Shown in pieces: positions 1 to 64,000 of a stretch of DNA of 64,000 nt. The DNA comes from a virus. Under the pieces are notes generated by a model. That model saw nothing but the letters and a program-made list of their open reading frames with translations. It was not told where the DNA came from and did not search any database. The translations under genes were made by a program, and so were the position numbers. The stretch lies in the IMG/VR virus record IMGVR_UViG_3300020056_002227, positions 96,001 to 160,000 of that record. One strand, written 5' to 3'. Every line of letters begins with the position of its first letter. Within the stretch, counting starts at the first letter, position 1.

Positions 1-2
1 CC

Positions 3-3000
3 ACCGCAGAGATAACATATTATCTTCAAAGGGTAGATACGGTTGCTTGTGACTCTTATGGGGGAATTAAATTAATTAAAGGAAGGGAAGAAAAGCTTGC
101 GGCACCTCCAACACTAGATCCCGATCAGATGGCTCTCGGCCACGTGTTTGTACCCGGCTATCCTGCTCTTTCGGAGAGAGAAGCAAGTAGAACAGGAAGA
201 AAGGCTTACGGTGTCCACACAAAAACTAGTGGAATCAAAGCATTTACCATGAAAGATATGCACAGTCTGAGTAAACAGATTGATCGACTATCTTACTACG
301 TTTCTTTGAGCCAACTTGAATCTTCTACACAAAATATGTTTATTCCAGACGAGCTTGGCCTAAACAGATTTAAGAATGGTTTCATCGTAGATCCTTTCAA
401 CGATCTTACCGTTGCTGATGTATCGGACCCATTCTTCAAAGCAGCAGTACCTTTTAATCAAAAGATATTGACACCTGCCTTGAAAACATTTCCAATTGAT
501 TTGGTTTATAAAACAAGCTCTGGTGCTTCTATTTTCCCGGCACCAAGTAATCCCAAGGCAGCAACTCTGGGTAGAGATGCTAGTGTAGAAATTCTTTCTC
601 AAACTTATGCAACTGGATTTAGAAACTGCGTAAGTAATGCTTACAGTTACAGAGGTGTTGGTGAAATTTCACCTCCATACGATGCGGCGTATGATACTAC
701 AGTGAATCCAGCAGAAATCAATATTGATATGACCGCTGCATTCACGGATTTCGTCGATAATCTCCAAGAGTTTATTCCTCTTACCGATGTGACCACAGAA
801 AGAGTTGTGGGGCCGTTAGAGACTTGGAATGATGTCGGACCTGGTTGGGCTCCCCCAAGAATGGCTAATTGGGGTAACTGGGGTGATTTCCAATTCCCAG
901 GTGCTGGAAACACATTCACCCAGAGAATTGAAACGACAACCAGAAGCATCGAATTGAATCAAGCTGCACAAGTTCAGAATATTCAGGTTGGAGAATTCGT
1001 ACGGAATTTCAATTTTGAACCTTATATGGCTGGCCGAGACGTTAAGATTTATATGTCGGGTTTGAGACCAGATGCAAGACACTGGTTCTTCTTTGATGGA
1101 GTAGATGTTAATCCTCATGTGTTCCCAGGTACAGAAGCAGACAGAGCACAAGACGTGGAGAGAACAAAAGCCGGTGGTGTTGAGGTTACCACAGATTCTA
1201 ATGGCGTATTAAGAGCGGTCTTTGCTATTCCACCAGAGACGTTCTTCGTCGGTGATCGTGTCCTTGAAATTGTAGATGTCGACACATATGATCAGATAGA
1301 TTCTGCTGCAATTTCGAAAGGATTTGTCACATATCGAGCCTATAACTTCTCCGTAGAAAAGACCTCTGTCGGTGTATCTACAAGAGCACCAGATTTCGAT
1401 ATCAACACATCATCTTCTTTCAGAAATGTGGTAAGACGTATTCCTGCTGGAGATCCTCTTGCTCAAACATTCTTTATTAAGAAAGGTATGGGTCAAGGTA
1501 GTAACAGTATATACATTTCCAATATTGACTTGTTCTTTAAGCGTAAGAGTACAACCAATGGAGTTACTGTTGAACTGAGAGAGGTGGTCAACGGCTATCC
1601 TTCTGGTCAAGTTCTTCCATTCGGAAAGGTCCATAAGTTACCTGGTGATGTAAATGTGTCAGACGATGCTTCTGTAGCAACAACATTCTCATTTGATGCA
1701 CCCGTGAGAATGGATGTTGAAAAAGAATATGCAGTATCAATTAAACCTGATGCTCAAGATCCTAATTATTTGGCATTCATCTCTCAAGTCGGTGGTGTTG
1801 ATTTGACACCAGGTGATACCCAAGGATCTGCAATTGTTCAAGACTGGGGTGACGGTGTTCTCTTCAGTTCTACTAATAACAGTGCTTGGAGATCTTATCA
1901 AGACGAAGATCTGAAATTCACTCTGCGTAGACATAATTTTAATCAGTCTACCGGTAGTGTAACACTCACAAATAATAAGAATGAATTCTTTACACTATCC
2001 GGTGGTAATGGCAGATTCAAGTTGGGAGAAAAAATCTATCAGACAAAGTCGAGAGATTCAGCAACAACCGGTAACCTTGGACTTTCTGATTCAGGTGGTG
2101 CAAGAGTTACACTAACTGGTACAGCACTTGATCAAACCTATTTCGATGGTGATTATATTATCCTAGAGGTAGGAGGTGATAAAGACATCTTTAGAGTTGA
2201 GAGTGTACCTGGAGCCACTTCCATCATTGTGAACAAACCAGTAAACCTTGGTGCAGGGCCGACATTTATAGATACTGGAATTCAACACTCTCCGGTGGTT
2301 GTGGGTGAGATTTCTTTCTGGGATCGTAATGATCCTACTAAGATGCATCTAGAGGCAAGCACTGCTAATTCTACACGATTCTTTACCACTGGTACCATCA
2401 ACGGCTTGGATAGTGGATTTACTGCAACAATCGATTCGGTAGATAATATTAATCTAAGTTATTTCCAGCCCATGATAATGAAGGCTTCTGATTCATCATC
2501 TAAGACCAGTGGCTTCGGAACATTCAACCCTTATGATGATGGTAGTACAACTTATTCGATGCCGATTAGATTCAATGATAATAACCACTTCAATGTAAGA
2601 GGTACTATATTATCAAGTGCAAGTAATATTGTAACGAATCCAAACAGTACTGCTGAGTTTTCATTGACTATAGAGATGGAAAATTCGGGTGATGTTACTT
2701 CCACACCTTTCGTAGATGTGGAAGTTTCGAAAATGATTGCATATCAATATCAATTAAAAGATACAAGTGCACCGGGTTACAGCCCTCTTTCCAACCCGAC
2801 CTCGATGTATATTTCAAAAGTAATCGAATTAGCACCAGAACTGGATGCTGAAGATATTTACGTAGCAACAACGGAATATAGACCACCTGGTTCCACAGTC
2901 AAAGTTTATATGAGAGCACAAAATCAATATGACAGCCAATCATTCAAAGAAGTACCTTGGGTAGAACTTGAATGCTTTGAAGGTTCCGATGTAAATTCTT

Positions 3001-3200
3001 CTATATCCGACATTAATGATTATAGGGAATTTGGCTACAGGCTTCCAGAAAATTATTCGGGGTTGTATCAATATGCAAGCAATGCCGGACTTAAGAATTT
3101 TTCTGGGTTCCGTAGATTTGCTATAAAGATTGAATTGATTTCACCAAACGTACATACTGCACCAACACTAAGAGATTATAGAGCGATTGCAGTTACATAA
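3..3200 (+). CDS. VrlC/DUF4815-like large baseplate/structural protein, 5'-truncated
   Basis: The frame is open from nt 3 (TAEITYYLQRVDTV...) upstream of the Met at 129. Motifs RFKNGFIVDPF, DPLAQTFFI, IDLFFKRK, EDLKFTL and C-terminal PTLRDYRAIA are typical of this family in marine T4-like phages. Confidence 0.8.
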   Translation, partial: TAEITYYLQRVDTVACDSYGGIKLIKGREEKLAAPPTLDPDQMALGHVFVPGYPALSEREASRTGRKAYGVHTKTSGIKAFTMKDMHSLSKQIDRLSYYVSLSQLESSTQNMFIPDELGLNRFKNGFIVDPFNDLTVADVSDPFFKAAVPFNQKILTPALKTFPIDLVYKTSSGASIFPAPSNPKAATLGRDASVEILSQTYATGFRNCVSNAYSYRGVGEISPPYDAAYDTTVNPAEINIDMTAAFTDFVDNLQEFIPLTDVTTERVVGPLETWNDVGPGWAPPRMANWGNWGDFQFPGAGNTFTQRIETTTRSIELNQAAQVQNIQVGEFVRNFNFEPYMAGRDVKIYMSGLRPDARHWFFFDGVDVNPHVFPGTEADRAQDVERTKAGGVEVTTDSNGVLRAVFAIPPETFFVGDRVLEIVDVDTYDQIDSAAISKGFVTYRAYNFSVEKTSVGVSTRAPDFDINTSSSFRNVVRRIPAGDPLAQTFFIKKGMGQGSNSIYISNIDLFFKRKSTTNGVTVELREVVNGYPSGQVLPFGKVHKLPGDVNVSDDASVATTFSFDAPVRMDVEKEYAVSIKPDAQDPNYLAFISQVGGVDLTPGDTQGSAIVQDWGDGVLFSSTNNSAWRSYQDEDLKFTLRRHNFNQSTGSVTLTNNKNEFFTLSGGNGRFKLGEKIYQTKSRDSATTGNLGLSDSGGARVTLTGTALDQTYFDGDYIILEVGGDKDIFRVESVPGATSIIVNKPVNLGAGPTFIDTGIQHSPVVVGEISFWDRNDPTKMHLEASTANSTRFFTTGTINGLDSGFTATIDSVDNINLSYFQPMIMKASDSSSKTSGFGTFNPYDDGSTTYSMPIRFNDNNHFNVRGTILSSASNIVTNPNSTAEFSLTIEMENSGDVTSTPFVDVEVSKMIAYQYQLKDTSAPGYSPLSNPTSMYISKVIELAPELDAEDIYVATTEYRPPGSTVKVYMRAQNQYDSQSFKEVPWVELECFEGSDVNSSISDINDYREFGYRLPENYSGLYQYASNAGLKNFSGFRRFAIKIELISPNVHTAPTLRDYRAIAVT

Positions 3201-3212
3201 GGCTTTTAAATT

Positions 3213-3395
3213 ATGCAAAATAGAAGAGATTCCGAAACACAAGCAGTTTTGAATACAGATGCACATGCTTTTAATAAATACAAAAGGGAAAGAGAATACT
3301 ACCGAAAAGTCACTCAAATGGAAAAAGACATTGTTGAAATTAGAACTTGTCTGGTATCTATTTGTCAACGTATGGAAAAATTAGAAAGTAGATAA
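3213..3395 (+). CDS. small hypothetical protein (RDxxTxAVLNTD motif, coiled-coil C-terminus)
   Basis: 60-aa ORF packed between its neighbours; a small gene of this type commonly follows VrlC-like genes in T4-like phages. Confidence 0.65.
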   Translation: MQNRRDSETQAVLNTDAHAFNKYKREREYYRKVTQMEKDIVEIRTCLVSICQRMEKLESR

Positions 3396-3397
3396 CA

Positions 3398-4540
3398 ATG
3401 GCCAGAAATATAGTAAATATCGAAACTACACAGACGTTTCAGAATTGGTTAGATAAGACCAATGAAATGGCCGCGGCATTCCGTACCAACGCGGTAACAG
3501 CATCACCGACCGGAGATACAACTGCAGGTAATGCTACTCTTCAAGGAATCTTTAGTGCAGAAAGTTTGGTTGCAACTAGCGGGGCATTATCTGCGGATGA
3601 AATCAGATCTGCTACTGCAAATGAAACAATTGAATTTACCTCCGTTGTTGATTTTAATTCCGGCGATCAAGTCACTGCTATTTTCACCAATAATAATGGT
3701 GGCAGAACTCGATATACAGATACGACCATTGCTTGGGACGTAGGTCTTAAGGACAGCGGTGGTAATTTTATCATCGATACTGGCTCCGCACCAATCAAGT
3801 TCGAACTGACTACTGCTGGTGTTCTTTCAGTACCTGTATTCCGATCAGATAATTATCAGAATGCTGATGGGTCTCCATTCGAGCCAGGTACAACCATTAA
3901 CGAATTATCTGATATCGGTGATGTATCAACCACGACACCTGCGAATGGTCAAGTACTCAAGTGGGATGGATCTGAATGGGCACCGGCAAATGATTTGGTC
4001 GGTACTGCTACAAGTGGTATTCAAAATGTTGTTGAAGATTCTACCCCTCAGTTGGGTGGTAATCTAGACCTGAATGGCAGAAGTATTGTAGGTTCGGGTG
4101 CCATGCAGATTACCGGTAATATTATCACCACCGGTGGTGTCCTGAGAGCCGACGGTACCGGAACTCACACTATAGGTGGTGCGATGAATGTGGGTGATAC
4201 GGTTACGGTCACAGGAGATGTACATGCGACAGGTAACGTAAGATCAGCCCACAGCACATCAGATATTCGTTTAAAAGAAAATTTAATAAGAATTCACAGT
4301 CCTTTAGATAAGGTAATGAGCCTTAATGGATATACCTTCAATTATAAGAACAACGAAGAAAGATCTGCTGGTCTTATCGCGCAAGAGGTTGAGAAGGTAT
4401 TGCCTGAAGTTGTTTATGAATTTGAAGAAGAGGGTACCCAGTATAAAGCCCTACGCTATGAGAATATGGTATCGCTTTTAGTTGAAGCAATTAAAGAATT
4501 AAAAGAAGAGATTGAAGAGTTAAAATCTGGGCGCAATTAA
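3398..4540 (+). CDS. tail fibre protein with C-terminal peptidase S74 intramolecular chaperone
   Basis: SDIRLKENL...AGLIAQEVEKVLPEVV...YENMVSLLVEAIKEL chaperone signature; fibre motifs LSDIGDV...GQVLKWDGSEW and PQLGGNLDLNG. Confidence 0.85.
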   Translation: MARNIVNIETTQTFQNWLDKTNEMAAAFRTNAVTASPTGDTTAGNATLQGIFSAESLVATSGALSADEIRSATANETIEFTSVVDFNSGDQVTAIFTNNNGGRTRYTDTTIAWDVGLKDSGGNFIIDTGSAPIKFELTTAGVLSVPVFRSDNYQNADGSPFEPGTTINELSDIGDVSTTTPANGQVLKWDGSEWAPANDLVGTATSGIQNVVEDSTPQLGGNLDLNGRSIVGSGAMQITGNIITTGGVLRADGTGTHTIGGAMNVGDTVTVTGDVHATGNVRSAHSTSDIRLKENLIRIHSPLDKVMSLNGYTFNYKNNEERSAGLIAQEVEKVLPEVVYEFEEEGTQYKALRYENMVSLLVEAIKELKEEIEELKSGRN

Positions 4541-4549
4541 TTTGGTTTG

Positions 4550-4584
4550 AATAAATATACCATTGATATGTATCCGTCTAAATA
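4550..4584 (+). promoter_or_regulatory. candidate T4-type late promoter(s): AATAAATA (4550-4557) and TCTAAATA (4577-4584)
   Basis: Variants of the gp55-dependent TATAAATA box in the intergenic gap before the 3162-aa gene. Confidence 0.45.
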
Positions 4585-4609
4585 TAAGAAGAAAAAGGGT
4601 AAAGACTAA

Positions 4610-7600
4610 ATGTCTAAGATTTCAGAACTCGGGCCGATTACAGGTGCCAATACTAGGTCAGAAGATTTATTTGTTATCGTAAACCTAGTACAGGGCGACG
4701 ACGGTACTAAAAATATTACTCGAAAAGAGCTCGTAGAAGCACTACAGTACGAGATTTTCAGTAGAATCCGAATCACTGGTGAATCGATCACCACTACCTT
4801 CATTTCGAACTCGGATCTTGACAACGTTAGAATCGATAATTCTACGATGGAAGATTCCGATATTTCTCGTAGTGATTTCAATAACGGTACACTCAGAAAT
4901 TCATCTGGTGACAATCTTGTAATCATCAACTCTCAATTCAATGACGGTACTGCTGATAACATCGTTATTACAAATTCCCAATTCAATCAAGGGGATATGG
5001 AAGATGTTGATGGCGATAATGTTCGCTTAATCAATTCGACGATTGATGACAGTGCCATCAGTGATTCAACTGCCAATAACATTAGCATCACAGATTCTAC
5101 ATTTAATAATGGTGCTCTATCTAACAGTACAGCAAATAATTTAGCCATTACCGCATCTACATTCGATAATGGTGAATTAACTAACAGCACTGGTGATAAC
5201 CTAGACATCACAAATTCTAATTTCGAAAATGGTACCATTGCCAATACTCAAATCGAAACCTCGGTATTCCAGAATGGTGTTGTTAGAGATTCAGATCTTA
5301 TTAATGTTGATATTACTGACTCGACATTTGATAATGGTGACCTAACAAATTCATCCGGCGACAATCTGACGATTGTAAATTCTGATTTCTCCGATGGTAC
5401 TGGTAATAATAATGTCTTTACCAATACCACAGTAGATAGAAGTTTAATTACAAATTCTGAAATTGCAAACACATCATTCACAGGTACGATGGATGGTGTA
5501 GTTGCTACTAACATGACCATTACCAGTTCTACTGCTGATGGTTTCAGCCAGAAGAATTCTACATTCGAAGACGGTGGTATTGACCGTTCGACTTTCGAAA
5601 ATGGTGTTATCGACAAATCTAAGCTTGTTGATTTCGATATGGAGATCAACGATGAGTTCGAACCACATATCGACGAGAACAGCTGGTTTGCACTCAAGAA
5701 TGAAAAGACTGGAGAGGTTGAGAGAATTACCTATGCTCAATTCTTCAGCGAGATTTCGAAGACCACTGAATCCGACCTGAAGATTTATGTGGATGCTGCA
5801 AAGGGTGATGATGATAATCCCGGCACGGTACTTCAACCAATCAGAACTCTTGAACGTGCTTCTGAATTGGCAAAAGAAAAGGCTGGTGGTTCTTTCGACC
5901 GAAATGCGATCAACAACGCCATTCATATCACGGTAGGCCCGGGTACATATTACACGAAAGGTAACATTGCATTACCAGATGATTGTGCCATGACCTCTAC
6001 TGCTGGTCAGTATGCTACAGTAATCGAGGCTTTGCCAGGATATGAACAGAACAACGCAATTCTTGTCGGTTCTGGTAACTACGTACAGGGTTTCGCATTC
6101 CAGAATTGGAAGATCGATAACTTCGATTTCCCAGAAGGTGGCTTTGCTTGTGCTTATAGACCCGGTGCTAAACTACTCCGATCTCCATATATCAGAGACA
6201 GCTCCCAGTTGTCTAACTTCCTACGAGAAGACGTAGAACCACCACTCCAGCCGTTCAATACCAAGGGCAATGTACTTGACCTCGGTAGAGAGTTTATTCT
6301 GGAAGTCGGCCATACAGGTGCCTTCTTACAAGACGACGAGATTACATTCTCCAGTGGTGCGAAAGGCTATATCTCATGGGATGATACAAATGATGCAGAT
6401 GCTGGTTTAACCCCAGACCTTGCTACAAACCGAAAAATCTTCGTCCGTAACCTGAAAAATAATAAAGGTTTTGCTGTAGGCGATACGGTTCGTTCTGAAT
6501 CTGGTGGTCTTGGTGTTATTCAAGAAATTGGCATCGATAACTTCCCGAACCCACTTGTCGGTAGAGGTGGTGGATGTATGTTGGCAGATAGAAGAGTCCT
6601 AGACCCCGACTCTCTCTACACATATGTTCTCTGCTTTGGTTTTACCCCTCGTTCTCAAAACGGTATGGGTTATGTAGCAAGAGACGGTGCTGGTGTTAAC
6701 GGAATTGGTTCTCTGTCTATCTTCGTTCGGGTGGCATTCTATGCTCTGAACGGTGGGCAGATGACTCTGAACAACTCTGGTACTCAGTTCGGTGATATCT
6801 CAATGAGAGCAAAAGGTAGTACCAAGATCTTTGCTCCGAAAGACACCACAGCCAATATGCTTGGTAACAGTGCCTTTGCAGATGTAATTACAGATAACGA
6901 AGATTTGATCATACAAGATATGGTCGAATACCTCACAGCAAATACAGCATCTGGTGGTCTTGGTTATACTGGCTACGATGCTGCTAAGTGTGAAAGAGAT
7001 TCTAAAATTATCATTGATGGTCTTGGATATGATATGTCGCTCGACACCAACTACTGGGGTCGACTTGCAGGCATTACATATCGTTCACCCATTTCTAGTA
7101 AGGTTGTTGGTGAACAGCTCGAAGCAACACTTGGAGCTAACAGATATTTGCAAGACAGAATCAATGATGTATTCCAAGGTTCAAACACGGAAATCTTTAC
7201 AAGAGCAAACACCTCTTGGAATGAACTCTACAATGTAGTAGAATACGGTGAAGAGAATATGAATCCAATCATATTCGCTGACACTGGTAATTCTGCTAGA
7301 ACATCTGCAAGAGAAATCATTCAAGACAATAGATCGTTTATCCAAGACGAATTGCTCGACTGGATCGATGACAATGACCAATTCTACGCTTATGATAGCG
7401 TCAAGTGCCGAAGAGACACAACAGAATATATTCTTCCAGCAGTAAAATATGATATGCTACTCGACACCAACTACAACTCGGTGAGAGCAGGTGGTGCATA
7501 TTACATGAAGTCTGCTGAGAAGGTTGTCGGCCAACAAAGAAATGAAACGATTGCAGCATATAAGAGACTGAAAGAACAGACCAATGAGTTGATTGATGCT

Positions 7601-10600
7601 AATTCTTTCATTGGAACAACGCGTGTTGATGAAGGTTTTGATGAGATCATTGCTGCCCTTGATAACCGAGGCACATTATATACACCTACAGATGCGACAT
7701 ATGACCCAGATACTGGTCTCATGGTTGCAACAATCGGTGCTCATACACTCACCGTTGGAAGAAAGATTCTTATCGGTGAAGGTGGAATCACATTTAGTTG
7801 CGGCACAGATGGTAACGTAACTCAAATTTCTCACCCAAGACCAACAGATCCTGCATTCAACAGCCCGTTGGAAATCTTGGCCGTTACAGCAACCACGATT
7901 ACAGTTGACGTTGGAACATCTTTCTATAAAGGTGTACACACATTCGTATCGGCACTAGATAACTCAATCATCGAATTGGGCTCTGAAATTACTTTCTCAG
8001 ACGATGCAGCAATCCCTGCTGACAGACGTAATGCAAGAAAGCAACTGCAGGCTAACAGAGGTTTCTTGCAGGATATGGTTATAGGATATATCGACAATAA
8101 CTATTTCCTATACGACTCTGAAAAGTGTGAGCGTGATATGACTCAATACATTCTACCTGCGGTAGAAAGAGACGTTATCACTGGATCCAATTTCAATGCT
8201 CGTCAAACAGGTATTGCTTACAGAGCCGGCACGATGGGTGCCGAGACAGTGGTCAGACAGCAATTACCAGAGACTGTTGGCGCAATCGAACATCTGAAAG
8301 GTTTAACCACTGCTGGGGTAAATGATCCAGCTGCATCTCACAGAGCAGAAGAATCGTTTAATCAGATTATTGATATTGTTAATAGCAATGGTAAGACATA
8401 TACTCCTACGTCTGGAACAACATATGATCCTGATACTGGTCAAATGATATTAGAGATTGGCTCTCATGATCTGCAAGAAGGTCAATCTATTATCATTGCA
8501 GACGAGAGTGTTACCTTTACCTGTGCCTTAGATTCTAATGTGACACAACATTCTTACCCACAGAAAGGTCATCCTGCATATAGAACTCCTGTAACAATTA
8601 ACAAAGTTACAGCAACCACTATATCCGTCAATGTTGGTGGATATGAGAATGGTACGGTTCACACATTTGTAAGTGCAACTGCTGATTGTATTAAGGCTGG
8701 TTCTTATATCAGTACATATACTCCATCTGATGCTCAATACGATCCAACTAATGGCGTAATGGTTGCAGTTATAGGCAAACACAATTTGGTCAAGGGAGAT
8801 TACATTCAATTCAAACCTTTGAGTATTACGTTTGAATGTAACGGAGATCAGATTACACACCCAAGACCTACTGATCCATTCTATAATAAGCAAATTAAAG
8901 TTGATGCAGTAACAGCAACATCGATCACAATGAATGTTGGTGATGCTGGTGGTTATACGGGTGCCCATACATTTGTAAGTGCAGAAGTTGGTGCGATCGA
9001 AGCAGATCCTATCATTTGGACAGATCCTGCAACATATCTGGATTACTATACACCGACGGATGCTACATATGATCCTAGCACGGGTATCAGTACGGTCACA
9101 TTACCAGGTCATGATATTGAAATTGGTGATTATGTTGAATTTGCTCCTTATAGTTTCACATTTACTTGTGCGGATGATGGCAATGCTACTGAGCATTCTT
9201 ATCCTCGTAAGGGTGACAGTAATTATCGTGAAACAATGGAAGTCACCAACGTCGCTGGAGATGTTATCACGGTTAATGTTGGTGGAACCGGTGGTGGTGG
9301 GTTACACACATTTGTAAGTGCATCAGATGCTGCCGTTGCTAAGACAACTTATAATTCTCAGGGTCAAAGAGCAAGAGAACAATTACAAGCTAACAGAACA
9401 TTCCTCCAAGAAGAGGTAATGGCCTTCCTCGATACGCAATACTTTGTCTTTGATGGCGATAAGTGTTCAAGAGACACAGGATATATTCTTGAAGCTGTCA
9501 GACGTGACGTATCTACTGGGTCGAATTATAATTCGGTCTATGCTGGTCTTGCATATCGTGCAGGAACTACCAGTGGAGATTATGTCATTTCAGACCAACT
9601 TCCACAAACCGTTGCTGCAATAGGTTATCTGAAAGATGAAATTGCAAGCAGAGTAACTGGTTCAGAGTTGACTGCCGCTAATGCAGGATTCGATGAGATT
9701 ATCGATATCTTGAGTAATGGTACAGGAAATGCAGATACCTTGAATTTTGGAACTGCAACTGTTGGTATTACTGGTCAAAACGGCAGATTACATTTACAAG
9801 CAAATAAGACATTCTTGCAAGAAGAAGCAATTGCGTACATTGCACAAGAATTCCCCGGCTTTGTTTATGATCAAGCCAAGTGCAGAAGAGATATTGGTTA
9901 TCTAGTAGATGCAATTTCTTTCGATATTTCTCATGGGTCTAATACCTCTGCAATCAATTTTGCTAGATTGTATTTCGATAAGGGTATTAGTACACTGCCT
10001 GAAAATCAAAAGGCTAAGACCGCAGAGGTTTATGAACACCTTGCAAATGTTGCTTCTAATATTGTACAAGCAATTGGTGTTACACCCACCACAGGCAATG
10101 CACAAAGTCAAGATATTGCAAATGCCGATGCTGGAATTGAAATTGCTAAGAGAACATATGATCTGATGGATCTTACTGCTAAGGTGATCAGAGAGGATAC
10201 TCTTGATTGGTTGCCAACAGCAATTGAACCCGGTTACAACACCGTGGCTCAGATGACAGCATCTAATACAATTGATGGAATTACAGAATCACTTCAGGGT
10301 GGTGTAATTAAGTACCTCAGAGAATTCCACAACGGTCTTCCTTATAATAAAGAAAAGTGCTACAGAGATGTCGGTCTCATTACCGATGCAATTTCTAAGG
10401 ATATCGAATACGGTGGAAATGCATCCACAATCGAAGCTGCAAAATATTACTTCACTGTCGATGAAAGACTTGCATCTTCTTATGAAGAACTCAGAACCAA
10501 GAACGTTCTTTCTATTCCAGTAACAGGTCAGTTCTCTGTGCTGGATGATCTGGCTGCAGTATCTGGTCTTAGAGAGGCTACAAATATTCTGCCTCAAGAA

Positions 10601-13600
10601 CAGCGTATTCCTACCAAGAGAGCGTTCGAACATCTGGCTGCAACCGCGGCCTCTATCGTTCAAGAAGTTGCAGTAACACCTACCACAGGTAATGCTCAAG
10701 TACAGGACGTATCTGGTACAGCCGCAGATGCTGCTACAGGTACAGCAGTGGCAAACCTGTTTAATATTATTTCTGGTGTTGTCGATGATAATGATCTCGA
10801 CAATCTGACCACTACCGAAGTCAAGCCACTTGCTGATCCTAATAGAACAGTTGCTCGTCAGCAGATCCAAATGAACAAAGAGTTCATTATTGATGAGGTT
10901 GTTGCTTATCTCAACGATGAGTTCTTCACCTTTGACGGTGAGAAATGTAAGAGAGATTTGGGCCTGATCATAGATGCAGTAAGACGAGACGTACTGACTG
11001 GTTCTGATTTCAATTCAAACTTTAACGGTCAGGCTTATAGGTCTGGAACTGTAGGTTCGAATTTGGTCATTGATGAACAGCTCACAGAAACCGTTTCTGC
11101 TATCAGATATGCAAAAGACCTTTGCGTGAATTCGATCGTCGATCCTGCTACGGCAACAATTGCTGCAGCAAGATTCGACAAGATTATCGATATCATGGGT
11201 AATGGTACTGCATATTCTAACGTAATTGAATACGGTTTTGATTCTGTCACGGCTGAAAGAATTAATGCAAGATCACAGTTACAGCTCAATAGAGCGTTCA
11301 TCCAGGCAGAAATAACTGCATGGATTGCACTGAATTACGGATCACTCACATATGATGTTGCTAAGTGTGAAAGAGACGTTGGCTATCTGGTAGATTCTGT
11401 GTCTTGGGATATTCAACACGGTGGTAATACAGCTTCGAGAAATAATGCAACACTGTATTTTGAGAATGCTGTAAGCACTCTACCTGAAGATCAACGTGCT
11501 CCTACTGCAGCCGCATTTGTTCACCTTGCTGCAGTTGCTAGATTAATTGCTAATGGTGATCCTGTCACACCTACAACTGGTAATGCCCAGACACAGAATA
11601 CTGCTTCTGGTAACTCCGGTGGACCAATTGCAAGTGTTGTAGAGTCTCTATTCACAATTGTCGCAAATGCAATTCAGCAAAATGGAATCGACGGATTACC
11701 TGCTCTTGAAGAGCCTATTGTAACTGCTTATAATCCAGAATTGCAAGCCGCATATAATTCTATGGGCACAGCAAAGATAACTGCCCAAGACGGCGTATTG
11801 CAACACCTTTCTACTTACTTCAATACTCTTTACTACAATGAAGATAAGTGCAGAAGAGATACCGGCTACATTATCGATGCCGTATCACACGATATTCAAT
11901 ACGGTGGTAATGCTGCTACTGTAAATGCTGCTCACAACTACTTCCAAAATGCTGTAAGTACATTGCCTCTCAATCAGAGAGAACCTACCAGAAAGGCATT
12001 CTTACGCTTGGGTATGGTGATGAATCATATTACCCGCGAGATGGAAGTAACACCGACTGTTGGAAACACACAGACTCAATTCTATAACCATGTTGCTGCA
12101 AATCCTGCAACAGGCATGTTGGTTGAAGATCTGGTTAAGATTGTTGCTAATTCGGTTGATGATGCAACTCCGGCAACTACAGCAATTCCTGCAATTGTTG
12201 AACCTTCTCAGACATGGGTTTCTGGCAATTACACCAGTGCTGTAGATGTGATAGAGAGTTCTTCTAAGACATGGGCAGACGGTGTGATCAGTCACATTAG
12301 TACCACTTACAACGGATTGAGCTTCCCACGAGGTAAGTGCAGAAGAGATGTTGGATATCTTGTTGATGCCGTTTCTCACGATGTTCAATACGGTGGAAAC
12401 TATGCTAGTAGAATTGCGGCAGGAATTTATTTTGAGAATGGAATTTCTGTACTCCCAGCAGACACTAGAGTACAAACCGCTGACATTTATAATTTCCTAG
12501 GTGTTCTATTGGCTGGTGTTGTGCAAGAGACTGATGTTTCTAATACTACACTAACAGATACAGCACAAGATACAAGTGGTACTCCTGCTACTCTAACCGA
12601 AGGTACAAGAGTTGCAGAGTTGATATCGATAGTAGAAACCGTAATTAGAGATGACGATTTAGATGCTCTGCCAATTATGGAAGAGCCAGATACATCTTGG
12701 GTTGCGGCAGATCTCATTGCAACAGCAGAGATGATCGATGACAATACCGAAGAGCTGTCAATTGATCTGGTCGAATTCTTAAGAAGAGAATTTGATGTTC
12801 TGGATTACAACCGAGATAAGTGTCGACGAGACACTGGATATCTACTTGATGCATTTAGCTATGATCTGAACTATGGAGGTAATACTGCATCTCGCTGGAA
12901 TGCTGACTTCTACTTCTGGAATCAGATTTACAGAATCCCAGAAGATCAGAGAGTACCTACTGCTAGATCTTATCAGCAACTCGGTCGAATCTGTAAAGAT
13001 GTTGTCCTTGGTAAATACCCAGGTCAGGTCGTCAAGAGTGGAACTGGAACCGAGGTAGAATCTAAAAAGGTTCAGGACCTTGCAAACATCTTCTACCTGA
13101 CTCAAATAAATAACGATACAACATATCTACCCGTAAAAGAAGAGCCAGATTATAGCTGGATTCCAGATATTGTATCTGATGTGTCATCGATTCTGGAGTT
13201 TAATAAGATTGATCTAGCTTTCGATACAGTAAGATATGTAAATGCGACATATAAATACATTGATATTAATCTCACACGTAGAGATGGTTTGAATTTGTTG
13301 AAGGCCATTGAGCAAGACTTTAAGACGCTCAACCCACAGGGGCCACCTGCTTCAGATGATTACCTAGAGAACGGAGATAGACAAAGAACCAGAGCATATA
13401 CAGCTGCATTGTTTGATTTCAATGGTAATCAGGCATTCCCTGTATTCAATGCTACAACACCTGGTTTGAGGTATCAAAGTTCTGTACAAAGAAGTGCTGG
13501 TGATGCAACTGATGTTGATGGTGCAATCCCTCTGGCAGACCGCAAACCATATTATGCATATATTGTGGCAACAGACTTGAATACAAGTTTCTACGCTGGA

Positions 13601-14098
13601 GATATATACTATTGGGATGGAACACAATGGATATTTGATGGGCCAAACAATACCGATCTACTAGATGCCTTTACTGGTGCTTGGGAGAGAATGAGAGATT
13701 ATCTAGTTACTCTTTCACCAGATGCAGATCACACTGCAATGATTAATGGCTTGATCGATGATTGTTTGATCGATAACGTACTAAGACCAGAAACATTGAC
13801 ATTCGGGTCTCTAGTTGAATCGATTGCTCACCAGTTTAACGGTGCCTCTGCTGGTGTAAACAGAAACGCACTTCCATTGAACTTCCGAAACCTTGGTCTG
13901 CCAATCTCGGCACTGGCCTCGGTTCTCTCAGAAGATGGAGGACGTGTGAGATGGTCTGGTGCTGATGAATTGAATAACCAGTACTTTGCAAGGGGTTTGA
14001 GAATCAACGGTAGAACAGGAAGAATTGAAGGTAGACCATTTACCTCATCGGTAAGAAAACTTGCAAGAAGAGCTTCTAACAGCAGAGCTTCAGTATAA
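4610..14098 (+). CDS. giant putative virion protein: N-terminal beta-solenoid repeats, pectin-lyase-like beta-helix, 11-12 phycobiliprotein-like (globin) repeats and 4 beta-rich modules
   Basis: 3162 aa. SxFxNG repeats at about aa 60-340; beta-helix entry motif IYVDAAKGDDDNPGT..PIRTLERA; KCxRD motifs at Cys 794, 933, 1173, 1619, 1758, 1917, 2113, 2253, 2414, 2577 and 2738; four YTPxxAxYDPxTG modules. It lies in the late structural region. Confidence 0.75.
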   Translation: MSKISELGPITGANTRSEDLFVIVNLVQGDDGTKNITRKELVEALQYEIFSRIRITGESITTTFISNSDLDNVRIDNSTMEDSDISRSDFNNGTLRNSSGDNLVIINSQFNDGTADNIVITNSQFNQGDMEDVDGDNVRLINSTIDDSAISDSTANNISITDSTFNNGALSNSTANNLAITASTFDNGELTNSTGDNLDITNSNFENGTIANTQIETSVFQNGVVRDSDLINVDITDSTFDNGDLTNSSGDNLTIVNSDFSDGTGNNNVFTNTTVDRSLITNSEIANTSFTGTMDGVVATNMTITSSTADGFSQKNSTFEDGGIDRSTFENGVIDKSKLVDFDMEINDEFEPHIDENSWFALKNEKTGEVERITYAQFFSEISKTTESDLKIYVDAAKGDDDNPGTVLQPIRTLERASELAKEKAGGSFDRNAINNAIHITVGPGTYYTKGNIALPDDCAMTSTAGQYATVIEALPGYEQNNAILVGSGNYVQGFAFQNWKIDNFDFPEGGFACAYRPGAKLLRSPYIRDSSQLSNFLREDVEPPLQPFNTKGNVLDLGREFILEVGHTGAFLQDDEITFSSGAKGYISWDDTNDADAGLTPDLATNRKIFVRNLKNNKGFAVGDTVRSESGGLGVIQEIGIDNFPNPLVGRGGGCMLADRRVLDPDSLYTYVLCFGFTPRSQNGMGYVARDGAGVNGIGSLSIFVRVAFYALNGGQMTLNNSGTQFGDISMRAKGSTKIFAPKDTTANMLGNSAFADVITDNEDLIIQDMVEYLTANTASGGLGYTGYDAAKCERDSKIIIDGLGYDMSLDTNYWGRLAGITYRSPISSKVVGEQLEATLGANRYLQDRINDVFQGSNTEIFTRANTSWNELYNVVEYGEENMNPIIFADTGNSARTSAREIIQDNRSFIQDELLDWIDDNDQFYAYDSVKCRRDTTEYILPAVKYDMLLDTNYNSVRAGGAYYMKSAEKVVGQQRNETIAAYKRLKEQTNELIDANSFIGTTRVDEGFDEIIAALDNRGTLYTPTDATYDPDTGLMVATIGAHTLTVGRKILIGEGGITFSCGTDGNVTQISHPRPTDPAFNSPLEILAVTATTITVDVGTSFYKGVHTFVSALDNSIIELGSEITFSDDAAIPADRRNARKQLQANRGFLQDMVIGYIDNNYFLYDSEKCERDMTQYILPAVERDVITGSNFNARQTGIAYRAGTMGAETVVRQQLPETVGAIEHLKGLTTAGVNDPAASHRAEESFNQIIDIVNSNGKTYTPTSGTTYDPDTGQMILEIGSHDLQEGQSIIIADESVTFTCALDSNVTQHSYPQKGHPAYRTPVTINKVTATTISVNVGGYENGTVHTFVSATADCIKAGSYISTYTPSDAQYDPTNGVMVAVIGKHNLVKGDYIQFKPLSITFECNGDQITHPRPTDPFYNKQIKVDAVTATSITMNVGDAGGYTGAHTFVSAEVGAIEADPIIWTDPATYLDYYTPTDATYDPSTGISTVTLPGHDIEIGDYVEFAPYSFTFTCADDGNATEHSYPRKGDSNYRETMEVTNVAGDVITVNVGGTGGGGLHTFVSASDAAVAKTTYNSQGQRAREQLQANRTFLQEEVMAFLDTQYFVFDGDKCSRDTGYILEAVRRDVSTGSNYNSVYAGLAYRAGTTSGDYVISDQLPQTVAAIGYLKDEIASRVTGSELTAANAGFDEIIDILSNGTGNADTLNFGTATVGITGQNGRLHLQANKTFLQEEAIAYIAQEFPGFVYDQAKCRRDIGYLVDAISFDISHGSNTSAINFARLYFDKGISTLPENQKAKTAEVYEHLANVASNIVQAIGVTPTTGNAQSQDIANADAGIEIAKRTYDLMDLTAKVIREDTLDWLPTAIEPGYNTVAQMTASNTIDGITESLQGGVIKYLREFHNGLPYNKEKCYRDVGLITDAISKDIEYGGNASTIEAAKYYFTVDERLASSYEELRTKNVLSIPVTGQFSVLDDLAAVSGLREATNILPQEQRIPTKRAFEHLAATAASIVQEVAVTPTTGNAQVQDVSGTAADAATGTAVANLFNIISGVVDDNDLDNLTTTEVKPLADPNRTVARQQIQMNKEFIIDEVVAYLNDEFFTFDGEKCKRDLGLIIDAVRRDVLTGSDFNSNFNGQAYRSGTVGSNLVIDEQLTETVSAIRYAKDLCVNSIVDPATATIAAARFDKIIDIMGNGTAYSNVIEYGFDSVTAERINARSQLQLNRAFIQAEITAWIALNYGSLTYDVAKCERDVGYLVDSVSWDIQHGGNTASRNNATLYFENAVSTLPEDQRAPTAAAFVHLAAVARLIANGDPVTPTTGNAQTQNTASGNSGGPIASVVESLFTIVANAIQQNGIDGLPALEEPIVTAYNPELQAAYNSMGTAKITAQDGVLQHLSTYFNTLYYNEDKCRRDTGYIIDAVSHDIQYGGNAATVNAAHNYFQNAVSTLPLNQREPTRKAFLRLGMVMNHITREMEVTPTVGNTQTQFYNHVAANPATGMLVEDLVKIVANSVDDATPATTAIPAIVEPSQTWVSGNYTSAVDVIESSSKTWADGVISHISTTYNGLSFPRGKCRRDVGYLVDAVSHDVQYGGNYASRIAAGIYFENGISVLPADTRVQTADIYNFLGVLLAGVVQETDVSNTTLTDTAQDTSGTPATLTEGTRVAELISIVETVIRDDDLDALPIMEEPDTSWVAADLIATAEMIDDNTEELSIDLVEFLRREFDVLDYNRDKCRRDTGYLLDAFSYDLNYGGNTASRWNADFYFWNQIYRIPEDQRVPTARSYQQLGRICKDVVLGKYPGQVVKSGTGTEVESKKVQDLANIFYLTQINNDTTYLPVKEEPDYSWIPDIVSDVSSILEFNKIDLAFDTVRYVNATYKYIDINLTRRDGLNLLKAIEQDFKTLNPQGPPASDDYLENGDRQRTRAYTAALFDFNGNQAFPVFNATTPGLRYQSSVQRSAGDATDVDGAIPLADRKPYYAYIVATDLNTSFYAGDIYYWDGTQWIFDGPNNTDLLDAFTGAWERMRDYLVTLSPDADHTAMINGLIDDCLIDNVLRPETLTFGSLVESIAHQFNGASAGVNRNALPLNFRNLGLPISALASVLSEDGGRVRWSGADELNNQYFARGLRINGRTGRIEGRPFTSSVRKLARRASNSRASV
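6860..13400 (+). repeat. array of 11 (+1 degenerate) KCxRD helical repeats
   Basis: Consensus R..AR.Q(L/I)Q.N..F(L/I)..E...(Y/F)....Y(D/N)..KC.RD.GY(L/I).DA...D...GGN; spacing is 139-163 aa where no insert is present. Confidence 0.9.
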
Positions 14099-14113
14099 AG
14101 GATAGAGAAATAA

Positions 14114-14584
14114 ATGTCATATACAACTAAAATAGATCCAGTAGACGGTACTACGATTATCGTTACTACCCAGGCTCCGGATGCACTACCAATTGGAAAG
14201 ACCCTGGAGTTGAGTACAGAATGGCAGGTACTTATTGATGTTCCAAAATTTGAAGTTCCTGAGCTTGTATTCGGTGGTTCTACCACTATCGAACCTGGAA
14301 TTGGTGAGGTAATTTCTCCTCTCATTGTTGCAAATAAAACAAGTAATACTGTTGCAATTGATGTGAGAACGCACCGATTCATAGAGCCGGTGCCAGGCCA
14401 AGGAAATGAATTTTATCTTATTAGAAACCTTAGGATACCTGCTTATGATACCATACCAATTCCGCTTAATGGACAGTTTTTTGCTACAGGTGACACATTA
14501 GAGGCCAAGGCCAGTGCAAACTTAGCAATTGACTCAACTATATCATATACCTTAGGACAAGCGGAAGAGTACGATGTCGACTAG
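14114..14584 (+). CDS. small beta-rich virion/adaptor protein
   Basis: 156 aa with an LIVANK...IPAYDT...GDTLEAKAS pattern; its stop overlaps the start of the next gene. Confidence 0.65.
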   Translation: MSYTTKIDPVDGTTIIVTTQAPDALPIGKTLELSTEWQVLIDVPKFEVPELVFGGSTTIEPGIGEVISPLIVANKTSNTVAIDVRTHRFIEPVPGQGNEFYLIRNLRIPAYDTIPIPLNGQFFATGDTLEAKASANLAIDSTISYTLGQAEEYDVD

Positions 14585-17500
14585 ATTTAGATCCATTGGC
14601 TCCAAGACCATTACTCTTGGGCAGGGAATACCACAACAGTTTCCCATTCAATTAGATCCAGCCCCATTTGAGGGTGCCATTGTTTATGCAGATAATGGTA
14701 CAATTAAACTCTCGAATGGTACGGCGTGGGTTGATGTTGGAGCAGGGCCTCAAGGTGTCCAAGGTTTTACAGGTACCCAAGGTGTCCAAGGTATCCAAGG
14801 TGAGTATGGGCCAGGATTTACAATCATCGGTTCGGTACCAGATGTAGACGCAGGTGGTGATCCACAAGCAACTTTAAATGCAGCATTCCCCAGTCCAAAT
14901 ATAGGTGAAGGTGTCATCGATGATACCGACGACGAGCTTTGGATTTGGGATGGTACCAATTGGATTAATATCGGTTCATTCCGTGGTGTTCAAGGTCTTC
15001 AAGGCACTCAGGGTGTTCAAGGTCTTCAAGGCACACTCGGAGAAAAAGGTATTCAAGGTACCCGTGGTTATAGAGGACCACAGGGAACCCAAGGTACTCA
15101 AGGTTTCCAAGGTGTTCAAGGCTTCCAAGGCAATCAGGGCATACAAGGTGTCCAAGGGCCTCAGGCCTCACAGGGTACCCAAGGTATTCAAGGTAATCAA
15201 GGACTTCAGGGTCTTCAAGGTGTTCAAGGACCGCAAGCTTCACAAGGAACTCAAGGCTTCCAAGGCAATCAAGGGATGCAGGGTTTCAACGGTGATGATG
15301 CTGGATCGGTATATGAATATCGACTACTAAATTCTAATATTGAGGCTGACCCAGGTAGTGGTCAGATGATTTGGAATTTACCTAGCAACCCAACCGATAC
15401 TTTCTCCACAACTACAAGAATTTGGATTGACGATGAAGCCTTCTATGGCGTAAACATGGAAGGAATTTATTCGGCAATCGCAGCAGCAGACTCTGTTAAT
15501 AAAGCCTACATGAAGGTAACAAAGCGTGGGCAACCAGATGATTATGTTGTATTTACTATTCAGGCAATTTCTGATAGTACCGGTTACTGGCAATTAGATG
15601 TAACATTTATAGCCGGTAATGCAATCAGAGAGAATTTCGTTGAAGAAACATCACCTGGTGTTTTTACTTCTTATCCTCTACTCGTAGATTTTTCTATCAG
15701 TGGTGATAAGGGAATTCAAGGTGATCAAGGCACCCAAGGTTTCCAAGGACTACAAGGACCTCAAGGTCCACAAGGAATGCAGGGAACACAAGGTGTTCAA
15801 GGTGTCCAAGGCCCACAAGGGCTTACCGGTAATCAAGGTACCGTTGGTGCTTACGGCGGTGTAACATTTAGATACGAGTATAATGCTCTCGATGTAACTA
15901 ATACAGACCCCACACCCGGATTCTTAAAGGGTGATAATGCAATATTAGGTAATGCTACTGAATTATACATTGACGTCACTGATGCTGATGGTGTTACCAT
16001 TAGTGCAATGCTTGCAGATTTCTATGCGTCTTCAAATCCAAATAGTAAGGGCTATTTGAAACTGGCAGATGCATCCAACGTCTATAATTATGCTCTCTTT
16101 GAGGTGACAGGTGGTAACCTTGTAGGTACTGCTGGAACTGGATATCACGCAGTAGCAGTAAATAGTCTTGTTACAGGTCAAACCTATTCTAACGGTACAG
16201 ATTTCCGAATCTCATTTATAAGAACTGGTGATCAAGGCATACAGGGCAATCAAGGTACTCAGGGTATTCAAGGTTTCCAAGGTTCACAGGGTACTCAAGG
16301 CTTCCAAGGATCTCAAGGGACTCAGGGTATCCAAGGTGTTCAAGGACCACAAGGTCTTCAAGGTACTCAAGGTTTCCAAGGAACACAAGGCACACAGGGC
16401 ATTCAAGGATTACAGGGTGTACAAGGTTCCGTTGGTGATTTCGGTGGCCTTACATTTGATTATACATTCGATTCTGCGACCACTGATGCAGATCCTGGTC
16501 AAGGTAATTTAAGGTTTGATAATGCTGCATTTGATTCAGCAACTAAAATGTATATCGATGACCTCGATGATGCAGCTAATGATCTTTCTCCACTCTTCAC
16601 GGAACTTGACATTAATGCAAGTGGTGTAAAAGGCCTGTTTAGAATTATTAATGCAGCCGATGTTACCGAGTTTGCTACATTCAATTATACAGAAATCACA
16701 GATTCTACCGGTTATCATACCTTTGATGTAGCCCACATTGCTGGTGTAACCTCGTTCACAAATGGCGCAGATATTAGAATTACATTTGTTCGAACTGGAG
16801 ACCCAGGCCCTCAGGGTGCTCAAGGTTCTCAAGGACCTCAGGGTACCCAAGGTTTCCAAGGTGTTCAAGGGCTACAAGGTATCCAAGGTACACAGGGCAT
16901 CCAAGGCACACAGGGCATCCAAGGTATGCAAGGTACCGTAGGAGATCACGGTGGACTTTCTTGGAATTATCTCTTTGATTCAAATACAAGTTCTGGATCG
17001 GCCCCAGTTGCAAATAGCTGGAAGATTGATAACTCCAATATAACGCTTGCAACGAAGCTTGTCATCGATGATATTCCAGATGATGCATACAGCAACGAAT
17101 TAGATGACTTCTTTACCTATCTTGGTGCAATACCCGGTTCTCCAAAGGGTCATATTCTTATTGAGAGCACAGCGGATAACGATGGACCTGCAGGTCATCA
17201 CTTTGTTGTCTACGAGTTTACTGCATTTAACTGGGATAGTGCATCTGAATTATACGGTATCTTTGATGTAAACTACATTGCATCAGGAGCTGTAACAAGT
17301 AATAACTGGAATAACGTAGAGTCCGATCACGGCCCAGATACACTGGTTCACTTTATTCCGGCTGGACCACAAGGTACTCAGGGACCACAAGGTACTCAAG
17401 GATTTACTGGTATTCAAGGTGGTGCAGGTGCCTCCGGTGGTGTAACATTCGAATATGAGTTCGATACAGATACTGGCACTTCTCTCTTAGGTGCACCTGG

Positions 17501-20027
17501 ATTATTGAAGTTCAACAATGCTTCTCTATCTTCAGCCACTGAAATGAGAATCAGTGATACTACTCAGAATGGTGCAAACCTTGATACACTTCTGAATAAT
17601 TATATTCTGAACAACCCAGGGCCCATCAAAGGCTTTTATAAGATCATTTCAATTAATGATCCTACGAAATATGTTGTTTATTCTATTACTGGTGGATCAA
17701 GCACTCTCACACAATTTGTAATAAACAGTACATATGTTACAGCCTCTACCGGTGCTGATGCTACATATTTTGGAAACAACCCAGCGCTATTCATTACCTT
17801 CAGTAGAAATGGAGATGACGGGCCACAAGGTGTTCAAGGTTATCAAGGTACTCAGGGCATTCAAGGTATTCAAGGTATTCCCGGCCAAGGCACACAAGGT
17901 TTCCAAGGTACTCAGGGTATTCAAGGTGGCCAAGGTGATCAGGGTGAAGCTGGTGCCTTCGGCGGTGTAACATTTGACTATACATTCAGAACTGATACGA
18001 ATCTAACTTCGGTCGCCCCCGGCGAAATAGAGCTCAACAATGCAGCTGCAAATATTGCCACACAGATGGCAATTCACCACAGGGACGATAACTTTATTGA
18101 TATCAGTCAATATTTAGCTACGATTGATGATTCTACAAGCCCCATTAAAGGACACTTTAGAATCTCAGAAGTAGGCACACCATCTAATTTCGTTCTCTTC
18201 ACAATAAGTTCGATGACCGTTGGTGGTAGCTTCAATACCATAACCTGTTCATATGTTGACGGGTCTCTTGGTTCCGGCACATTTACAGACCAGGCAGATG
18301 TTGTAATTACATTTGCTCGAACAGGTGATCAAGGGCCTCCTGGTGCTCAAGGAGCTCAAGGACCTCAGGGTACCCAAGGTTTCCAAGGTAACCAAGGTAT
18401 TGCTGGAGACGGTAATCAAGGTACTCAGGGACCTCAAGGTTTCCAAGGTACCCAAGGCTTTACTGGTGGCCCAGGTGACGAAGGGCCACAAGGACCACAA
18501 GGCCCTCAAGGATTCCAAGGTATTCAAGGTTTTGAAGGTAGCCAAGGGCCTTCGGGTGCTGGTTCTCAAGGCCCACAGGGAATGCAAGGAATGCAGGGTG
18601 TTCAAGGCTTTGTAGGATCTGGTGGTGATGGTAACCAAGGACCTCAAGGTTTCCAAGGAATGCAGGGAACACAAGGGGTTCAAGGTTTCCAAGGTATTTC
18701 TGGTGGTGATGGACAACCAGGTGGCCCAGGTTCTCAAGGGCCTCAGGGCACCCAAGGTATCCAAGGTACTCAAGGTATCAGTGGTGATGGAGGCGATGGA
18801 TCACAGGGTGCTCAGGGACCACAAGGTTTCCAAGGTATTCAAGGTATTCAAGGTATTACTGCGTCAGGTGGTGTAGGGCCGCAGGGACCACAAGGTACTC
18901 AAGGTGTTCAAGGTATACAAGGATTTGGCCAAGAAGGTGGTCAGGGTACTCAGGGTTTACAAGGACTACAAGGTATACAGGGGCCCCTTGGTACTGCAAG
19001 TACCGGCGCACAAGGTATGCAGGGTACTCAGGGCTGGGAGGGCCCTCAGGGTTCTATAGGGATCGGTGATCCCGGTACACAAGGCCCTCAGGGTATTCAA
19101 GGTATCCAAGGTTCACAAGGTACTACAGGCTCCGGTGCAGATGGTTCTCAAGGCTTCCAAGGGACACAAGGTACCCAAGGCTTTACGGGTGCTCAAGGTA
19201 ATCAAGGTTTTACCGGAGCAGGAGATGTTGGAGCTCAAGGTGCTCAAGGCCCTCAAGGTACTATTGGTCTCACTGGCTCACAGGGTGCTCAAGGATTTGA
19301 AGGCGCAGGTGATGAAGGCGCTCAGGGACCACAAGGTACTCAGGGCATACAAGGTGACTTTGGACCACAAGGTACTACTGGTGCGGGTGCTCAGGGTGCT
19401 ATTGGTTTCCAAGGATTCACTGGTTTCCAAGGTACTCAGGGCTTTACAGGTAGTGCAGGTGCTTCAACATCTATTGATGTACAAGATGTTCATACCTCTG
19501 GTCTTCAAAGTACCGACCTACTCGTAACCTTTGTTCAAGGCGGAACCGGTAATAGACCTTTGTATGCTACACTGACACCCAACCCAGCACCAAGTGCCGG
19601 TGCTCAGAATTTCCTATACAGAGCTGACCAAGATAAACTATCAGTAGAGAATATCTTTGTTGGAGGCACAATTACTCAAGATACTGGTGCTTCATGGACT
19701 GCTTCAGATGGTACTTTAAATATAACCGGAAGTCTTGAAGCTTCAAATGATTTGATTACAGCTTCTGATGCAAGATATAAAGAAAATGTTATTGATATCG
19801 AAAATGCCCTAAGCAAGGTCTTGGCAATGAGAGGTGTCAATTATAACATGATAGGTGATGATACACAGAAAATTGGTTTGATCGCACAAGAAGTGCAAGA
19901 GGTCATACCAGAAGTTGTATCTAATAATAATGATAGACTTGGGGTTTCATACGGTAATATAGTCGCACTATTGATCGAAGCCATTAAGGAGCAACAGGCA
20001 CAGCTTGACGATTTGAGAGGTAAGTAA
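14574..20027 (+). CDS. collagen-like (Gly-X-Gln) fibre with six repeated globular domains and a C-terminal S74 chaperone
   Basis: Long GxQ triplet runs interrupted by six GG(V/L)TF(D/E)YxF...F.RTGD.G domains; the C-terminus has SDARYKENV...IGLIAQEV...YGNIVALLIEAIKE. Confidence 0.88.
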   Translation: MSTRFRSIGSKTITLGQGIPQQFPIQLDPAPFEGAIVYADNGTIKLSNGTAWVDVGAGPQGVQGFTGTQGVQGIQGEYGPGFTIIGSVPDVDAGGDPQATLNAAFPSPNIGEGVIDDTDDELWIWDGTNWINIGSFRGVQGLQGTQGVQGLQGTLGEKGIQGTRGYRGPQGTQGTQGFQGVQGFQGNQGIQGVQGPQASQGTQGIQGNQGLQGLQGVQGPQASQGTQGFQGNQGMQGFNGDDAGSVYEYRLLNSNIEADPGSGQMIWNLPSNPTDTFSTTTRIWIDDEAFYGVNMEGIYSAIAAADSVNKAYMKVTKRGQPDDYVVFTIQAISDSTGYWQLDVTFIAGNAIRENFVEETSPGVFTSYPLLVDFSISGDKGIQGDQGTQGFQGLQGPQGPQGMQGTQGVQGVQGPQGLTGNQGTVGAYGGVTFRYEYNALDVTNTDPTPGFLKGDNAILGNATELYIDVTDADGVTISAMLADFYASSNPNSKGYLKLADASNVYNYALFEVTGGNLVGTAGTGYHAVAVNSLVTGQTYSNGTDFRISFIRTGDQGIQGNQGTQGIQGFQGSQGTQGFQGSQGTQGIQGVQGPQGLQGTQGFQGTQGTQGIQGLQGVQGSVGDFGGLTFDYTFDSATTDADPGQGNLRFDNAAFDSATKMYIDDLDDAANDLSPLFTELDINASGVKGLFRIINAADVTEFATFNYTEITDSTGYHTFDVAHIAGVTSFTNGADIRITFVRTGDPGPQGAQGSQGPQGTQGFQGVQGLQGIQGTQGIQGTQGIQGMQGTVGDHGGLSWNYLFDSNTSSGSAPVANSWKIDNSNITLATKLVIDDIPDDAYSNELDDFFTYLGAIPGSPKGHILIESTADNDGPAGHHFVVYEFTAFNWDSASELYGIFDVNYIASGAVTSNNWNNVESDHGPDTLVHFIPAGPQGTQGPQGTQGFTGIQGGAGASGGVTFEYEFDTDTGTSLLGAPGLLKFNNASLSSATEMRISDTTQNGANLDTLLNNYILNNPGPIKGFYKIISINDPTKYVVYSITGGSSTLTQFVINSTYVTASTGADATYFGNNPALFITFSRNGDDGPQGVQGYQGTQGIQGIQGIPGQGTQGFQGTQGIQGGQGDQGEAGAFGGVTFDYTFRTDTNLTSVAPGEIELNNAAANIATQMAIHHRDDNFIDISQYLATIDDSTSPIKGHFRISEVGTPSNFVLFTISSMTVGGSFNTITCSYVDGSLGSGTFTDQADVVITFARTGDQGPPGAQGAQGPQGTQGFQGNQGIAGDGNQGTQGPQGFQGTQGFTGGPGDEGPQGPQGPQGFQGIQGFEGSQGPSGAGSQGPQGMQGMQGVQGFVGSGGDGNQGPQGFQGMQGTQGVQGFQGISGGDGQPGGPGSQGPQGTQGIQGTQGISGDGGDGSQGAQGPQGFQGIQGIQGITASGGVGPQGPQGTQGVQGIQGFGQEGGQGTQGLQGLQGIQGPLGTASTGAQGMQGTQGWEGPQGSIGIGDPGTQGPQGIQGIQGSQGTTGSGADGSQGFQGTQGTQGFTGAQGNQGFTGAGDVGAQGAQGPQGTIGLTGSQGAQGFEGAGDEGAQGPQGTQGIQGDFGPQGTTGAGAQGAIGFQGFTGFQGTQGFTGSAGASTSIDVQDVHTSGLQSTDLLVTFVQGGTGNRPLYATLTPNPAPSAGAQNFLYRADQDKLSVENIFVGGTITQDTGASWTASDGTLNITGSLEASNDLITASDARYKENVIDIENALSKVLAMRGVNYNMIGDDTQKIGLIAQEVQEVIPEVVSNNNDRLGVSYGNIVALLIEAIKEQQAQLDDLRGK

Positions 20028-20030
20028 ATA

Positions 20031-20720
20031 ATGGCTCTACAGACTAGTGGCGCGATTAGTATCAATGATTTAAGAAATGAATTTGGTCTCGGCGGAACTC
20101 GAGGCCTTAATTCATTTTATGCTGATTCTTCAGACCCTTGGATCGGTACAATTCCCACCAGCGGCACCATTGCCATGAATGATTTCTATGGTTCTAGTGT
20201 TAGAACTGCACGGCTGGGAAGGCCGGGGTTTGGTGACGCAGCAACTTCTACTGGTTATCTTAATCGCAGAATAGGATGGTCGCGACAAGATGGAAGCCAA
20301 TTCTATCTTTATGAATATGGTAGTACGAATGCAGCATTCGGTAGTATTACGAGATCCACAAGCTTATCTACTACTGCACAGCTTGGTGGTATTTGGATAA
20401 CTCAATATTGGTACGGTTCCGGCCCGTCCCGGCCGATCTTTAGTATCTCCCATAGAAGTAGCTCGGACAGTGGATGGACTACCGTACGGTTAAAAGGACC
20501 TTCATTTCCTAGCGGTGGCCAGGTGCAATTCTCACTTAACAGAACATCGAGATATACTTTTGCCCGACACTCATACGGTACTACTGAACAAAGAAATTAT
20601 TATGCTTGGCGATATGTTTGGTGGCAGAGTAGCGGCATGAGCTCTTTACTCACTTCTATTGCTAATTTGTTTGTATATTGCAGAATATATAATAGATCCC
20701 TTTATGTAAAATTTGAATGA
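20031..20720 (+). CDS. putative fibre-tip adhesin/receptor-binding protein
   Basis: N-terminus MALQTSGAISINDLRNEFG...IPTSGTIAMNDFYG is typical of proteins encoded directly after S74 fibres; the C-terminal part is rich in Arg, Tyr and Trp. Confidence 0.6.
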   Translation: MALQTSGAISINDLRNEFGLGGTRGLNSFYADSSDPWIGTIPTSGTIAMNDFYGSSVRTARLGRPGFGDAATSTGYLNRRIGWSRQDGSQFYLYEYGSTNAAFGSITRSTSLSTTAQLGGIWITQYWYGSGPSRPIFSISHRSSSDSGWTTVRLKGPSFPSGGQVQFSLNRTSRYTFARHSYGTTEQRNYYAWRYVWWQSSGMSSLLTSIANLFVYCRIYNRSLYVKFE

Positions 20721-20728
20721 GGCTATAG

Positions 20729-21259
20729 ATGATTACTTACAAAATATTAAGAGTGAATACCGCAACTCAAACTGTTCAGATTCGTTATTCGAAAGATAAC
20801 TATGATGATTTCTATGCGCAATACACTTACGATATTCCTTTCACCGAAGAAAAATTGCACCAATTGGCAAAAACTCAAATAGAGGAAGCAGCACATCATT
20901 GGCAATTGGCTGATGATGCACAAGATTTTCAAATAGAACAGGATACAGGTGTAGTCAAGGATAGAATTTATGAAGCCACACCTGATTATGATCACCTAAC
21001 ACATACAATAGAACCTGTTATTACGGAAACGGAAACCACCGAAACATACGGCTACAGGGTAGTAGAGTTAAGCTCTGATCAAAAGGCATTTAATATTAGA
21101 AATCAGAGAGATGGTTTTCTTTTTGAAACTGATATCTATGCACTTTCTGATAGAACAATGTCAGATGAGATGATTGCTTATCGACAAGGATTAAGAGATA
21201 TGACAGATCAAGAAGGGTTTCCCGATAACGTTATTTGGCCGGTTCGTCCGATAGATTAA
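20729..21259 (+). CDS. tail fibre assembly chaperone-like protein
   Basis: C-terminal IRNQRDGFLFETD...YRQGLRDMTDQEGFPDNVIWP resembles the phage tail assembly chaperone signature (R..R..LL..D...YRQ.LRD.P....P..WP). Confidence 0.75.
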   Translation: MITYKILRVNTATQTVQIRYSKDNYDDFYAQYTYDIPFTEEKLHQLAKTQIEEAAHHWQLADDAQDFQIEQDTGVVKDRIYEATPDYDHLTHTIEPVITETETTETYGYRVVELSSDQKAFNIRNQRDGFLFETDIYALSDRTMSDEMIAYRQGLRDMTDQEGFPDNVIWPVRPID

Positions 21260-21260
21260 A

Positions 21261-22319
21261 ATGAGCTCCCTTAAGTTTTATGTCTTAACATGCAGGAATT
21301 TATTTGCCTTAAAAAGACATGAAAAAACTATTCCAAAAGAAGATTTGTGTATTATCATTAATACACAAAATTCTACCTACGAAGCTGAAGCAGTTTCTTA
21401 TTGCCAAACTGCTGGAATCGAATATCACGTAACTGCCAGTGACGGTACTGCTGCTACTGGTAAAAACTTTTTCTGCGACATATTCGAAGCCTCTACCAAT
21501 GATTATGCTGTTTTAATTGACGGTGATGATTTCATCACACCACATGGTGTATGGACATATAAGCAGGTTGCGGCAATGCCCACACCACCGGATGTTGTAG
21601 CACTTGAATATCAATATGCATTCTATAGGGCTTGGGGTTATACTCCAGTTATTCCAGCACAGGTAGAAGATTGGAGCATATATGACCCGGATCGTGTACC
21701 AGCATGGGGTACACGATGTTTCACTAAACCAAAAGTTTGGTGGGAAGAAGCACTGTCAGGAGATCTCATTAAAGTTGGAGAAAATGAACCAGACGATTTT
21801 GCTCAAACTCTTCATGACATTCATAAAGCATGGGCAATTCACTGTCACAAATATATCAATGAATGGGAAACACATTGTAGGCTGGTATTTTTCTCTAAGA
21901 AGGCTGTCGATGGCTTCAGATTCGATAATCAATACAGGGTGGGCGAAGATACATTAATGTATTTTGAATTAAAACATGCACACATGCAGGGTAATCTTGT
22001 AATGAAACACCTATTCGATAGATATCCTACTTATGTGTATGACACAAGAATAGGTGGTGTGGTAGAAGAAGCCAGAGATGAAGCCGGTACTGATCGTGGC
22101 TTTGTTCAATGGCTTACACTTCTAGTTCAAGGTTATGATGAATTGGAATTGGCTGGTAAAATGCACGAAGAAAAATTGCCAGAATTAAAGGTACACACTT
22201 ACACTGCACCAGAAGATACTTTTAATGCAGATGACTGGGATATAATTTGGCCAGAAGGTTACAGACCAGATGTAATGGGTCTCGTTAACTATCCAGGTAA
22301 AAGATTCATCAAACTATAA
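21261..22319 (+). CDS. putative GT-A fold glycosyltransferase
   Basis: N-terminal FYVLTCR strand, GKN segment, YAVLIDGDDF (DxD-like) and later GEDTL motif, as in GT2-like enzymes. Confidence 0.55.
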   Translation: MSSLKFYVLTCRNLFALKRHEKTIPKEDLCIIINTQNSTYEAEAVSYCQTAGIEYHVTASDGTAATGKNFFCDIFEASTNDYAVLIDGDDFITPHGVWTYKQVAAMPTPPDVVALEYQYAFYRAWGYTPVIPAQVEDWSIYDPDRVPAWGTRCFTKPKVWWEEALSGDLIKVGENEPDDFAQTLHDIHKAWAIHCHKYINEWETHCRLVFFSKKAVDGFRFDNQYRVGEDTLMYFELKHAHMQGNLVMKHLFDRYPTYVYDTRIGGVVEEARDEAGTDRGFVQWLTLLVQGYDELELAGKMHEEKLPELKVHTYTAPEDTFNADDWDIIWPEGYRPDVMGLVNYPGKRFIKL

Positions 22320-22354
22320 TCCTCCTAGTCTTTCAGTTCCTTTATTCTAGTAAT

Positions 22355-22362
22355 TATAAATA
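22355..22362 (+). promoter_or_regulatory. T4-type late promoter TATAAATA
   Basis: Exact consensus 18 nt upstream of ATG 22381, with an AGGA RBS in between. Confidence 0.75.
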
Positions 22363-22380
22363 CACTAAAAAGGAATTGTC

Positions 22381-22776
22381 ATGTCCTCAAGAGCAAATAT
22401 TTACATTGATCAAGCAGCAGACTTTCGTGTCAGCCTCGAGTTATTCGATGCAGATGACGACGAGCTGGTGATCGATAGCTATAATTTCTTTGCAAGTATG
22501 AGAAAAACCTACGGTACTACTAAAATATGTGATTTCGATGTTGAAAAGAATGGTAATGATATAACCTTGGTGCTTGCAGATGAACTTACAAAAACTCTCA
22601 AGCCCGGTAAATATCAGTATGATGTATTGATGGAAAAGCCAACCGGTGAGATCTCAAAGATTGCGGAAGGTCTTGCAATCGTGGTGGACACAATAACAGA
22701 CACAACAACATACACACCCAGTTCAACCAATACACCTCCTACTGGAGATGGTGTGGCTGATGGTGGATCATTCTAA
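22381..22776 (+). CDS. conserved T4-like virion adaptor protein (ANIYIDQxADF type)
   Basis: ANIYIDQAADF...LKPGKYQYDVL...IAEGLAIV pattern; the protein ends in DGGSF. Confidence 0.7.
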   Translation: MSSRANIYIDQAADFRVSLELFDADDDELVIDSYNFFASMRKTYGTTKICDFDVEKNGNDITLVLADELTKTLKPGKYQYDVLMEKPTGEISKIAEGLAIVVDTITDTTTYTPSSTNTPPTGDGVADGGSF

Positions 22777-22793
22777 TATAGAGGAATACGTAG

Positions 22794-25178
22794 ATGGCTT
22801 TCATAACGATTCTACACAAAAGAAGCAATGTAGAAGATAGACGCCCGACGACAGAGGATTTATTTGAGGGCGAACTTGCACTCAACACTTTTGACGGAAA
22901 ATTATTTTTTAAGACTGTTAAAAATGGGGTAGAGAATGTCATCGAAATTGGTGAGAATTTTGATGGTCAATATTCTAATCTTACAGGTGCACCTACATTA
23001 TTGAGTTCATTCACCAATGACCCTGGTTATATTACAGATTACACAGTCACACTTGCGGATGTAACACAACACGAATCCGGCATCACGATCACAGAATCAC
23101 AGATCAGTGATCTACAAAATTACCTCACGGCTGTTTCTTTTGGACAAGTTACTGACAAGCCTACTACATTGGCAGGATATGGAATTACAGATGCAGCCAC
23201 AGCTGCACAGGGTGCTCTAGCAGATACTGCACTTCAACCAGGTAGAAATATTAGCACATTGCAAAACAATGTAGGATATCTCACCTCGGTTTCGAATACA
23301 GACGTTACTCAACACCAGACAGATATTATCATCACGGAATCTCAAATTAGTGATTTACGACCATATCTCTTATCTGTATCGAGCAGTGACGTTACTCAAC
23401 ATCAAGCTGATCTTCAGCTAACACAGTCTCAGATTACTGATTTCTATGTATCAAATAACGATGTAACACAACATCAGTCGGAGATTCGAATTACTGAATC
23501 TCAAATTACAGACTTAAAGACATATGCCACTGCTGATAATGCAATGAATTTTACCAATAAGACTGGTAATATTACACAGTGGACCAATGATGCCAATTAT
23601 ATCACAAATGCTCAAGAAATCAATGATCTAACTGCAAATGTTACTTGGACCACGGTACCGGATCCTTACATATCTCAGTCTGCTGTCGTACAGCATGAAC
23701 GTCAATTAATTATCTTTGAGAATCAGATTGGTGATTTACAGGATTATCTGACAGCAGTTTCTAATACTGATGTAACTCAACATCAATCTGATATTCGATT
23801 AAATCAGTCTCAAATCGTTGATTTTGCTGTAACCAATACAGACGTTACTCAACACCAAACGGACATTAGAATCACTGAGTCTCAGATTACAGATTTACAA
23901 GCATATCTGACTTCTGAAACGACAACATCACTGGTTGCAAATACTGTAAGTCAAGAATTACTCTTCACAGATGAAACCGGTGCAGTCAATTCAGTTGATC
24001 TAAGTTGGGCTGTAGATGATACAAATCTTGCAAGATTGGTTTCGGGTACATTAGATGCCAATACAGGTATTGCTACATTTACAAGAGATGATGCCAGCAC
24101 ATTCACGGTTAATTTCAATCCGTTATTCGATGATACCAATTTGACCAGAATTAATGCTGCTTCTTTCGATACAGCAAATGGTGTATTGACTCTTACAAGA
24201 ACTGATGCCACAGAAGTTACCGTAGACCTCGATGGAAGATTTTTGACAGAGGTTACAAATACAGCAGTAACAGCTCATCAGTCTGATCTTCAAATTACCG
24301 AATCTCAGATTACAGACCTGCAAGCTTATATCACAGATTACACGGTCACGGTTGGTGATGTAACTCAACACCAAGGTGCTCTTCAGATTCTAGAGTCACA
24401 GGTCGTTGGTCTTGGGCCATATGCTCCATTATCTAATGGTGTGGTACCAGATGCTAATATTTCAAACACATCGATCATTCAGCACCAATCGGAACTGACA
24501 ATTACAGAAAGTCAGATTTCAGATTTGGGTTCTTATCTCACTGCTGAGGCAGATACGCTGGACGATGTAATTGGTAGGGGTGCAACCACAACCACTACGG
24601 CTGTGATCCCATTCCTTTATGCTAATCAAGCAGCATTCCCTGACGCATCTACATATCACGGTGCAATTGCTCACAGTCATGCCGATGGTGCAATGTATTT
24701 TGCTCATAGCGGCTCTTGGAATTTGTTGGCGAATGACACATCTAATCGTAGGGTTGATATCGGCCGAGACAGAGACGATAGTTTTGCAAGGTCATTGAAT
24801 GTAACCGGTCCTATTACATGGGCTGGAAGTCTTGATACCATGGTTGGTCGTGGTGTTACTGGTGCAACAACCTATACGGATAGATTCTCAATTAAGCATA
24901 GTATTACTGGTGCTACTGACGATATCCAAATTGAACTTGTCCCAGGCAATGGTGCTGGTGGTAGAGGCAGTGTGGGTGTTATTGGTGGTTTGAAGGTCAC
25001 AGACGAGATCGAAACTGCTTCAACCTTAAATCTAACTCCATTATCTGCTGCACCTTCAAGTCCGGTGGCAGGAATGTTTGCTGTTGCGGATTATACTAAC
25101 TGGGATCCGGCATCATCATCTACACCAAGGCCATATCCAGTATTTTATGATGGAGCGGTCTGGAATCCGCTGTATTAA
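22794..25178 (+). CDS. fibre protein with Mtd_N-like N-terminus and about 10 DVTQHQ..ITESQIxDL repeats
   Basis: N-terminal HKRS...PTTEDLFEGELALNTFDGKLFFK, a KPTTLAGYGITDA fibre motif and internal repeats. Confidence 0.75.
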   Translation: MAFITILHKRSNVEDRRPTTEDLFEGELALNTFDGKLFFKTVKNGVENVIEIGENFDGQYSNLTGAPTLLSSFTNDPGYITDYTVTLADVTQHESGITITESQISDLQNYLTAVSFGQVTDKPTTLAGYGITDAATAAQGALADTALQPGRNISTLQNNVGYLTSVSNTDVTQHQTDIIITESQISDLRPYLLSVSSSDVTQHQADLQLTQSQITDFYVSNNDVTQHQSEIRITESQITDLKTYATADNAMNFTNKTGNITQWTNDANYITNAQEINDLTANVTWTTVPDPYISQSAVVQHERQLIIFENQIGDLQDYLTAVSNTDVTQHQSDIRLNQSQIVDFAVTNTDVTQHQTDIRITESQITDLQAYLTSETTTSLVANTVSQELLFTDETGAVNSVDLSWAVDDTNLARLVSGTLDANTGIATFTRDDASTFTVNFNPLFDDTNLTRINAASFDTANGVLTLTRTDATEVTVDLDGRFLTEVTNTAVTAHQSDLQITESQITDLQAYITDYTVTVGDVTQHQGALQILESQVVGLGPYAPLSNGVVPDANISNTSIIQHQSELTITESQISDLGSYLTAEADTLDDVIGRGATTTTTAVIPFLYANQAAFPDASTYHGAIAHSHADGAMYFAHSGSWNLLANDTSNRRVDIGRDRDDSFARSLNVTGPITWAGSLDTMVGRGVTGATTYTDRFSIKHSITGATDDIQIELVPGNGAGGRGSVGVIGGLKVTDEIETASTLNLTPLSAAPSSPVAGMFAVADYTNWDPASSSTPRPYPVFYDGAVWNPLY

Positions 25179-25192
25179 GATCAGGCTAAAAC

Positions 25193-25200
25193 CATAAATA
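25193..25200 (+). promoter_or_regulatory. candidate late promoter CATAAATA
   Basis: One mismatch from TATAAATA, intergenic before 25252. Confidence 0.5.
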
Positions 25201-25251
25201 GCTCAGGTACTTCTATGACTAAAGCTATATAAGAATAACAGGACATAAGGG

Positions 25252-28200
25252 ATGAGCATCAAGATAAAGGTTGGCGGATCTAAATCGATTCGATCTGTAC
25301 CTAAACAAGATTCGACTCGTACAGTTGTTGCCGCAGGTGAGAAAAAGCCTGTAATTACCCCAGATTCTATCGCCCTTGGTGTAGATACTGTTGGTGCTTA
25401 TGTTCGTAGCATCCAAGAAGGTATTGGGCTTGATGTAACTCTTAATAATAGAGAAGATGCAGAAGTAACGATTTCACACGAAATCACAACTGCCGAAGTT
25501 AGTTCCAATAATTCGATTTTAGGGTTCACACGAAATGTAGATATTGATCAGTTTGGTCATGTCACTGCGTTCTACAATTCTTCACTCAATCCTGATAATT
25601 TTACCTCTGATGGTACCATCATTACTGCCAAAGATATCGTCTTTGGTAATACTGCCATCACAATCGGTGAATCTACTGATACAATAGAAGGTCTATCGTC
25701 ATTTAATGTGGGTAATCTTACACTCACTGGTAGTACGATTTCATCTCCAGCGACAATCAATTTCAATTCAAATACATCGCTGATTAATGTCGGTGGAGCA
25801 ACCATCACTGGTCTCGGTACACCTACAGGGCCGTCTGATGCAGTAACAGTAGACTACTTAAGCAATTCTCTTACGACTGTACCAGATCCAGTAGACCCCA
25901 CCGACGCTGCAAATAAGAGATACGTAGATCTTCAAAGAGATAATATTCTTTCTAGGATGACTGCTCTTGCAGCAACCACTGCTGATCTGGGTTCGAACTA
26001 CACGTTCTCGGGTAATACAATTACTAGAATACCCGGGCCGAGTTTTCAGATTGATGCTGTAACCGTATGGGAAGTTGGTGACGGTCTCTTAGTAAAAGAT
26101 CAGAATGACCCTACACAAAATGGTCACTACCAGTTAACACAGAAAGGTGATGCTACAACACCTTGGATCTTAGAGAGATCGACACTCACAAATGAATCTG
26201 GTGAGATTGCTGGCAATGCAGTATTTGTAACCGATGGTTTTGCTAATAAGCATACAGGGTGGGTTGCAACTGTAGAGGATGATGAGAGGTTTATTCTAGG
26301 TACGGATGATATCACCTATGTTCAATTCCAAGGTGAGGGTCTTTATACAGCTGGTCGAGGGCTTACACTACTCAATAATACAGAATTTGAGGTCGACCAT
26401 ACCCAAACCTTCTCTACTATTAATGGTCTTGGTGATAATCTGATTATATCATCTACTTTGGTAGATGTCAATAGTAATGGCGGATTAATTTTACCAGTTG
26501 GTACAACACTTCAGAGACCAACACCACAGCAAGGAATGATTCGGTATAATACTACCGATTCCAGATTTGAAGCATATAATGGTGTTACATGGTCTGGGTT
26601 AGGTGGTGTAGTTGATGCTGACCAAGACACATACATTCGAGCAGAAACTTCTGCTGGTGCTGATGGTGATGACCTTGAGTTCTTTACTGCAAATGTTCGT
26701 AGATTAACCATTGATGATCAAGGTGATTTAAAATACGGTGTTGCCAGTAACCGATTTACAGTAGATTTTAATACTGGTGATGCAATATTCAAAGGTGCTG
26801 TAGATTTTCAGGCCAGATCAGCAATAACAATTCCTCGTGGATTCACGATAGAAAGACCAAGCACTCCTGTTGCTGGTATGATTCGCTTCAATGATACTAC
26901 GGATTCTTTCGAGGGATACAATGGAAATAACTGGGGTACCCTAGGTGGTCTGGTAGATTCTGACCAAGACACCTATATTCGGGTAGAAGCTTCACCCGGC
27001 ACAGATAATGATGATATCGAATTCTATACTCGAGGCACAAGAAGGTTAACAATTGACCAAGACGGCAATATCAATATTGGTGCCGCAAGCAACAAAATAA
27101 CAATTGATTATCTGACGGGTGATACCGTATTTGCCGGCAGTGTTGACTTTAATTCTGTAGGTGCAATTACGGTTCCAAATGGTGCAACCGTTCAAAGACC
27201 ATTAACACCCGACGAAGGGATGCTTCGTTTCAATAGCACAGATGGCAGATTTGAAGGCTATGACGGCACAAACTGGGCTGGACTTGGTGGTGTTTCAGAC
27301 CTAGATAATGATACCTATATCAAGGCAGAAACAAATCCTGGTGATGACAATGATCGACTTGATTTCTATACTGCTGGTGTTGAAAGAATCCGTCTTAACA
27401 GTCTCGGTAATTTCAGATTCGGTCAAAATTTTGACAAGTTCACAGTTGACTATGCTACTGGCCACGGTTCATTTGCAGGTACTCTGGATGTAGGAAATCA
27501 ATTAACTGCCGCAAGTGCTGCAGTACAAGATCTCACGATTGCTAGAGTTGTCCACGTTGGTAATAACGGTGAATTGATCGACGATGATGGATTTACATTC
27601 TTCAATGATGAACTGACAGTACCAGATCTTCATGCGACTGGTGATTTAACCGTTGATGGTGATACGTCATTTGGTCAATTATCAGTTGGTGATCTCACAC
27701 CAAATCGTGTTATATTTGCAGGACCAGATGGTAGATTAACAACCGACACAACACTTAGATTCAGCACCACCGGGCCTCGTATGGTGGTCAAGGGCTTCCT
27801 TGACGTAGAAAAAGATCTTACTATCGGTGGTAATTTAATTATTGGTGATGCTGCTACTGATACAGTTACAGTCGTTTCAGATTTTGATAGTAACTTGGTG
27901 CCAGATGAATTTGGTAATTACACACTCGGTACAATCGGTAAGAACTGGCATAGAGTCTTCACTCCCACAATTTTAAGTGATACTGAAATAGTCACGATTG
28001 ATGGTGCTGGTGCTCTTAAACTGCCTGTAGGTACACGTGCTGAAGGACCTGATGCCTCTACCCGTCAAGCAGGTATGATTCGATTTAATTCACAGGATAA
28101 TCGATTCGAAGGTTATGATGGGACACGATGGTCTGGTCTTGCAGGTTCGGTTGTAGATATTGACCAAGATACAAAGATTCTTGCTGAATCTACCTCTGAT

Positions 28201-29853
28201 GTAGATAGACTAGAATTCTTCACTCAGGGTGTTCGAAGATTCTTCATTGAAAATGATGGAAAGATTACCACCGATAGTGGTGTCGACCTTGTCTTTGATG
28301 TATCTGGTAATATCAATGTTGGTAATAGTATTATAACAGGTTTAGCCAAACCTGTCAACCCCACAGACGCAGTTAGTAAAGAATATTTGGAAGATGATTT
28401 TACGTCGACAATGACGTTCAATCAGGAGAACGGCCCTCTCACCGGAATTACTAGAACGGTAGATGCAGTTGCTGATCCCACAATTAATCTTGTAAATGGA
28501 TTAGAAATTAAGGCATTCGATACTGCCAATAACTCAATCGATCTTGGTCTTACGTCTCCAATGGCTGGTAGTACGGGGATATACGGTAATGATGGCTTTA
28601 CACCAAGAATCAGAATTACCGAAGATGGTCGAATTGATTTTGCTACCGAGATTCCAGTAGAACTCCAAGCCAACGCAATTCCAGACTTTACAGAAACTGC
28701 CCGTGACATTATTGCTCTGATGCTTGAAGAAGGTATTCAGAGAGGTATTGCTGTTACCAACGATGATGCCAATGATACAATGGATTTTATCGTCGATGAT
28801 TTTGATATCATATTGACAGGTGATGTTACAGGTACAGGTCGGGTTACAGCAGCGTCGAATACTACAATCAGTACGAGCTTTGATACAGTAGTTCTTGATC
28901 AACGATATCTCAACACGACTGGAGATACTGCAACAGGAAACCTTGCTGCTCCTAGATTTGTAGATTCTGGTAATACAGTATTTTATGTTGAACCGGCAGA
29001 TGTTTCAAGGATTAAAGATTTACACGTTGGATATCTAAACCAGTCTGCTAGAATTGATCTTTCAGATGGTATTGGTACTGTATCCACGATCTTTGCTCTT
29101 GGTGGAAAAATAGGTTTCTTAAATAGTGCTGCAAATTGGTCTTTAAATGTCGATAAGACTACGGGGCAATTATCGGCATTTGGGGATACTCATTCATATA
29201 AATTTGTAGATTTAGATGCCCCCACATATTTCTTGCATCCAGGTGATACCGATTCTGTATTCAAGCAATTGGCACTGGATAATCAACTTGATGTTGGTTC
29301 TAATTTAACGGTTGATTCATTAGGGCTTTCTACTGTAGCAGGTGATTTGATTCTTCGGCCTCAAAGTGGCACGATAGATGCAAACACATCAATTATTTCA
29401 AATCTGTCAGACCCGATTGCAAACCTTGATGCTGTCAATAAACAATATCTTGACGGGCAATTATCAACAAGTATTAATAATCTGGTCGGCGGTGCTGGTC
29501 TTACATATAATGCCAACACCACGACATTTGATGCAAACGTCGATAATATCACATTAGAAATTGTCGGCGATATTATAAGAGTAAAAGATAGCGGTATTGC
29601 AAATGCTAAGATCGCTAATCCCTTTATATCTTTTGCAGCCGAAACAGGGAATACAGATATTGTTTCTCTGGGTGAGGTAATTACCTTTGCAGCTGGAGAG
29701 GGTATTGATACACAGGTAAGTAATAACCAGATATTGATTGCTGGAGAATTGGCAACCACCACAAATGTAGGTGTTGCTTCTTTTGCCGCAGCCAATTTTA
29801 ACGTAAATTCAGGAGAGGTTACCGTCGCCGAAATAGACGGTGGTACTTTTTAA
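25252..29853 (+). CDS. long tail fibre protein with YadA-stalk-like motifs and four GMIR(Y/F)N repeats
   Basis: DAVTVDYL, DAANKRYVD and DAVNKQYLD motifs; four copies of P.G....P....GM(I/L)R(Y/F)N....FE(A/G)Y.G..W.GL.G..D.D.DT; the protein ends in EIDGGTF. Confidence 0.8.
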   Translation: MSIKIKVGGSKSIRSVPKQDSTRTVVAAGEKKPVITPDSIALGVDTVGAYVRSIQEGIGLDVTLNNREDAEVTISHEITTAEVSSNNSILGFTRNVDIDQFGHVTAFYNSSLNPDNFTSDGTIITAKDIVFGNTAITIGESTDTIEGLSSFNVGNLTLTGSTISSPATINFNSNTSLINVGGATITGLGTPTGPSDAVTVDYLSNSLTTVPDPVDPTDAANKRYVDLQRDNILSRMTALAATTADLGSNYTFSGNTITRIPGPSFQIDAVTVWEVGDGLLVKDQNDPTQNGHYQLTQKGDATTPWILERSTLTNESGEIAGNAVFVTDGFANKHTGWVATVEDDERFILGTDDITYVQFQGEGLYTAGRGLTLLNNTEFEVDHTQTFSTINGLGDNLIISSTLVDVNSNGGLILPVGTTLQRPTPQQGMIRYNTTDSRFEAYNGVTWSGLGGVVDADQDTYIRAETSAGADGDDLEFFTANVRRLTIDDQGDLKYGVASNRFTVDFNTGDAIFKGAVDFQARSAITIPRGFTIERPSTPVAGMIRFNDTTDSFEGYNGNNWGTLGGLVDSDQDTYIRVEASPGTDNDDIEFYTRGTRRLTIDQDGNINIGAASNKITIDYLTGDTVFAGSVDFNSVGAITVPNGATVQRPLTPDEGMLRFNSTDGRFEGYDGTNWAGLGGVSDLDNDTYIKAETNPGDDNDRLDFYTAGVERIRLNSLGNFRFGQNFDKFTVDYATGHGSFAGTLDVGNQLTAASAAVQDLTIARVVHVGNNGELIDDDGFTFFNDELTVPDLHATGDLTVDGDTSFGQLSVGDLTPNRVIFAGPDGRLTTDTTLRFSTTGPRMVVKGFLDVEKDLTIGGNLIIGDAATDTVTVVSDFDSNLVPDEFGNYTLGTIGKNWHRVFTPTILSDTEIVTIDGAGALKLPVGTRAEGPDASTRQAGMIRFNSQDNRFEGYDGTRWSGLAGSVVDIDQDTKILAESTSDVDRLEFFTQGVRRFFIENDGKITTDSGVDLVFDVSGNINVGNSIITGLAKPVNPTDAVSKEYLEDDFTSTMTFNQENGPLTGITRTVDAVADPTINLVNGLEIKAFDTANNSIDLGLTSPMAGSTGIYGNDGFTPRIRITEDGRIDFATEIPVELQANAIPDFTETARDIIALMLEEGIQRGIAVTNDDANDTMDFIVDDFDIILTGDVTGTGRVTAASNTTISTSFDTVVLDQRYLNTTGDTATGNLAAPRFVDSGNTVFYVEPADVSRIKDLHVGYLNQSARIDLSDGIGTVSTIFALGGKIGFLNSAANWSLNVDKTTGQLSAFGDTHSYKFVDLDAPTYFLHPGDTDSVFKQLALDNQLDVGSNLTVDSLGLSTVAGDLILRPQSGTIDANTSIISNLSDPIANLDAVNKQYLDGQLSTSINNLVGGAGLTYNANTTTFDANVDNITLEIVGDIIRVKDSGIANAKIANPFISFAAETGNTDIVSLGEVITFAAGEGIDTQVSNNQILIAGELATTTNVGVASFAAANFNVNSGEVTVAEIDGGTF

Positions 29854-29859
29854 AAACTA

Positions 29860-29873
29860 GATCTATATAGATC
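29860..29873. repeat. perfect 14-bp palindrome GATCTATATAGATC
   Basis: Self-complementary and intergenic, 22 nt upstream of ATG 29896. Confidence 0.8.
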
Positions 29874-29895
29874 GTGAAATGGAAAGGGCATTTAT

Positions 29896-32800
29896 ATGTC
29901 GACATTAATTAGGCTTCGCAGAAGTGCTGTCCCCGGCCGTGCACCGACTACTGCACAACTTGAATTGGGTGAGATCGCACTTAATACTGCTGACGGCAAA
30001 ATTTATATTAAGAAATACGATGCTGTTGCAAATACAGAAAGCATCGTAGAGTTCAGCGCTGATCCTAATGATATCTTGGCGCTGATCAAAACTGTCGATG
30101 GTGCCAACTCTGGACTAGATGCAGATTTACTTGATGGTTTAGATTCTACTCAATTCCTCCGTTCAGACCAAGACGATACCTTACAGGGTAGTCTAGTTAT
30201 TACTGGTGATCTTACTGTATCAGGAAATACGACATATGTCAATACAGAAACTATTAATCTTTCTGATAACATTATCACTCTTAATGCTAATCACACAGGC
30301 AGTCCGACTCAAAATGCTGGTCTCGAAGTTGAAAGAGGAACATCAAATACAGTAACACTTCAATGGAATGAAACTGGTGATTACTGGGAAATTGCTTCTG
30401 GTGGTATCACTGGCAGAATTCTTACTACTGGAGATGAGGGTGCTGGAAACGGTTTAGATTCCGACACACTCGATGGCCAAGAAGGCACATACTACCTAGA
30501 CTATAATAACTTCTTTAATGTACCCCCTGCAACACTTGACTTGACCTTAAACGGTAAAGTTACGGGTACTGCATTCTCTAATACCGGGGTGATGACCCTT
30601 ACCACAGAATTAGCAAATACTGGTGTGGTACCCGGTACTTATGGAACACCTTCACAGATCCCTGTCATTACAATAGATGAAGATGGTCGTATCACCTCCG
30701 CGGGTAATACCGCTGTAGCGGGGGTTGACAATTTTACATGGGATTCTTCGAATAACCAGTTAGTGTTGACTACGGGTGATGGTTCGATCTACAACATCTA
30801 CCTGAATCAATTCAAAGATATTACGGTAGAAGATCTTACAGCCAATTCGGTCAATATCACCAATCTAGGCTTCGATACACTCGATGTTGAAGGTGATATC
30901 AGCGCAAACAATATTCACGTTACTGGAACAATTGACGGTAGAGACATTGCAGCAGATGGTATTGTATTAGATGGTCTGGCTGCCGCAACCACTACACTCA
31001 ATATCTCTGGTAAAGTCACAGGATCTGCGGTATCAAATAATAATGTCATTGATATCGTTACCGAACTTGCAAATACTGGTGTTGTATCAGGAACCTATGG
31101 TACATCTTCACAAATACCTATCGTCACAGTTGATGAAGACGGCCGAATTACAGCAATGTCGAATACAGCCGTTGCTGGGGTTGATGCAGTTGAGTGGTAT
31201 AGTGCAAACAGTACCCTATCGATTCAGACCGGTGACGGTTCGGTTTTCAAGAATGCGATTGATCAATTCGACGAAATTACCGTTACTGGTGATATCATCG
31301 TCAATGGTACGGTTGATGGCAGAGACGTTGCATTAGATGGTGCAAAGCTTGATCGATTAGAAGAAGATTTAACTGTCACGTTAACCGGAAAGGTGACAGG
31401 AAGCGTGACATCAAACACAGGTATTGTGGCAATTCCCACCGAATTAGCAAATACTGGTGTTACTGCTGGAACATACGGTTCGGCAATAAGGGTACCAATT
31501 TTCACGGTTGATGAAGACGGTCGAATTACCAGTGCGACTGATGTTTCTTCCCCTTCTGGAACCACAGTACAGAATGTCGATTGGTTGGTTGCGAATAATA
31601 CCCTTCAAGTTTATTTGACAAACGGCACGCTGTTCAATACTCTGATAGATCAATTTACAGGTCTTGATGCAGATACTCTTGATGGTCTTCATGCAGCAGA
31701 TATCACAGCAATTGCGGCAAACAATGTTGGAAATGGTACAATTTCCATTGAGGCAAATACTGGTCTTACTGGTAGTGGCGTATTCACACTTAACCAATAC
31801 ACTGATCTTTCGATTGATATTGCTCATGCTGATACATCCTCAGTCACAGATACGAACAATGCTGATGGAAATGTTTTAAGAAACATCACCTTTGATACAT
31901 TCGGTCACGTTCAGACGATCAGTTCATTCGACCTCGATACCAGATATTATACCATCAATCAGTTAGATGGTGGTCAATTAGATAATCGTTATTATACTGA
32001 AACTGAATTAAATTCTGGTACATTGGATTTCAGATATTACACCGAAGTAGAATTAAATGCTGGTGCTCTTGATGGTCGATACTATACAGAAGCAGAATTA
32101 AATACCGGACAGCTAGATAGTCGTTATTACACCGAGACGGAATTAAACAACGGCCAATTAGATACCCGATACTATACTGAAACCGAATCTGATCAACGGT
32201 TTGTATTCAAGGCCGGCGATACAATGACGGGCGATTTGACTGTCACCGCAAACGTCGACATTACTGGAACACTCACGGCAGGAATCATTGATAGAGATCC
32301 CAATATCACCGTCGCTTTGTCTGGTGATATCGCTGGTTCTGGCAACACGACACTTACAAATTTACAGAATGGTACAATTAATATTGTCACTACTGTACAG
32401 CCTGATTCAGTAGCACTCGGTACAGACACTACCGGTGATTATGTCGAATCTGTTTCGAATACGGTAGGTATCATTATTACTGGAACGACTGGAGAGGGTG
32501 GTATACCGATTATTGGTCACGCTGATACCTCCAGTGTTATTAATGTATCAACCTCTGGTAAAGATATTATTTCTAGTGTTGATTTTGATCAGTTTGGTCA
32601 TGTCACTGCACACACCACAAGAACTCTTGATTTCTTAACTGAGGCTGAACTAGACGCACGATATGTAAATGTCACCGGCGACACGATGACTGGTGATTTG
32701 ATTGTAAATGCAAGTATAGAGCAAGATCATGCTCGATTTACAACGGAATCACTAACGACAACAAGTACCAGTCAAGTGGTTCTTTCTTCATTCAACGCCA

Positions 32801-33045
32801 CGACTTATAATAGTGCTGAGGTTGTAATCACAGCAACACAAGGAATAAATAGACATATAACTAAATTGCTTATTGTTCACGATGGAAGTACTGCATCTGC
32901 CACGGAATTTGGTTCAATAGCTACTGGCTTCGATCTTGCATTATATGATGTATCGATCGGTAGTGGCAATGTAAGAATCAATGTTACTCCTGCTAGTACA
33001 TCTTCAACAACATTCAAGGTAGTGACCACGCTGATTAAAGATTAA
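29896..33045 (+). CDS. tail fibre protein with Mtd_N-like N-terminus, three LANTGV..GTYG repeats and six RYYTETEL repeats
   Basis: N-terminal IRLRRSAVPGRAPTTAQLELGEIALNTADGKIYIKK, LDADLLDG motifs, and a C-terminal beta domain ending FKVVTTLIKD. Confidence 0.8.
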   Translation: MSTLIRLRRSAVPGRAPTTAQLELGEIALNTADGKIYIKKYDAVANTESIVEFSADPNDILALIKTVDGANSGLDADLLDGLDSTQFLRSDQDDTLQGSLVITGDLTVSGNTTYVNTETINLSDNIITLNANHTGSPTQNAGLEVERGTSNTVTLQWNETGDYWEIASGGITGRILTTGDEGAGNGLDSDTLDGQEGTYYLDYNNFFNVPPATLDLTLNGKVTGTAFSNTGVMTLTTELANTGVVPGTYGTPSQIPVITIDEDGRITSAGNTAVAGVDNFTWDSSNNQLVLTTGDGSIYNIYLNQFKDITVEDLTANSVNITNLGFDTLDVEGDISANNIHVTGTIDGRDIAADGIVLDGLAAATTTLNISGKVTGSAVSNNNVIDIVTELANTGVVSGTYGTSSQIPIVTVDEDGRITAMSNTAVAGVDAVEWYSANSTLSIQTGDGSVFKNAIDQFDEITVTGDIIVNGTVDGRDVALDGAKLDRLEEDLTVTLTGKVTGSVTSNTGIVAIPTELANTGVTAGTYGSAIRVPIFTVDEDGRITSATDVSSPSGTTVQNVDWLVANNTLQVYLTNGTLFNTLIDQFTGLDADTLDGLHAADITAIAANNVGNGTISIEANTGLTGSGVFTLNQYTDLSIDIAHADTSSVTDTNNADGNVLRNITFDTFGHVQTISSFDLDTRYYTINQLDGGQLDNRYYTETELNSGTLDFRYYTEVELNAGALDGRYYTEAELNTGQLDSRYYTETELNNGQLDTRYYTETESDQRFVFKAGDTMTGDLTVTANVDITGTLTAGIIDRDPNITVALSGDIAGSGNTTLTNLQNGTINIVTTVQPDSVALGTDTTGDYVESVSNTVGIIITGTTGEGGIPIIGHADTSSVINVSTSGKDIISSVDFDQFGHVTAHTTRTLDFLTEAELDARYVNVTGDTMTGDLIVNASIEQDHARFTTESLTTTSTSQVVLSSFNATTYNSAEVVITATQGINRHITKLLIVHDGSTASATEFGSIATGFDLALYDVSIGSGNVRINVTPASTSSTTFKVVTTLIKD
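31933..32200 (+). repeat. six tandem 15-aa (45-nt) coding repeats, LDxRYYTExELNxGx
   Basis: Read directly from the translation of 29896-33045. Confidence 0.85.
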
Positions 33046-33053
33046 AATAAATA
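33046..33053 (+). promoter_or_regulatory. candidate late promoter AATAAATA
   Basis: Immediately after the stop of 29896-33045 and upstream of the giant fibre gene. Confidence 0.5.
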
Positions 33054-33096
33054 GATTAGTAAAAAATTAAACGCCTATCTGGGGAGAGTGAACCGA

Positions 33097-36000
33097 ATGG
33101 CAAATGATAAAAAGTTTATAGCCAAAAATGGCCTATTGACTCCACAAAAAGCGATCATTGGATCGACTACCGATAACGGTGTAGATGAATTACAGGTTAC
33201 CGGAACAAGTAATCTTGCCGGTGCTGTAACAATTGAAAACGCCACTGCATCTACGATATCACTTGAGGTCGAAAACACTGGTGCCGGTGGCTTTACCCCA
33301 ACAGCAAATATTGCTAAATTTACTGGTGATATAGATTCACTCTCTATTCAAAATGTGATAGGTGGTTCTTATCGCATTACCAATCCGGGCAATAACAATA
33401 GAATAATTTTTTATAATAACACATCTGGCATTGATATTCAATATGCTGGATCAAGTCGTCTTGCAATAACTTCCACGGGAAATGATTTCTCTGGGTTGAA
33501 TACCACTACTATCGATGGTAACAGAATTATCACGGTATTAGATCAGGCAAGTCAAGGTGGTTCATTTGACGCTGCTACTCTTGATCAATTAGACTCCACA
33601 CAATTTGTTCGGTCAGATGAATCTGACACAATGAATGGTAGTTACATCATTACAGGCGACCTCACAGTCAGTGGTAATACAACCTTCATTAACACGGAAC
33701 AATTACTTGTTGCAGATAACATCTTCACTCTTAACTCGGACTTCACAACTGGAAACCCGACCGAAGATGCTGGAATGGAAATCCGTAGAGGTGGTCAAGC
33801 AAATTCTTCGTTTGTTTGGGATGAAACGAATGATTATTTCAAACTAATTTCTGCTGGAACAGATCTTGGTCGTATCATCACCACTGCTGATGAGGGCCCG
33901 GGCAATGGATTTGATGCAGACACCGTCGATGGCTTGCATGGATATCAATTCTTAAGATCAGACGTCGACGATACCGCAAATGGCAATATTACAATCCTAG
34001 GTGGATTGACGGTTGGAGATGGTAACGGCCCTGCTCGAATCGATATGAACGGTTCTGGTCAGGCAAGAACAATCTACACAAATAACGGCGAGATTGGTTT
34101 CCTCAATTCTGGCTATAACTGGGCCGTTAAATCAGATGCCAATGGTGATCTTGAAGTAGAACGCGATGTTGAAGCAGGCAGAGATGTACTAGCAGATGGT
34201 GATGTTACTGCTCAAAATAATATTACTGCAACCACTGGAAATATTACTGCTACTGCTGGTTCTATCTCTGCTGCAACCACTGTAACAGCCGGTACAGATG
34301 TTATAGGTCAACGATTTGTAGATGCTGACGATAATGCTTACTATGCTGATCCGGCAAGTAATTCGATTTTTAGTGGCCTAGGGTTAGATGATAATCTTTT
34401 CCATAACGGTGATACAGATACCAGACTACGATTCGAAACCGATCACATCAAATTAGAAACTGGTGGTAACGTTCGATTCGATGTTAATAATTCAAGAGTA
34501 TTGGCTTCACTCGACACATATGTCCCTAATCTTGTAGTCAATGATGCAATCATTCATAATAATGATACAGATACTCGAATTCTTTTTACCACTGACGTTG
34601 TTCAAATTGATACGGGTGGTAGCACAAGATTACAAGTAGATAATGCTGGTGTAGATATATTCGGCAATCTCGACGTTACTAATACAGCAACTGCAAATAC
34701 AGTAATAGGTCTCACCTCGATGAGATCGCCGATTTACTACGATACAGATAATGATTCATATTTCGGTAACTTTGCTGGCACATCGGTGATGAATGATATC
34801 AGCATCGATGATTATATTTCTCATAATGGTGATGCTGATACATATTTCGGTTTTGTTGGCCCAGATCAAATCAGATTTGCTACGGGTAATGCACAAAGAC
34901 TTTATATTAGTAATAGTCAGATTGAATCTTCGGTTTATTTCTATGCTCCAAGATTCGTTGATTTGGATAATAACAGTTATTATGTTGATCCAAACAGCAC
35001 TTCTATTCTATCAACGGTTAATGTTGATGACTGGTTGCAACATATTGGTAACGAAGATACTCGCATAGGCTTCCCTGCAACTGATACGATCAATATACAG
35101 ACTGATGGTTTCACAAGATTTATTGCCAATAATAGTCAGGTAACAGTAACCACCGATCTCAAAGTAGACGGTAACATTATCTCTGGTGGTGACGGCATCT
35201 TTGACGGTGACGTATACGCATCTAAATTCATCGATTCAGACGATAATAATTATTACGCAGACCCAAATGCCACATCCGTGATGAAGACAGTTGGCATCGA
35301 TGACTACATCGTACATAATGGTGATTCTGATACCAAGATTGGATTCTTAATGAATGATACTCTGCAAATGGATGCAGGTGGAACGACAATTTTCATCGCG
35401 CAATCTACTGCAGCAGAATATTACGTCGACCTTTATGGTGAAGATGCCTATTTCAGAACATTCTACGATAATGACAATTCTGCTTACTTCTTGAATCCAG
35501 CCGAAACGGGCGTTTCTTTGAATGTTGCTGGTCTTGTAAGAACAGGAAACGGATCCGCAGCAGGCCCGGCCTATTCATTCGGCAGTGATACCAATACCGG
35601 CATGTATCGAAAGGGAGCCGATCAGATTGGATTCTCGGCTGGAGGTAACGAAGAGTTAGTTGTTTACAATAACAGAGTAGAGGCACCGGGTGAAGTTAGA
35701 TCCCCTATCTTTTACGATTTAGCCACTCCAGCATATTATGGTGACTTTGCCTCAACATCTCAAATGAATCGTATCGATATCGATGATTATATTCGCCATC
35801 GAGGTGATACCAATACCTACATGGGATTCGATGCAGCAGATAGTTGGGGTGTTTGGGCCGGTGGCACGAAGAGATTAGGTATTGATACTGACTCAGCAGA
35901 CTTTACTGTTGATGTATACGCACCTAAATTTATTGATAGCGATAATAACAGTTACTACCTCGATCCTGCTGATACAAGCACATCTGCCACATTGAATGGT

Positions 36001-39000
36001 AAGGTGTTAATCGGTAATGTCTCCGATGCTGCAAGATGGGATGACAACACGGGTAACGGTGGCATCTCGTTAATGAATCATGGTTCATATGCTTCGGGAC
36101 AAAATACAACTGTAGGAATCAGTGGTAATTACGCTGGTGGTTATTCATTGATGTATCTCAATAGAATTGATCCTAACACAAATCCTTTCAATGCCGGCAA
36201 TAGATACATTCATTTTTACCATGATGGAAATCAAGGTACAAATTTAAGTGGTGACAGTAGTGGTAATCTCTATTGGTTGATGCTAGCCGGTACATCGCAA
36301 TCATACTGGACACAAGCAGGATCTACTATATTTACTATCAATGATAATGGTAATCTTGTTGTCGGGGGTAGTAGCCCAACGTATACAGACGGAGGTGACA
36401 ATACACCTCTTACTGCAGCAATCAATCCTGCTAAACTGCACGTCAATGGATCTATCTACCTCAATGGTGCTAATGACGGTATTATCTTCGGTAGAGGAAC
36501 TGCGTCATTCTTAAGAGATGAAGAACTAGGATTTGGGTGGGGCGGTGGTTGGTATATGACCGATGCTACCTACTTGCGTGTTCGAAATAATAAGGCTGTT
36601 TATTCTGGTGGAGATGCGTATTTCAATCGTTATTATGATACAAACGCAACAAGCCGCTGGATAGAGCCAGGTGGTGGTGGTATCCTCGCTGGTAATTTTG
36701 AGTTTGCAGCTACAGATACTGGTACATCTTATTCGACTGCTGCTATTGAACTTCGTGAATCTAACTATACTGGTAACGGTACTGCTACTCCACCTCGCAT
36801 TTCTTGGCACTGGGGCGGTGTTGTTGCTTCACAAATGGCTATCGAATCGTCTGGCCGCATTGTTGTCAGAAACAATCCCGGTAATGGTTATGAGGCGTTT
36901 GGTGCTGGAAATATCTATGGTACAAAATTCTGGGATATAGACAACAATAACTTTTCATTTGAACCCAATGTATCTAATGCTTGGAGATTACAGACTCCAA
37001 CCGGCTACCTCGATTTTGGTTCAATGAACGCTAGTTATCTTCACTTCCAAACAGATAGGCCAGCATTCTACTTTAACCAACCAGTAAGTTTCGATGGTAA
37101 TATTGCTGGTTATGGTGGTAATGAGACTGCATCGTTTGCTCGATACTACGATAGTAATGATACCGATTATTGGGTAGACCCTCATACATTCTCGCGGATG
37201 AACGGTATCAATTTCGGTATACCAGGAAATGGAACAAATACCAAAGGCCGTTACCTTTCAATTGAAGGTAATACTGACGGAAGTGGGGAAGGTTCTTCAA
37301 GGATCTTCTTTGCAGAGCATAACAGCACGACAGGTTCAATGTCTGCTTACGGCATGTCTCTTGGTTATAGAGGTGGAGCTACAAGTATTGTTGGTGGTGA
37401 TGGAAATACATGGACGGGCTTAAGTCAGATCAATAACGGTGAATGGGGTCTATGGGGCCACAATGGTTCTGCCATTGGTTCATGGGCAATGAAAGGACCA
37501 AGAGACGGCACCTATGTTGTTGCCTCGGGTTCATTCCGTGCTCCTATTTTCTATGACTGGACAAGCTCTTCTTGGTACGTCAATCCAGACGGTGATTCAA
37601 GACTCAATACAATTACTCTTGATGGTAATGCTGTACAGCTTAGAGAACCCACTGGAAACTATGGTTCATTCATGGTTGATGGTGGTGCTAGAGGTGGTTA
37701 CGAAGGATTCTCAATCGGTGGCCGTGTTGTCTTTATGCACAACAATGCATCGGCTTCTGGTATTTACGACGATGTTAATAACCAATGGATGGCAAGATTT
37801 AATCTTGGTTCTAATGTCGATCTCCGCTATGCTGGTGTTGTACAAGCAGAAACTGCAAACGGTTATTTCCTTGCTAATAATGAGATTCGATCACCAATCT
37901 TTAGAGACACGACATCGCCTACTACATGGTTCGTAGATCCTTCGGGTACTTCTCGAGTCAACACACTGAGAACAAATCGAATTTATCCCGCGTACGATAA
38001 TGACACAAGCATTTATATCGACTATGTTGGTGGTGATTATGGATCACTTCAGATTAATGGTGGTGGTAAAAACGGTTGGAGAGGTCTATCTCTTCTAGGT
38101 CAATTCGTATGGATGACACCTGGTGATGGCGCTCGAAACGGCATCTATAACGACATTGATAATCAATGGCAACAGCAATGGTATCGTGGTGCCGGTTCAA
38201 TATTATATTATGCAGGCGGTTCACAATTCTCAATTGAAAACGGTTATGCTCTCGCAACAAATCAAATGCGAGCTCCAATTTACTATCCACCATCTACTAC
38301 CTCCTATTATCTGGATCTTGATAGAGGAAATACAAATCAGGCATTGAGAGTCGGTGGTATCATAGAAAGAGTTGGATTCCAAACCTCTGGTGATGGTAAC
38401 AATAACATTTTCAATCGTGCTCAAGATTATTCTCATTGGATTTGGCAGACAGCAACTGATTGGGGTATTTTCTGGGCTGGAAACAACAACCCATATCGTT
38501 CATATTTCAGTACCTCAAACCCGAATGAAATCGTCTTTATTGGTAATGGTAATCTCAGAGCTTCTATTGATCTGGATGATGGACGTGCTCACTTTACAGG
38601 TAATGTTAGTGCTCCAGACTTTTTACTAAATGGTGGCAATGAAGATATATCGTTGAACCCAGCATATGGTTCTGGTGGTGCGGATCTTGTACTCTTTGAT
38701 ATGACACCATATTTTGAGGCTCGTGTTACTCGAGTTTTGAGGGGAGCTGAAAACAATTTAACTGGTACGACATCTGAATATGTTAAAGGTGACGGACCAT
38801 TTGCCGGTTCTTATGTTCTCCAAACATCTAATTACCGTACATTCTATTCTGATTATATTCCAGTTGTGCCAGGTGAAGATCTGTACGGTGAAATTTCTCA
38901 TAGAGTCGTTTCTGGATCTGGTGGTAGACTATACTACGGTATCGAAAGATTCGATAAAGATAAGAGACCGATCGCAGGCAATACAGGTACTACATACTTC

Positions 39001-42000
39001 GTAGCTGGTGGTAGCATTTATACGAACACTACTTGGCAGACACAAAGAGCTCATACAACTCTTCCAACCAGCCACACACCATACAATGGATCAGACGGTG
39101 GTGGTGTACACTGGGTAAGAATTCGAATTCTAATCAACTACAATTCCGGTGGTGCTCTTAGACAGATCGGTGGCATTATGCTTAAACGGCGTAATGTTGA
39201 GTCTAATTTACTCGTCGATAACATCGTAGCAAATGACATTCTTGCAGATGATATTACTGCCGATAATGTTGATGCATATCGATTCAGAGATCGTGATGCG
39301 ACTGGATATTATGTTGAACCTGCTAACATAACCCAATCTGCTCGTTTCAGAGGTCAAACCTACTACGGGCCGAATGCTACTTGGGGCGCTTACTTAACGG
39401 TTGGTGGCGACGGCCGAAACGGCTATATCAATAGTGGTACTGCTTCTGTTGCTACTACAAACGGTAATTTACACCTTGATTCTGGATCCGGTTACAATAC
39501 CTACATTAATTACTATGACGGAAGTAATATTTACTTTGGTACTGGAGGCAACGCAACACATTCAGTATGGGAAAGTAACGGTGATCTTAGAATTGGTGGT
39601 TCCGGTTCCACGGCCGCTTCAGGATTTAAGCTTCATGTAGATGGAAACACTTATGTAAATGGTAATGTAAGAGCTAATAGATTCGAAGACACTTCGTCTC
39701 CTAGTAGTCGGTACGTTGACCCTGCTAGCACTTCACAAATCAATCGACTTAATGTTAATGAAATTAAGTCTTTCCCGAGTCCACAATACGGACAACTTTT
39801 CTTTGATCACAGCGGCATCGCATACCCCAGTGGAAGAAGTCAGGTAGTTGGTACAGGTCTAGGAATTTACTCTTCTTATAGTGGAGGTTCCGGCAATCCA
39901 TTTACTTACGACATTACAGCGTCTTTCAATAATAATGGAAAGGCATTTGAAATTGCAGCCGACTGGATTAATACGAACAGAACACCTCTATTAGTAAGAT
40001 CTCTTAGAGATTGCTGTCAGAACTGGACACCTTGGACACAGATTGCTACATCAGGTGTAGAATTCCTTACTGGTGCTGGAATCAAGGCTCCATGGTTTGC
40101 AGATAGCGATAATGATTTCTATAGAATGGATCCAGCCAGTACCTCGCAAATTAATGCCATGAATATGCGTGGCACATTGAATATGGAGTTCGGCGCACAG
40201 ATCAACTTACGTGCACCAGGTACGAACAACCTTCGTGGTTATATTCAGGTACGAGACTCGAACGACGGCCACTTAAGAATTGCTACCTCGGGTGGTGAAG
40301 ATATTCGCTTCATGGATGGCGGCCTCGATGGTCAATGGAATATGATTATCAGAGGCGATGGTAATACTCTGATTAATAACTACATTGACGCTACAAGATT
40401 CAGAGATCGTAATGATCCATCCAATTACTATGGTGACTTTGCTTCTACATCGATAATGAATCAGGTCGACGTAAATCGAATTAGAAGTAGAAATTCAACC
40501 GGTTACTTCTGGGATGGAAATGAAGACCTTGCGATGTATGTCTATGGTGAGATTTCTAACTCTAACTATGCAACCGGTAATTTACAGCCAGGTGCTCTGA
40601 ATATTGGTCGAACAGATCGTAACTATAGATTTACTGGAGACGGTGGAAGTTGGGCAGGTGATATTCGTGCTGGAATCTTGGCCAACTGTTCTGAATACTG
40701 GGAATTTGCACTTCATGACTCAGGTCGATCTGTTGAATCCCTTTTGTATTATGATACGGCAAACATTCACATTGGTCGAAATATTGGCTGGGGTACTTCT
40801 CGTGTAATTCATCCGGGTGGTACGGCATCTACTATCTATACGGATTGGACTAACACTGGTTATTACTTGAACCCTGAAGGTCTCAATGATTCGAATATTA
40901 ATGGTGTGAATAACCGTACATCGGCTATGATGGGCATGCCTGGGCATACAAGAAATTCAGGTTATTATTACAGAGCAAGACCGAGACAAACTAGTAATAC
41001 CGACTATTGGACAGGTGCCTTTGGTTGGGGTCGTATCGACATGAACCAGGTTGCAACATGGGGTTCTGGCTTTATTGATTCTTGGAGTAATCCACCTAAC
41101 CAACCTTCGGGTACATCTCACTGGGTTGGTGCTCAGGCCTTCCACTATAGAAATAGTAATACATCTGGTTATGGCTGGCAGATGGTTGGTGGTCCCATTG
41201 AAGGATTGAGATTCCGTTCCTCTTGGCCAAGCTGGAGATCGTGGAGAAATATTGTAGTAGGTGGTGTCAACGATGGCTCTGCTGCCGGCACGATTTACGC
41301 ACCTAGATTTACTAATACAACTAATACCGGCTATTATGGTGACTTCGACACAACGTCAAGAATGAATGTTATTGACATTAACGAAGGGTATAACTACGGC
41401 TGGTGGAGAAATAGAACCTCAGGTCGCGGCTTATATAGCCAGGCAAATGGCAGACACTTCTATAGCCCGGGCAACGTGTATTGGCATATCGATGGTAGAA
41501 GTGATGTTGGTGGCCTTATTTTCTACGATCGTTATAATAGTTCACAGGGCAGTGGTACAGGTCGTCGTGGTTACGTATACTACGATGGTTCCGGCTTCGG
41601 TCTTTTACACAGCGGTGGAGGCTGGGCAGTTCGAACAGTTTCTGGTACTACAGAACTTTATGGTAATGCCTATGCTGGAACATTCCGAGCAAATATCATC
41701 TATGATCGTGACAACGGTGATGGTTGGTATTGGAATGGTGGCGGTACTTCTAGGTCTAATGTAACAATTACCAATACGAGCTATTTTAGTTCAAATACGA
41801 ATAGAGGTTATGCGGAAGGTTACGGTACCAGAGGTTCCGCACTGCGCAGAATATCCTATATTTCGATGAACAACGGAAGCAGTGCTTGGAATAGCTATAA
41901 CTATCACGGTATTGCATCTACTAACTCATCTAATAACTTTGCTGATAGTATATCGATTAACTCTTACAATGATATTACTATGCGGCTTGATTCGAATAGC

Positions 42001-43140
42001 AATAATACAAACAGCTATCTACGAATCATGGATAATACTGTCGGCAGTGCTACCAATGTAGCATATATGGGTAGAGAAAATGGTAATGCGATCGCTTACT
42101 TCTATAACAGAGTATATGGTCGGATTTACTACGATATTGATGGTGGCTCGAGTTACTATGGTGATTTTGCAGGTACGACTCGAGTAAATCAGCTTACTCC
42201 AAACAGAATTAACTCACCATACGCTGGTGGAAACTCTGGTATTACAAGAGCTAGTTCACCATACTCATTCGGCTTCCAAGAATCGGGTGGTTGGGGTAGC
42301 CCATTTCCTGACTTAGTACTCCAGTATCACACTGGTATATCTATGGCAGCTAACCCAAGCTACCAAGGTATTAGATTCTTTAATGACTATAACAGTAGTG
42401 CTCTAAGATTCCAGATTAATGGTGGCTCTAGTTATACTTACAAATATACATGGATGTACACAAACCGAGATAGTGGTATGTACACCAGCGACTCTGACGG
42501 TAATGGTGCTCACATCTATCCTAACCGACAGACATCTTATGGTTCTTGGAACTTCTTAGGAAGCAGAAGTGGTTGGAGAGGTCTTGCATTCTCTGATTCA
42601 ACATATAGACCTCACATAATGTTTGATGGTAGTTCGAGTGGTGGTTACTATATTCAGGATCTAGGACGTTGGGTATACTATCATAACCGCGCTAGGAACT
42701 GTACAGGCTTTGCTTCATCTTCAACAGTTTCCGGGTATCGTGTACGTATTAATGGTTCACTCTATTGTAACGGTAACGTTGTTGCTTACTCAGACAGACG
42801 TAAGAAAAAGAATATTGTTACTATTGATAATGCTCTTGATAAAGTATTACAATTACGTGGTGTATACTACGAAAGAATTGAAGATTTAGTTGATGACCGC
42901 GATGACCTCTATAAGGGCCGTCAGTTAGGTATGATTGCTCAAGAAGTAGAAGAAATTGTACCTGAGGTTGTATCATACGCAGAAGAAATTGATGAGTATG
43001 CACTTGACTATCCTAAGATGGTCGGTCTACTTGTCGAAGCTCATAAGGATCAACAAGAGATTATAAATAGCCAACAAGAAAAGATTGACAAACTCGAAGA
43101 AATGGTATATAATATGATGCAAAAAATGGAGAACCTATAA
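33097..43140 (+). CDS. giant long tail fibre (about 3350 aa) with about 20 PxF(Y)DxxNxxYYxDPxxTS repeats and a C-terminal S74 chaperone
   Basis: ATG 33097 is preferred over GTG 33088 because the GGGGAG RBS ends at 33086. The protein starts MANDKKFIAKNGL and ends SDRRKKKNI...LGMIAQEVEEIVPEVV...YPKMVGLLVEAHK. Confidence 0.85.
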   Translation: MANDKKFIAKNGLLTPQKAIIGSTTDNGVDELQVTGTSNLAGAVTIENATASTISLEVENTGAGGFTPTANIAKFTGDIDSLSIQNVIGGSYRITNPGNNNRIIFYNNTSGIDIQYAGSSRLAITSTGNDFSGLNTTTIDGNRIITVLDQASQGGSFDAATLDQLDSTQFVRSDESDTMNGSYIITGDLTVSGNTTFINTEQLLVADNIFTLNSDFTTGNPTEDAGMEIRRGGQANSSFVWDETNDYFKLISAGTDLGRIITTADEGPGNGFDADTVDGLHGYQFLRSDVDDTANGNITILGGLTVGDGNGPARIDMNGSGQARTIYTNNGEIGFLNSGYNWAVKSDANGDLEVERDVEAGRDVLADGDVTAQNNITATTGNITATAGSISAATTVTAGTDVIGQRFVDADDNAYYADPASNSIFSGLGLDDNLFHNGDTDTRLRFETDHIKLETGGNVRFDVNNSRVLASLDTYVPNLVVNDAIIHNNDTDTRILFTTDVVQIDTGGSTRLQVDNAGVDIFGNLDVTNTATANTVIGLTSMRSPIYYDTDNDSYFGNFAGTSVMNDISIDDYISHNGDADTYFGFVGPDQIRFATGNAQRLYISNSQIESSVYFYAPRFVDLDNNSYYVDPNSTSILSTVNVDDWLQHIGNEDTRIGFPATDTINIQTDGFTRFIANNSQVTVTTDLKVDGNIISGGDGIFDGDVYASKFIDSDDNNYYADPNATSVMKTVGIDDYIVHNGDSDTKIGFLMNDTLQMDAGGTTIFIAQSTAAEYYVDLYGEDAYFRTFYDNDNSAYFLNPAETGVSLNVAGLVRTGNGSAAGPAYSFGSDTNTGMYRKGADQIGFSAGGNEELVVYNNRVEAPGEVRSPIFYDLATPAYYGDFASTSQMNRIDIDDYIRHRGDTNTYMGFDAADSWGVWAGGTKRLGIDTDSADFTVDVYAPKFIDSDNNSYYLDPADTSTSATLNGKVLIGNVSDAARWDDNTGNGGISLMNHGSYASGQNTTVGISGNYAGGYSLMYLNRIDPNTNPFNAGNRYIHFYHDGNQGTNLSGDSSGNLYWLMLAGTSQSYWTQAGSTIFTINDNGNLVVGGSSPTYTDGGDNTPLTAAINPAKLHVNGSIYLNGANDGIIFGRGTASFLRDEELGFGWGGGWYMTDATYLRVRNNKAVYSGGDAYFNRYYDTNATSRWIEPGGGGILAGNFEFAATDTGTSYSTAAIELRESNYTGNGTATPPRISWHWGGVVASQMAIESSGRIVVRNNPGNGYEAFGAGNIYGTKFWDIDNNNFSFEPNVSNAWRLQTPTGYLDFGSMNASYLHFQTDRPAFYFNQPVSFDGNIAGYGGNETASFARYYDSNDTDYWVDPHTFSRMNGINFGIPGNGTNTKGRYLSIEGNTDGSGEGSSRIFFAEHNSTTGSMSAYGMSLGYRGGATSIVGGDGNTWTGLSQINNGEWGLWGHNGSAIGSWAMKGPRDGTYVVASGSFRAPIFYDWTSSSWYVNPDGDSRLNTITLDGNAVQLREPTGNYGSFMVDGGARGGYEGFSIGGRVVFMHNNASASGIYDDVNNQWMARFNLGSNVDLRYAGVVQAETANGYFLANNEIRSPIFRDTTSPTTWFVDPSGTSRVNTLRTNRIYPAYDNDTSIYIDYVGGDYGSLQINGGGKNGWRGLSLLGQFVWMTPGDGARNGIYNDIDNQWQQQWYRGAGSILYYAGGSQFSIENGYALATNQMRAPIYYPPSTTSYYLDLDRGNTNQALRVGGIIERVGFQTSGDGNNNIFNRAQDYSHWIWQTATDWGIFWAGNNNPYRSYFSTSNPNEIVFIGNGNLRASIDLDDGRAHFTGNVSAPDFLLNGGNEDISLNPAYGSGGADLVLFDMTPYFEARVTRVLRGAENNLTGTTSEYVKGDGPFAGSYVLQTSNYRTFYSDYIPVVPGEDLYGEISHRVVSGSGGRLYYGIERFDKDKRPIAGNTGTTYFVAGGSIYTNTTWQTQRAHTTLPTSHTPYNGSDGGGVHWVRIRILINYNSGGALRQIGGIMLKRRNVESNLLVDNIVANDILADDITADNVDAYRFRDRDATGYYVEPANITQSARFRGQTYYGPNATWGAYLTVGGDGRNGYINSGTASVATTNGNLHLDSGSGYNTYINYYDGSNIYFGTGGNATHSVWESNGDLRIGGSGSTAASGFKLHVDGNTYVNGNVRANRFEDTSSPSSRYVDPASTSQINRLNVNEIKSFPSPQYGQLFFDHSGIAYPSGRSQVVGTGLGIYSSYSGGSGNPFTYDITASFNNNGKAFEIAADWINTNRTPLLVRSLRDCCQNWTPWTQIATSGVEFLTGAGIKAPWFADSDNDFYRMDPASTSQINAMNMRGTLNMEFGAQINLRAPGTNNLRGYIQVRDSNDGHLRIATSGGEDIRFMDGGLDGQWNMIIRGDGNTLINNYIDATRFRDRNDPSNYYGDFASTSIMNQVDVNRIRSRNSTGYFWDGNEDLAMYVYGEISNSNYATGNLQPGALNIGRTDRNYRFTGDGGSWAGDIRAGILANCSEYWEFALHDSGRSVESLLYYDTANIHIGRNIGWGTSRVIHPGGTASTIYTDWTNTGYYLNPEGLNDSNINGVNNRTSAMMGMPGHTRNSGYYYRARPRQTSNTDYWTGAFGWGRIDMNQVATWGSGFIDSWSNPPNQPSGTSHWVGAQAFHYRNSNTSGYGWQMVGGPIEGLRFRSSWPSWRSWRNIVVGGVNDGSAAGTIYAPRFTNTTNTGYYGDFDTTSRMNVIDINEGYNYGWWRNRTSGRGLYSQANGRHFYSPGNVYWHIDGRSDVGGLIFYDRYNSSQGSGTGRRGYVYYDGSGFGLLHSGGGWAVRTVSGTTELYGNAYAGTFRANIIYDRDNGDGWYWNGGGTSRSNVTITNTSYFSSNTNRGYAEGYGTRGSALRRISYISMNNGSSAWNSYNYHGIASTNSSNNFADSISINSYNDITMRLDSNSNNTNSYLRIMDNTVGSATNVAYMGRENGNAIAYFYNRVYGRIYYDIDGGSSYYGDFAGTTRVNQLTPNRINSPYAGGNSGITRASSPYSFGFQESGGWGSPFPDLVLQYHTGISMAANPSYQGIRFFNDYNSSALRFQINGGSSYTYKYTWMYTNRDSGMYTSDSDGNGAHIYPNRQTSYGSWNFLGSRSGWRGLAFSDSTYRPHIMFDGSSSGGYYIQDLGRWVYYHNRARNCTGFASSSTVSGYRVRINGSLYCNGNVVAYSDRRKKKNIVTIDNALDKVLQLRGVYYERIEDLVDDRDDLYKGRQLGMIAQEVEEIVPEVVSYAEEIDEYALDYPKMVGLLVEAHKDQQEIINSQQEKIDKLEEMVYNMMQKMENL
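43062..43069 (+). promoter_or_regulatory. T4-type late promoter TATAAATA inside the 3' end of the giant fibre gene
   Basis: Exact consensus about 70 nt upstream of ATG 43140. Confidence 0.55.
43085..43113 (+). promoter_or_regulatory. consensus sigma70 promoter TTGACA-N17-TATAAT inside coding sequence
   Basis: TTGACA 43085-43090, a 17-nt spacer and TATAAT 43108-43113, 26 nt before ATG 43140. Confidence 0.7.
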
Positions 43141-43571
43141 TGGCTTTAATTCAATCATATGAAATTCCCGGCACAGGTCTTAGTGCACCCAATGCGTATT
43201 TTGTGGTAACCGATGTTAAGGTTCAAAAGAGAATGCAAGACATATTACCACCACCGGATGAGTCTGACCCCACCGGCCTTACCAATGGGGGTATACAAGA
43301 AGGCCCGGAGGTTTATTGGAAGTCAGGATATGTGGCAACTATATCAGTTACAATCTGGACTGATAAGACTGCTAGAGAGGAAGGAAAGAAACCTGTCGGT
43401 TTTGCAGGAGTAAACCCTACTGATATGGAAGCAGATCTGCACATCGGAACGGAAGGATTAGACCACAGATGTGTCTTTATGCTAGATATGGATTCACCCG
43501 ATAGCCATGTTGTTCAGGCATATTCTCATTTGAAGTCTCTTGACTATTTTGCCGGGGCAACCGAAGACTAA
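43140..43571 (+). CDS. small fibre-associated hypothetical protein
   Basis: 143 aa; its start overlaps the fibre stop (TAATG). The PNAYFVV...QAYSHLKSLDYFAGATED pattern is typical of proteins following phage fibres. Confidence 0.65.
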   Translation: MALIQSYEIPGTGLSAPNAYFVVTDVKVQKRMQDILPPPDESDPTGLTNGGIQEGPEVYWKSGYVATISVTIWTDKTAREEGKKPVGFAGVNPTDMEADLHIGTEGLDHRCVFMLDMDSPDSHVVQAYSHLKSLDYFAGATED

Positions 43572-43577
43572 TAAATA
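43570..43577 (+). promoter_or_regulatory. candidate late promoter AATAAATA
   Basis: Upstream of the GGAG RBS and ATG 43612. Confidence 0.5.
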
Positions 43578-43611
43578 GATTTCATAAATTAATTTTTACG
43601 GAGAACAAATA

Positions 43612-44037
43612 ATGGCATTAACCTATACATATAAGGTAACTGGTCTTAAGACGCGCGATCAGGTAAACAGTGATGGAATAACTCTTGCTGATGCAGTTGT
43701 CCAAACCTATTGGGAAATGGAAGGCACAGATGAAAATGGCGACACGGCCATCCATTCTGGTGCAACTCCTTTCACTGCTGAGAATGTGGTTGCAGGATCT
43801 TTCGTATCTTTCTCTGAATTGACGGAAGAAACTGTGCTTCAATGGATTAAAGATTACATTGCTAGTGAACCAACTTATTCAGCACATATCGAAGAGCAGA
43901 TGCGCAAAGAAATCGATCGCAGAGCAATCAAGGACGCTACTTTACCCTGGGCACCTGAAGCGAATACAACACCAACACCAGGTGCAGAAGCAGATCCGGT
44001 GGAAGATGACAGCCCTTCAGAGCCCGCACCTGAGTAA
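43612..44037 (+). CDS. small fibre-associated protein (paralogue of 44052-44381)
   Basis: MALTYTYKV...DAVVQTYW..GTDENG...FVSFSELTEETVLQWI...LPW. Confidence 0.7.
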   Translation: MALTYTYKVTGLKTRDQVNSDGITLADAVVQTYWEMEGTDENGDTAIHSGATPFTAENVVAGSFVSFSELTEETVLQWIKDYIASEPTYSAHIEEQMRKEIDRRAIKDATLPWAPEANTTPTPGAEADPVEDDSPSEPAPE

Positions 44038-44051
44038 TACGGAGTAAACTC

Positions 44052-44381
44052 ATGACCTATTCGTGGGAGATCCTCGAGCTCTATACTGAAGACGTAACCA
44101 ACTCGGAAGATGTTGTATTGCAAGACGCCGTCTGTCAGATTGTTTGGAGAAAAACTCTAACAACCGAAGACGGCGATAAGTCCTCATATCTGAGTACAAC
44201 AAGTGTAAGTGCGGCAGAAACTTTGCAGGCAGATTTTGTTGAATATGCTTCACTGACACCCGGGATGCTAATAGAGTGGGCTCAGTCTTGGCATACAGAG
44301 TCGGATACTGACATGATAAATAAAATCTTGATTAAGAGATTGAATAACACAAGGGAAGAAAAAGCCATACCTTGGTTATAA
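44052..44381 (+). CDS. small fibre-associated protein (paralogue of 43612-44037)
   Basis: MTYSWEI...DAVCQIVW...TEDG...FVEYASLTPGMLIEWA...IPW, with a GGAG RBS. Confidence 0.7.
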   Translation: MTYSWEILELYTEDVTNSEDVVLQDAVCQIVWRKTLTTEDGDKSSYLSTTSVSAAETLQADFVEYASLTPGMLIEWAQSWHTESDTDMINKILIKRLNNTREEKAIPWL

Positions 44382-44384
44382 CGG

Positions 44385-44413
44385 TTGACTTTCACGGTTG
44401 GCCGTGATATAAT
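44385..44413 (+). promoter_or_regulatory. sigma70-type promoter TTGACT-N17-TATAAT with extended -10 and an inverted repeat in the spacer
   Basis: TTGACT 44385-44390, TG 44405-44406 and TATAAT 44408-44413; TCACGG-ttgg-CCGTGA at 44392-44407; a GGAG RBS precedes ATG 44440. Confidence 0.75.
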
Positions 44414-44439
44414 ATAATATATTTTATTATGGAGTTGCT

Positions 44440-45471
44440 ATGTATGACTTGCGAAAGCATGGATTAGTTTATTACGCCCTTCAAAGGGGTGCATCAATTC
44501 ATCCAATTATCCTACCTAAAGAACTAACTGGTGAATCGGGAATTATGAATCCGTCTATTTTCAATAGAAACGGAAAAATTCTCATGAACATTCGCCATGT
44601 AAATTATACACTTCACCACAGTGAAGGCCACAAATTTCCTCACGTTTGGGGCCCACTGCAATATATCCATCCAGAAAATGATATCAGTCTAGGTACAAAT
44701 AATATCATTTGTGAACTAGACGAAGACCTCAATCTAATGGAGGTCTGTAAATTAAAAATGAATTACGATACCAAACCTACTTGGAATTTTATAGGCTTGG
44801 AAGATGCTCGTCTTTTTGAATGGGAAGATAGATTGTTCCTATGCGGTGTTCGTCGAGACTGCTATGACGATAAGGGCACTGGAAGAATGGAATTGTGTGA
44901 GATTGATTTTGTCGATGGTATATGGCAAGAGTTGGGCCGATATCCAATTCCTGCTCCACCACCCGATCTTTCATATTGTGAAAAGAATTGGATGCCAGTA
45001 CTAGACAAACCTTGGCATTTCGTCAAGTGGACCAACCCCACAGAGGTTGTTGAATATGATATTAATAACCGTGAGACCAAGCAGGTTGTACATGATCCAA
45101 ACAAAAGATATCCTATTTGGCGTGATGTGAGGGGTGGAACACAGGTGGTTCAAATTGCCCCAGATAAGAGAATGGCAATCACACACGAGGTAGATTTGAC
45201 CAAAGATGTTCATGGTAGAAAAGACGGTCATTACATGCATAGGTGTATCGTATGGGATGATGATTGGAATGTGATTCACCACACCGATAGTTTTACATTT
45301 CATGGTACTCAAAAAGATCATTCGAGAGGCTTGGAATACTGTATTGAATTTGCCACAGGGTTGTGTTTCCATGGTGATCATGCTCTGATTTCCTATGGCT
45401 TTCAAGATAATGGGGTTTACATTTTAAAAATGAATGTCCAAGACTTTTTTGATTTTTTGGTGAAGGGATAA
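44440..45471 (+). CDS. five-bladed beta-propeller glycoside hydrolase/transferase-like protein (GH130/GH43-like fold)
   Basis: NPSIF, GLEDARLF, EKNWMP, RGG and IEF motifs. Confidence 0.65.
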   Translation: MYDLRKHGLVYYALQRGASIHPIILPKELTGESGIMNPSIFNRNGKILMNIRHVNYTLHHSEGHKFPHVWGPLQYIHPENDISLGTNNIICELDEDLNLMEVCKLKMNYDTKPTWNFIGLEDARLFEWEDRLFLCGVRRDCYDDKGTGRMELCEIDFVDGIWQELGRYPIPAPPPDLSYCEKNWMPVLDKPWHFVKWTNPTEVVEYDINNRETKQVVHDPNKRYPIWRDVRGGTQVVQIAPDKRMAITHEVDLTKDVHGRKDGHYMHRCIVWDDDWNVIHHTDSFTFHGTQKDHSRGLEYCIEFATGLCFHGDHALISYGFQDNGVYILKMNVQDFFDFLVKG

Positions 45472-45475
45472 TAAT

Positions 45476-46780
45476 ATGAGTGAACAACGTCTTCGTGATT
45501 TGGTAACAGAATTAGGATTCGATCCCAAAAACACCACAAAAATGTATCATCTTGCCAGGGAATATGATCGGCTAGAACAAGGAGCAATGGCAATTTCTCT
45601 TTATCTAAGAGCAGCAGATATTGAAGAAAATAATGTAGATTTACAGTATCGTTGTATGGTCTATATGTCCGAATGTTATCATAGACAAGGAGATCGAAAA
45701 AACAGTGTTTTGGCATCACTGCAACACGCAGTCATGTTAGATCCATCCCGGCCAGAAGCATATTGGTTGATGTGTAAGATATATGAAGAATTTGGTGATT
45801 GGAGAAATATGGGTATCTTTGCTGAGATAGGCCTCAAGGTTTCAACACCATCGGATGATCCTATCACGGATATAGGCTATCCTGGTAGATGGGTGTTCTA
45901 TTACTATAAGGCCTACTCTGATTGGAAATGGAAGGGTGGTCAACCTGCCAAGGAAATGCTATTTAATTTTAGATATCGCATGAAAAAAGGACCCTTCTAC
46001 GCTCATAAGGCACTTGAATTACAAATGCGCGAAATAGGTGTTCCCGAATTCTTGTATTATAAGAAACAAGATTTTAAAAGAGCTCGATTTAAATTTCCTG
46101 GCTTAGAAAATGTAGAAAGAAACTATTCTTCCTCTTTACAAGATCTATTCGTATTAACAGTATTAAATGGTAAGAAAAATGGATCTTATGTAGAGCTGGG
46201 TAGTGGTCACCCTCATGTAGGTAATAATACTGCTTTGCTAGAAGAAAAATTTGGGTGGCGAGGTATCTCCCTTGACAATAATCAGACTTTTGCTAGGGAA
46301 TTCAGTGAAGAGAGAAAAAACTCTGTTTTATGTGCTGACAGTACCGGAATAGATTATTCAGTTTTATTCAAACAGTTTTGTTTAGATGACCAAATTGATT
46401 ATCTTCAGATTGATGTTGATGACGCAACATACGACACCCTTCTTAAAATACCATTTGATCAATACAAATTTGGTGTGATTACCATTGAGCATGACCATTA
46501 TAGGTGGATAAAATTAGACCCAGAGGTAAGAAAAACAAGGCCAGATATAAGAGAGTTCAGTCGTAAATACCTGTCTGAAAAAGGCTATGTTCTACTTGTA
46601 CCTGATGCTGGACTTGGACCTAGAAGCCCCTATGAAGACTGGTGGATACACCCGAGTCTAGTTGAATCTTGTGAACATCTCAAACCTCAAGACCCTGGTA
46701 AGAGTGTTAATTTTGTTTGGGAGTACTTGATGCATCACGATGAAGAATATCTTGACGACATTGAGGAGTTTCTGAATTGA
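45476..46780 (+). CDS. TPR-repeat protein fused to an FkbM-like SAM methyltransferase
   Basis: The N-half has TPR-like helices (YHLAREY, DPSRPEAYW). The C-half has QDLFVL..KKNGSYVELGSG..NNTALLE..GWRGISLD, IDYLQIDVD and VITIEH. Confidence 0.7.
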   Translation: MSEQRLRDLVTELGFDPKNTTKMYHLAREYDRLEQGAMAISLYLRAADIEENNVDLQYRCMVYMSECYHRQGDRKNSVLASLQHAVMLDPSRPEAYWLMCKIYEEFGDWRNMGIFAEIGLKVSTPSDDPITDIGYPGRWVFYYYKAYSDWKWKGGQPAKEMLFNFRYRMKKGPFYAHKALELQMREIGVPEFLYYKKQDFKRARFKFPGLENVERNYSSSLQDLFVLTVLNGKKNGSYVELGSGHPHVGNNTALLEEKFGWRGISLDNNQTFAREFSEERKNSVLCADSTGIDYSVLFKQFCLDDQIDYLQIDVDDATYDTLLKIPFDQYKFGVITIEHDHYRWIKLDPEVRKTRPDIREFSRKYLSEKGYVLLVPDAGLGPRSPYEDWWIHPSLVESCEHLKPQDPGKSVNFVWEYLMHHDEEYLDDIEEFLN

Positions 46781-47559
46781 AAAGAATTCAGAAAGTGGTA
46801 ATAGCAACTGGTGGTTTCGATCCAATTCACAGTGGTCATATACGATATTTAAATAATGCAAGACTTTTGGGTGATGTGCTAATAGTAGGTTTGAATTCGG
46901 ATTCTTGGTTACAAAGAAAGAAGGGAAAGGAATTCATGCCGATCGAAGAGAGATCAGCAATAGTCAGTAATTTAAAATGTGTAGACGATGTAATCACTTT
47001 TGATGATTCTGATAATAGCGCAAAAGATGCAATTACTCAAGTAAGAAACCGATACCCTAAAGCTCACCTAATCTTTGCTAACGGGGGAGACCGTACCTCA
47101 ACTAATATACCAGAGAAGTCATTAAATATTTCTGGTTCAATCGAATTTTATTTTGGTGTCGGTGGTAATGATAAGGCAAATAGTTCAAGCTGGATTTTAT
47201 CGAGTTGGGGTGATTGGAAAGACGAGAAGTGGCCACGAGCATGGGGACATTACAGAGTTCTCTATGAGGTGGACAGTAAAACAAAGGTCAAGGAACTAAC
47301 TGTCTACCCTGGCCGAAAATTAAGCCTTCAGAAACATTTTCATCGTCATGAATATTGGATGTGTATAGAAGGTTCAGCAACCGTATATACAGGCTATGAA
47401 CCATCGAATTTAAAAATGAAACAACTTGACGCTCACGAAGAAATCACTATACCCCTTGGTTATTGGCATAGACTTGAAAACAACACAGACGAAAACGTAA
47501 AGATAATAGAGATACAATACGGCACAGAATGTGTTGAGAGTGATATTACTCGATTATAA
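46777..47559 (+). CDS. cytidylyltransferase-like domain fused to a mannose-6-phosphate isomerase type II-like cupin
   Basis: TGGFDPIHSGH (HxGH), VGLNSD and FANGGDR, followed by RAWGHYRVL, LSLQKHFHRHEYW and IIEIQYG. The TTG start overlaps the previous stop and has a GAGGAG RBS. Confidence 0.85.
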   Translation: MKRIQKVVIATGGFDPIHSGHIRYLNNARLLGDVLIVGLNSDSWLQRKKGKEFMPIEERSAIVSNLKCVDDVITFDDSDNSAKDAITQVRNRYPKAHLIFANGGDRTSTNIPEKSLNISGSIEFYFGVGGNDKANSSSWILSSWGDWKDEKWPRAWGHYRVLYEVDSKTKVKELTVYPGRKLSLQKHFHRHEYWMCIEGSATVYTGYEPSNLKMKQLDAHEEITIPLGYWHRLENNTDENVKIIEIQYGTECVESDITRL

Positions 47560-47562
47560 ATA
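47555..47562 (+). promoter_or_regulatory. T4-type late promoter TATAAATA
   Basis: Exact consensus overlapping the stop of the preceding gene, upstream of 47594. Confidence 0.7.
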
Positions 47563-47570
47563 AAAGAAAA

Positions 47571-47598
47571 GCTAATAGTCCAAGGAGACGAAGATGGC
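47571..47598 (+). repeat. 28-bp direct repeat, copy 1 (GCTAATAGTCCAAGGAGACGAAGATGGC)
   Basis: Identical to 50222-50249; it contains the RBS and start codon. Confidence 0.95.
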
Positions 47599-48505
47599 TA
47601 TCGAAATCGGTGAAATAGAAGTAATCAGTAACGGTCGTGCCCTTGTAGATATTCAAGGCGCTAATGGAAAGTACGATAATTTTCAGCCTAATGTAACTGA
47701 TCTGACCGGTACTCAAATCAACTTCAATAATCCATTCAATAATGTTACCCTCTCAGCAAACAGAACTTTTACTTTCTTTGCACTTGGGGCTGGGAAAACA
47801 ACAATCGTAAATATAGACACTAGTGCTGATTTATACACGCCGATATTTAATTTTGAATCTACTACCTTTCAGTGGCAATCTGATGCTGAACCAGATTGGG
47901 CTACTCGTAGATATTGGACTGTTGCACTAGTATGCTGGAGTGGAACAGTTGTTCGAGCCTCGGCAACCGGTTATGACGTCCAAGAAGGTGGTTCTACTAG
48001 TCCTGGTGCTCCAGAAATAATTGATCTTGGCAACGGGCTGCGAACGGCACCAACTGGTATTAATCCAGAATCCGCGGGTTTAGCCAGAGCAGGATTTTCA
48101 TTCCTATCTAACGGCGAACTTAAGATGAATAATGTAGAAGGAGAATTGTCTTCTGGTAATATATTTACTCAAACAGCAGGAGCTCCAAGCCGTTGGTGTA
48201 GTGTAACTCCCACACAAACTTATTATATCAGAGCAACAATCCTTCAAAATTCCACTCATCCCGATGGCACTCTTGGTTTTGCCCAGGGCACTAGCTTAGA
48301 TAATACATCTACCCTAGGCCAACTTGGCCCATGGTATTCATTAGCCGAAAATCGCACCTGGTGTATCGAAGAGACTGATGCTGGATCCCTTCTGGAGGAC
48401 ACTGAGCTTCGAATGAGAATAGAGATAGCATCGGATGACAATGAAGATAGTATTCTTGCATCTAATGAATTTTTAATGATATGTAATTTGCAGGCGAATG
48501 ATTAA
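47594..48505 (+). CDS. putative fibre-tip module: shared domain A plus a unique C-terminal domain
   Basis: The N-terminal about 128 aa (MAIEIG..VISNGR...EPDWATRRYWTV..CWSGTVVRASATGYD) is paralogous to 48520, 50245 and 50634. Confidence 0.7.
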   Translation: MAIEIGEIEVISNGRALVDIQGANGKYDNFQPNVTDLTGTQINFNNPFNNVTLSANRTFTFFALGAGKTTIVNIDTSADLYTPIFNFESTTFQWQSDAEPDWATRRYWTVALVCWSGTVVRASATGYDVQEGGSTSPGAPEIIDLGNGLRTAPTGINPESAGLARAGFSFLSNGELKMNNVEGELSSGNIFTQTAGAPSRWCSVTPTQTYYIRATILQNSTHPDGTLGFAQGTSLDNTSTLGQLGPWYSLAENRTWCIEETDAGSLLEDTELRMRIEIASDDNEDSILASNEFLMICNLQAND

Positions 48506-48519
48506 AAGGTTTAGTATCT

Positions 48520-49605
48520 ATGGCACATGAAATAGGAACAGATGTTGTAATAGATAATAATCGTCGGCTGCAAAATATCACTGGAGCTGATGGGGTTTAT
48601 TCTGATCTTTCGCCTACTGTAACCCAAATTACAAATACAATCAATTTTGATTTTCCGGTAATGTCTTGTGACATGACAGAAAATCTTACCTTCACCGCTA
48701 CAAATATACCAACATCAGCAGACGATACCAGAATTTCGATGTTATTATTGAATAGGTCGGCTGATCTTCACACATTAAGTTTTGCAAACGTTAGTGGTGG
48801 AATTATTTGGACTACTGATAATGGACAAGAACCAACTTGGAGTGATTACCAATATTGGCAAGTGGTATTTACTGCATCTTCCGATAGAATTACTGCGGCC
48901 GCAGGAGGTTTCGGTGATGTGAGTGGTGGTGGTGGCGGTACGGCAGAAATGTCTACCAATATTAGTGTACCGAATGAATGGCTTAATAGATTAACACAAA
49001 TCGAAGATACTGGATTTGGAACCACCCCCACAGCTTTCGTTGCAATTAGGTTTTTGCACGAACCGAATGATAATCGAATTGCAATTAGATGGACAGGGGG
49101 CCGAAGTACCGACACCATCCCCCAAAGTACGAATATAACAACATATGTAAATTATTCTGGTATCACTAACATTACAGCTCTTGATATTCAATATAATGTA
49201 GAAATTCAGGGCATTACCACCGGTGACAGCCTAACATTTAACTGCACCCCAGCAGACCCATCTACTTTACAAACGGGTGACTTGCGAACGACTGGAATTC
49301 ACGATTCTGGTGTAGATTATAATCTACTTGGTAGCACCGCGGGGGTTTATCTCTTGTGGCAAGGACAAGGTAGATCGCGCGATATCAATAACAATATACC
49401 AGGTACTCTGGGTTATTCTTACGCGGGTTTTCCGAGCCCACTTGATCCAAATTTCGCACCACATTTAAAAATTACTATGGTATGTGATCAGGGGACTTTT
49501 GTTGCAACTGGTTCAATGCCTATTACCGGCTCAGGTGTTAGCATACCTGACGCTTTAAGTATATACCAGGCTGGAGATGGTACGGGCACGGGGGGATTTA
49601 ATTAA
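48520..49605 (+). CDS. putative fibre-tip module: domain A plus domain Y
   Basis: Domain A (EPTWSDYQYWQV), a Gly linker, then HEPNDNRIAI...YVNYSGITNITALDIQYNV, which is shared with 52170. Confidence 0.7.
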   Translation: MAHEIGTDVVIDNNRRLQNITGADGVYSDLSPTVTQITNTINFDFPVMSCDMTENLTFTATNIPTSADDTRISMLLLNRSADLHTLSFANVSGGIIWTTDNGQEPTWSDYQYWQVVFTASSDRITAAAGGFGDVSGGGGGTAEMSTNISVPNEWLNRLTQIEDTGFGTTPTAFVAIRFLHEPNDNRIAIRWTGGRSTDTIPQSTNITTYVNYSGITNITALDIQYNVEIQGITTGDSLTFNCTPADPSTLQTGDLRTTGIHDSGVDYNLLGSTAGVYLLWQGQGRSRDINNNIPGTLGYSYAGFPSPLDPNFAPHLKITMVCDQGTFVATGSMPITGSGVSIPDALSIYQAGDGTGTGGFN

Positions 49606-50204
49606 TGAGCTTAAATCATACACATTTAATTTTAGCAGGAGTGATGAGCCCCGGTCCAGTAGCCGCACCTCTTGATCCTATACCTACTAGTGGTTCGGGT
49701 GTAAGTATTCTTGCAAGGCAGGCTGCAGCCGGATTGACTGCAAAGGTAAGAGAGGATGCTGAAGACAGCGGTGTTGTTTCTTCATCTTCTAGTATTGCTT
49801 TACAAGTTTTTCATGTGTTTGGTGATATATTTCAAGTAAGAGTTCAAGGTCTTAGTGGTAGACAAAATACCGGTTTCTCTGCATGGTATAATCCGGCTGG
49901 TGATCCACAGACTTTACCTTTTACTCCTTCTACCGGACAAACAATATACACAAATAATGTAAGACCGAATGCAGTTCAATTTGTACAGGATGGTGATGCA
50001 GGATCATGGTTAGATTTATCAACGGTCGGTTCTAGCCAAGAGGTGACCGTGGGTGCAAGTGTTTCTATAACAGGTGGTGCTGATATCCAGGAAGATGTCG
50101 ATACGAGAGATATACAAATTTGGCTAAGATCTGACGGATATGCAGATACTCATCTAGTAACATTTAAAATACAGGCATATGCCTGGGCTCGAGCCTATAG
50201 TTAA
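49605..50204 (+). CDS. putative fibre-tip module: short leader B plus domain Z
   Basis: Leader MSLNHTHLIL..GPVAAP; the C-terminal IQIWLRSDGYADTHLVTFKIQAYAWA is shared with 50634. Confidence 0.65.
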   Translation: MSLNHTHLILAGVMSPGPVAAPLDPIPTSGSGVSILARQAAAGLTAKVREDAEDSGVVSSSSSIALQVFHVFGDIFQVRVQGLSGRQNTGFSAWYNPAGDPQTLPFTPSTGQTIYTNNVRPNAVQFVQDGDAGSWLDLSTVGSSQEVTVGASVSITGGADIQEDVDTRDIQIWLRSDGYADTHLVTFKIQAYAWARAYS

Positions 50205-50221
50205 AAATAAATAAAATTAAT

Positions 50222-50249
50222 GCTAATAGTCCAAGGAGACGAAGATGGC
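50222..50249 (+). repeat. 28-bp direct repeat, copy 2
   Basis: Identical to 47571-47598; preceded by AATAAATA at 50206-50213. Confidence 0.95.
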
Positions 50250-50622
50250 AATTAAAGTAGCTTCAACCACAGTCATAGATAACTCGCGGGTATTGACAAA
50301 CCTTGTCGGAGCATCTGGTAATTACACATCATTTTACCCTACAGTCACGGCAGTCAGTAGCGTATTAAATTTCACAAAGCCGGTGATGACACTTACCATG
50401 ACTTCTAACGTAACTTTTTCTGAAAGTAATAAAGGTCAAGGTAGGAATTCTATTCTACTGCTTGATAGAAATACAAGTGGTTACACCCCTTCCTTTTCTG
50501 CTAACGTAAACTGGGCTGAAGATACTGAACCAACTTGGTCTGATCACAGATATTGGCACATTTCTATGTGGTGCTGGAGTAATACTGTCGTGAGAGCGGC
50601 AGCAGTTGGCTACGATAATTAA
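50245..50622 (+). CDS. stand-alone domain A protein
   Basis: 125 aa: MAIKVASTTVIDNSR...EPTWSDHRYWHISMWCWSNTVVRAAAVGYDN. Confidence 0.75.
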   Translation: MAIKVASTTVIDNSRVLTNLVGASGNYTSFYPTVTAVSSVLNFTKPVMTLTMTSNVTFSESNKGQGRNSILLLDRNTSGYTPSFSANVNWAEDTEPTWSDHRYWHISMWCWSNTVVRAAAVGYDN

Positions 50623-50633
50623 GGTATAGTGCA

Positions 50634-52160
50634 GTGAGCGAGATTAAAGTAGCAAACACCAGAGTCGTAGGTAGATATTTTACCTCACCATATCTGGAAA
50701 GTATTACCGATACCACCAATAGTACATACGGCGTATCAACTAATGAGGCCTGGCCGAATTCTCTGACTATTACAGGAGGCGGTGGTACTAATGGTGTCAT
50801 AGCCTTAAGTTTTTCCTATGGGGGAGTAGCAACGGGGCGCAAGCCAGAACATCTAACTTGGCTTGCCGAAGACACAACATTTTATTTTATTAATGGTACA
50901 CAGGGTGCTATTGCTCACATTTTAATCGATAGAATGTCTCAAGACGCAAGCCCTTCCTTAAAAAATCTTACATTTTCTTCTTCCGAAACCAATGCAATGA
51001 ATATTTATTGGGATCGTAGCACAGAACCCGATTGGAGTAATTGGAGATATTGGCACGTATCTGGTATTTGTCTTGACTCTACAAAGATTAGATGTTCTGC
51101 TGTTCCATTTGATTCCCAAGCATTAACATATCCTGCTGGAACATTTTATGGTCGCTCTAGTGTCTCCGGAGCCACAACCAGTACCGGAGATGTAGCTTAC
51201 ATTAGAGCAGATGAAACAGTTGGTAACGGAGGCTTCGCATCCGCGGTGGCAAGTGGTAAGTTTGTAATTAATACGCCGTCGGGGCAATCACATCCAGTTT
51301 ATATAAGAGTATATAGAGAAACGGGCACAAATGTCACAACCGCTACTTTCTATAATACATCAGGGACCGGGAGCACACTTAACACATCAACGAATCCTAA
51401 TGTAGCATGGGGAGGCCCTACTGGTATTACACCTACTGCATATAGAGTAAAACAGGTTGGTGGTGGTACAGATACGGGATATATCACAGCAAATGCTGGT
51501 GGATTGAATGTTGCTTTTTCTGCCAGTGCGGATGTTGGTGGTGTGGGTACTGATAGCGATACTCAGAATCCAACATTTGAATTTTATATAAGGGCATCTG
51601 GCTATCATGATGCTCTTGCTGCAACATTCTCTGCTACAGCATATGCTACTGCTGAATCTACTTGTTTCATAGGAACCTCTTTACTTACAATGGTTGATGA
51701 ATCCGGTAATTTCCTAGAGAAGATAGCTCTAGAGGATGGTTATACAACGTATCATGCAGATACAACCATTCCCCGATACGTCAAGGGCCAGGATGGTGTT
51801 GTAAATAGGATCTTAGATTTTAGACAGCACGAAGGTCATGGAACTCTTCATGGATTTAATGGCTCTGATAATTTTGTAACTGGAGCACATCCATTTTTGA
51901 CCACCGATGGTTGGAAGGCATTTGATGGAGAAATAGCTCGATCTATGCATCCAAATTTAAGTATTACGAACTTAGAGGTTGGAGATATTCTTATAAAGTA
52001 CAATTCTGATACCGGAGAATATTATGAGGAAGAACTAACGTCTGTAACGTCAGAGAGAAGGCTTTGTATTGTTTACTCTTTGGATGTTACAGGCCCAGAT
52101 TCAGACACCGATGGTAATGACACATATATCGTCGATGATTATGTTGTACACAATAAGTAA
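50634..52160 (+). CDS. putative fibre-tip module: domain A, domain Z and a C-terminal Hint (intein-like) domain
   Basis: GTG start; EPDWSNWRYWHV; Hint motifs CFIGTS (Cys344), VTGAHPF and VYSLDV...TYIVDDYVVHNK-stop. Confidence 0.8.
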   Translation: MSEIKVANTRVVGRYFTSPYLESITDTTNSTYGVSTNEAWPNSLTITGGGGTNGVIALSFSYGGVATGRKPEHLTWLAEDTTFYFINGTQGAIAHILIDRMSQDASPSLKNLTFSSSETNAMNIYWDRSTEPDWSNWRYWHVSGICLDSTKIRCSAVPFDSQALTYPAGTFYGRSSVSGATTSTGDVAYIRADETVGNGGFASAVASGKFVINTPSGQSHPVYIRVYRETGTNVTTATFYNTSGTGSTLNTSTNPNVAWGGPTGITPTAYRVKQVGGGTDTGYITANAGGLNVAFSASADVGGVGTDSDTQNPTFEFYIRASGYHDALAATFSATAYATAESTCFIGTSLLTMVDESGNFLEKIALEDGYTTYHADTTIPRYVKGQDGVVNRILDFRQHEGHGTLHGFNGSDNFVTGAHPFLTTDGWKAFDGEIARSMHPNLSITNLEVGDILIKYNSDTGEYYEEELTSVTSERRLCIVYSLDVTGPDSDTDGNDTYIVDDYVVHNK

Positions 52161-52169
52161 GGAATTATA

Positions 52170-54863
52170 ATGCCATTACCCCATTCTGGTTTACATTTAA
52201 CTTACGGTAATAATTATAACTATACCGGTGGTAGTGGCCCCGTGTCACCACCCGCACCGGATACAGGTGCTATTTCTTCAATAACGCCTTCTACCACAAC
52301 GGTCAATGAAGGCAACTCTGTTACATTTACCGTAGCAACATCTAATATTTCTGATGGTACCTCTATCAGTTGGGAGGTTGTGGTTGGAGGTAATGCATAC
52401 CCTGCTGCAACAATTACTCCAAATAATGATTTTAGTACTGCTACTTCTGGTACTACAACTGTTACAAGTAACTCTGCACAATTTACAGTAGGTGCCGCGG
52501 CTGATTTAACGACAGAAGGGTTTGAACAATTTCGTGTTCGTGTCACATATTCAGGTACCGGATCTACTGTTACATCATCATATATCACGATCAATGACAC
52601 CTCACAGACGCCGGCAACACCAACTATTATTAGTGTTACGCCCCAGGGAGGTGCAACGTCAACTGTAGAAGGAAACACGAGAACTTTTGATGTTGTAACC
52701 TCTGCTATTCCTGATAGCACTTCACTTAACTGGGCAGTTAATCATATAGGCACAACATCGGCAGATTTTACGACAAGCTTCGGTACAGTTACGATTACTT
52801 CAAATAGTGGCTCGTTTAATGTTCCAATTGCTTCAGACGCAACAAATGAAGGAACAGAAGAATATACAATTACTGTTTCGGGTACAGTCAGTGCAACAGC
52901 TGTTTCTAAAACGACTGGATCTCAATACATTGTTGATGCTTCTTCACCGAGAATCGATGGATTGAGTGTTTCTTCATCATCAGTCGAAGAGGGGACTAAT
53001 CTTAATGTTATCGTAGATACACTCGACTATCCAGACGGTAATAAAGTATTCAACTGGGCCGTTTCGCACGTAAGTACAATTGCACAAGATTTTGATACTA
53101 CAAGCAGCACAGTGACAGTTAACACCTCGTCTGGTTCGGGCACAGGAAACTTTAATGTTCCTATTAGAGCAGATACTGTTGCGAATGAAGGTAGTGAAAC
53201 GTTTAGAGTTACTGTAACAGATCCGGTTACTCCTAGCATTAACGCACAGACTATTTTAGTTACGATCGTTGATAAAACACCAAGAATTGTAAGTGTTACA
53301 GGCCCCACCACTATTACAGAGGCAGGAACGGGTAACTACTTTACATATAACGTTACAACGGAGAATATTCCTAACGGCACCACTCTCGATTGGGATGTGA
53401 ATCATGGCACTACGGTCGTGGGTGATTTTGGTGGTAATGGGCAGTTTGGAACATTTACAGTTAATAATAATGCTGGATCTTTTCAAATTGATATAGACCA
53501 GGATGAAACCACAGAAGGCGATGAAACGTTTACTCTCACAGCATCTGGTACTGTAGCACATCCGAATGATGGATCGGTAAATGTTTCTGTAAGTGCTACT
53601 ACGGGCACAATTACTATCACAGATACCTCCACAGAGCCATCTATTAGTATTTCGAGTACACCGACTCAAGCTAATGAAACAAATTTGAATTCGAGGACTT
53701 GGACGATTACCACCGCTGGATTCGATGAGGGAGACACCCTTAATTGGATAATCAATCATGGTAGTACATCTGCGGCCGACTTTTCAGCAAGTTCAGGGAC
53801 CACTTCAGCAATAAGTGGTGGTTCTTGTACAATGACAATTGTTGTTGATGAAGATTTTACCACAGAAGGTGATGAGACATTTACATTTACGGTATCCGGC
53901 ACATCGTCTGGTGGCGCATCGGTAAGTGAAACTTCTCATACTGTTACGATATTCGATACGTCTCAAACACCTTCTATCAGCTCTGTTTCTGGTCCTAGTA
54001 GTATTGACGAAGGATCATCTGGTGATTTTGATATTACTTGTGTTAATGTTCCCAATGGCACTTCTTTGACTTGGCAGATCCAAACCACGAGTGGCACCGC
54101 ACCACCACTTACTGGATCTGGGCTGGCTGCCGATGATTTTAATAGTGCAACTGTATCTGGTACTGTTACGGTAAACAACAATACCGCGACAGTTACTGTT
54201 TACCCGTATGCCGATGCAACAACTGAAGGAGCTGAAGTCTTCAAATTGTTTGTGTATGGTACTGCAGGACCAAATAGTACATCAATAAATGGGACCTCTG
54301 GTAATTGCACGATTAACGATACATCACAGCCTACCGCAAGTATGGACTCTTCTTTTTCTATTACTGGCGGCTTTCAGAGCGAATCCGGATCTGCCGGTTT
54401 TGTTGAAGCTTATATAACCTTTCAAATTGATCATGAGCCTAGTAATAACAGAATAAAAATTGAATCACATAGAGGTGGATCACAAACACAGGCTATTATT
54501 ATTACTGATTACGTTGATTACACCGGTTTAAGTAATATTACGTCTCTTGATGTTAAATATAATGTTTCCTCACATTCTTGTATTGGAACGTGTTACTCGG
54601 GAGGGGCATTTGGACCTTTGCCTACTAACGATGGATTTTCAACAAATACTTACTATAGTGTTCCGACTACCCCCGGCGCGCGGGAATTTGGATGGATGGC
54701 CAAGGCCAATCCTAATTTAGGTAATAATAGTACAGCCGTCGATGCAAGTGATGTTGAATTAACAATAAGACTTATAGATTCAGTGGGCGGTACATTTACG
54801 GCAACGTCCAATTCGGTGGATATAGATCTTAACGCAAGTGTTGGCTCCTCCCCACAGGTTTAG
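52170..54863 (+). CDS. adhesin-like protein: leader B, six Calx-beta/Ig-like repeats and domain Y
   Basis: Six repeats of about 110 aa (EG....F.V.T...DGT.L.W....ADF....G.......F.V....D..TEG.E.F...V......I.DTS); C-terminal HEPSNNRIKI...YVDYTGLSNITSLDVKYNV. Confidence 0.8.
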   Translation: MPLPHSGLHLTYGNNYNYTGGSGPVSPPAPDTGAISSITPSTTTVNEGNSVTFTVATSNISDGTSISWEVVVGGNAYPAATITPNNDFSTATSGTTTVTSNSAQFTVGAAADLTTEGFEQFRVRVTYSGTGSTVTSSYITINDTSQTPATPTIISVTPQGGATSTVEGNTRTFDVVTSAIPDSTSLNWAVNHIGTTSADFTTSFGTVTITSNSGSFNVPIASDATNEGTEEYTITVSGTVSATAVSKTTGSQYIVDASSPRIDGLSVSSSSVEEGTNLNVIVDTLDYPDGNKVFNWAVSHVSTIAQDFDTTSSTVTVNTSSGSGTGNFNVPIRADTVANEGSETFRVTVTDPVTPSINAQTILVTIVDKTPRIVSVTGPTTITEAGTGNYFTYNVTTENIPNGTTLDWDVNHGTTVVGDFGGNGQFGTFTVNNNAGSFQIDIDQDETTEGDETFTLTASGTVAHPNDGSVNVSVSATTGTITITDTSTEPSISISSTPTQANETNLNSRTWTITTAGFDEGDTLNWIINHGSTSAADFSASSGTTSAISGGSCTMTIVVDEDFTTEGDETFTFTVSGTSSGGASVSETSHTVTIFDTSQTPSISSVSGPSSIDEGSSGDFDITCVNVPNGTSLTWQIQTTSGTAPPLTGSGLAADDFNSATVSGTVTVNNNTATVTVYPYADATTEGAEVFKLFVYGTAGPNSTSINGTSGNCTINDTSQPTASMDSSFSITGGFQSESGSAGFVEAYITFQIDHEPSNNRIKIESHRGGSQTQAIIITDYVDYTGLSNITSLDVKYNVSSHSCIGTCYSGGAFGPLPTNDGFSTNTYYSVPTTPGAREFGWMAKANPNLGNNSTAVDASDVELTIRLIDSVGGTFTATSNSVDIDLNASVGSSPQV

Positions 54864-54873
54864 GTTAATAGAT

Positions 54874-55158
54874 ATGGCAAATAAAATAGGTACTAGATCC
54901 CTTAAAATTCATGTTAAAGCATATGAAGGGGATGTTAACGGAAAAAACTTTTATCAACTGATTACACTTTGGGACACTCAAGATCATAATGATTTTGAAG
55001 AAAATTTTGTCCGCGACCAATTTCAGGATACTTTTTTGAATATGATTGTAAGTGTGGAAGAGCATACACCAGATCGGTATGAGGTGACCTCAGATCCAAC
55101 GGTTTTACGAAAAGTGTATCCAGTACCAGAAGAAATTGCAGACACCTACGACATATAA
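54874..55158 (+). CDS. hypothetical protein
   Basis: ATG 54874 is preferred over TTG 54838, which overlaps the previous gene; the ORF fills the gap before gp13. Confidence 0.55.
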   Translation: MANKIGTRSLKIHVKAYEGDVNGKNFYQLITLWDTQDHNDFEENFVRDQFQDTFLNMIVSVEEHTPDRYEVTSDPTVLRKVYPVPEEIADTYDI

Positions 55159-55161
55159 ATA
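55154..55161 (+). promoter_or_regulatory. T4-type late promoter TATAAATA
   Basis: Exact consensus upstream of gp13. Confidence 0.75.
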
Positions 55162-55196
55162 TAGAGATAAACATTTTCGATTAGAGAAAAGAAAAC

Positions 55197-55940
55197 ATGC
55201 CACAGCCTACCTCAAGACAAGAATTCATAGATTATACGATGAGAAAGCTCGGTGCTCCTGTCATCGAAATTAACGTGTCTGAAGAACAGGTAGAAGATCG
55301 AGTTGATGAAGCAATTTCCTATTGGCGAGATTACCATTATAATGGAAGCCAATTAGTTTACCTGAAACATCAAATCACACAAGCAGATAAAGATAATGGA
55401 TACATTACCTTGCCCCAGGGTTTGCTTGGTATTTCAAAGGTGTTCGACCTATCATCGTCAATATCTACCGGTGCTGGAATGTTCAATGTACAATATCAAT
55501 TTGTACTGAATAATTTGGAAGACATTACCGGCTATAATGTTCAGCATTATTATATGACAATGCAACACCTTGAATTTCTGCAAGAGATTCTGGTGGGTAG
55601 ACCATTAATTCGTTATAATAAGCACGTAAATAGACTGTTCATCGATGTAGAGCAAGATCATTTGGTAGTAGGTGATTATGTAGTTATTGAAGCTTATGAT
55701 ATCATTGATCCCAATTCATTCCCAGATGTTTGGGGTGATCGATGGCTCCAAAATTATGCAGCAACCCTTGTGAGAGAACAGTGGGGGCTTAATCTTACTA
55801 AATTCACAGGCATGCAGCTTGTGGGTGGAGTATCCTTTAACGGAGAACAAATTCTAGCAGAGGCGAGAGAAGATAGACAAAGAATGGAAGAAGAAGCAAC
55901 CACAAGTCTACAGCCCCTGACCTATAACTTTATTGGGTAA
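55197..55940 (+). CDS. gp13: neck protein gp13
   Basis: RKLGAPVIEINVSEEQVEDRVDEA, WLQNYA...QWGLNLTKF.G.QL.GGV..NG, and synteny. Confidence 0.92.
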   Translation: MPQPTSRQEFIDYTMRKLGAPVIEINVSEEQVEDRVDEAISYWRDYHYNGSQLVYLKHQITQADKDNGYITLPQGLLGISKVFDLSSSISTGAGMFNVQYQFVLNNLEDITGYNVQHYYMTMQHLEFLQEILVGRPLIRYNKHVNRLFIDVEQDHLVVGDYVVIEAYDIIDPNSFPDVWGDRWLQNYAATLVREQWGLNLTKFTGMQLVGGVSFNGEQILAEAREDRQRMEEEATTSLQPLTYNFIG

Positions 55941-55943
55941 ATC

Positions 55944-56642
55944 ATGGCCACCAATGTATTCTTCAGAAACTATGATAACTTCAATGAACAGAATTTAATT
56001 GATGATCTAGTAATCGAATCAATTAAAATGTATGGAGTCGATGTTCTGTATATCAGCAGAACTATAGGCTCTCGGGATTCTGTATTCAACGAAGACGACA
56101 CACCCATTTATGATCAGGTTTTCGAATTTGAATCCTACGTCAAGAATGTGGAAGGTTTCGAAGGTGAGGGTGATTTCTTATCTAAGTTTGGTATTCAAAT
56201 TCGTGATCAAATGACCCTGAGTGTGGCCAATCGGACATTTGAAAAATATGTTACCCGTGAAGAGAATACCATTGTAAGACCTCGAGAAGGCGATCTCATA
56301 TTCTTCCCATTGAATAGTAAAATGTTCGAAATCAAAAACGTCGAACATGAAAGTGTATTCTATCAGACCGGTGCCTTACAGGTATTCGATATCGTGTGTG
56401 AATTGATCGAATACAGCAATCAGATCTTCAGAACCGGCCGAGACAATATTGACGCTTATTTTGATGACATTATTACTGATACATATACTACTGTCGGGGC
56501 AAACAACGCATCGACTCTCGTTGGATTGGCCAACACCGATCCGATTGCAAGAAACCTTTTCTATGAAAGAGAGGGTGATTCAATCATTGACTTTACTGAA
56601 ATCGATCCCTTCAGTGAGGTCATTGAGATACAGGATTCTTAA
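55944..56642 (+). CDS. gp14: neck protein gp14
   Basis: EQNLIDDLVIESIKMYG, FLSKFGIQIRD, RPREGDLIFFP and FEIKNVEHE..FYQ.G. Confidence 0.92.
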   Translation: MATNVFFRNYDNFNEQNLIDDLVIESIKMYGVDVLYISRTIGSRDSVFNEDDTPIYDQVFEFESYVKNVEGFEGEGDFLSKFGIQIRDQMTLSVANRTFEKYVTREENTIVRPREGDLIFFPLNSKMFEIKNVEHESVFYQTGALQVFDIVCELIEYSNQIFRTGRDNIDAYFDDIITDTYTTVGANNASTLVGLANTDPIARNLFYEREGDSIIDFTEIDPFSEVIEIQDS

Positions 56643-57458
56643 ATGGCAATCGCAAATTATTTTTACAATTCAACGACCAGAAAATATGTAGCTCTCTTTG
56701 GTACATATTTTAATCAGTTGACCATTGAAAGGCAGAATCTTCAAGGCACTCCAATTCAGCGTATGGTGGTGCCTATCTCATACGCACCATTTCAAAAGAT
56801 TTTGGCCAGACTTGAACAAGACCCAGAATTCGCAAATAAATCAGGCATCACTTTACCTAGAATGTCATTTGAACTCACATCTATGGCGTATGATCCTGAT
56901 AGAAAGATTTCACCCACGAGAAAGATAAGAAAGATCACCAAAGACGAGTCTACGGGGGCTCGTAATTTCATCTATGCTGGCACTCCGTATAATTTAGATT
57001 TCTCACTCTATATAATGGCCAAATATAACGAAGATGCAGTAAAATTACTAGAGCAGATTCTTCCGTTCTTTAATCCAGAATTTACGAGTACGGTAAGATT
57101 GATCGATGGAATTGAGCCAATCGATGTGCCTCTGATACTAAATAGTGTAGATACTGAAGAGTTATACGAAGCAGATTTTACAGAAAGACGCAGTATCCTT
57201 TACACACTTAATTTTACAATGAAGGCATGGTTCTTTGGCCCAGAGAGAGAAAAGAAGATTATCAAATTTGTGGATATTCGCGAATGGACCTCTATGGATC
57301 CACCCGAATCAAAAGGACCCGATGGTCAAATCACAATTCAGCCGGGCATGACCTCTGATGGTCAACCCACAACGATACTAAGCAATACAGTAGATTATAG
57401 TCTGATCGACTTTGATGATAACTGGGATTACATAGTCACACTTGATGATGGTTCTTAA
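56643..57458 (+). CDS. gp15: tail sheath stabiliser/terminator gp15
   Basis: YFYNSTTRKYVALFG, VPISYAP, LPRMSFE, YDPDRK and EQILPFFNP. Confidence 0.92.
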   Translation: MAIANYFYNSTTRKYVALFGTYFNQLTIERQNLQGTPIQRMVVPISYAPFQKILARLEQDPEFANKSGITLPRMSFELTSMAYDPDRKISPTRKIRKITKDESTGARNFIYAGTPYNLDFSLYIMAKYNEDAVKLLEQILPFFNPEFTSTVRLIDGIEPIDVPLILNSVDTEELYEADFTERRSILYTLNFTMKAWFFGPEREKKIIKFVDIREWTSMDPPESKGPDGQITIQPGMTSDGQPTTILSNTVDYSLIDFDDNWDYIVTLDDGS

Positions 57459-57474
57459 ATGATGGAGTTATATT

Positions 57475-57909
57475 ATGAAAATAGGTTTTACTTGTTCTAC
57501 ATTTGATCTACTGCATGCAGGTCACATACAAATGTTACGGGATGCTAAATCTCAATGTGATTATCTGATATGTGGCCTCCAGGTTGATCCTTCACTAGAT
57601 AGACTGGAAAAGAACGCACCAATTCAGACATTGGTTGAAAGGTATACACAGCTGAAATCCGTGCAATATGTGGACGAAATTATTCCTTATGAAACTGAAT
57701 TGGATCTGAAAGACATACTTGAAATGTACCACATTGATGTTCGTATTCTTGGTGATGAATATCGTAATTTAGAATTCACTGGCAAAGAAATATGTCAAAG
57801 CAGAAATATCGAATTATTCTTTAATAAAAGAGATCATCGGTTTTCTACTAGCGATCTAAGAAAAAGAGTCTGCCAGAAGGAGATAAGAGAAAATGCCAAA
57901 GAAAGATAA
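57475..57909 (+). CDS. glycerol-3-phosphate cytidylyltransferase (TagD-like)
   Basis: GFTCSTFDLLHAGH (HxGH), YVDEIIPY and RDHRFSTSDLR. Confidence 0.85.
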   Translation: MKIGFTCSTFDLLHAGHIQMLRDAKSQCDYLICGLQVDPSLDRLEKNAPIQTLVERYTQLKSVQYVDEIIPYETELDLKDILEMYHIDVRILGDEYRNLEFTGKEICQSRNIELFFNKRDHRFSTSDLRKRVCQKEIRENAKER

Positions 57910-58357
57910 AATTGCTGAGACACTTGGTATTAGGGATCTTGACGAAATCAAATCTGAATTAGAAGTGGTAAATCAACCTGCTCCAGTACAAGAAACACTA
58001 CCCGCAAATTCCTTTGATGGCGAAGACCGTCTGCCGGCCGTAACACAAGAGGCCGAGGAAAATCTAGCAGATATTGAACTTGCAAAAAGGAATATCGAAA
58101 ATATTATCAATCTCGGTGATGATTCGGTAAAAGAAATGGTAGAGATTGCGAAACAATCCGAATCACCCAGAGCATTCGAAGTCGTATCAACTCTTATGAA
58201 GACGTTACTCGATGCAAATAAAGATTATGTCGAAATGTCTACCAAGAAAAGATATGCAAGGGAAGAAGCTAACCCAAGTAAAAATCAGGTGACAAATAAC
58301 AATCTAATCGTTTCAACGGCAGATCTTCTTAAGATGTTGAAGGATGGAAGCGAATGA
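57893..58357 (+). CDS. gp16: terminase small subunit gp16
   Basis: ESPRAFEVVSTLMK and NNNLIVSTADLLKML; directly upstream of gp17. Confidence 0.88.
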   Translation: MPKKDKIAETLGIRDLDEIKSELEVVNQPAPVQETLPANSFDGEDRLPAVTQEAEENLADIELAKRNIENIINLGDDSVKEMVEIAKQSESPRAFEVVSTLMKTLLDANKDYVEMSTKKRYAREEANPSKNQVTNNNLIVSTADLLKMLKDGSE

Positions 58358-59958
58358 TAACTGGTTATCTGGGCAATACCAATCTCAAAAAGATTGGTGA
58401 GCAGATAGAATTTACACCCGAGAATCTAAAAGAATATATGAGGTGTATGAACGACCCTGTATATTTTTGTAAATATATCAAAATTGTTCATGTTGATAAG
58501 GGGCTAGTCCCCTTTGACCTATATGATTATCAGGAAGAAATCGTCAATAAAATTACTGACCATAGAAGATTGGCAGTCCTCACTGCGCGTCAGTCAGGTA
58601 AGACAACTACAGCAGTCGCAGTGATTCTTCATTATATCCTTTTTAATGAATATAAAACAGTAGCCATTCTCGCAAATAAAGGTGATTCTGCCAGAGAAGT
58701 ATTGAGCCGTGTGCAATTGGCATATGAAGCATTGCCCAAATGGATGCAACAAGGCGTTGAAGAATGGAATAAAGGTAGTATCTCATTAGAAAATGGCTGT
58801 AAGATATACGCAGGAACGACTTCATCAAGTGCCATTAGAGGTAAATCTATTTCATTCCTTTACCTTGATGAGGTCGCGTTTATCGAAGGCTACGATGATT
58901 TCTTCGCATCGGTCTATCCTACAATTTCATCTGGTGAGTCAACAAAGCTGATGATGACCTCTACTCCCAATGGTCTGAACCATTTTTGGAAAACCTGTAA
59001 GGGTGCTGAAGAGGGTACAAACGGTTATGAATTTACCAAGGTAATGTGGGATGATGTTCCAGGTCGTGATGAAAAATGGAGACAAGAAACCCTCGAAGCC
59101 TTAGATTTTGACGAACAAAAATTTAGACAAGAGTATTGCTGTGAATTTCTTGGTAGTTCTGGTACCCTGATTGATGGTTCAAAACTAAAAAATCTGGCAT
59201 ACTCTAGACCTATTGCAGAAAATGAAGGCCTTTACCAGTATATTAAAGCCGAAGAAGGCCACACTTATGTAATGACTGTGGATGTATCAAGAGGTAAAGG
59301 TCTTGATTATTCTACATTTAATATTATTGATATCACTGAAATGCCCTACCAACAGGTTTGTACTTACAGGGATAATCTGATCGGGCCTGTTGATTTTGCC
59401 TCAGTTATATATAGGGTAGGCTTACTCTATAATGAAGCTGCATTACTTATAGAAATCAACGACATTGGTGAGCAAGTTTCTGATGTTCTTACTATGGATT
59501 ATGGGTATGAGAATTTCTTGTATACAGAGAACGCAGGAAGAACAGGAAAGAGAATATCAAGTGGTTTTGGGAAGAAAGTTGATAATGGTGTGAGAACAAC
59601 AAAAAGTGTGAAATCAATTGGCTGTACGATCTTAAAGATGTTGATCGAACAAGACCAATTGCTTTTACGAGATTTTAACACAATACAGGAATTGTCCCGA
59701 TTTTCGAAAAAAGGATCCTCATATGAAGCCGAATCCGGCGCTCATGATGATTTGGTTATGAATTTGGTTTTATTCGCATGGCTATCAGATCAGAACTACT
59801 TCAAAGAGATGACTGATATAAACACCCTTATGAAATTAAGGGAAAGAACGGAAGAGCAAATTGAACAAGATCTTTTACCCTTTGGTTTTATTGACGATGG
59901 AAGTGATGATGAGATGTCCGTGTGGCAAGATGCCCGGGAAGGTTGGCAAATCCTGTAA
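58354..59958 (+). CDS. gp17: terminase large subunit gp17
   Basis: YLGNTNLK, Walker A ARQSGKTT, Walker B FLYLDEVAF, TSTPNG, nuclease VDVSRGKGLDYS and HDDLVM. Confidence 0.97.
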   Translation: MITGYLGNTNLKKIGEQIEFTPENLKEYMRCMNDPVYFCKYIKIVHVDKGLVPFDLYDYQEEIVNKITDHRRLAVLTARQSGKTTTAVAVILHYILFNEYKTVAILANKGDSAREVLSRVQLAYEALPKWMQQGVEEWNKGSISLENGCKIYAGTTSSSAIRGKSISFLYLDEVAFIEGYDDFFASVYPTISSGESTKLMMTSTPNGLNHFWKTCKGAEEGTNGYEFTKVMWDDVPGRDEKWRQETLEALDFDEQKFRQEYCCEFLGSSGTLIDGSKLKNLAYSRPIAENEGLYQYIKAEEGHTYVMTVDVSRGKGLDYSTFNIIDITEMPYQQVCTYRDNLIGPVDFASVIYRVGLLYNEAALLIEINDIGEQVSDVLTMDYGYENFLYTENAGRTGKRISSGFGKKVDNGVRTTKSVKSIGCTILKMLIEQDQLLLRDFNTIQELSRFSKKGSSYEAESGAHDDLVMNLVLFAWLSDQNYFKEMTDINTLMKLRERTEEQIEQDLLPFGFIDDGSDDEMSVWQDAREGWQIL

Positions 59959-59969
59959 GTCCGGTATTT

Positions 59970-59977
59970 TATAAATA
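59970..59977 (+). promoter_or_regulatory. T4-type late promoter TATAAATA
   Basis: Exact consensus in the gp17-gp18 gap; an AAGGAG RBS precedes 60037. Confidence 0.8.
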
Positions 59978-60036
59978 TAGTTAGTGAAGATATCTGAAAA
60001 TTTTTTAAAATACGATAATAATTAAAGGAGAAAAAT

Positions 60037-62067
60037 ATGGCTTTTTCCGTAAGTCCTTCCGTAATCGTTCGAGAAGTGGACGCATCGGCCGCGGTACCAG
60101 CCATCGCAACACCACCTGCCGCTGTTGCCGGTGTATTTAGATGGGGTCCTATTAACGAACCAATTCTATGTTCATCGGAAAATGATCTTGTAAATCGCTT
60201 CGGTAAGCCTACCGATGACAATTATGAGACATTCTTTGTTGCAGCAGATTATCTGTCATATGCAAATGCCCTATGGGTTGCACGTGTAGATAATGGAGCT
60301 GAAACAGCAGATGCATCCGACGTTGTACTGCATACTTCTGCAACTGCTTACGCTAACACTGCTGCCCCCGGTTACATTGCCGGTCAGACACCAGGTTCCG
60401 TAGGTAGTGTTGATATTGCTAATACAACATATGGTGCATTTGAAGGTCTATATGCAGGTGCTCTTGCGAATGGTATTGAAATTTCGTATGTAAAAGATAG
60501 CAGCTATGAGGCAGCACTCTTTGGTGTTGGTGATATTCCTGCTTCTAACCCTTTTGCAACGGATACCCGCGCGGTTTCTGGTTCAATCGTTGCACCCACA
60601 GATCAAACTTTTGCATTTAATACCAACTCTTTCCAGTTTACCACATCTAGTAATACTGATTTCTATGATGTTACTGGCATGCCAGGTGATACTCTTGTAA
60701 TCGGTAATGATTCAGTAGGCTATCAAGAACTGTCCATTTCTACTGTAACTCGAGAAGCAAACGAGATTGATTTAGACCCAACTGCAAACACGAATATTGT
60801 TGATGGATATTACACATATACATTCACAACGAGTGGTAATTACACACTTGCAGAAACCGAACCTAACAGCCTGTCTCTTTCAGTTAAGTGGAAGCATTCG
60901 AATCTGTTTGGTAAGGCTCCAGATACTGGTAATTACCACGTTGCAGTAATCGATTCTACTGGTAGTGTTACTGGTAATCTTGGATCGGCAGTAGAAATTT
61001 ATGAGAACGTATCTACATCACCGACTGCAACACTTCCTGATGGTAGAACAAACTACTATAAAGATGTGATTGATAACTTCTCTTCTTGGGTGAAGGTTGC
61101 AAATACTGTTCACTTTGAAGCTCAAACGGCATCTGTATATGAACTTCTTGAAGGTGGTACTGATGGAACCACAGAGGCAGCAACATCTCTTGCCGCTCTT
61201 GCTGGTGGTTACGACCTATTCAAGAACTCTAATGAGATCGATATTTCCTTTGTTCTTCAAGGTAAAGGCGATAACAGTGCTAATCTGGCAAATTACATCA
61301 TTAGTAATATTGCTGATTACAGAAAAGACTGTGTGGCATTCCTTTCTCCATCGAAAGAAGCAGTTGTTGATGAATTAAGAACCAATGCTAAGATGACAAA
61401 TACTATTGCATATCGCAATAAGCTACAGAGTTCTTCTTACTGGTTCATGGATTCTGGTTACAAGTACAGATACGACAAGTACAATGACAAGTACCGATAT
61501 GTACCTCTCAACGGCGACATGGCTGGACTTTCATCTAGGGTAGAACCTTATGAGTCTCCGGCTGGATTTAGAAAGGGCGTTGTGAAAAATGTTATCAAGC
61601 TTGCTTTCAATCCAAATAAGGCTCAGAGAGATCAACTTTACAGCGCAGATATTAACCCTGTAATGTCACAGGTTGGTCAAGGGATTGTCCTCTTTGGTGA
61701 TAAGACTGGTCTTGGTTCGACTAGTGCTTTCGATAGACTCAATGTTCGAAGATTGTTCATTGCTGTTGAGAAGGCTATTGCTAATGCAGCTCAATCTTTC
61801 TTGTTTGAATTGAATGATGAATTCACTCAGACACAGTTCAGAAACATTGTTGAGCCGTTCCTGAGAGATATCCAAGGTAGAAGAGGAATCATCGATTTCA
61901 GAGTGGTTTCTGATGCTACCGTAAATACTCCTACAGTAATTGATCAGAACAAATTCAGAGCAAATATCTTTATCAAGCCTGCACGATCCATCAACGTCAT
62001 CGAACTCACGTTTGTGGCTACTAGGAGCGGTGTAGAATTTGAAGAGATAGTCGGCGCGCTTACATAA
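60037..62067 (+). CDS. gp18: tail sheath protein gp18
   Basis: SPSVIVREVD, FRWGP, RKDCVAFLSP, GDKT...SAFDRLNVRRLF, FELNDEFT and IKPARSIN. Confidence 0.97.
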   Translation: MAFSVSPSVIVREVDASAAVPAIATPPAAVAGVFRWGPINEPILCSSENDLVNRFGKPTDDNYETFFVAADYLSYANALWVARVDNGAETADASDVVLHTSATAYANTAAPGYIAGQTPGSVGSVDIANTTYGAFEGLYAGALANGIEISYVKDSSYEAALFGVGDIPASNPFATDTRAVSGSIVAPTDQTFAFNTNSFQFTTSSNTDFYDVTGMPGDTLVIGNDSVGYQELSISTVTREANEIDLDPTANTNIVDGYYTYTFTTSGNYTLAETEPNSLSLSVKWKHSNLFGKAPDTGNYHVAVIDSTGSVTGNLGSAVEIYENVSTSPTATLPDGRTNYYKDVIDNFSSWVKVANTVHFEAQTASVYELLEGGTDGTTEAATSLAALAGGYDLFKNSNEIDISFVLQGKGDNSANLANYIISNIADYRKDCVAFLSPSKEAVVDELRTNAKMTNTIAYRNKLQSSSYWFMDSGYKYRYDKYNDKYRYVPLNGDMAGLSSRVEPYESPAGFRKGVVKNVIKLAFNPNKAQRDQLYSADINPVMSQVGQGIVLFGDKTGLGSTSAFDRLNVRRLFIAVEKAIANAAQSFLFELNDEFTQTQFRNIVEPFLRDIQGRRGIIDFRVVSDATVNTPTVIDQNKFRANIFIKPARSINVIELTFVATRSGVEFEEIVGALT

Positions 62068-62073
62068 TAAATA
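62066..62073 (+). promoter_or_regulatory. candidate late promoter AATAAATA
   Basis: Upstream of the AGGAG RBS of gp19. Confidence 0.55.
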
Positions 62074-62098
62074 AGATTATTAAAAGGAGAACACGAAT

Positions 62099-62632
62099 AT
62101 GAGTTTTAATATCAACGAGTTTAAATCACAGCTTGTCGGCGGTGGTGCTCGTCCAACTCTTTTCCAAGTTCAGATTCTAAATCCTGTAGATCCGGCCGCT
62201 GACTTTAAAGTTCCATTTATGGTACGAGCGGCTGGTATTCCAGGCTCAACTGTAGGACAATATGAGGTGCCCTACTTTGGTCGGAATATCAAGTACGCAG
62301 GAGATCGAACATTTGAAGATTGGACAATCACAGTAATCAACGATGAAGATTTTGCGGTTAGAAATGCTATGGAAGCATGGTCTAATGCTATCAATACCCA
62401 TGATAGCAACGTAAGAGCTTTGCCACAAGATTACAAGTCAAATGCTATCATTACGCAATTTAGTAAAGATGGAGATCCACTTAGATCGTATGTATTTGAA
62501 GGCATGTTCCCTGTTTCAATCGACCAGATTGAAATGGATTGGGGTACAGTCGATGCTATTGAGGAATTCGGTGTAACATTCAGTTATGATTTTTGGAGAG
62601 TTGAAGGCGTAACCGGCATTCCTACAAGCTAA
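62099..62632 (+). CDS. gp19: tail tube protein gp19
   Basis: GGARPTLFQV, PYFGR.IKYAGDRTFEDWTITVINDEDF and IEEFGVTFSYD. Confidence 0.96.
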   Translation: MSFNINEFKSQLVGGGARPTLFQVQILNPVDPAADFKVPFMVRAAGIPGSTVGQYEVPYFGRNIKYAGDRTFEDWTITVINDEDFAVRNAMEAWSNAINTHDSNVRALPQDYKSNAIITQFSKDGDPLRSYVFEGMFPVSIDQIEMDWGTVDAIEEFGVTFSYDFWRVEGVTGIPTS

Positions 62633-62655
62633 TTGATTATTGAGGAATTTAAATA

Positions 62656-64000
62656 ATGAAGATTTTTGGCTTTGAGATTAAACGAGAAGCAGAAGAGGCC
62701 AATGAGGTACCGGTCTCTTTTGCTGAACCTCTCAACGATGACGGTGCGATTACTGTTGGTAGTGCCCTTGGTGGGTTCTATAATACATTAATCGATTTAG
62801 AGGGCTCGGCTAAAACCGAGTCCGAACTCGTCACGAAATATAGGGGTATGGCCATGCAGCCTGAGATTGCTCAGGCTATTGATGAGGTTGTCAACGAAGC
62901 AATCAATGTTGACACGCACGAAAAAGTTGTCGATATTGTACTAGAAGATACTGAACTACCAGACAAAGTAAAGAAAATGGTAGCTGAGGAATTTGATAAT
63001 GTCCTCGGCTTGTTAGATTTTACTAATAATGCATATGATATGTTCAGCAAATTTTATGTTGATGGCAGAATGAACTATCATATCATCATTGACGATGATA
63101 ATTTAAAGAAAGGGATCACAGAACTTAGATACGTAGATCCTCGTAAAATTAAATTGATTCGTGAGGTGGATAAAAAGGGCAAGGACGAATGGTCTGGAAT
63201 GCCCACAAAAAAGGTGAAGAACGAATACTATTTGTATTCAGATAATGGGTTTGGCAATGGCCCAGGTGATTCTTCTACCGGATATAAGATTTCGAAAGAT
63301 TCTATTGCCAGGATTACATCGGGCTTGATGAATGAAAACAATTCATTGGTCCTTTCATATTTGCATCCTTCTATCAAGCCTCTTAATCAATTGAGAATGT
63401 TAGAAGATGCAACGGTCATTTACACACTGACACGAGCACCAGAAAGACGTATTTTCTATATTGATGTAGGTAACTTGCCAAAGAATAAAGCAGAACAGTA
63501 TCTCCGTGATATGATGGTTCGGCACAAGAACAAGTTACAATACAATGCATCTACTGGTGAAATTGCAGATTCTCGTAAGATGATGACAATGACTGAAGAT
63601 TTTTGGTTCCCTCGCCGAGGTGGTGAGAGATCCACAGAAGTAGATACACTTGCCGGTGGTAGTGCACAGGGCTTGAGTACAGATGAAAATTTACAGTATT
63701 TCCAACGTAAATTGTATAAGGCGTTGAGAGTACCTTTAACCAGATTGGAACCAGAGACAATGGTTTCATTTGGTCGTGTATCTGAGATTACACGAGATGA
63801 ATTGAAATTCAGTAAATTCATTCGAAGGCTCAGAGCAAGATTTTCTTGGTTCTTCAATCTGGTATTGGAAAAACAGCTTGTCTTAAAAGGTGTAATGTCA
63901 CCGGAAGAATTTGACCAGATCAGAAATAAAATTCGTTATGATTTTATTAGAGACAACTATTTTGAAGAACTAAAAGAGGCCGAGATTCTTAGAGAAAGAA
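62656..64000 (+). CDS. gp20: portal vertex protein gp20, 3'-truncated (absent from the ORF track because it has no stop in the window)
   Basis: ATG 62656 gives MKIFGFEIKR, then YVDGR, LRYVDPRKI, NQLRMLEDA, RAPERRIFYIDVGNLPK.KAEQYL, EDFWFPRRGG and ITRDELKF. Confidence 0.96.
   Translation, partial: MKIFGFEIKREAEEANEVPVSFAEPLNDDGAITVGSALGGFYNTLIDLEGSAKTESELVTKYRGMAMQPEIAQAIDEVVNEAINVDTHEKVVDIVLEDTELPDKVKKMVAEEFDNVLGLLDFTNNAYDMFSKFYVDGRMNYHIIIDDDNLKKGITELRYVDPRKIKLIREVDKKGKDEWSGMPTKKVKNEYYLYSDNGFGNGPGDSSTGYKISKDSIARITSGLMNENNSLVLSYLHPSIKPLNQLRMLEDATVIYTLTRAPERRIFYIDVGNLPKNKAEQYLRDMMVRHKNKLQYNASTGEIADSRKMMTMTEDFWFPRRGGERSTEVDTLAGGSAQGLSTDENLQYFQRKLYKALRVPLTRLEPETMVSFGRVSEITRDELKFSKFIRRLRARFSWFFNLVLEKQLVLKGVMSPEEFDQIRNKIRYDFIRDNYFEELKEAEILRER

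What the first reader, a model, noticed from the sequence alone, without database searches (positions are those of the whole stretch)
6860..13400. Tandem phycobiliprotein-like (bilin-binding globin) domains in a giant phage structural protein
Seen: eleven repeats carry an invariant K-C-x-R-D, with Cys codons at 6989, 7406, 8126, 9464, 9881, 10358, 10946, 11366, 11849, 12338 and 12821; a twelfth has lost the Cys (LTRRD, 13271). Examples are KCRRDTGYIIDAVSHDIQYGGN and KCYRDVGLITDAISKDIEYGGN. Established (recalled from memory, to be verified): the chromophore site of phycocyanin alpha reads [22 protein letters not shown]. There Cys84 forms the thioether to the bilin and Arg86/Asp87 contact it, and the Cys-to-GG spacing (18 residues) is the same as here. 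The flanks also fit. The upstream helix RINARSQLQLNRAFIQAE resembles allophycocyanin RLRIAQTLTENRERIVKQ, and the downstream TVAAIGYLKDEIASRV...AGFDEIIDILS resembles TVQAIQAMKEVTASLV...YFDYICSGLS. The repeat length (139-163 aa) equals one globin domain. Inference: a virion fibre displaying about 11 tetrapyrrole sites per chain, possibly for photoprotection, light sensing or host-surface binding. This would also offer a use for phage-encoded bilin enzymes (Ho1/HemO, PebS, PcyA, PcyX, CpeT-like lyases), including in phages whose hosts lack phycobilisomes. I know of no description of such a virion protein.
Basis: partly seen in the sequence, partly recalled or inferred. Interest (0 to 1): 0.92.

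Follow-up and report, generated by a model that had tools for sequence, protein, structure and literature searches.

The report
Phycobiliprotein-fold repeats in phage fibre protein
A 3,162-residue tail-fibre-type protein of an uncultured marine T4-like phage holds eleven intact copies and one decayed copy of a domain related to the light-harvesting pigment proteins of cyanobacteria; the copies keep the pigment-attachment residues, and the phage also makes its own pigment precursor, so whether a virus particle carries pigment is now testable.

Summary
ORF 4610-14098 (+, 3162 aa) has K-C-x-R-D at exactly the eleven Cys codons listed, where chance predicts 0.0025. A twelfth copy reads LTRRD.

The fold reading is supported.
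- An AlphaFold model of one repeat (pTM 0.78) matches only phycobiliproteins among the top 48 Foldseek hits listed (TM 0.54-0.70).
- Profile-profile comparison with 31 real phycobiliproteins gives 94.8% probability (E 5e-8). It aligns the Cys, Arg and Asp to Cys84, Arg86 and Asp87. Reversed and shuffled controls score far lower (best score 21.2, P 0.014, against 53.3).

The X-Y hairpin and its partner residues Arg93 and Tyr97, which pair alpha with beta, are absent. Bilin binding and presence in the virion are not shown.

New here: this phage is probably not a cyanophage. It and 11 relatives lack psbA, and it carries 5-aminolevulinate synthase, heme oxygenase and a PcyX-like reductase but no known bilin lyase. 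However, Pelagibacter phage Mosig has hemO and a pcyX-like gene without the repeats.

One lead: the repeats are present in S-PM2, P-HM1 and P-HM2, which need light to adsorb, and absent from P-SSM2, which adsorbs in the dark.

The scan had already noted such domains in other (cyanophage) genomes. I found no paper describing them.

The parts
4610..14098 (+). Giant tail-fibre-type ORF, 3162 aa (P0001)
   Evidence: Open frame. PHROG matches are to tail fiber and virion structural protein families. Neighbours match tail-fibre, collagen-like fibre and fibre-assembly families. An AATAAATA motif, the NATAAATA late-promoter type, lies at 4551-4558 upstream of the ATG. This is weak evidence.
4787..5644 (+). 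N-terminal pentapeptide-type repeat region (about aa 60-345)
   Evidence: Pfam Pentapeptide_4, E 8.2e-13, 5 stretches, above the curated cut-off.
6773..7246 (+). Phycobiliprotein-like repeat 1 (KCERD, Cys codon 6989)
   Evidence: Profile match; motif.
7208..7666 (+). Repeat 2 (KCRRD, Cys codon 7406), short type
   Evidence: This is the stretch that Pfam PF00502 aligns to (aa 900-1017 to profile positions 42-155).
7928..8386 (+). Repeat 3 (KCERD, Cys codon 8126), short type
9332..9718 (+). Repeat 4 (KCSRD, Cys codon 9464), short type. This repeat was modelled.
   Evidence: AlphaFold model of aa 1572-1712: pLDDT 83.8, pTM 0.78. Fold matches.
9683..10177 (+). Repeat 5 (KCRRD, Cys codon 9881), long type
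10151..10771 (+). Repeat 6 (KCYRD, Cys codon 10358), long type with an extra loop
10742..11203 (+). Repeat 7 (KCKRD, Cys codon 10946), short type
11168..11668 (+). Repeat 8 (KCERD, Cys codon 11366), long type
11639..12151 (+). Repeat 9 (KCRRD, Cys codon 11849), long type. This repeat was modelled.
   Evidence: AlphaFold model of aa 2344-2514: pLDDT 77.2. Fold matches.
12122..12637 (+). Repeat 10 (KCRRD, Cys codon 12338), long type
12605..13096 (+). Repeat 11 (KCRRD, Cys codon 12821), long type
13064..13405 (+). Repeat 12, decayed (LTRRD; Thr at 13274 in place of Cys). Only the first 101 of 173 profile positions match.

Best explanation
The ORF encodes a giant tail-fibre-type protein. Its middle and C-terminal two thirds are a string of eleven intact domains and one decayed domain. 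These are true but very divergent relatives of phycobiliprotein subunits, closest to the alpha subunits of phycocyanin and phycoerythrin. Each domain keeps the globin-type core (helices B, E, F', F, G, H) and the residues that hold the bilin at position 84 in phycobiliproteins: the thioether Cys, then Arg and Asp two and three residues on, and Gly-Gly at +18. It has lost the N-terminal X-Y hairpin and the Arg93/Tyr97 positions that pair alpha with beta, so it cannot build a phycobilisome-type disc. The most likely working is inferred, not shown: each domain attaches one linear tetrapyrrole to its Cys without a dedicated lyase, as ApcE and the BBAG globins do. The bilin would come from the phage's own 5-aminolevulinate synthase, heme oxygenase and PcyX-like reductase, and the fibre would then carry about 11 pigments per chain. 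The pigment's purpose is the weakest step: the best guess is light-dependent control of adsorption, and the alternative is recognition of a host surface receptor. Sub-probabilities: homologous phycobiliprotein-type fold about 0.9; covalent bilin about 0.5; a light-related role in adsorption about 0.2.
Against: No pigment has been shown. The models carry no ligand, and I could not inspect coordinates for a pocket. Pfam PF00502 falls just below its curated cut-off (20.2 against 22.2 bits), and only 2 of 70 single repeats reach E 0.025 or better. Foldseek E-values are only 0.035-0.2. Pelagibacter phage Mosig has hemO and a pcyX-like gene but no repeat. A relative holds two repeats with no reductase in 74% of its genome, and another holds a reductase with no repeat in 47% of its genome. 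P-SSM2 has no repeat; from my own knowledge, unchecked here, it nevertheless carries bilin genes. Together these show that bilin genes and repeats are not tightly linked. I know of no report of coloured or fluorescent phage preparations. Presence in the virion is inferred from neighbours and family names only.
Confidence: 0.5

Rival explanations
1. A pigment-free structural module. The phycobiliprotein fold was captured once and is reused only as a compact helical spacer that sets fibre length (2 to 36 copies per protein). Cys, Arg and Asp are kept for folding, or for disulfide links between chains outside the cell.
For: Copy number varies widely, from 2 copies in a 733-aa relative to 36 stretches in one protein, as expected of a spacer. 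Bilin genes and repeats do not co-occur tightly. No lyase gene is present.
Against: Everything else in the domain has drifted to about 23-25% mean column identity, yet the three residues that hold the bilin in phycobiliproteins, plus Gly102, are kept in about 96% of more than 1200 copies. Residues that serve subunit pairing (Arg93, Tyr97) are not kept. One Cys per domain gives no disulfide within a domain. In the cyanobacterial paralogues fetched here, most of those that lost the Cys have also lost the Arg-Asp pair.
Confidence: 0.3
2. The domains bind a ligand, but the purpose is host recognition rather than light. The displayed tetrapyrrole, or an empty tetrapyrrole pocket, engages a host outer-membrane tetrapyrrole or heme transporter, much as other phages and colicins exploit TonB-dependent receptors.
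For: The likely host is a Gram-negative heterotroph. The protein sits among fibre genes. The phage invests in heme and bilin synthesis.
Against: This is pure inference and nothing here tests it. Receptor-binding parts of fibres are usually at the tip and variable, whereas these domains are internal and repeated. The same domains occur in cyanophages, whose hosts largely lack such transporters (own knowledge).
Confidence: 0.1
3. No common descent: a helical bundle that resembles phycobiliproteins by chance, with a chance C-x-R-D.
Against: Phycobiliproteins fill the top of two independent fold searches, followed by an orderly fall-off through photocobilins, sensor globins and haemoglobins. Profile-profile E is 5e-8 and controls score far lower. 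Three separate segments each align in the same order and register. The motif lies on the same helix at the same position.
Confidence: 0.05

Closest known systems
Phycobiliprotein alpha subunits (CpcA, CpeA; Pfam PF00502)
   Different: No X-Y hairpin, and Arg93/Tyr97 are not kept, so no alpha-beta pairing or discs. The domains are fused head to tail 2-36 times inside giant phage fibre proteins, not free 160-aa subunits. Identity is about 17-23%. The score is below Pfam's curated cut-off. No lyase gene is present. Pigment is not shown.
ApcE bilin-binding domain and smURFP (a fluorescent protein derived from allophycocyanin alpha)
   Different: ApcE carries one such domain with its Cys at another position, and it is part of the phycobilisome core. 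smURFP is an engineered protein.
BBAGs (bilin biosynthesis-associated globins) and photoglobins/photocobilins (PMC10151467)
   Same: These are phycobiliprotein relatives found in non-photosynthetic bacteria. BBAG-1 and BBAG-3 carry CXRD and bind bilin by themselves. They go together with heme oxygenase and a PcyA-type reductase, as in this genome. Photocobilins rank just below phycobiliproteins in the fold search. BBAGs were proposed as possible partners of the phage hemO-pcyX products (PMC11480375).
   Different: BBAGs are free-standing cellular proteins encoded next to the enzymes. Here the domains are in a phage fibre gene about 62 kb from hemO and pcyX. I had no authentic BBAG sequences to compare. 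Divergent cyanobacterial paralogues score much worse than true phycobiliproteins (P 0.0025 against 5e-8).
Giant virion proteins of T4-like cyanophages (for example S-PM2 p088, and the 'tail protein' of S-CAM1 and S-WAM2)
   Same: They carry the same repeat family, have the same giant size and sit among virion genes.
   Different: Those phages infect cyanobacteria and carry psbA. This phage and its relatives lack psbA, and this phage carries a Shemin-pathway ALA synthase and a TonB-dependent receptor. Identity between the proteins is only about 24-27%.

Membership tests
Phycobiliproteins (PF00502) | Globin-type phycobiliprotein fold (helices B, E, F', F, G, H) | tested here: met
Phycobiliproteins (PF00502) | Score above Pfam's curated cut-off | tested here: not met
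   The whole protein scores 20.2 bits against a cut-off of 22.2 (E 6.4e-4). Only 2 of 70 single repeats match, best E 0.025. Profile-profile comparison is nevertheless clear: 94.8%, E 5.3e-8.
Phycobiliproteins (PF00502) | Cys84, Arg86 and Asp87 bilin site on helix E | tested here: met
   Present in 11 of 12 repeats. hhalign aligns it to C84, R86 and D87, which are invariant in the 31 phycobiliproteins. The Cys is kept in about 96% of family copies.
Phycobiliproteins (PF00502) | N-terminal X-Y hairpin with Asp13, and Arg93/Tyr97, for alpha-beta pairing | tested here: not met
   Alignments begin at phycobiliprotein residue about 33 (hhalign) or about 20 (fold search). D13, R93 and Y97 are invariant in the phycobiliprotein set. 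In the repeats, the position aligned to R93 is Asp and the position aligned to Y97 varies.
Phycobiliproteins (PF00502) | Covalently bound bilin | not testable with these tools
   This needs co-expression, a Zn blot, spectra or mass spectrometry.
BBAG bilin-binding globins | Free-standing globin encoded next to heme oxygenase and a pre-PcyA/PcyA-type reductase | tested here: not met
   The domains are fused in a 3162-aa fibre ORF. hemO and the reductase lie at genome positions 37854-39209 and the fibre gene at 100610-110098.
BBAG bilin-binding globins | Closer in sequence to BBAGs than to light-harvesting phycobiliproteins | not tested
   No authentic BBAG sequence was at hand. Divergent cyanobacterial PF00502 paralogues give P 0.0025 against 5.3e-8 for true phycobiliproteins.
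T4 gp6/gp7-type baseplate helical domains (PF21379) | Match to the Gp6-like helical domain profile | tested here: inconclusive
   2 of 70 repeats match, best E 0.0026. No such match appears for the whole protein.

The most novel reading that the evidence does not exclude
The virion is pigmented and acts as its own photoreceptor. Bilins on the fibre's phycobiliprotein-type domains make adsorption depend on light. This would explain the unexplained light-dependent adsorption of S-PM2, P-HM1 and P-HM2. It would also give a purpose to the alaS-hemO-pcyX genes of phages that infect non-photosynthetic bacteria: they would supply chromophore for the phage's own particle.
Probability: 0.18. Interest if true: 0.95.

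Novelty: new variant of a known kind. Interest (0 to 1): 0.85.

Why it matters
Phycobiliproteins are known as light-harvesting antenna subunits, and their wider family (BBAGs, photoglobins) as free cellular proteins. A branch of the family built into phage fibres, in strings of 2 to 36 domains that keep the bilin site, is a new setting. A pigment-bearing virus particle would be new to virology.

It makes two open questions testable with existing isolates and simple co-expression.
- Why do some cyanomyoviruses adsorb only in light, independently of host photosynthesis (PMC6628666)?
- What are heme oxygenase, PcyX and ALA synthase for in phages whose hosts have no phycobilisomes? PMC11480375 asks exactly this.

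A lyase-independent, compact bilin-binding domain could also be useful as a fluorescent tag scaffold.

Tried and rejected
- A profile of the 12 repeats against PDB sequences found no match even at E 10, so sequence alone did not reach solved structures.
- Megablast of the gene against phage records found nothing.
- The search for related loci with the 12-repeat alignment failed for lack of a conserved stretch. A single stretch of three repeats worked.
A tighter short-type repeat gave the clear answer.
- Co-occurrence of repeats with the reductase could not be settled. Nine viral contigs with the reductase had no repeat but are at most 42% complete. Among 11 capsid relatives only one has repeats and only one has a reductase, and all are incomplete.
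- A tight link between pcyX and the repeats is rejected, because the complete Mosig genome has hemO and a pcyX-like gene and no repeat, while the positive control found all 12 in this genome.
No CpeT was found in this 170-kb record, which is 77% complete.
- A search for stand-alone homologues of 75-357 aa found only four, and the two whose sequences I read look like fragments of giant proteins.
- Exact TATAAATA is no more frequent than chance in the window, so promoter evidence for late expression is weak.
- The literature gave no virion-proteome evidence for the S-PM2 homologue p088.
- T4 baseplate proteins did not appear among the 50 listed fold matches. This does not exclude them.
Full report
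OBSERVATION. The window holds one open frame from 4610 to 14098 on the + strand, 3162 codons. K-C-x-R-D occurs eleven times. A twelfth copy reads L-T-R-R-D, with the L codon at 13271 and Thr in place of Cys at 13274. The protein's composition predicts 0.0025 such motifs by chance, and no other ORF checked in 129-43571 has C-x-R-D.

The twelve stretches align as one family with two subtypes. The short type has a period of about 139-140 aa (repeats 1-4 and 7). The long type has a period of 159-196 aa and an extra loop (repeats 5, 6 and 8-11). A profile of the repeats finds 12 copies in the whole 169.7-kb phage record, all inside this ORF.

THE FAMILY. A profile search of 1.84 billion representative proteins finds 1420 proteins at E 0.001 or better. 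The best are giants of 2,000-6,400 aa with up to 36 matched stretches. In 151 of them I counted 1233 motif instances, and about 96% keep the Cys: KC 652, TC 237, LC 90, SC 61 and so on. Among isolated phages, tblastn finds the repeats in 91 records. All are named Synechococcus phage, Prochlorococcus phage or cyanophage, and the proteins are annotated as tail fibre, tail protein or virion structural protein. Predicted viral structures in BFVD with the same fold are pieces of the same kinds of protein. Stand-alone homologues hardly exist.

FOLD.
- The model of short-type repeat 4 (aa 1572-1712) is good: pLDDT 83.8, pTM 0.78, with helices at 12-23, 25-39, 45-65, 69-78, 83-91, 93-108 and 113-132.
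- All of its top 48 listed Foldseek hits in the PDB are phycobiliproteins or their derivatives: phycocyanin, allophycocyanin and phycoerythrin alpha chains, ApcE and smURFP. Probability is 0.99-1.00, TM normalised to the query is 0.54-0.70, and identity is 14-23%. For the best matches, rmsd is about 3 A over 130-137 of 141 columns. Foldseek E-values are only 0.035-0.2.

SEQUENCE HOMOLOGY, WITH CONTROLS. I fetched real phycobiliproteins. PF00502 searches of five cyanobacterial genomes then gave alpha and beta chains of allophycocyanin, phycocyanin and phycoerythrin. Thirty-one of these were aligned.
- hhalign of 70 phage repeats against them gives 94.8% probability, E 5.3e-8, over 115 columns. 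The match covers phycobiliprotein residues 33-161. The repeat Cys, Arg and Asp fall on Cys84, Arg86 and Asp87, and a conserved Gly of the repeats falls on Gly102.
- Reversed profiles and 20 column shuffles score at most 21.2 (P 0.014), mostly P above 0.2, against 53.3 for the real pair.
- With the motif masked on both sides, the same 115-column register returns at P 0.0047. The part before the motif alone gives P 0.0038, and the part after Gly-Gly alone gives P 4.5e-4. So the match does not rest on the motif alone.
- Short-type and long-type repeats each match on their own, at 3e-7 and 1.4e-6.
- The closest subfamily is CpcA/CpeA (P 1e-6). Beta chains give 8e-4, allophycocyanin alpha-type 6e-4 and allophycocyanin beta-type 3e-3.
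- Pfam's own PF00502 model scores the whole protein 20.2 bits, E 6.4e-4. This is just under its 22.2-bit cut-off and in the same register. Single repeats rarely reach it.

WHAT IS KEPT AND WHAT IS LOST. The residues kept are those that hold the bilin at position 84: Cys, Arg, Asp and Gly102. Lost are the X-Y hairpin with Asp13, Arg93 (aligned to an Asp in the repeats) and Tyr97 (variable). All three are invariant in my phycobiliprotein set. By established knowledge they make the alpha-beta contact. This pattern is what one expects of a domain that still binds pigment but no longer builds discs. That reading is inference.

THE GENOME IS PROBABLY NOT A CYANOPHAGE'S. The window is positions 96001-160000 of an IMG/VR record of 169,742 bases, estimated 77% complete.
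- Its tail sheath is closest to phages of Stenotrophomonas, Sinorhizobium, Caulobacter and Pelagibacter (38-42%).
- Its capsid protein is closest to Sinorhizobium phiM12-type and Methylophilales phages (72%) and to Pelagibacter HTVC008M (70%). Cyanophages follow at 68%.
- It has no psbA or psbD and no hli. Eleven capsid relatives, about 0.8 Mb in all, also have no psbA. [quoted passage not shown]
- It carries a TonB-dependent receptor gene.
- It carries a 5-aminolevulinate synthase of the Shemin pathway (TIGR01821, 566 bits, cut-off 339).
- It carries a heme oxygenase and a ferredoxin-dependent bilin reductase side by side. The reductase is PcyA-like but far below the equivalog cut-off. Its best isolate match is Pelagibacter phage Mosig (35.5%).

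This is the alaS, hemO and pcyA/X gene set described for uncultured aquatic phages thought to infect alphaproteobacteria. That paper asks what the catabolic enzymes are for, and suggests a phytochrome or a BBAG globin as partner (PMC11480375). I put a non-cyanobacterial host at about 0.85. The main reservation is that every isolate with the repeats is a cyanophage. No CpeT, CpeS or HEAT-type lyase, and no plant-type ferredoxin, was found. If bilin is attached, it must therefore be attached by the domain itself or by an unknown enzyme. Self-attachment has precedent in BBAG-1 and BBAG-3 (PMC10151467) and, from established knowledge, in ApcE.

IS THE LINK WITH BILIN GENES GENERAL? Not tightly.
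- The complete Mosig genome has hemO, a pcyX-like gene and a ferrochelatase gene but no repeat. Nor does HTVC008M. The same search found all 12 in this genome.
- Nine reductase-bearing viral contigs had no repeat but are at most 42% complete.
- Among 11 capsid relatives, one (74% complete) has two repeats in a 733-aa protein and no reductase. Another (47% complete) has a reductase and no repeat.
- The 733-aa protein is a compact version of this one. It has a beta-helix-like N-terminal part, then two domains reading KCKRD and KCSRD, then a similar C-terminus.

A LEAD ON LIGHT. Adsorption of S-PM2, P-HM1 and P-HM2 needs light, independently of host photosynthesis. P-SSM2 adsorbs in the dark. The cause is unknown and has been ascribed to light-sensitive receptors or tail fibres (PMC6628666). 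The repeat profile finds 9 copies in two giant S-PM2 proteins, 5 in P-HM2, 4 in P-HM1 and none in P-SSM2. This amounts to two independent positives and one negative, so it is a lead and no more.

MECHANISM AND RIVALS. Shown in silico: the repeats, the fold, the homology, the retained site, and the bilin pathway in the same genome. Inferred: virion location, covalent bilin, self-attachment and purpose. The main rival is a pigment-free spacer, given 0.3. The wide range in copy number and the loose link with bilin genes favour it. The selective retention of exactly the bilin-site residues across more than 1200 copies counts against it. Receptor mimicry (0.1) and chance resemblance (0.05) are the others.

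NOVELTY. Full-text searches found no paper describing phycobiliprotein-type domains in phage structural proteins. The library does not cover subscription journals. This scan had already noted such domains in several cyanophage genomes, and follow-up reports exist. This report adds the following: the same domains in a phage lineage without psbA that carries alaS, hemO and a pcyX-like gene; the absence of CpeT here; the controlled homology statistics; the Mosig counter-example; and the match with adsorption phenotypes.

LIMITS. No coordinates were available to measure a pocket. No authentic BBAG sequences were compared. Host assignment is indirect. All relatives in the viral collection are fragments.

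Noticed in passing
window 7679-7954, 8405-8677, 8717-8983, 9047-9322: Four copies of a second module of about 90 aa interrupt the string of globin domains. It is probably beta-rich. Three begin Y-T-P-(T/S)-D-A-x-Y-D-P (the fourth start is my estimate), all end H-T-F-V-S-A, and each carries its own conserved Cys (T-F-S/T/E-C). Neither Pfam stretch scanned over these modules gave a match.
   Followed up: partly
window 5762-6840 (aa about 385-745): The stretch upstream of the repeats starts like a right-handed beta-helix tailspike domain (IYVDAAKGDDDNPGT...). The same kind of N-terminal part precedes the two repeats in the 733-aa relative (L311:552-2753). Pfam gives only a weak DUF7305 hit.
   Followed up: partly
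G000:C1:8086-9357 (-), 37854-38597 (-), 38601-39209 (-); outside the window: The same phage genome encodes 5-aminolevulinate synthase (Shemin pathway), a PcyX-like bilin reductase and a heme oxygenase. This is the 'broken cassette' described in PMC11480375.
   Followed up: yes
G000:C1:166464-167792 (+); outside the window: A 956-aa ORF with a TonB-dependent receptor beta-barrel (PF00593, E 1.5e-36) sits in a phage genome. This supports a Gram-negative heterotroph as host.
   Followed up: partly
phage records NC_015284, NC_015280, AJ630128, NC_006883: The repeat profile finds 5, 4 and 9 copies in P-HM2, P-HM1 and S-PM2, which adsorb only in light. It finds none in P-SSM2, which adsorbs in the dark.
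   Followed up: partly
window 33088-43140: A second giant ORF (3350 aa) ends in a Peptidase_S74 intramolecular chaperone domain (E 2.5e-14), as in self-cleaving tail fibres and endosialidases. It has no C-x-R-D.
   Followed up: no
window 46777-47559: A 260-aa protein among the structural genes joins a cytidylyltransferase-like domain to a mannose-6-phosphate isomerase-type cupin domain.
   Followed up: no
window 22355, 43062, 47555, 55154, 59970: All six exact TATAAATA sites lie on the + strand. These five (the sixth, at 13250, lies inside the giant ORF) lie 26-78 bases upstream of an ORF start, for example the sheath gene at 60037. They behave like T4-type late promoters, although the count is no higher than chance.
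   Followed up: partly
L223 (MT647606.1 35644-44285): [quoted passage not shown] It has no phycobiliprotein-type repeat anywhere in its genome.
   Followed up: partly
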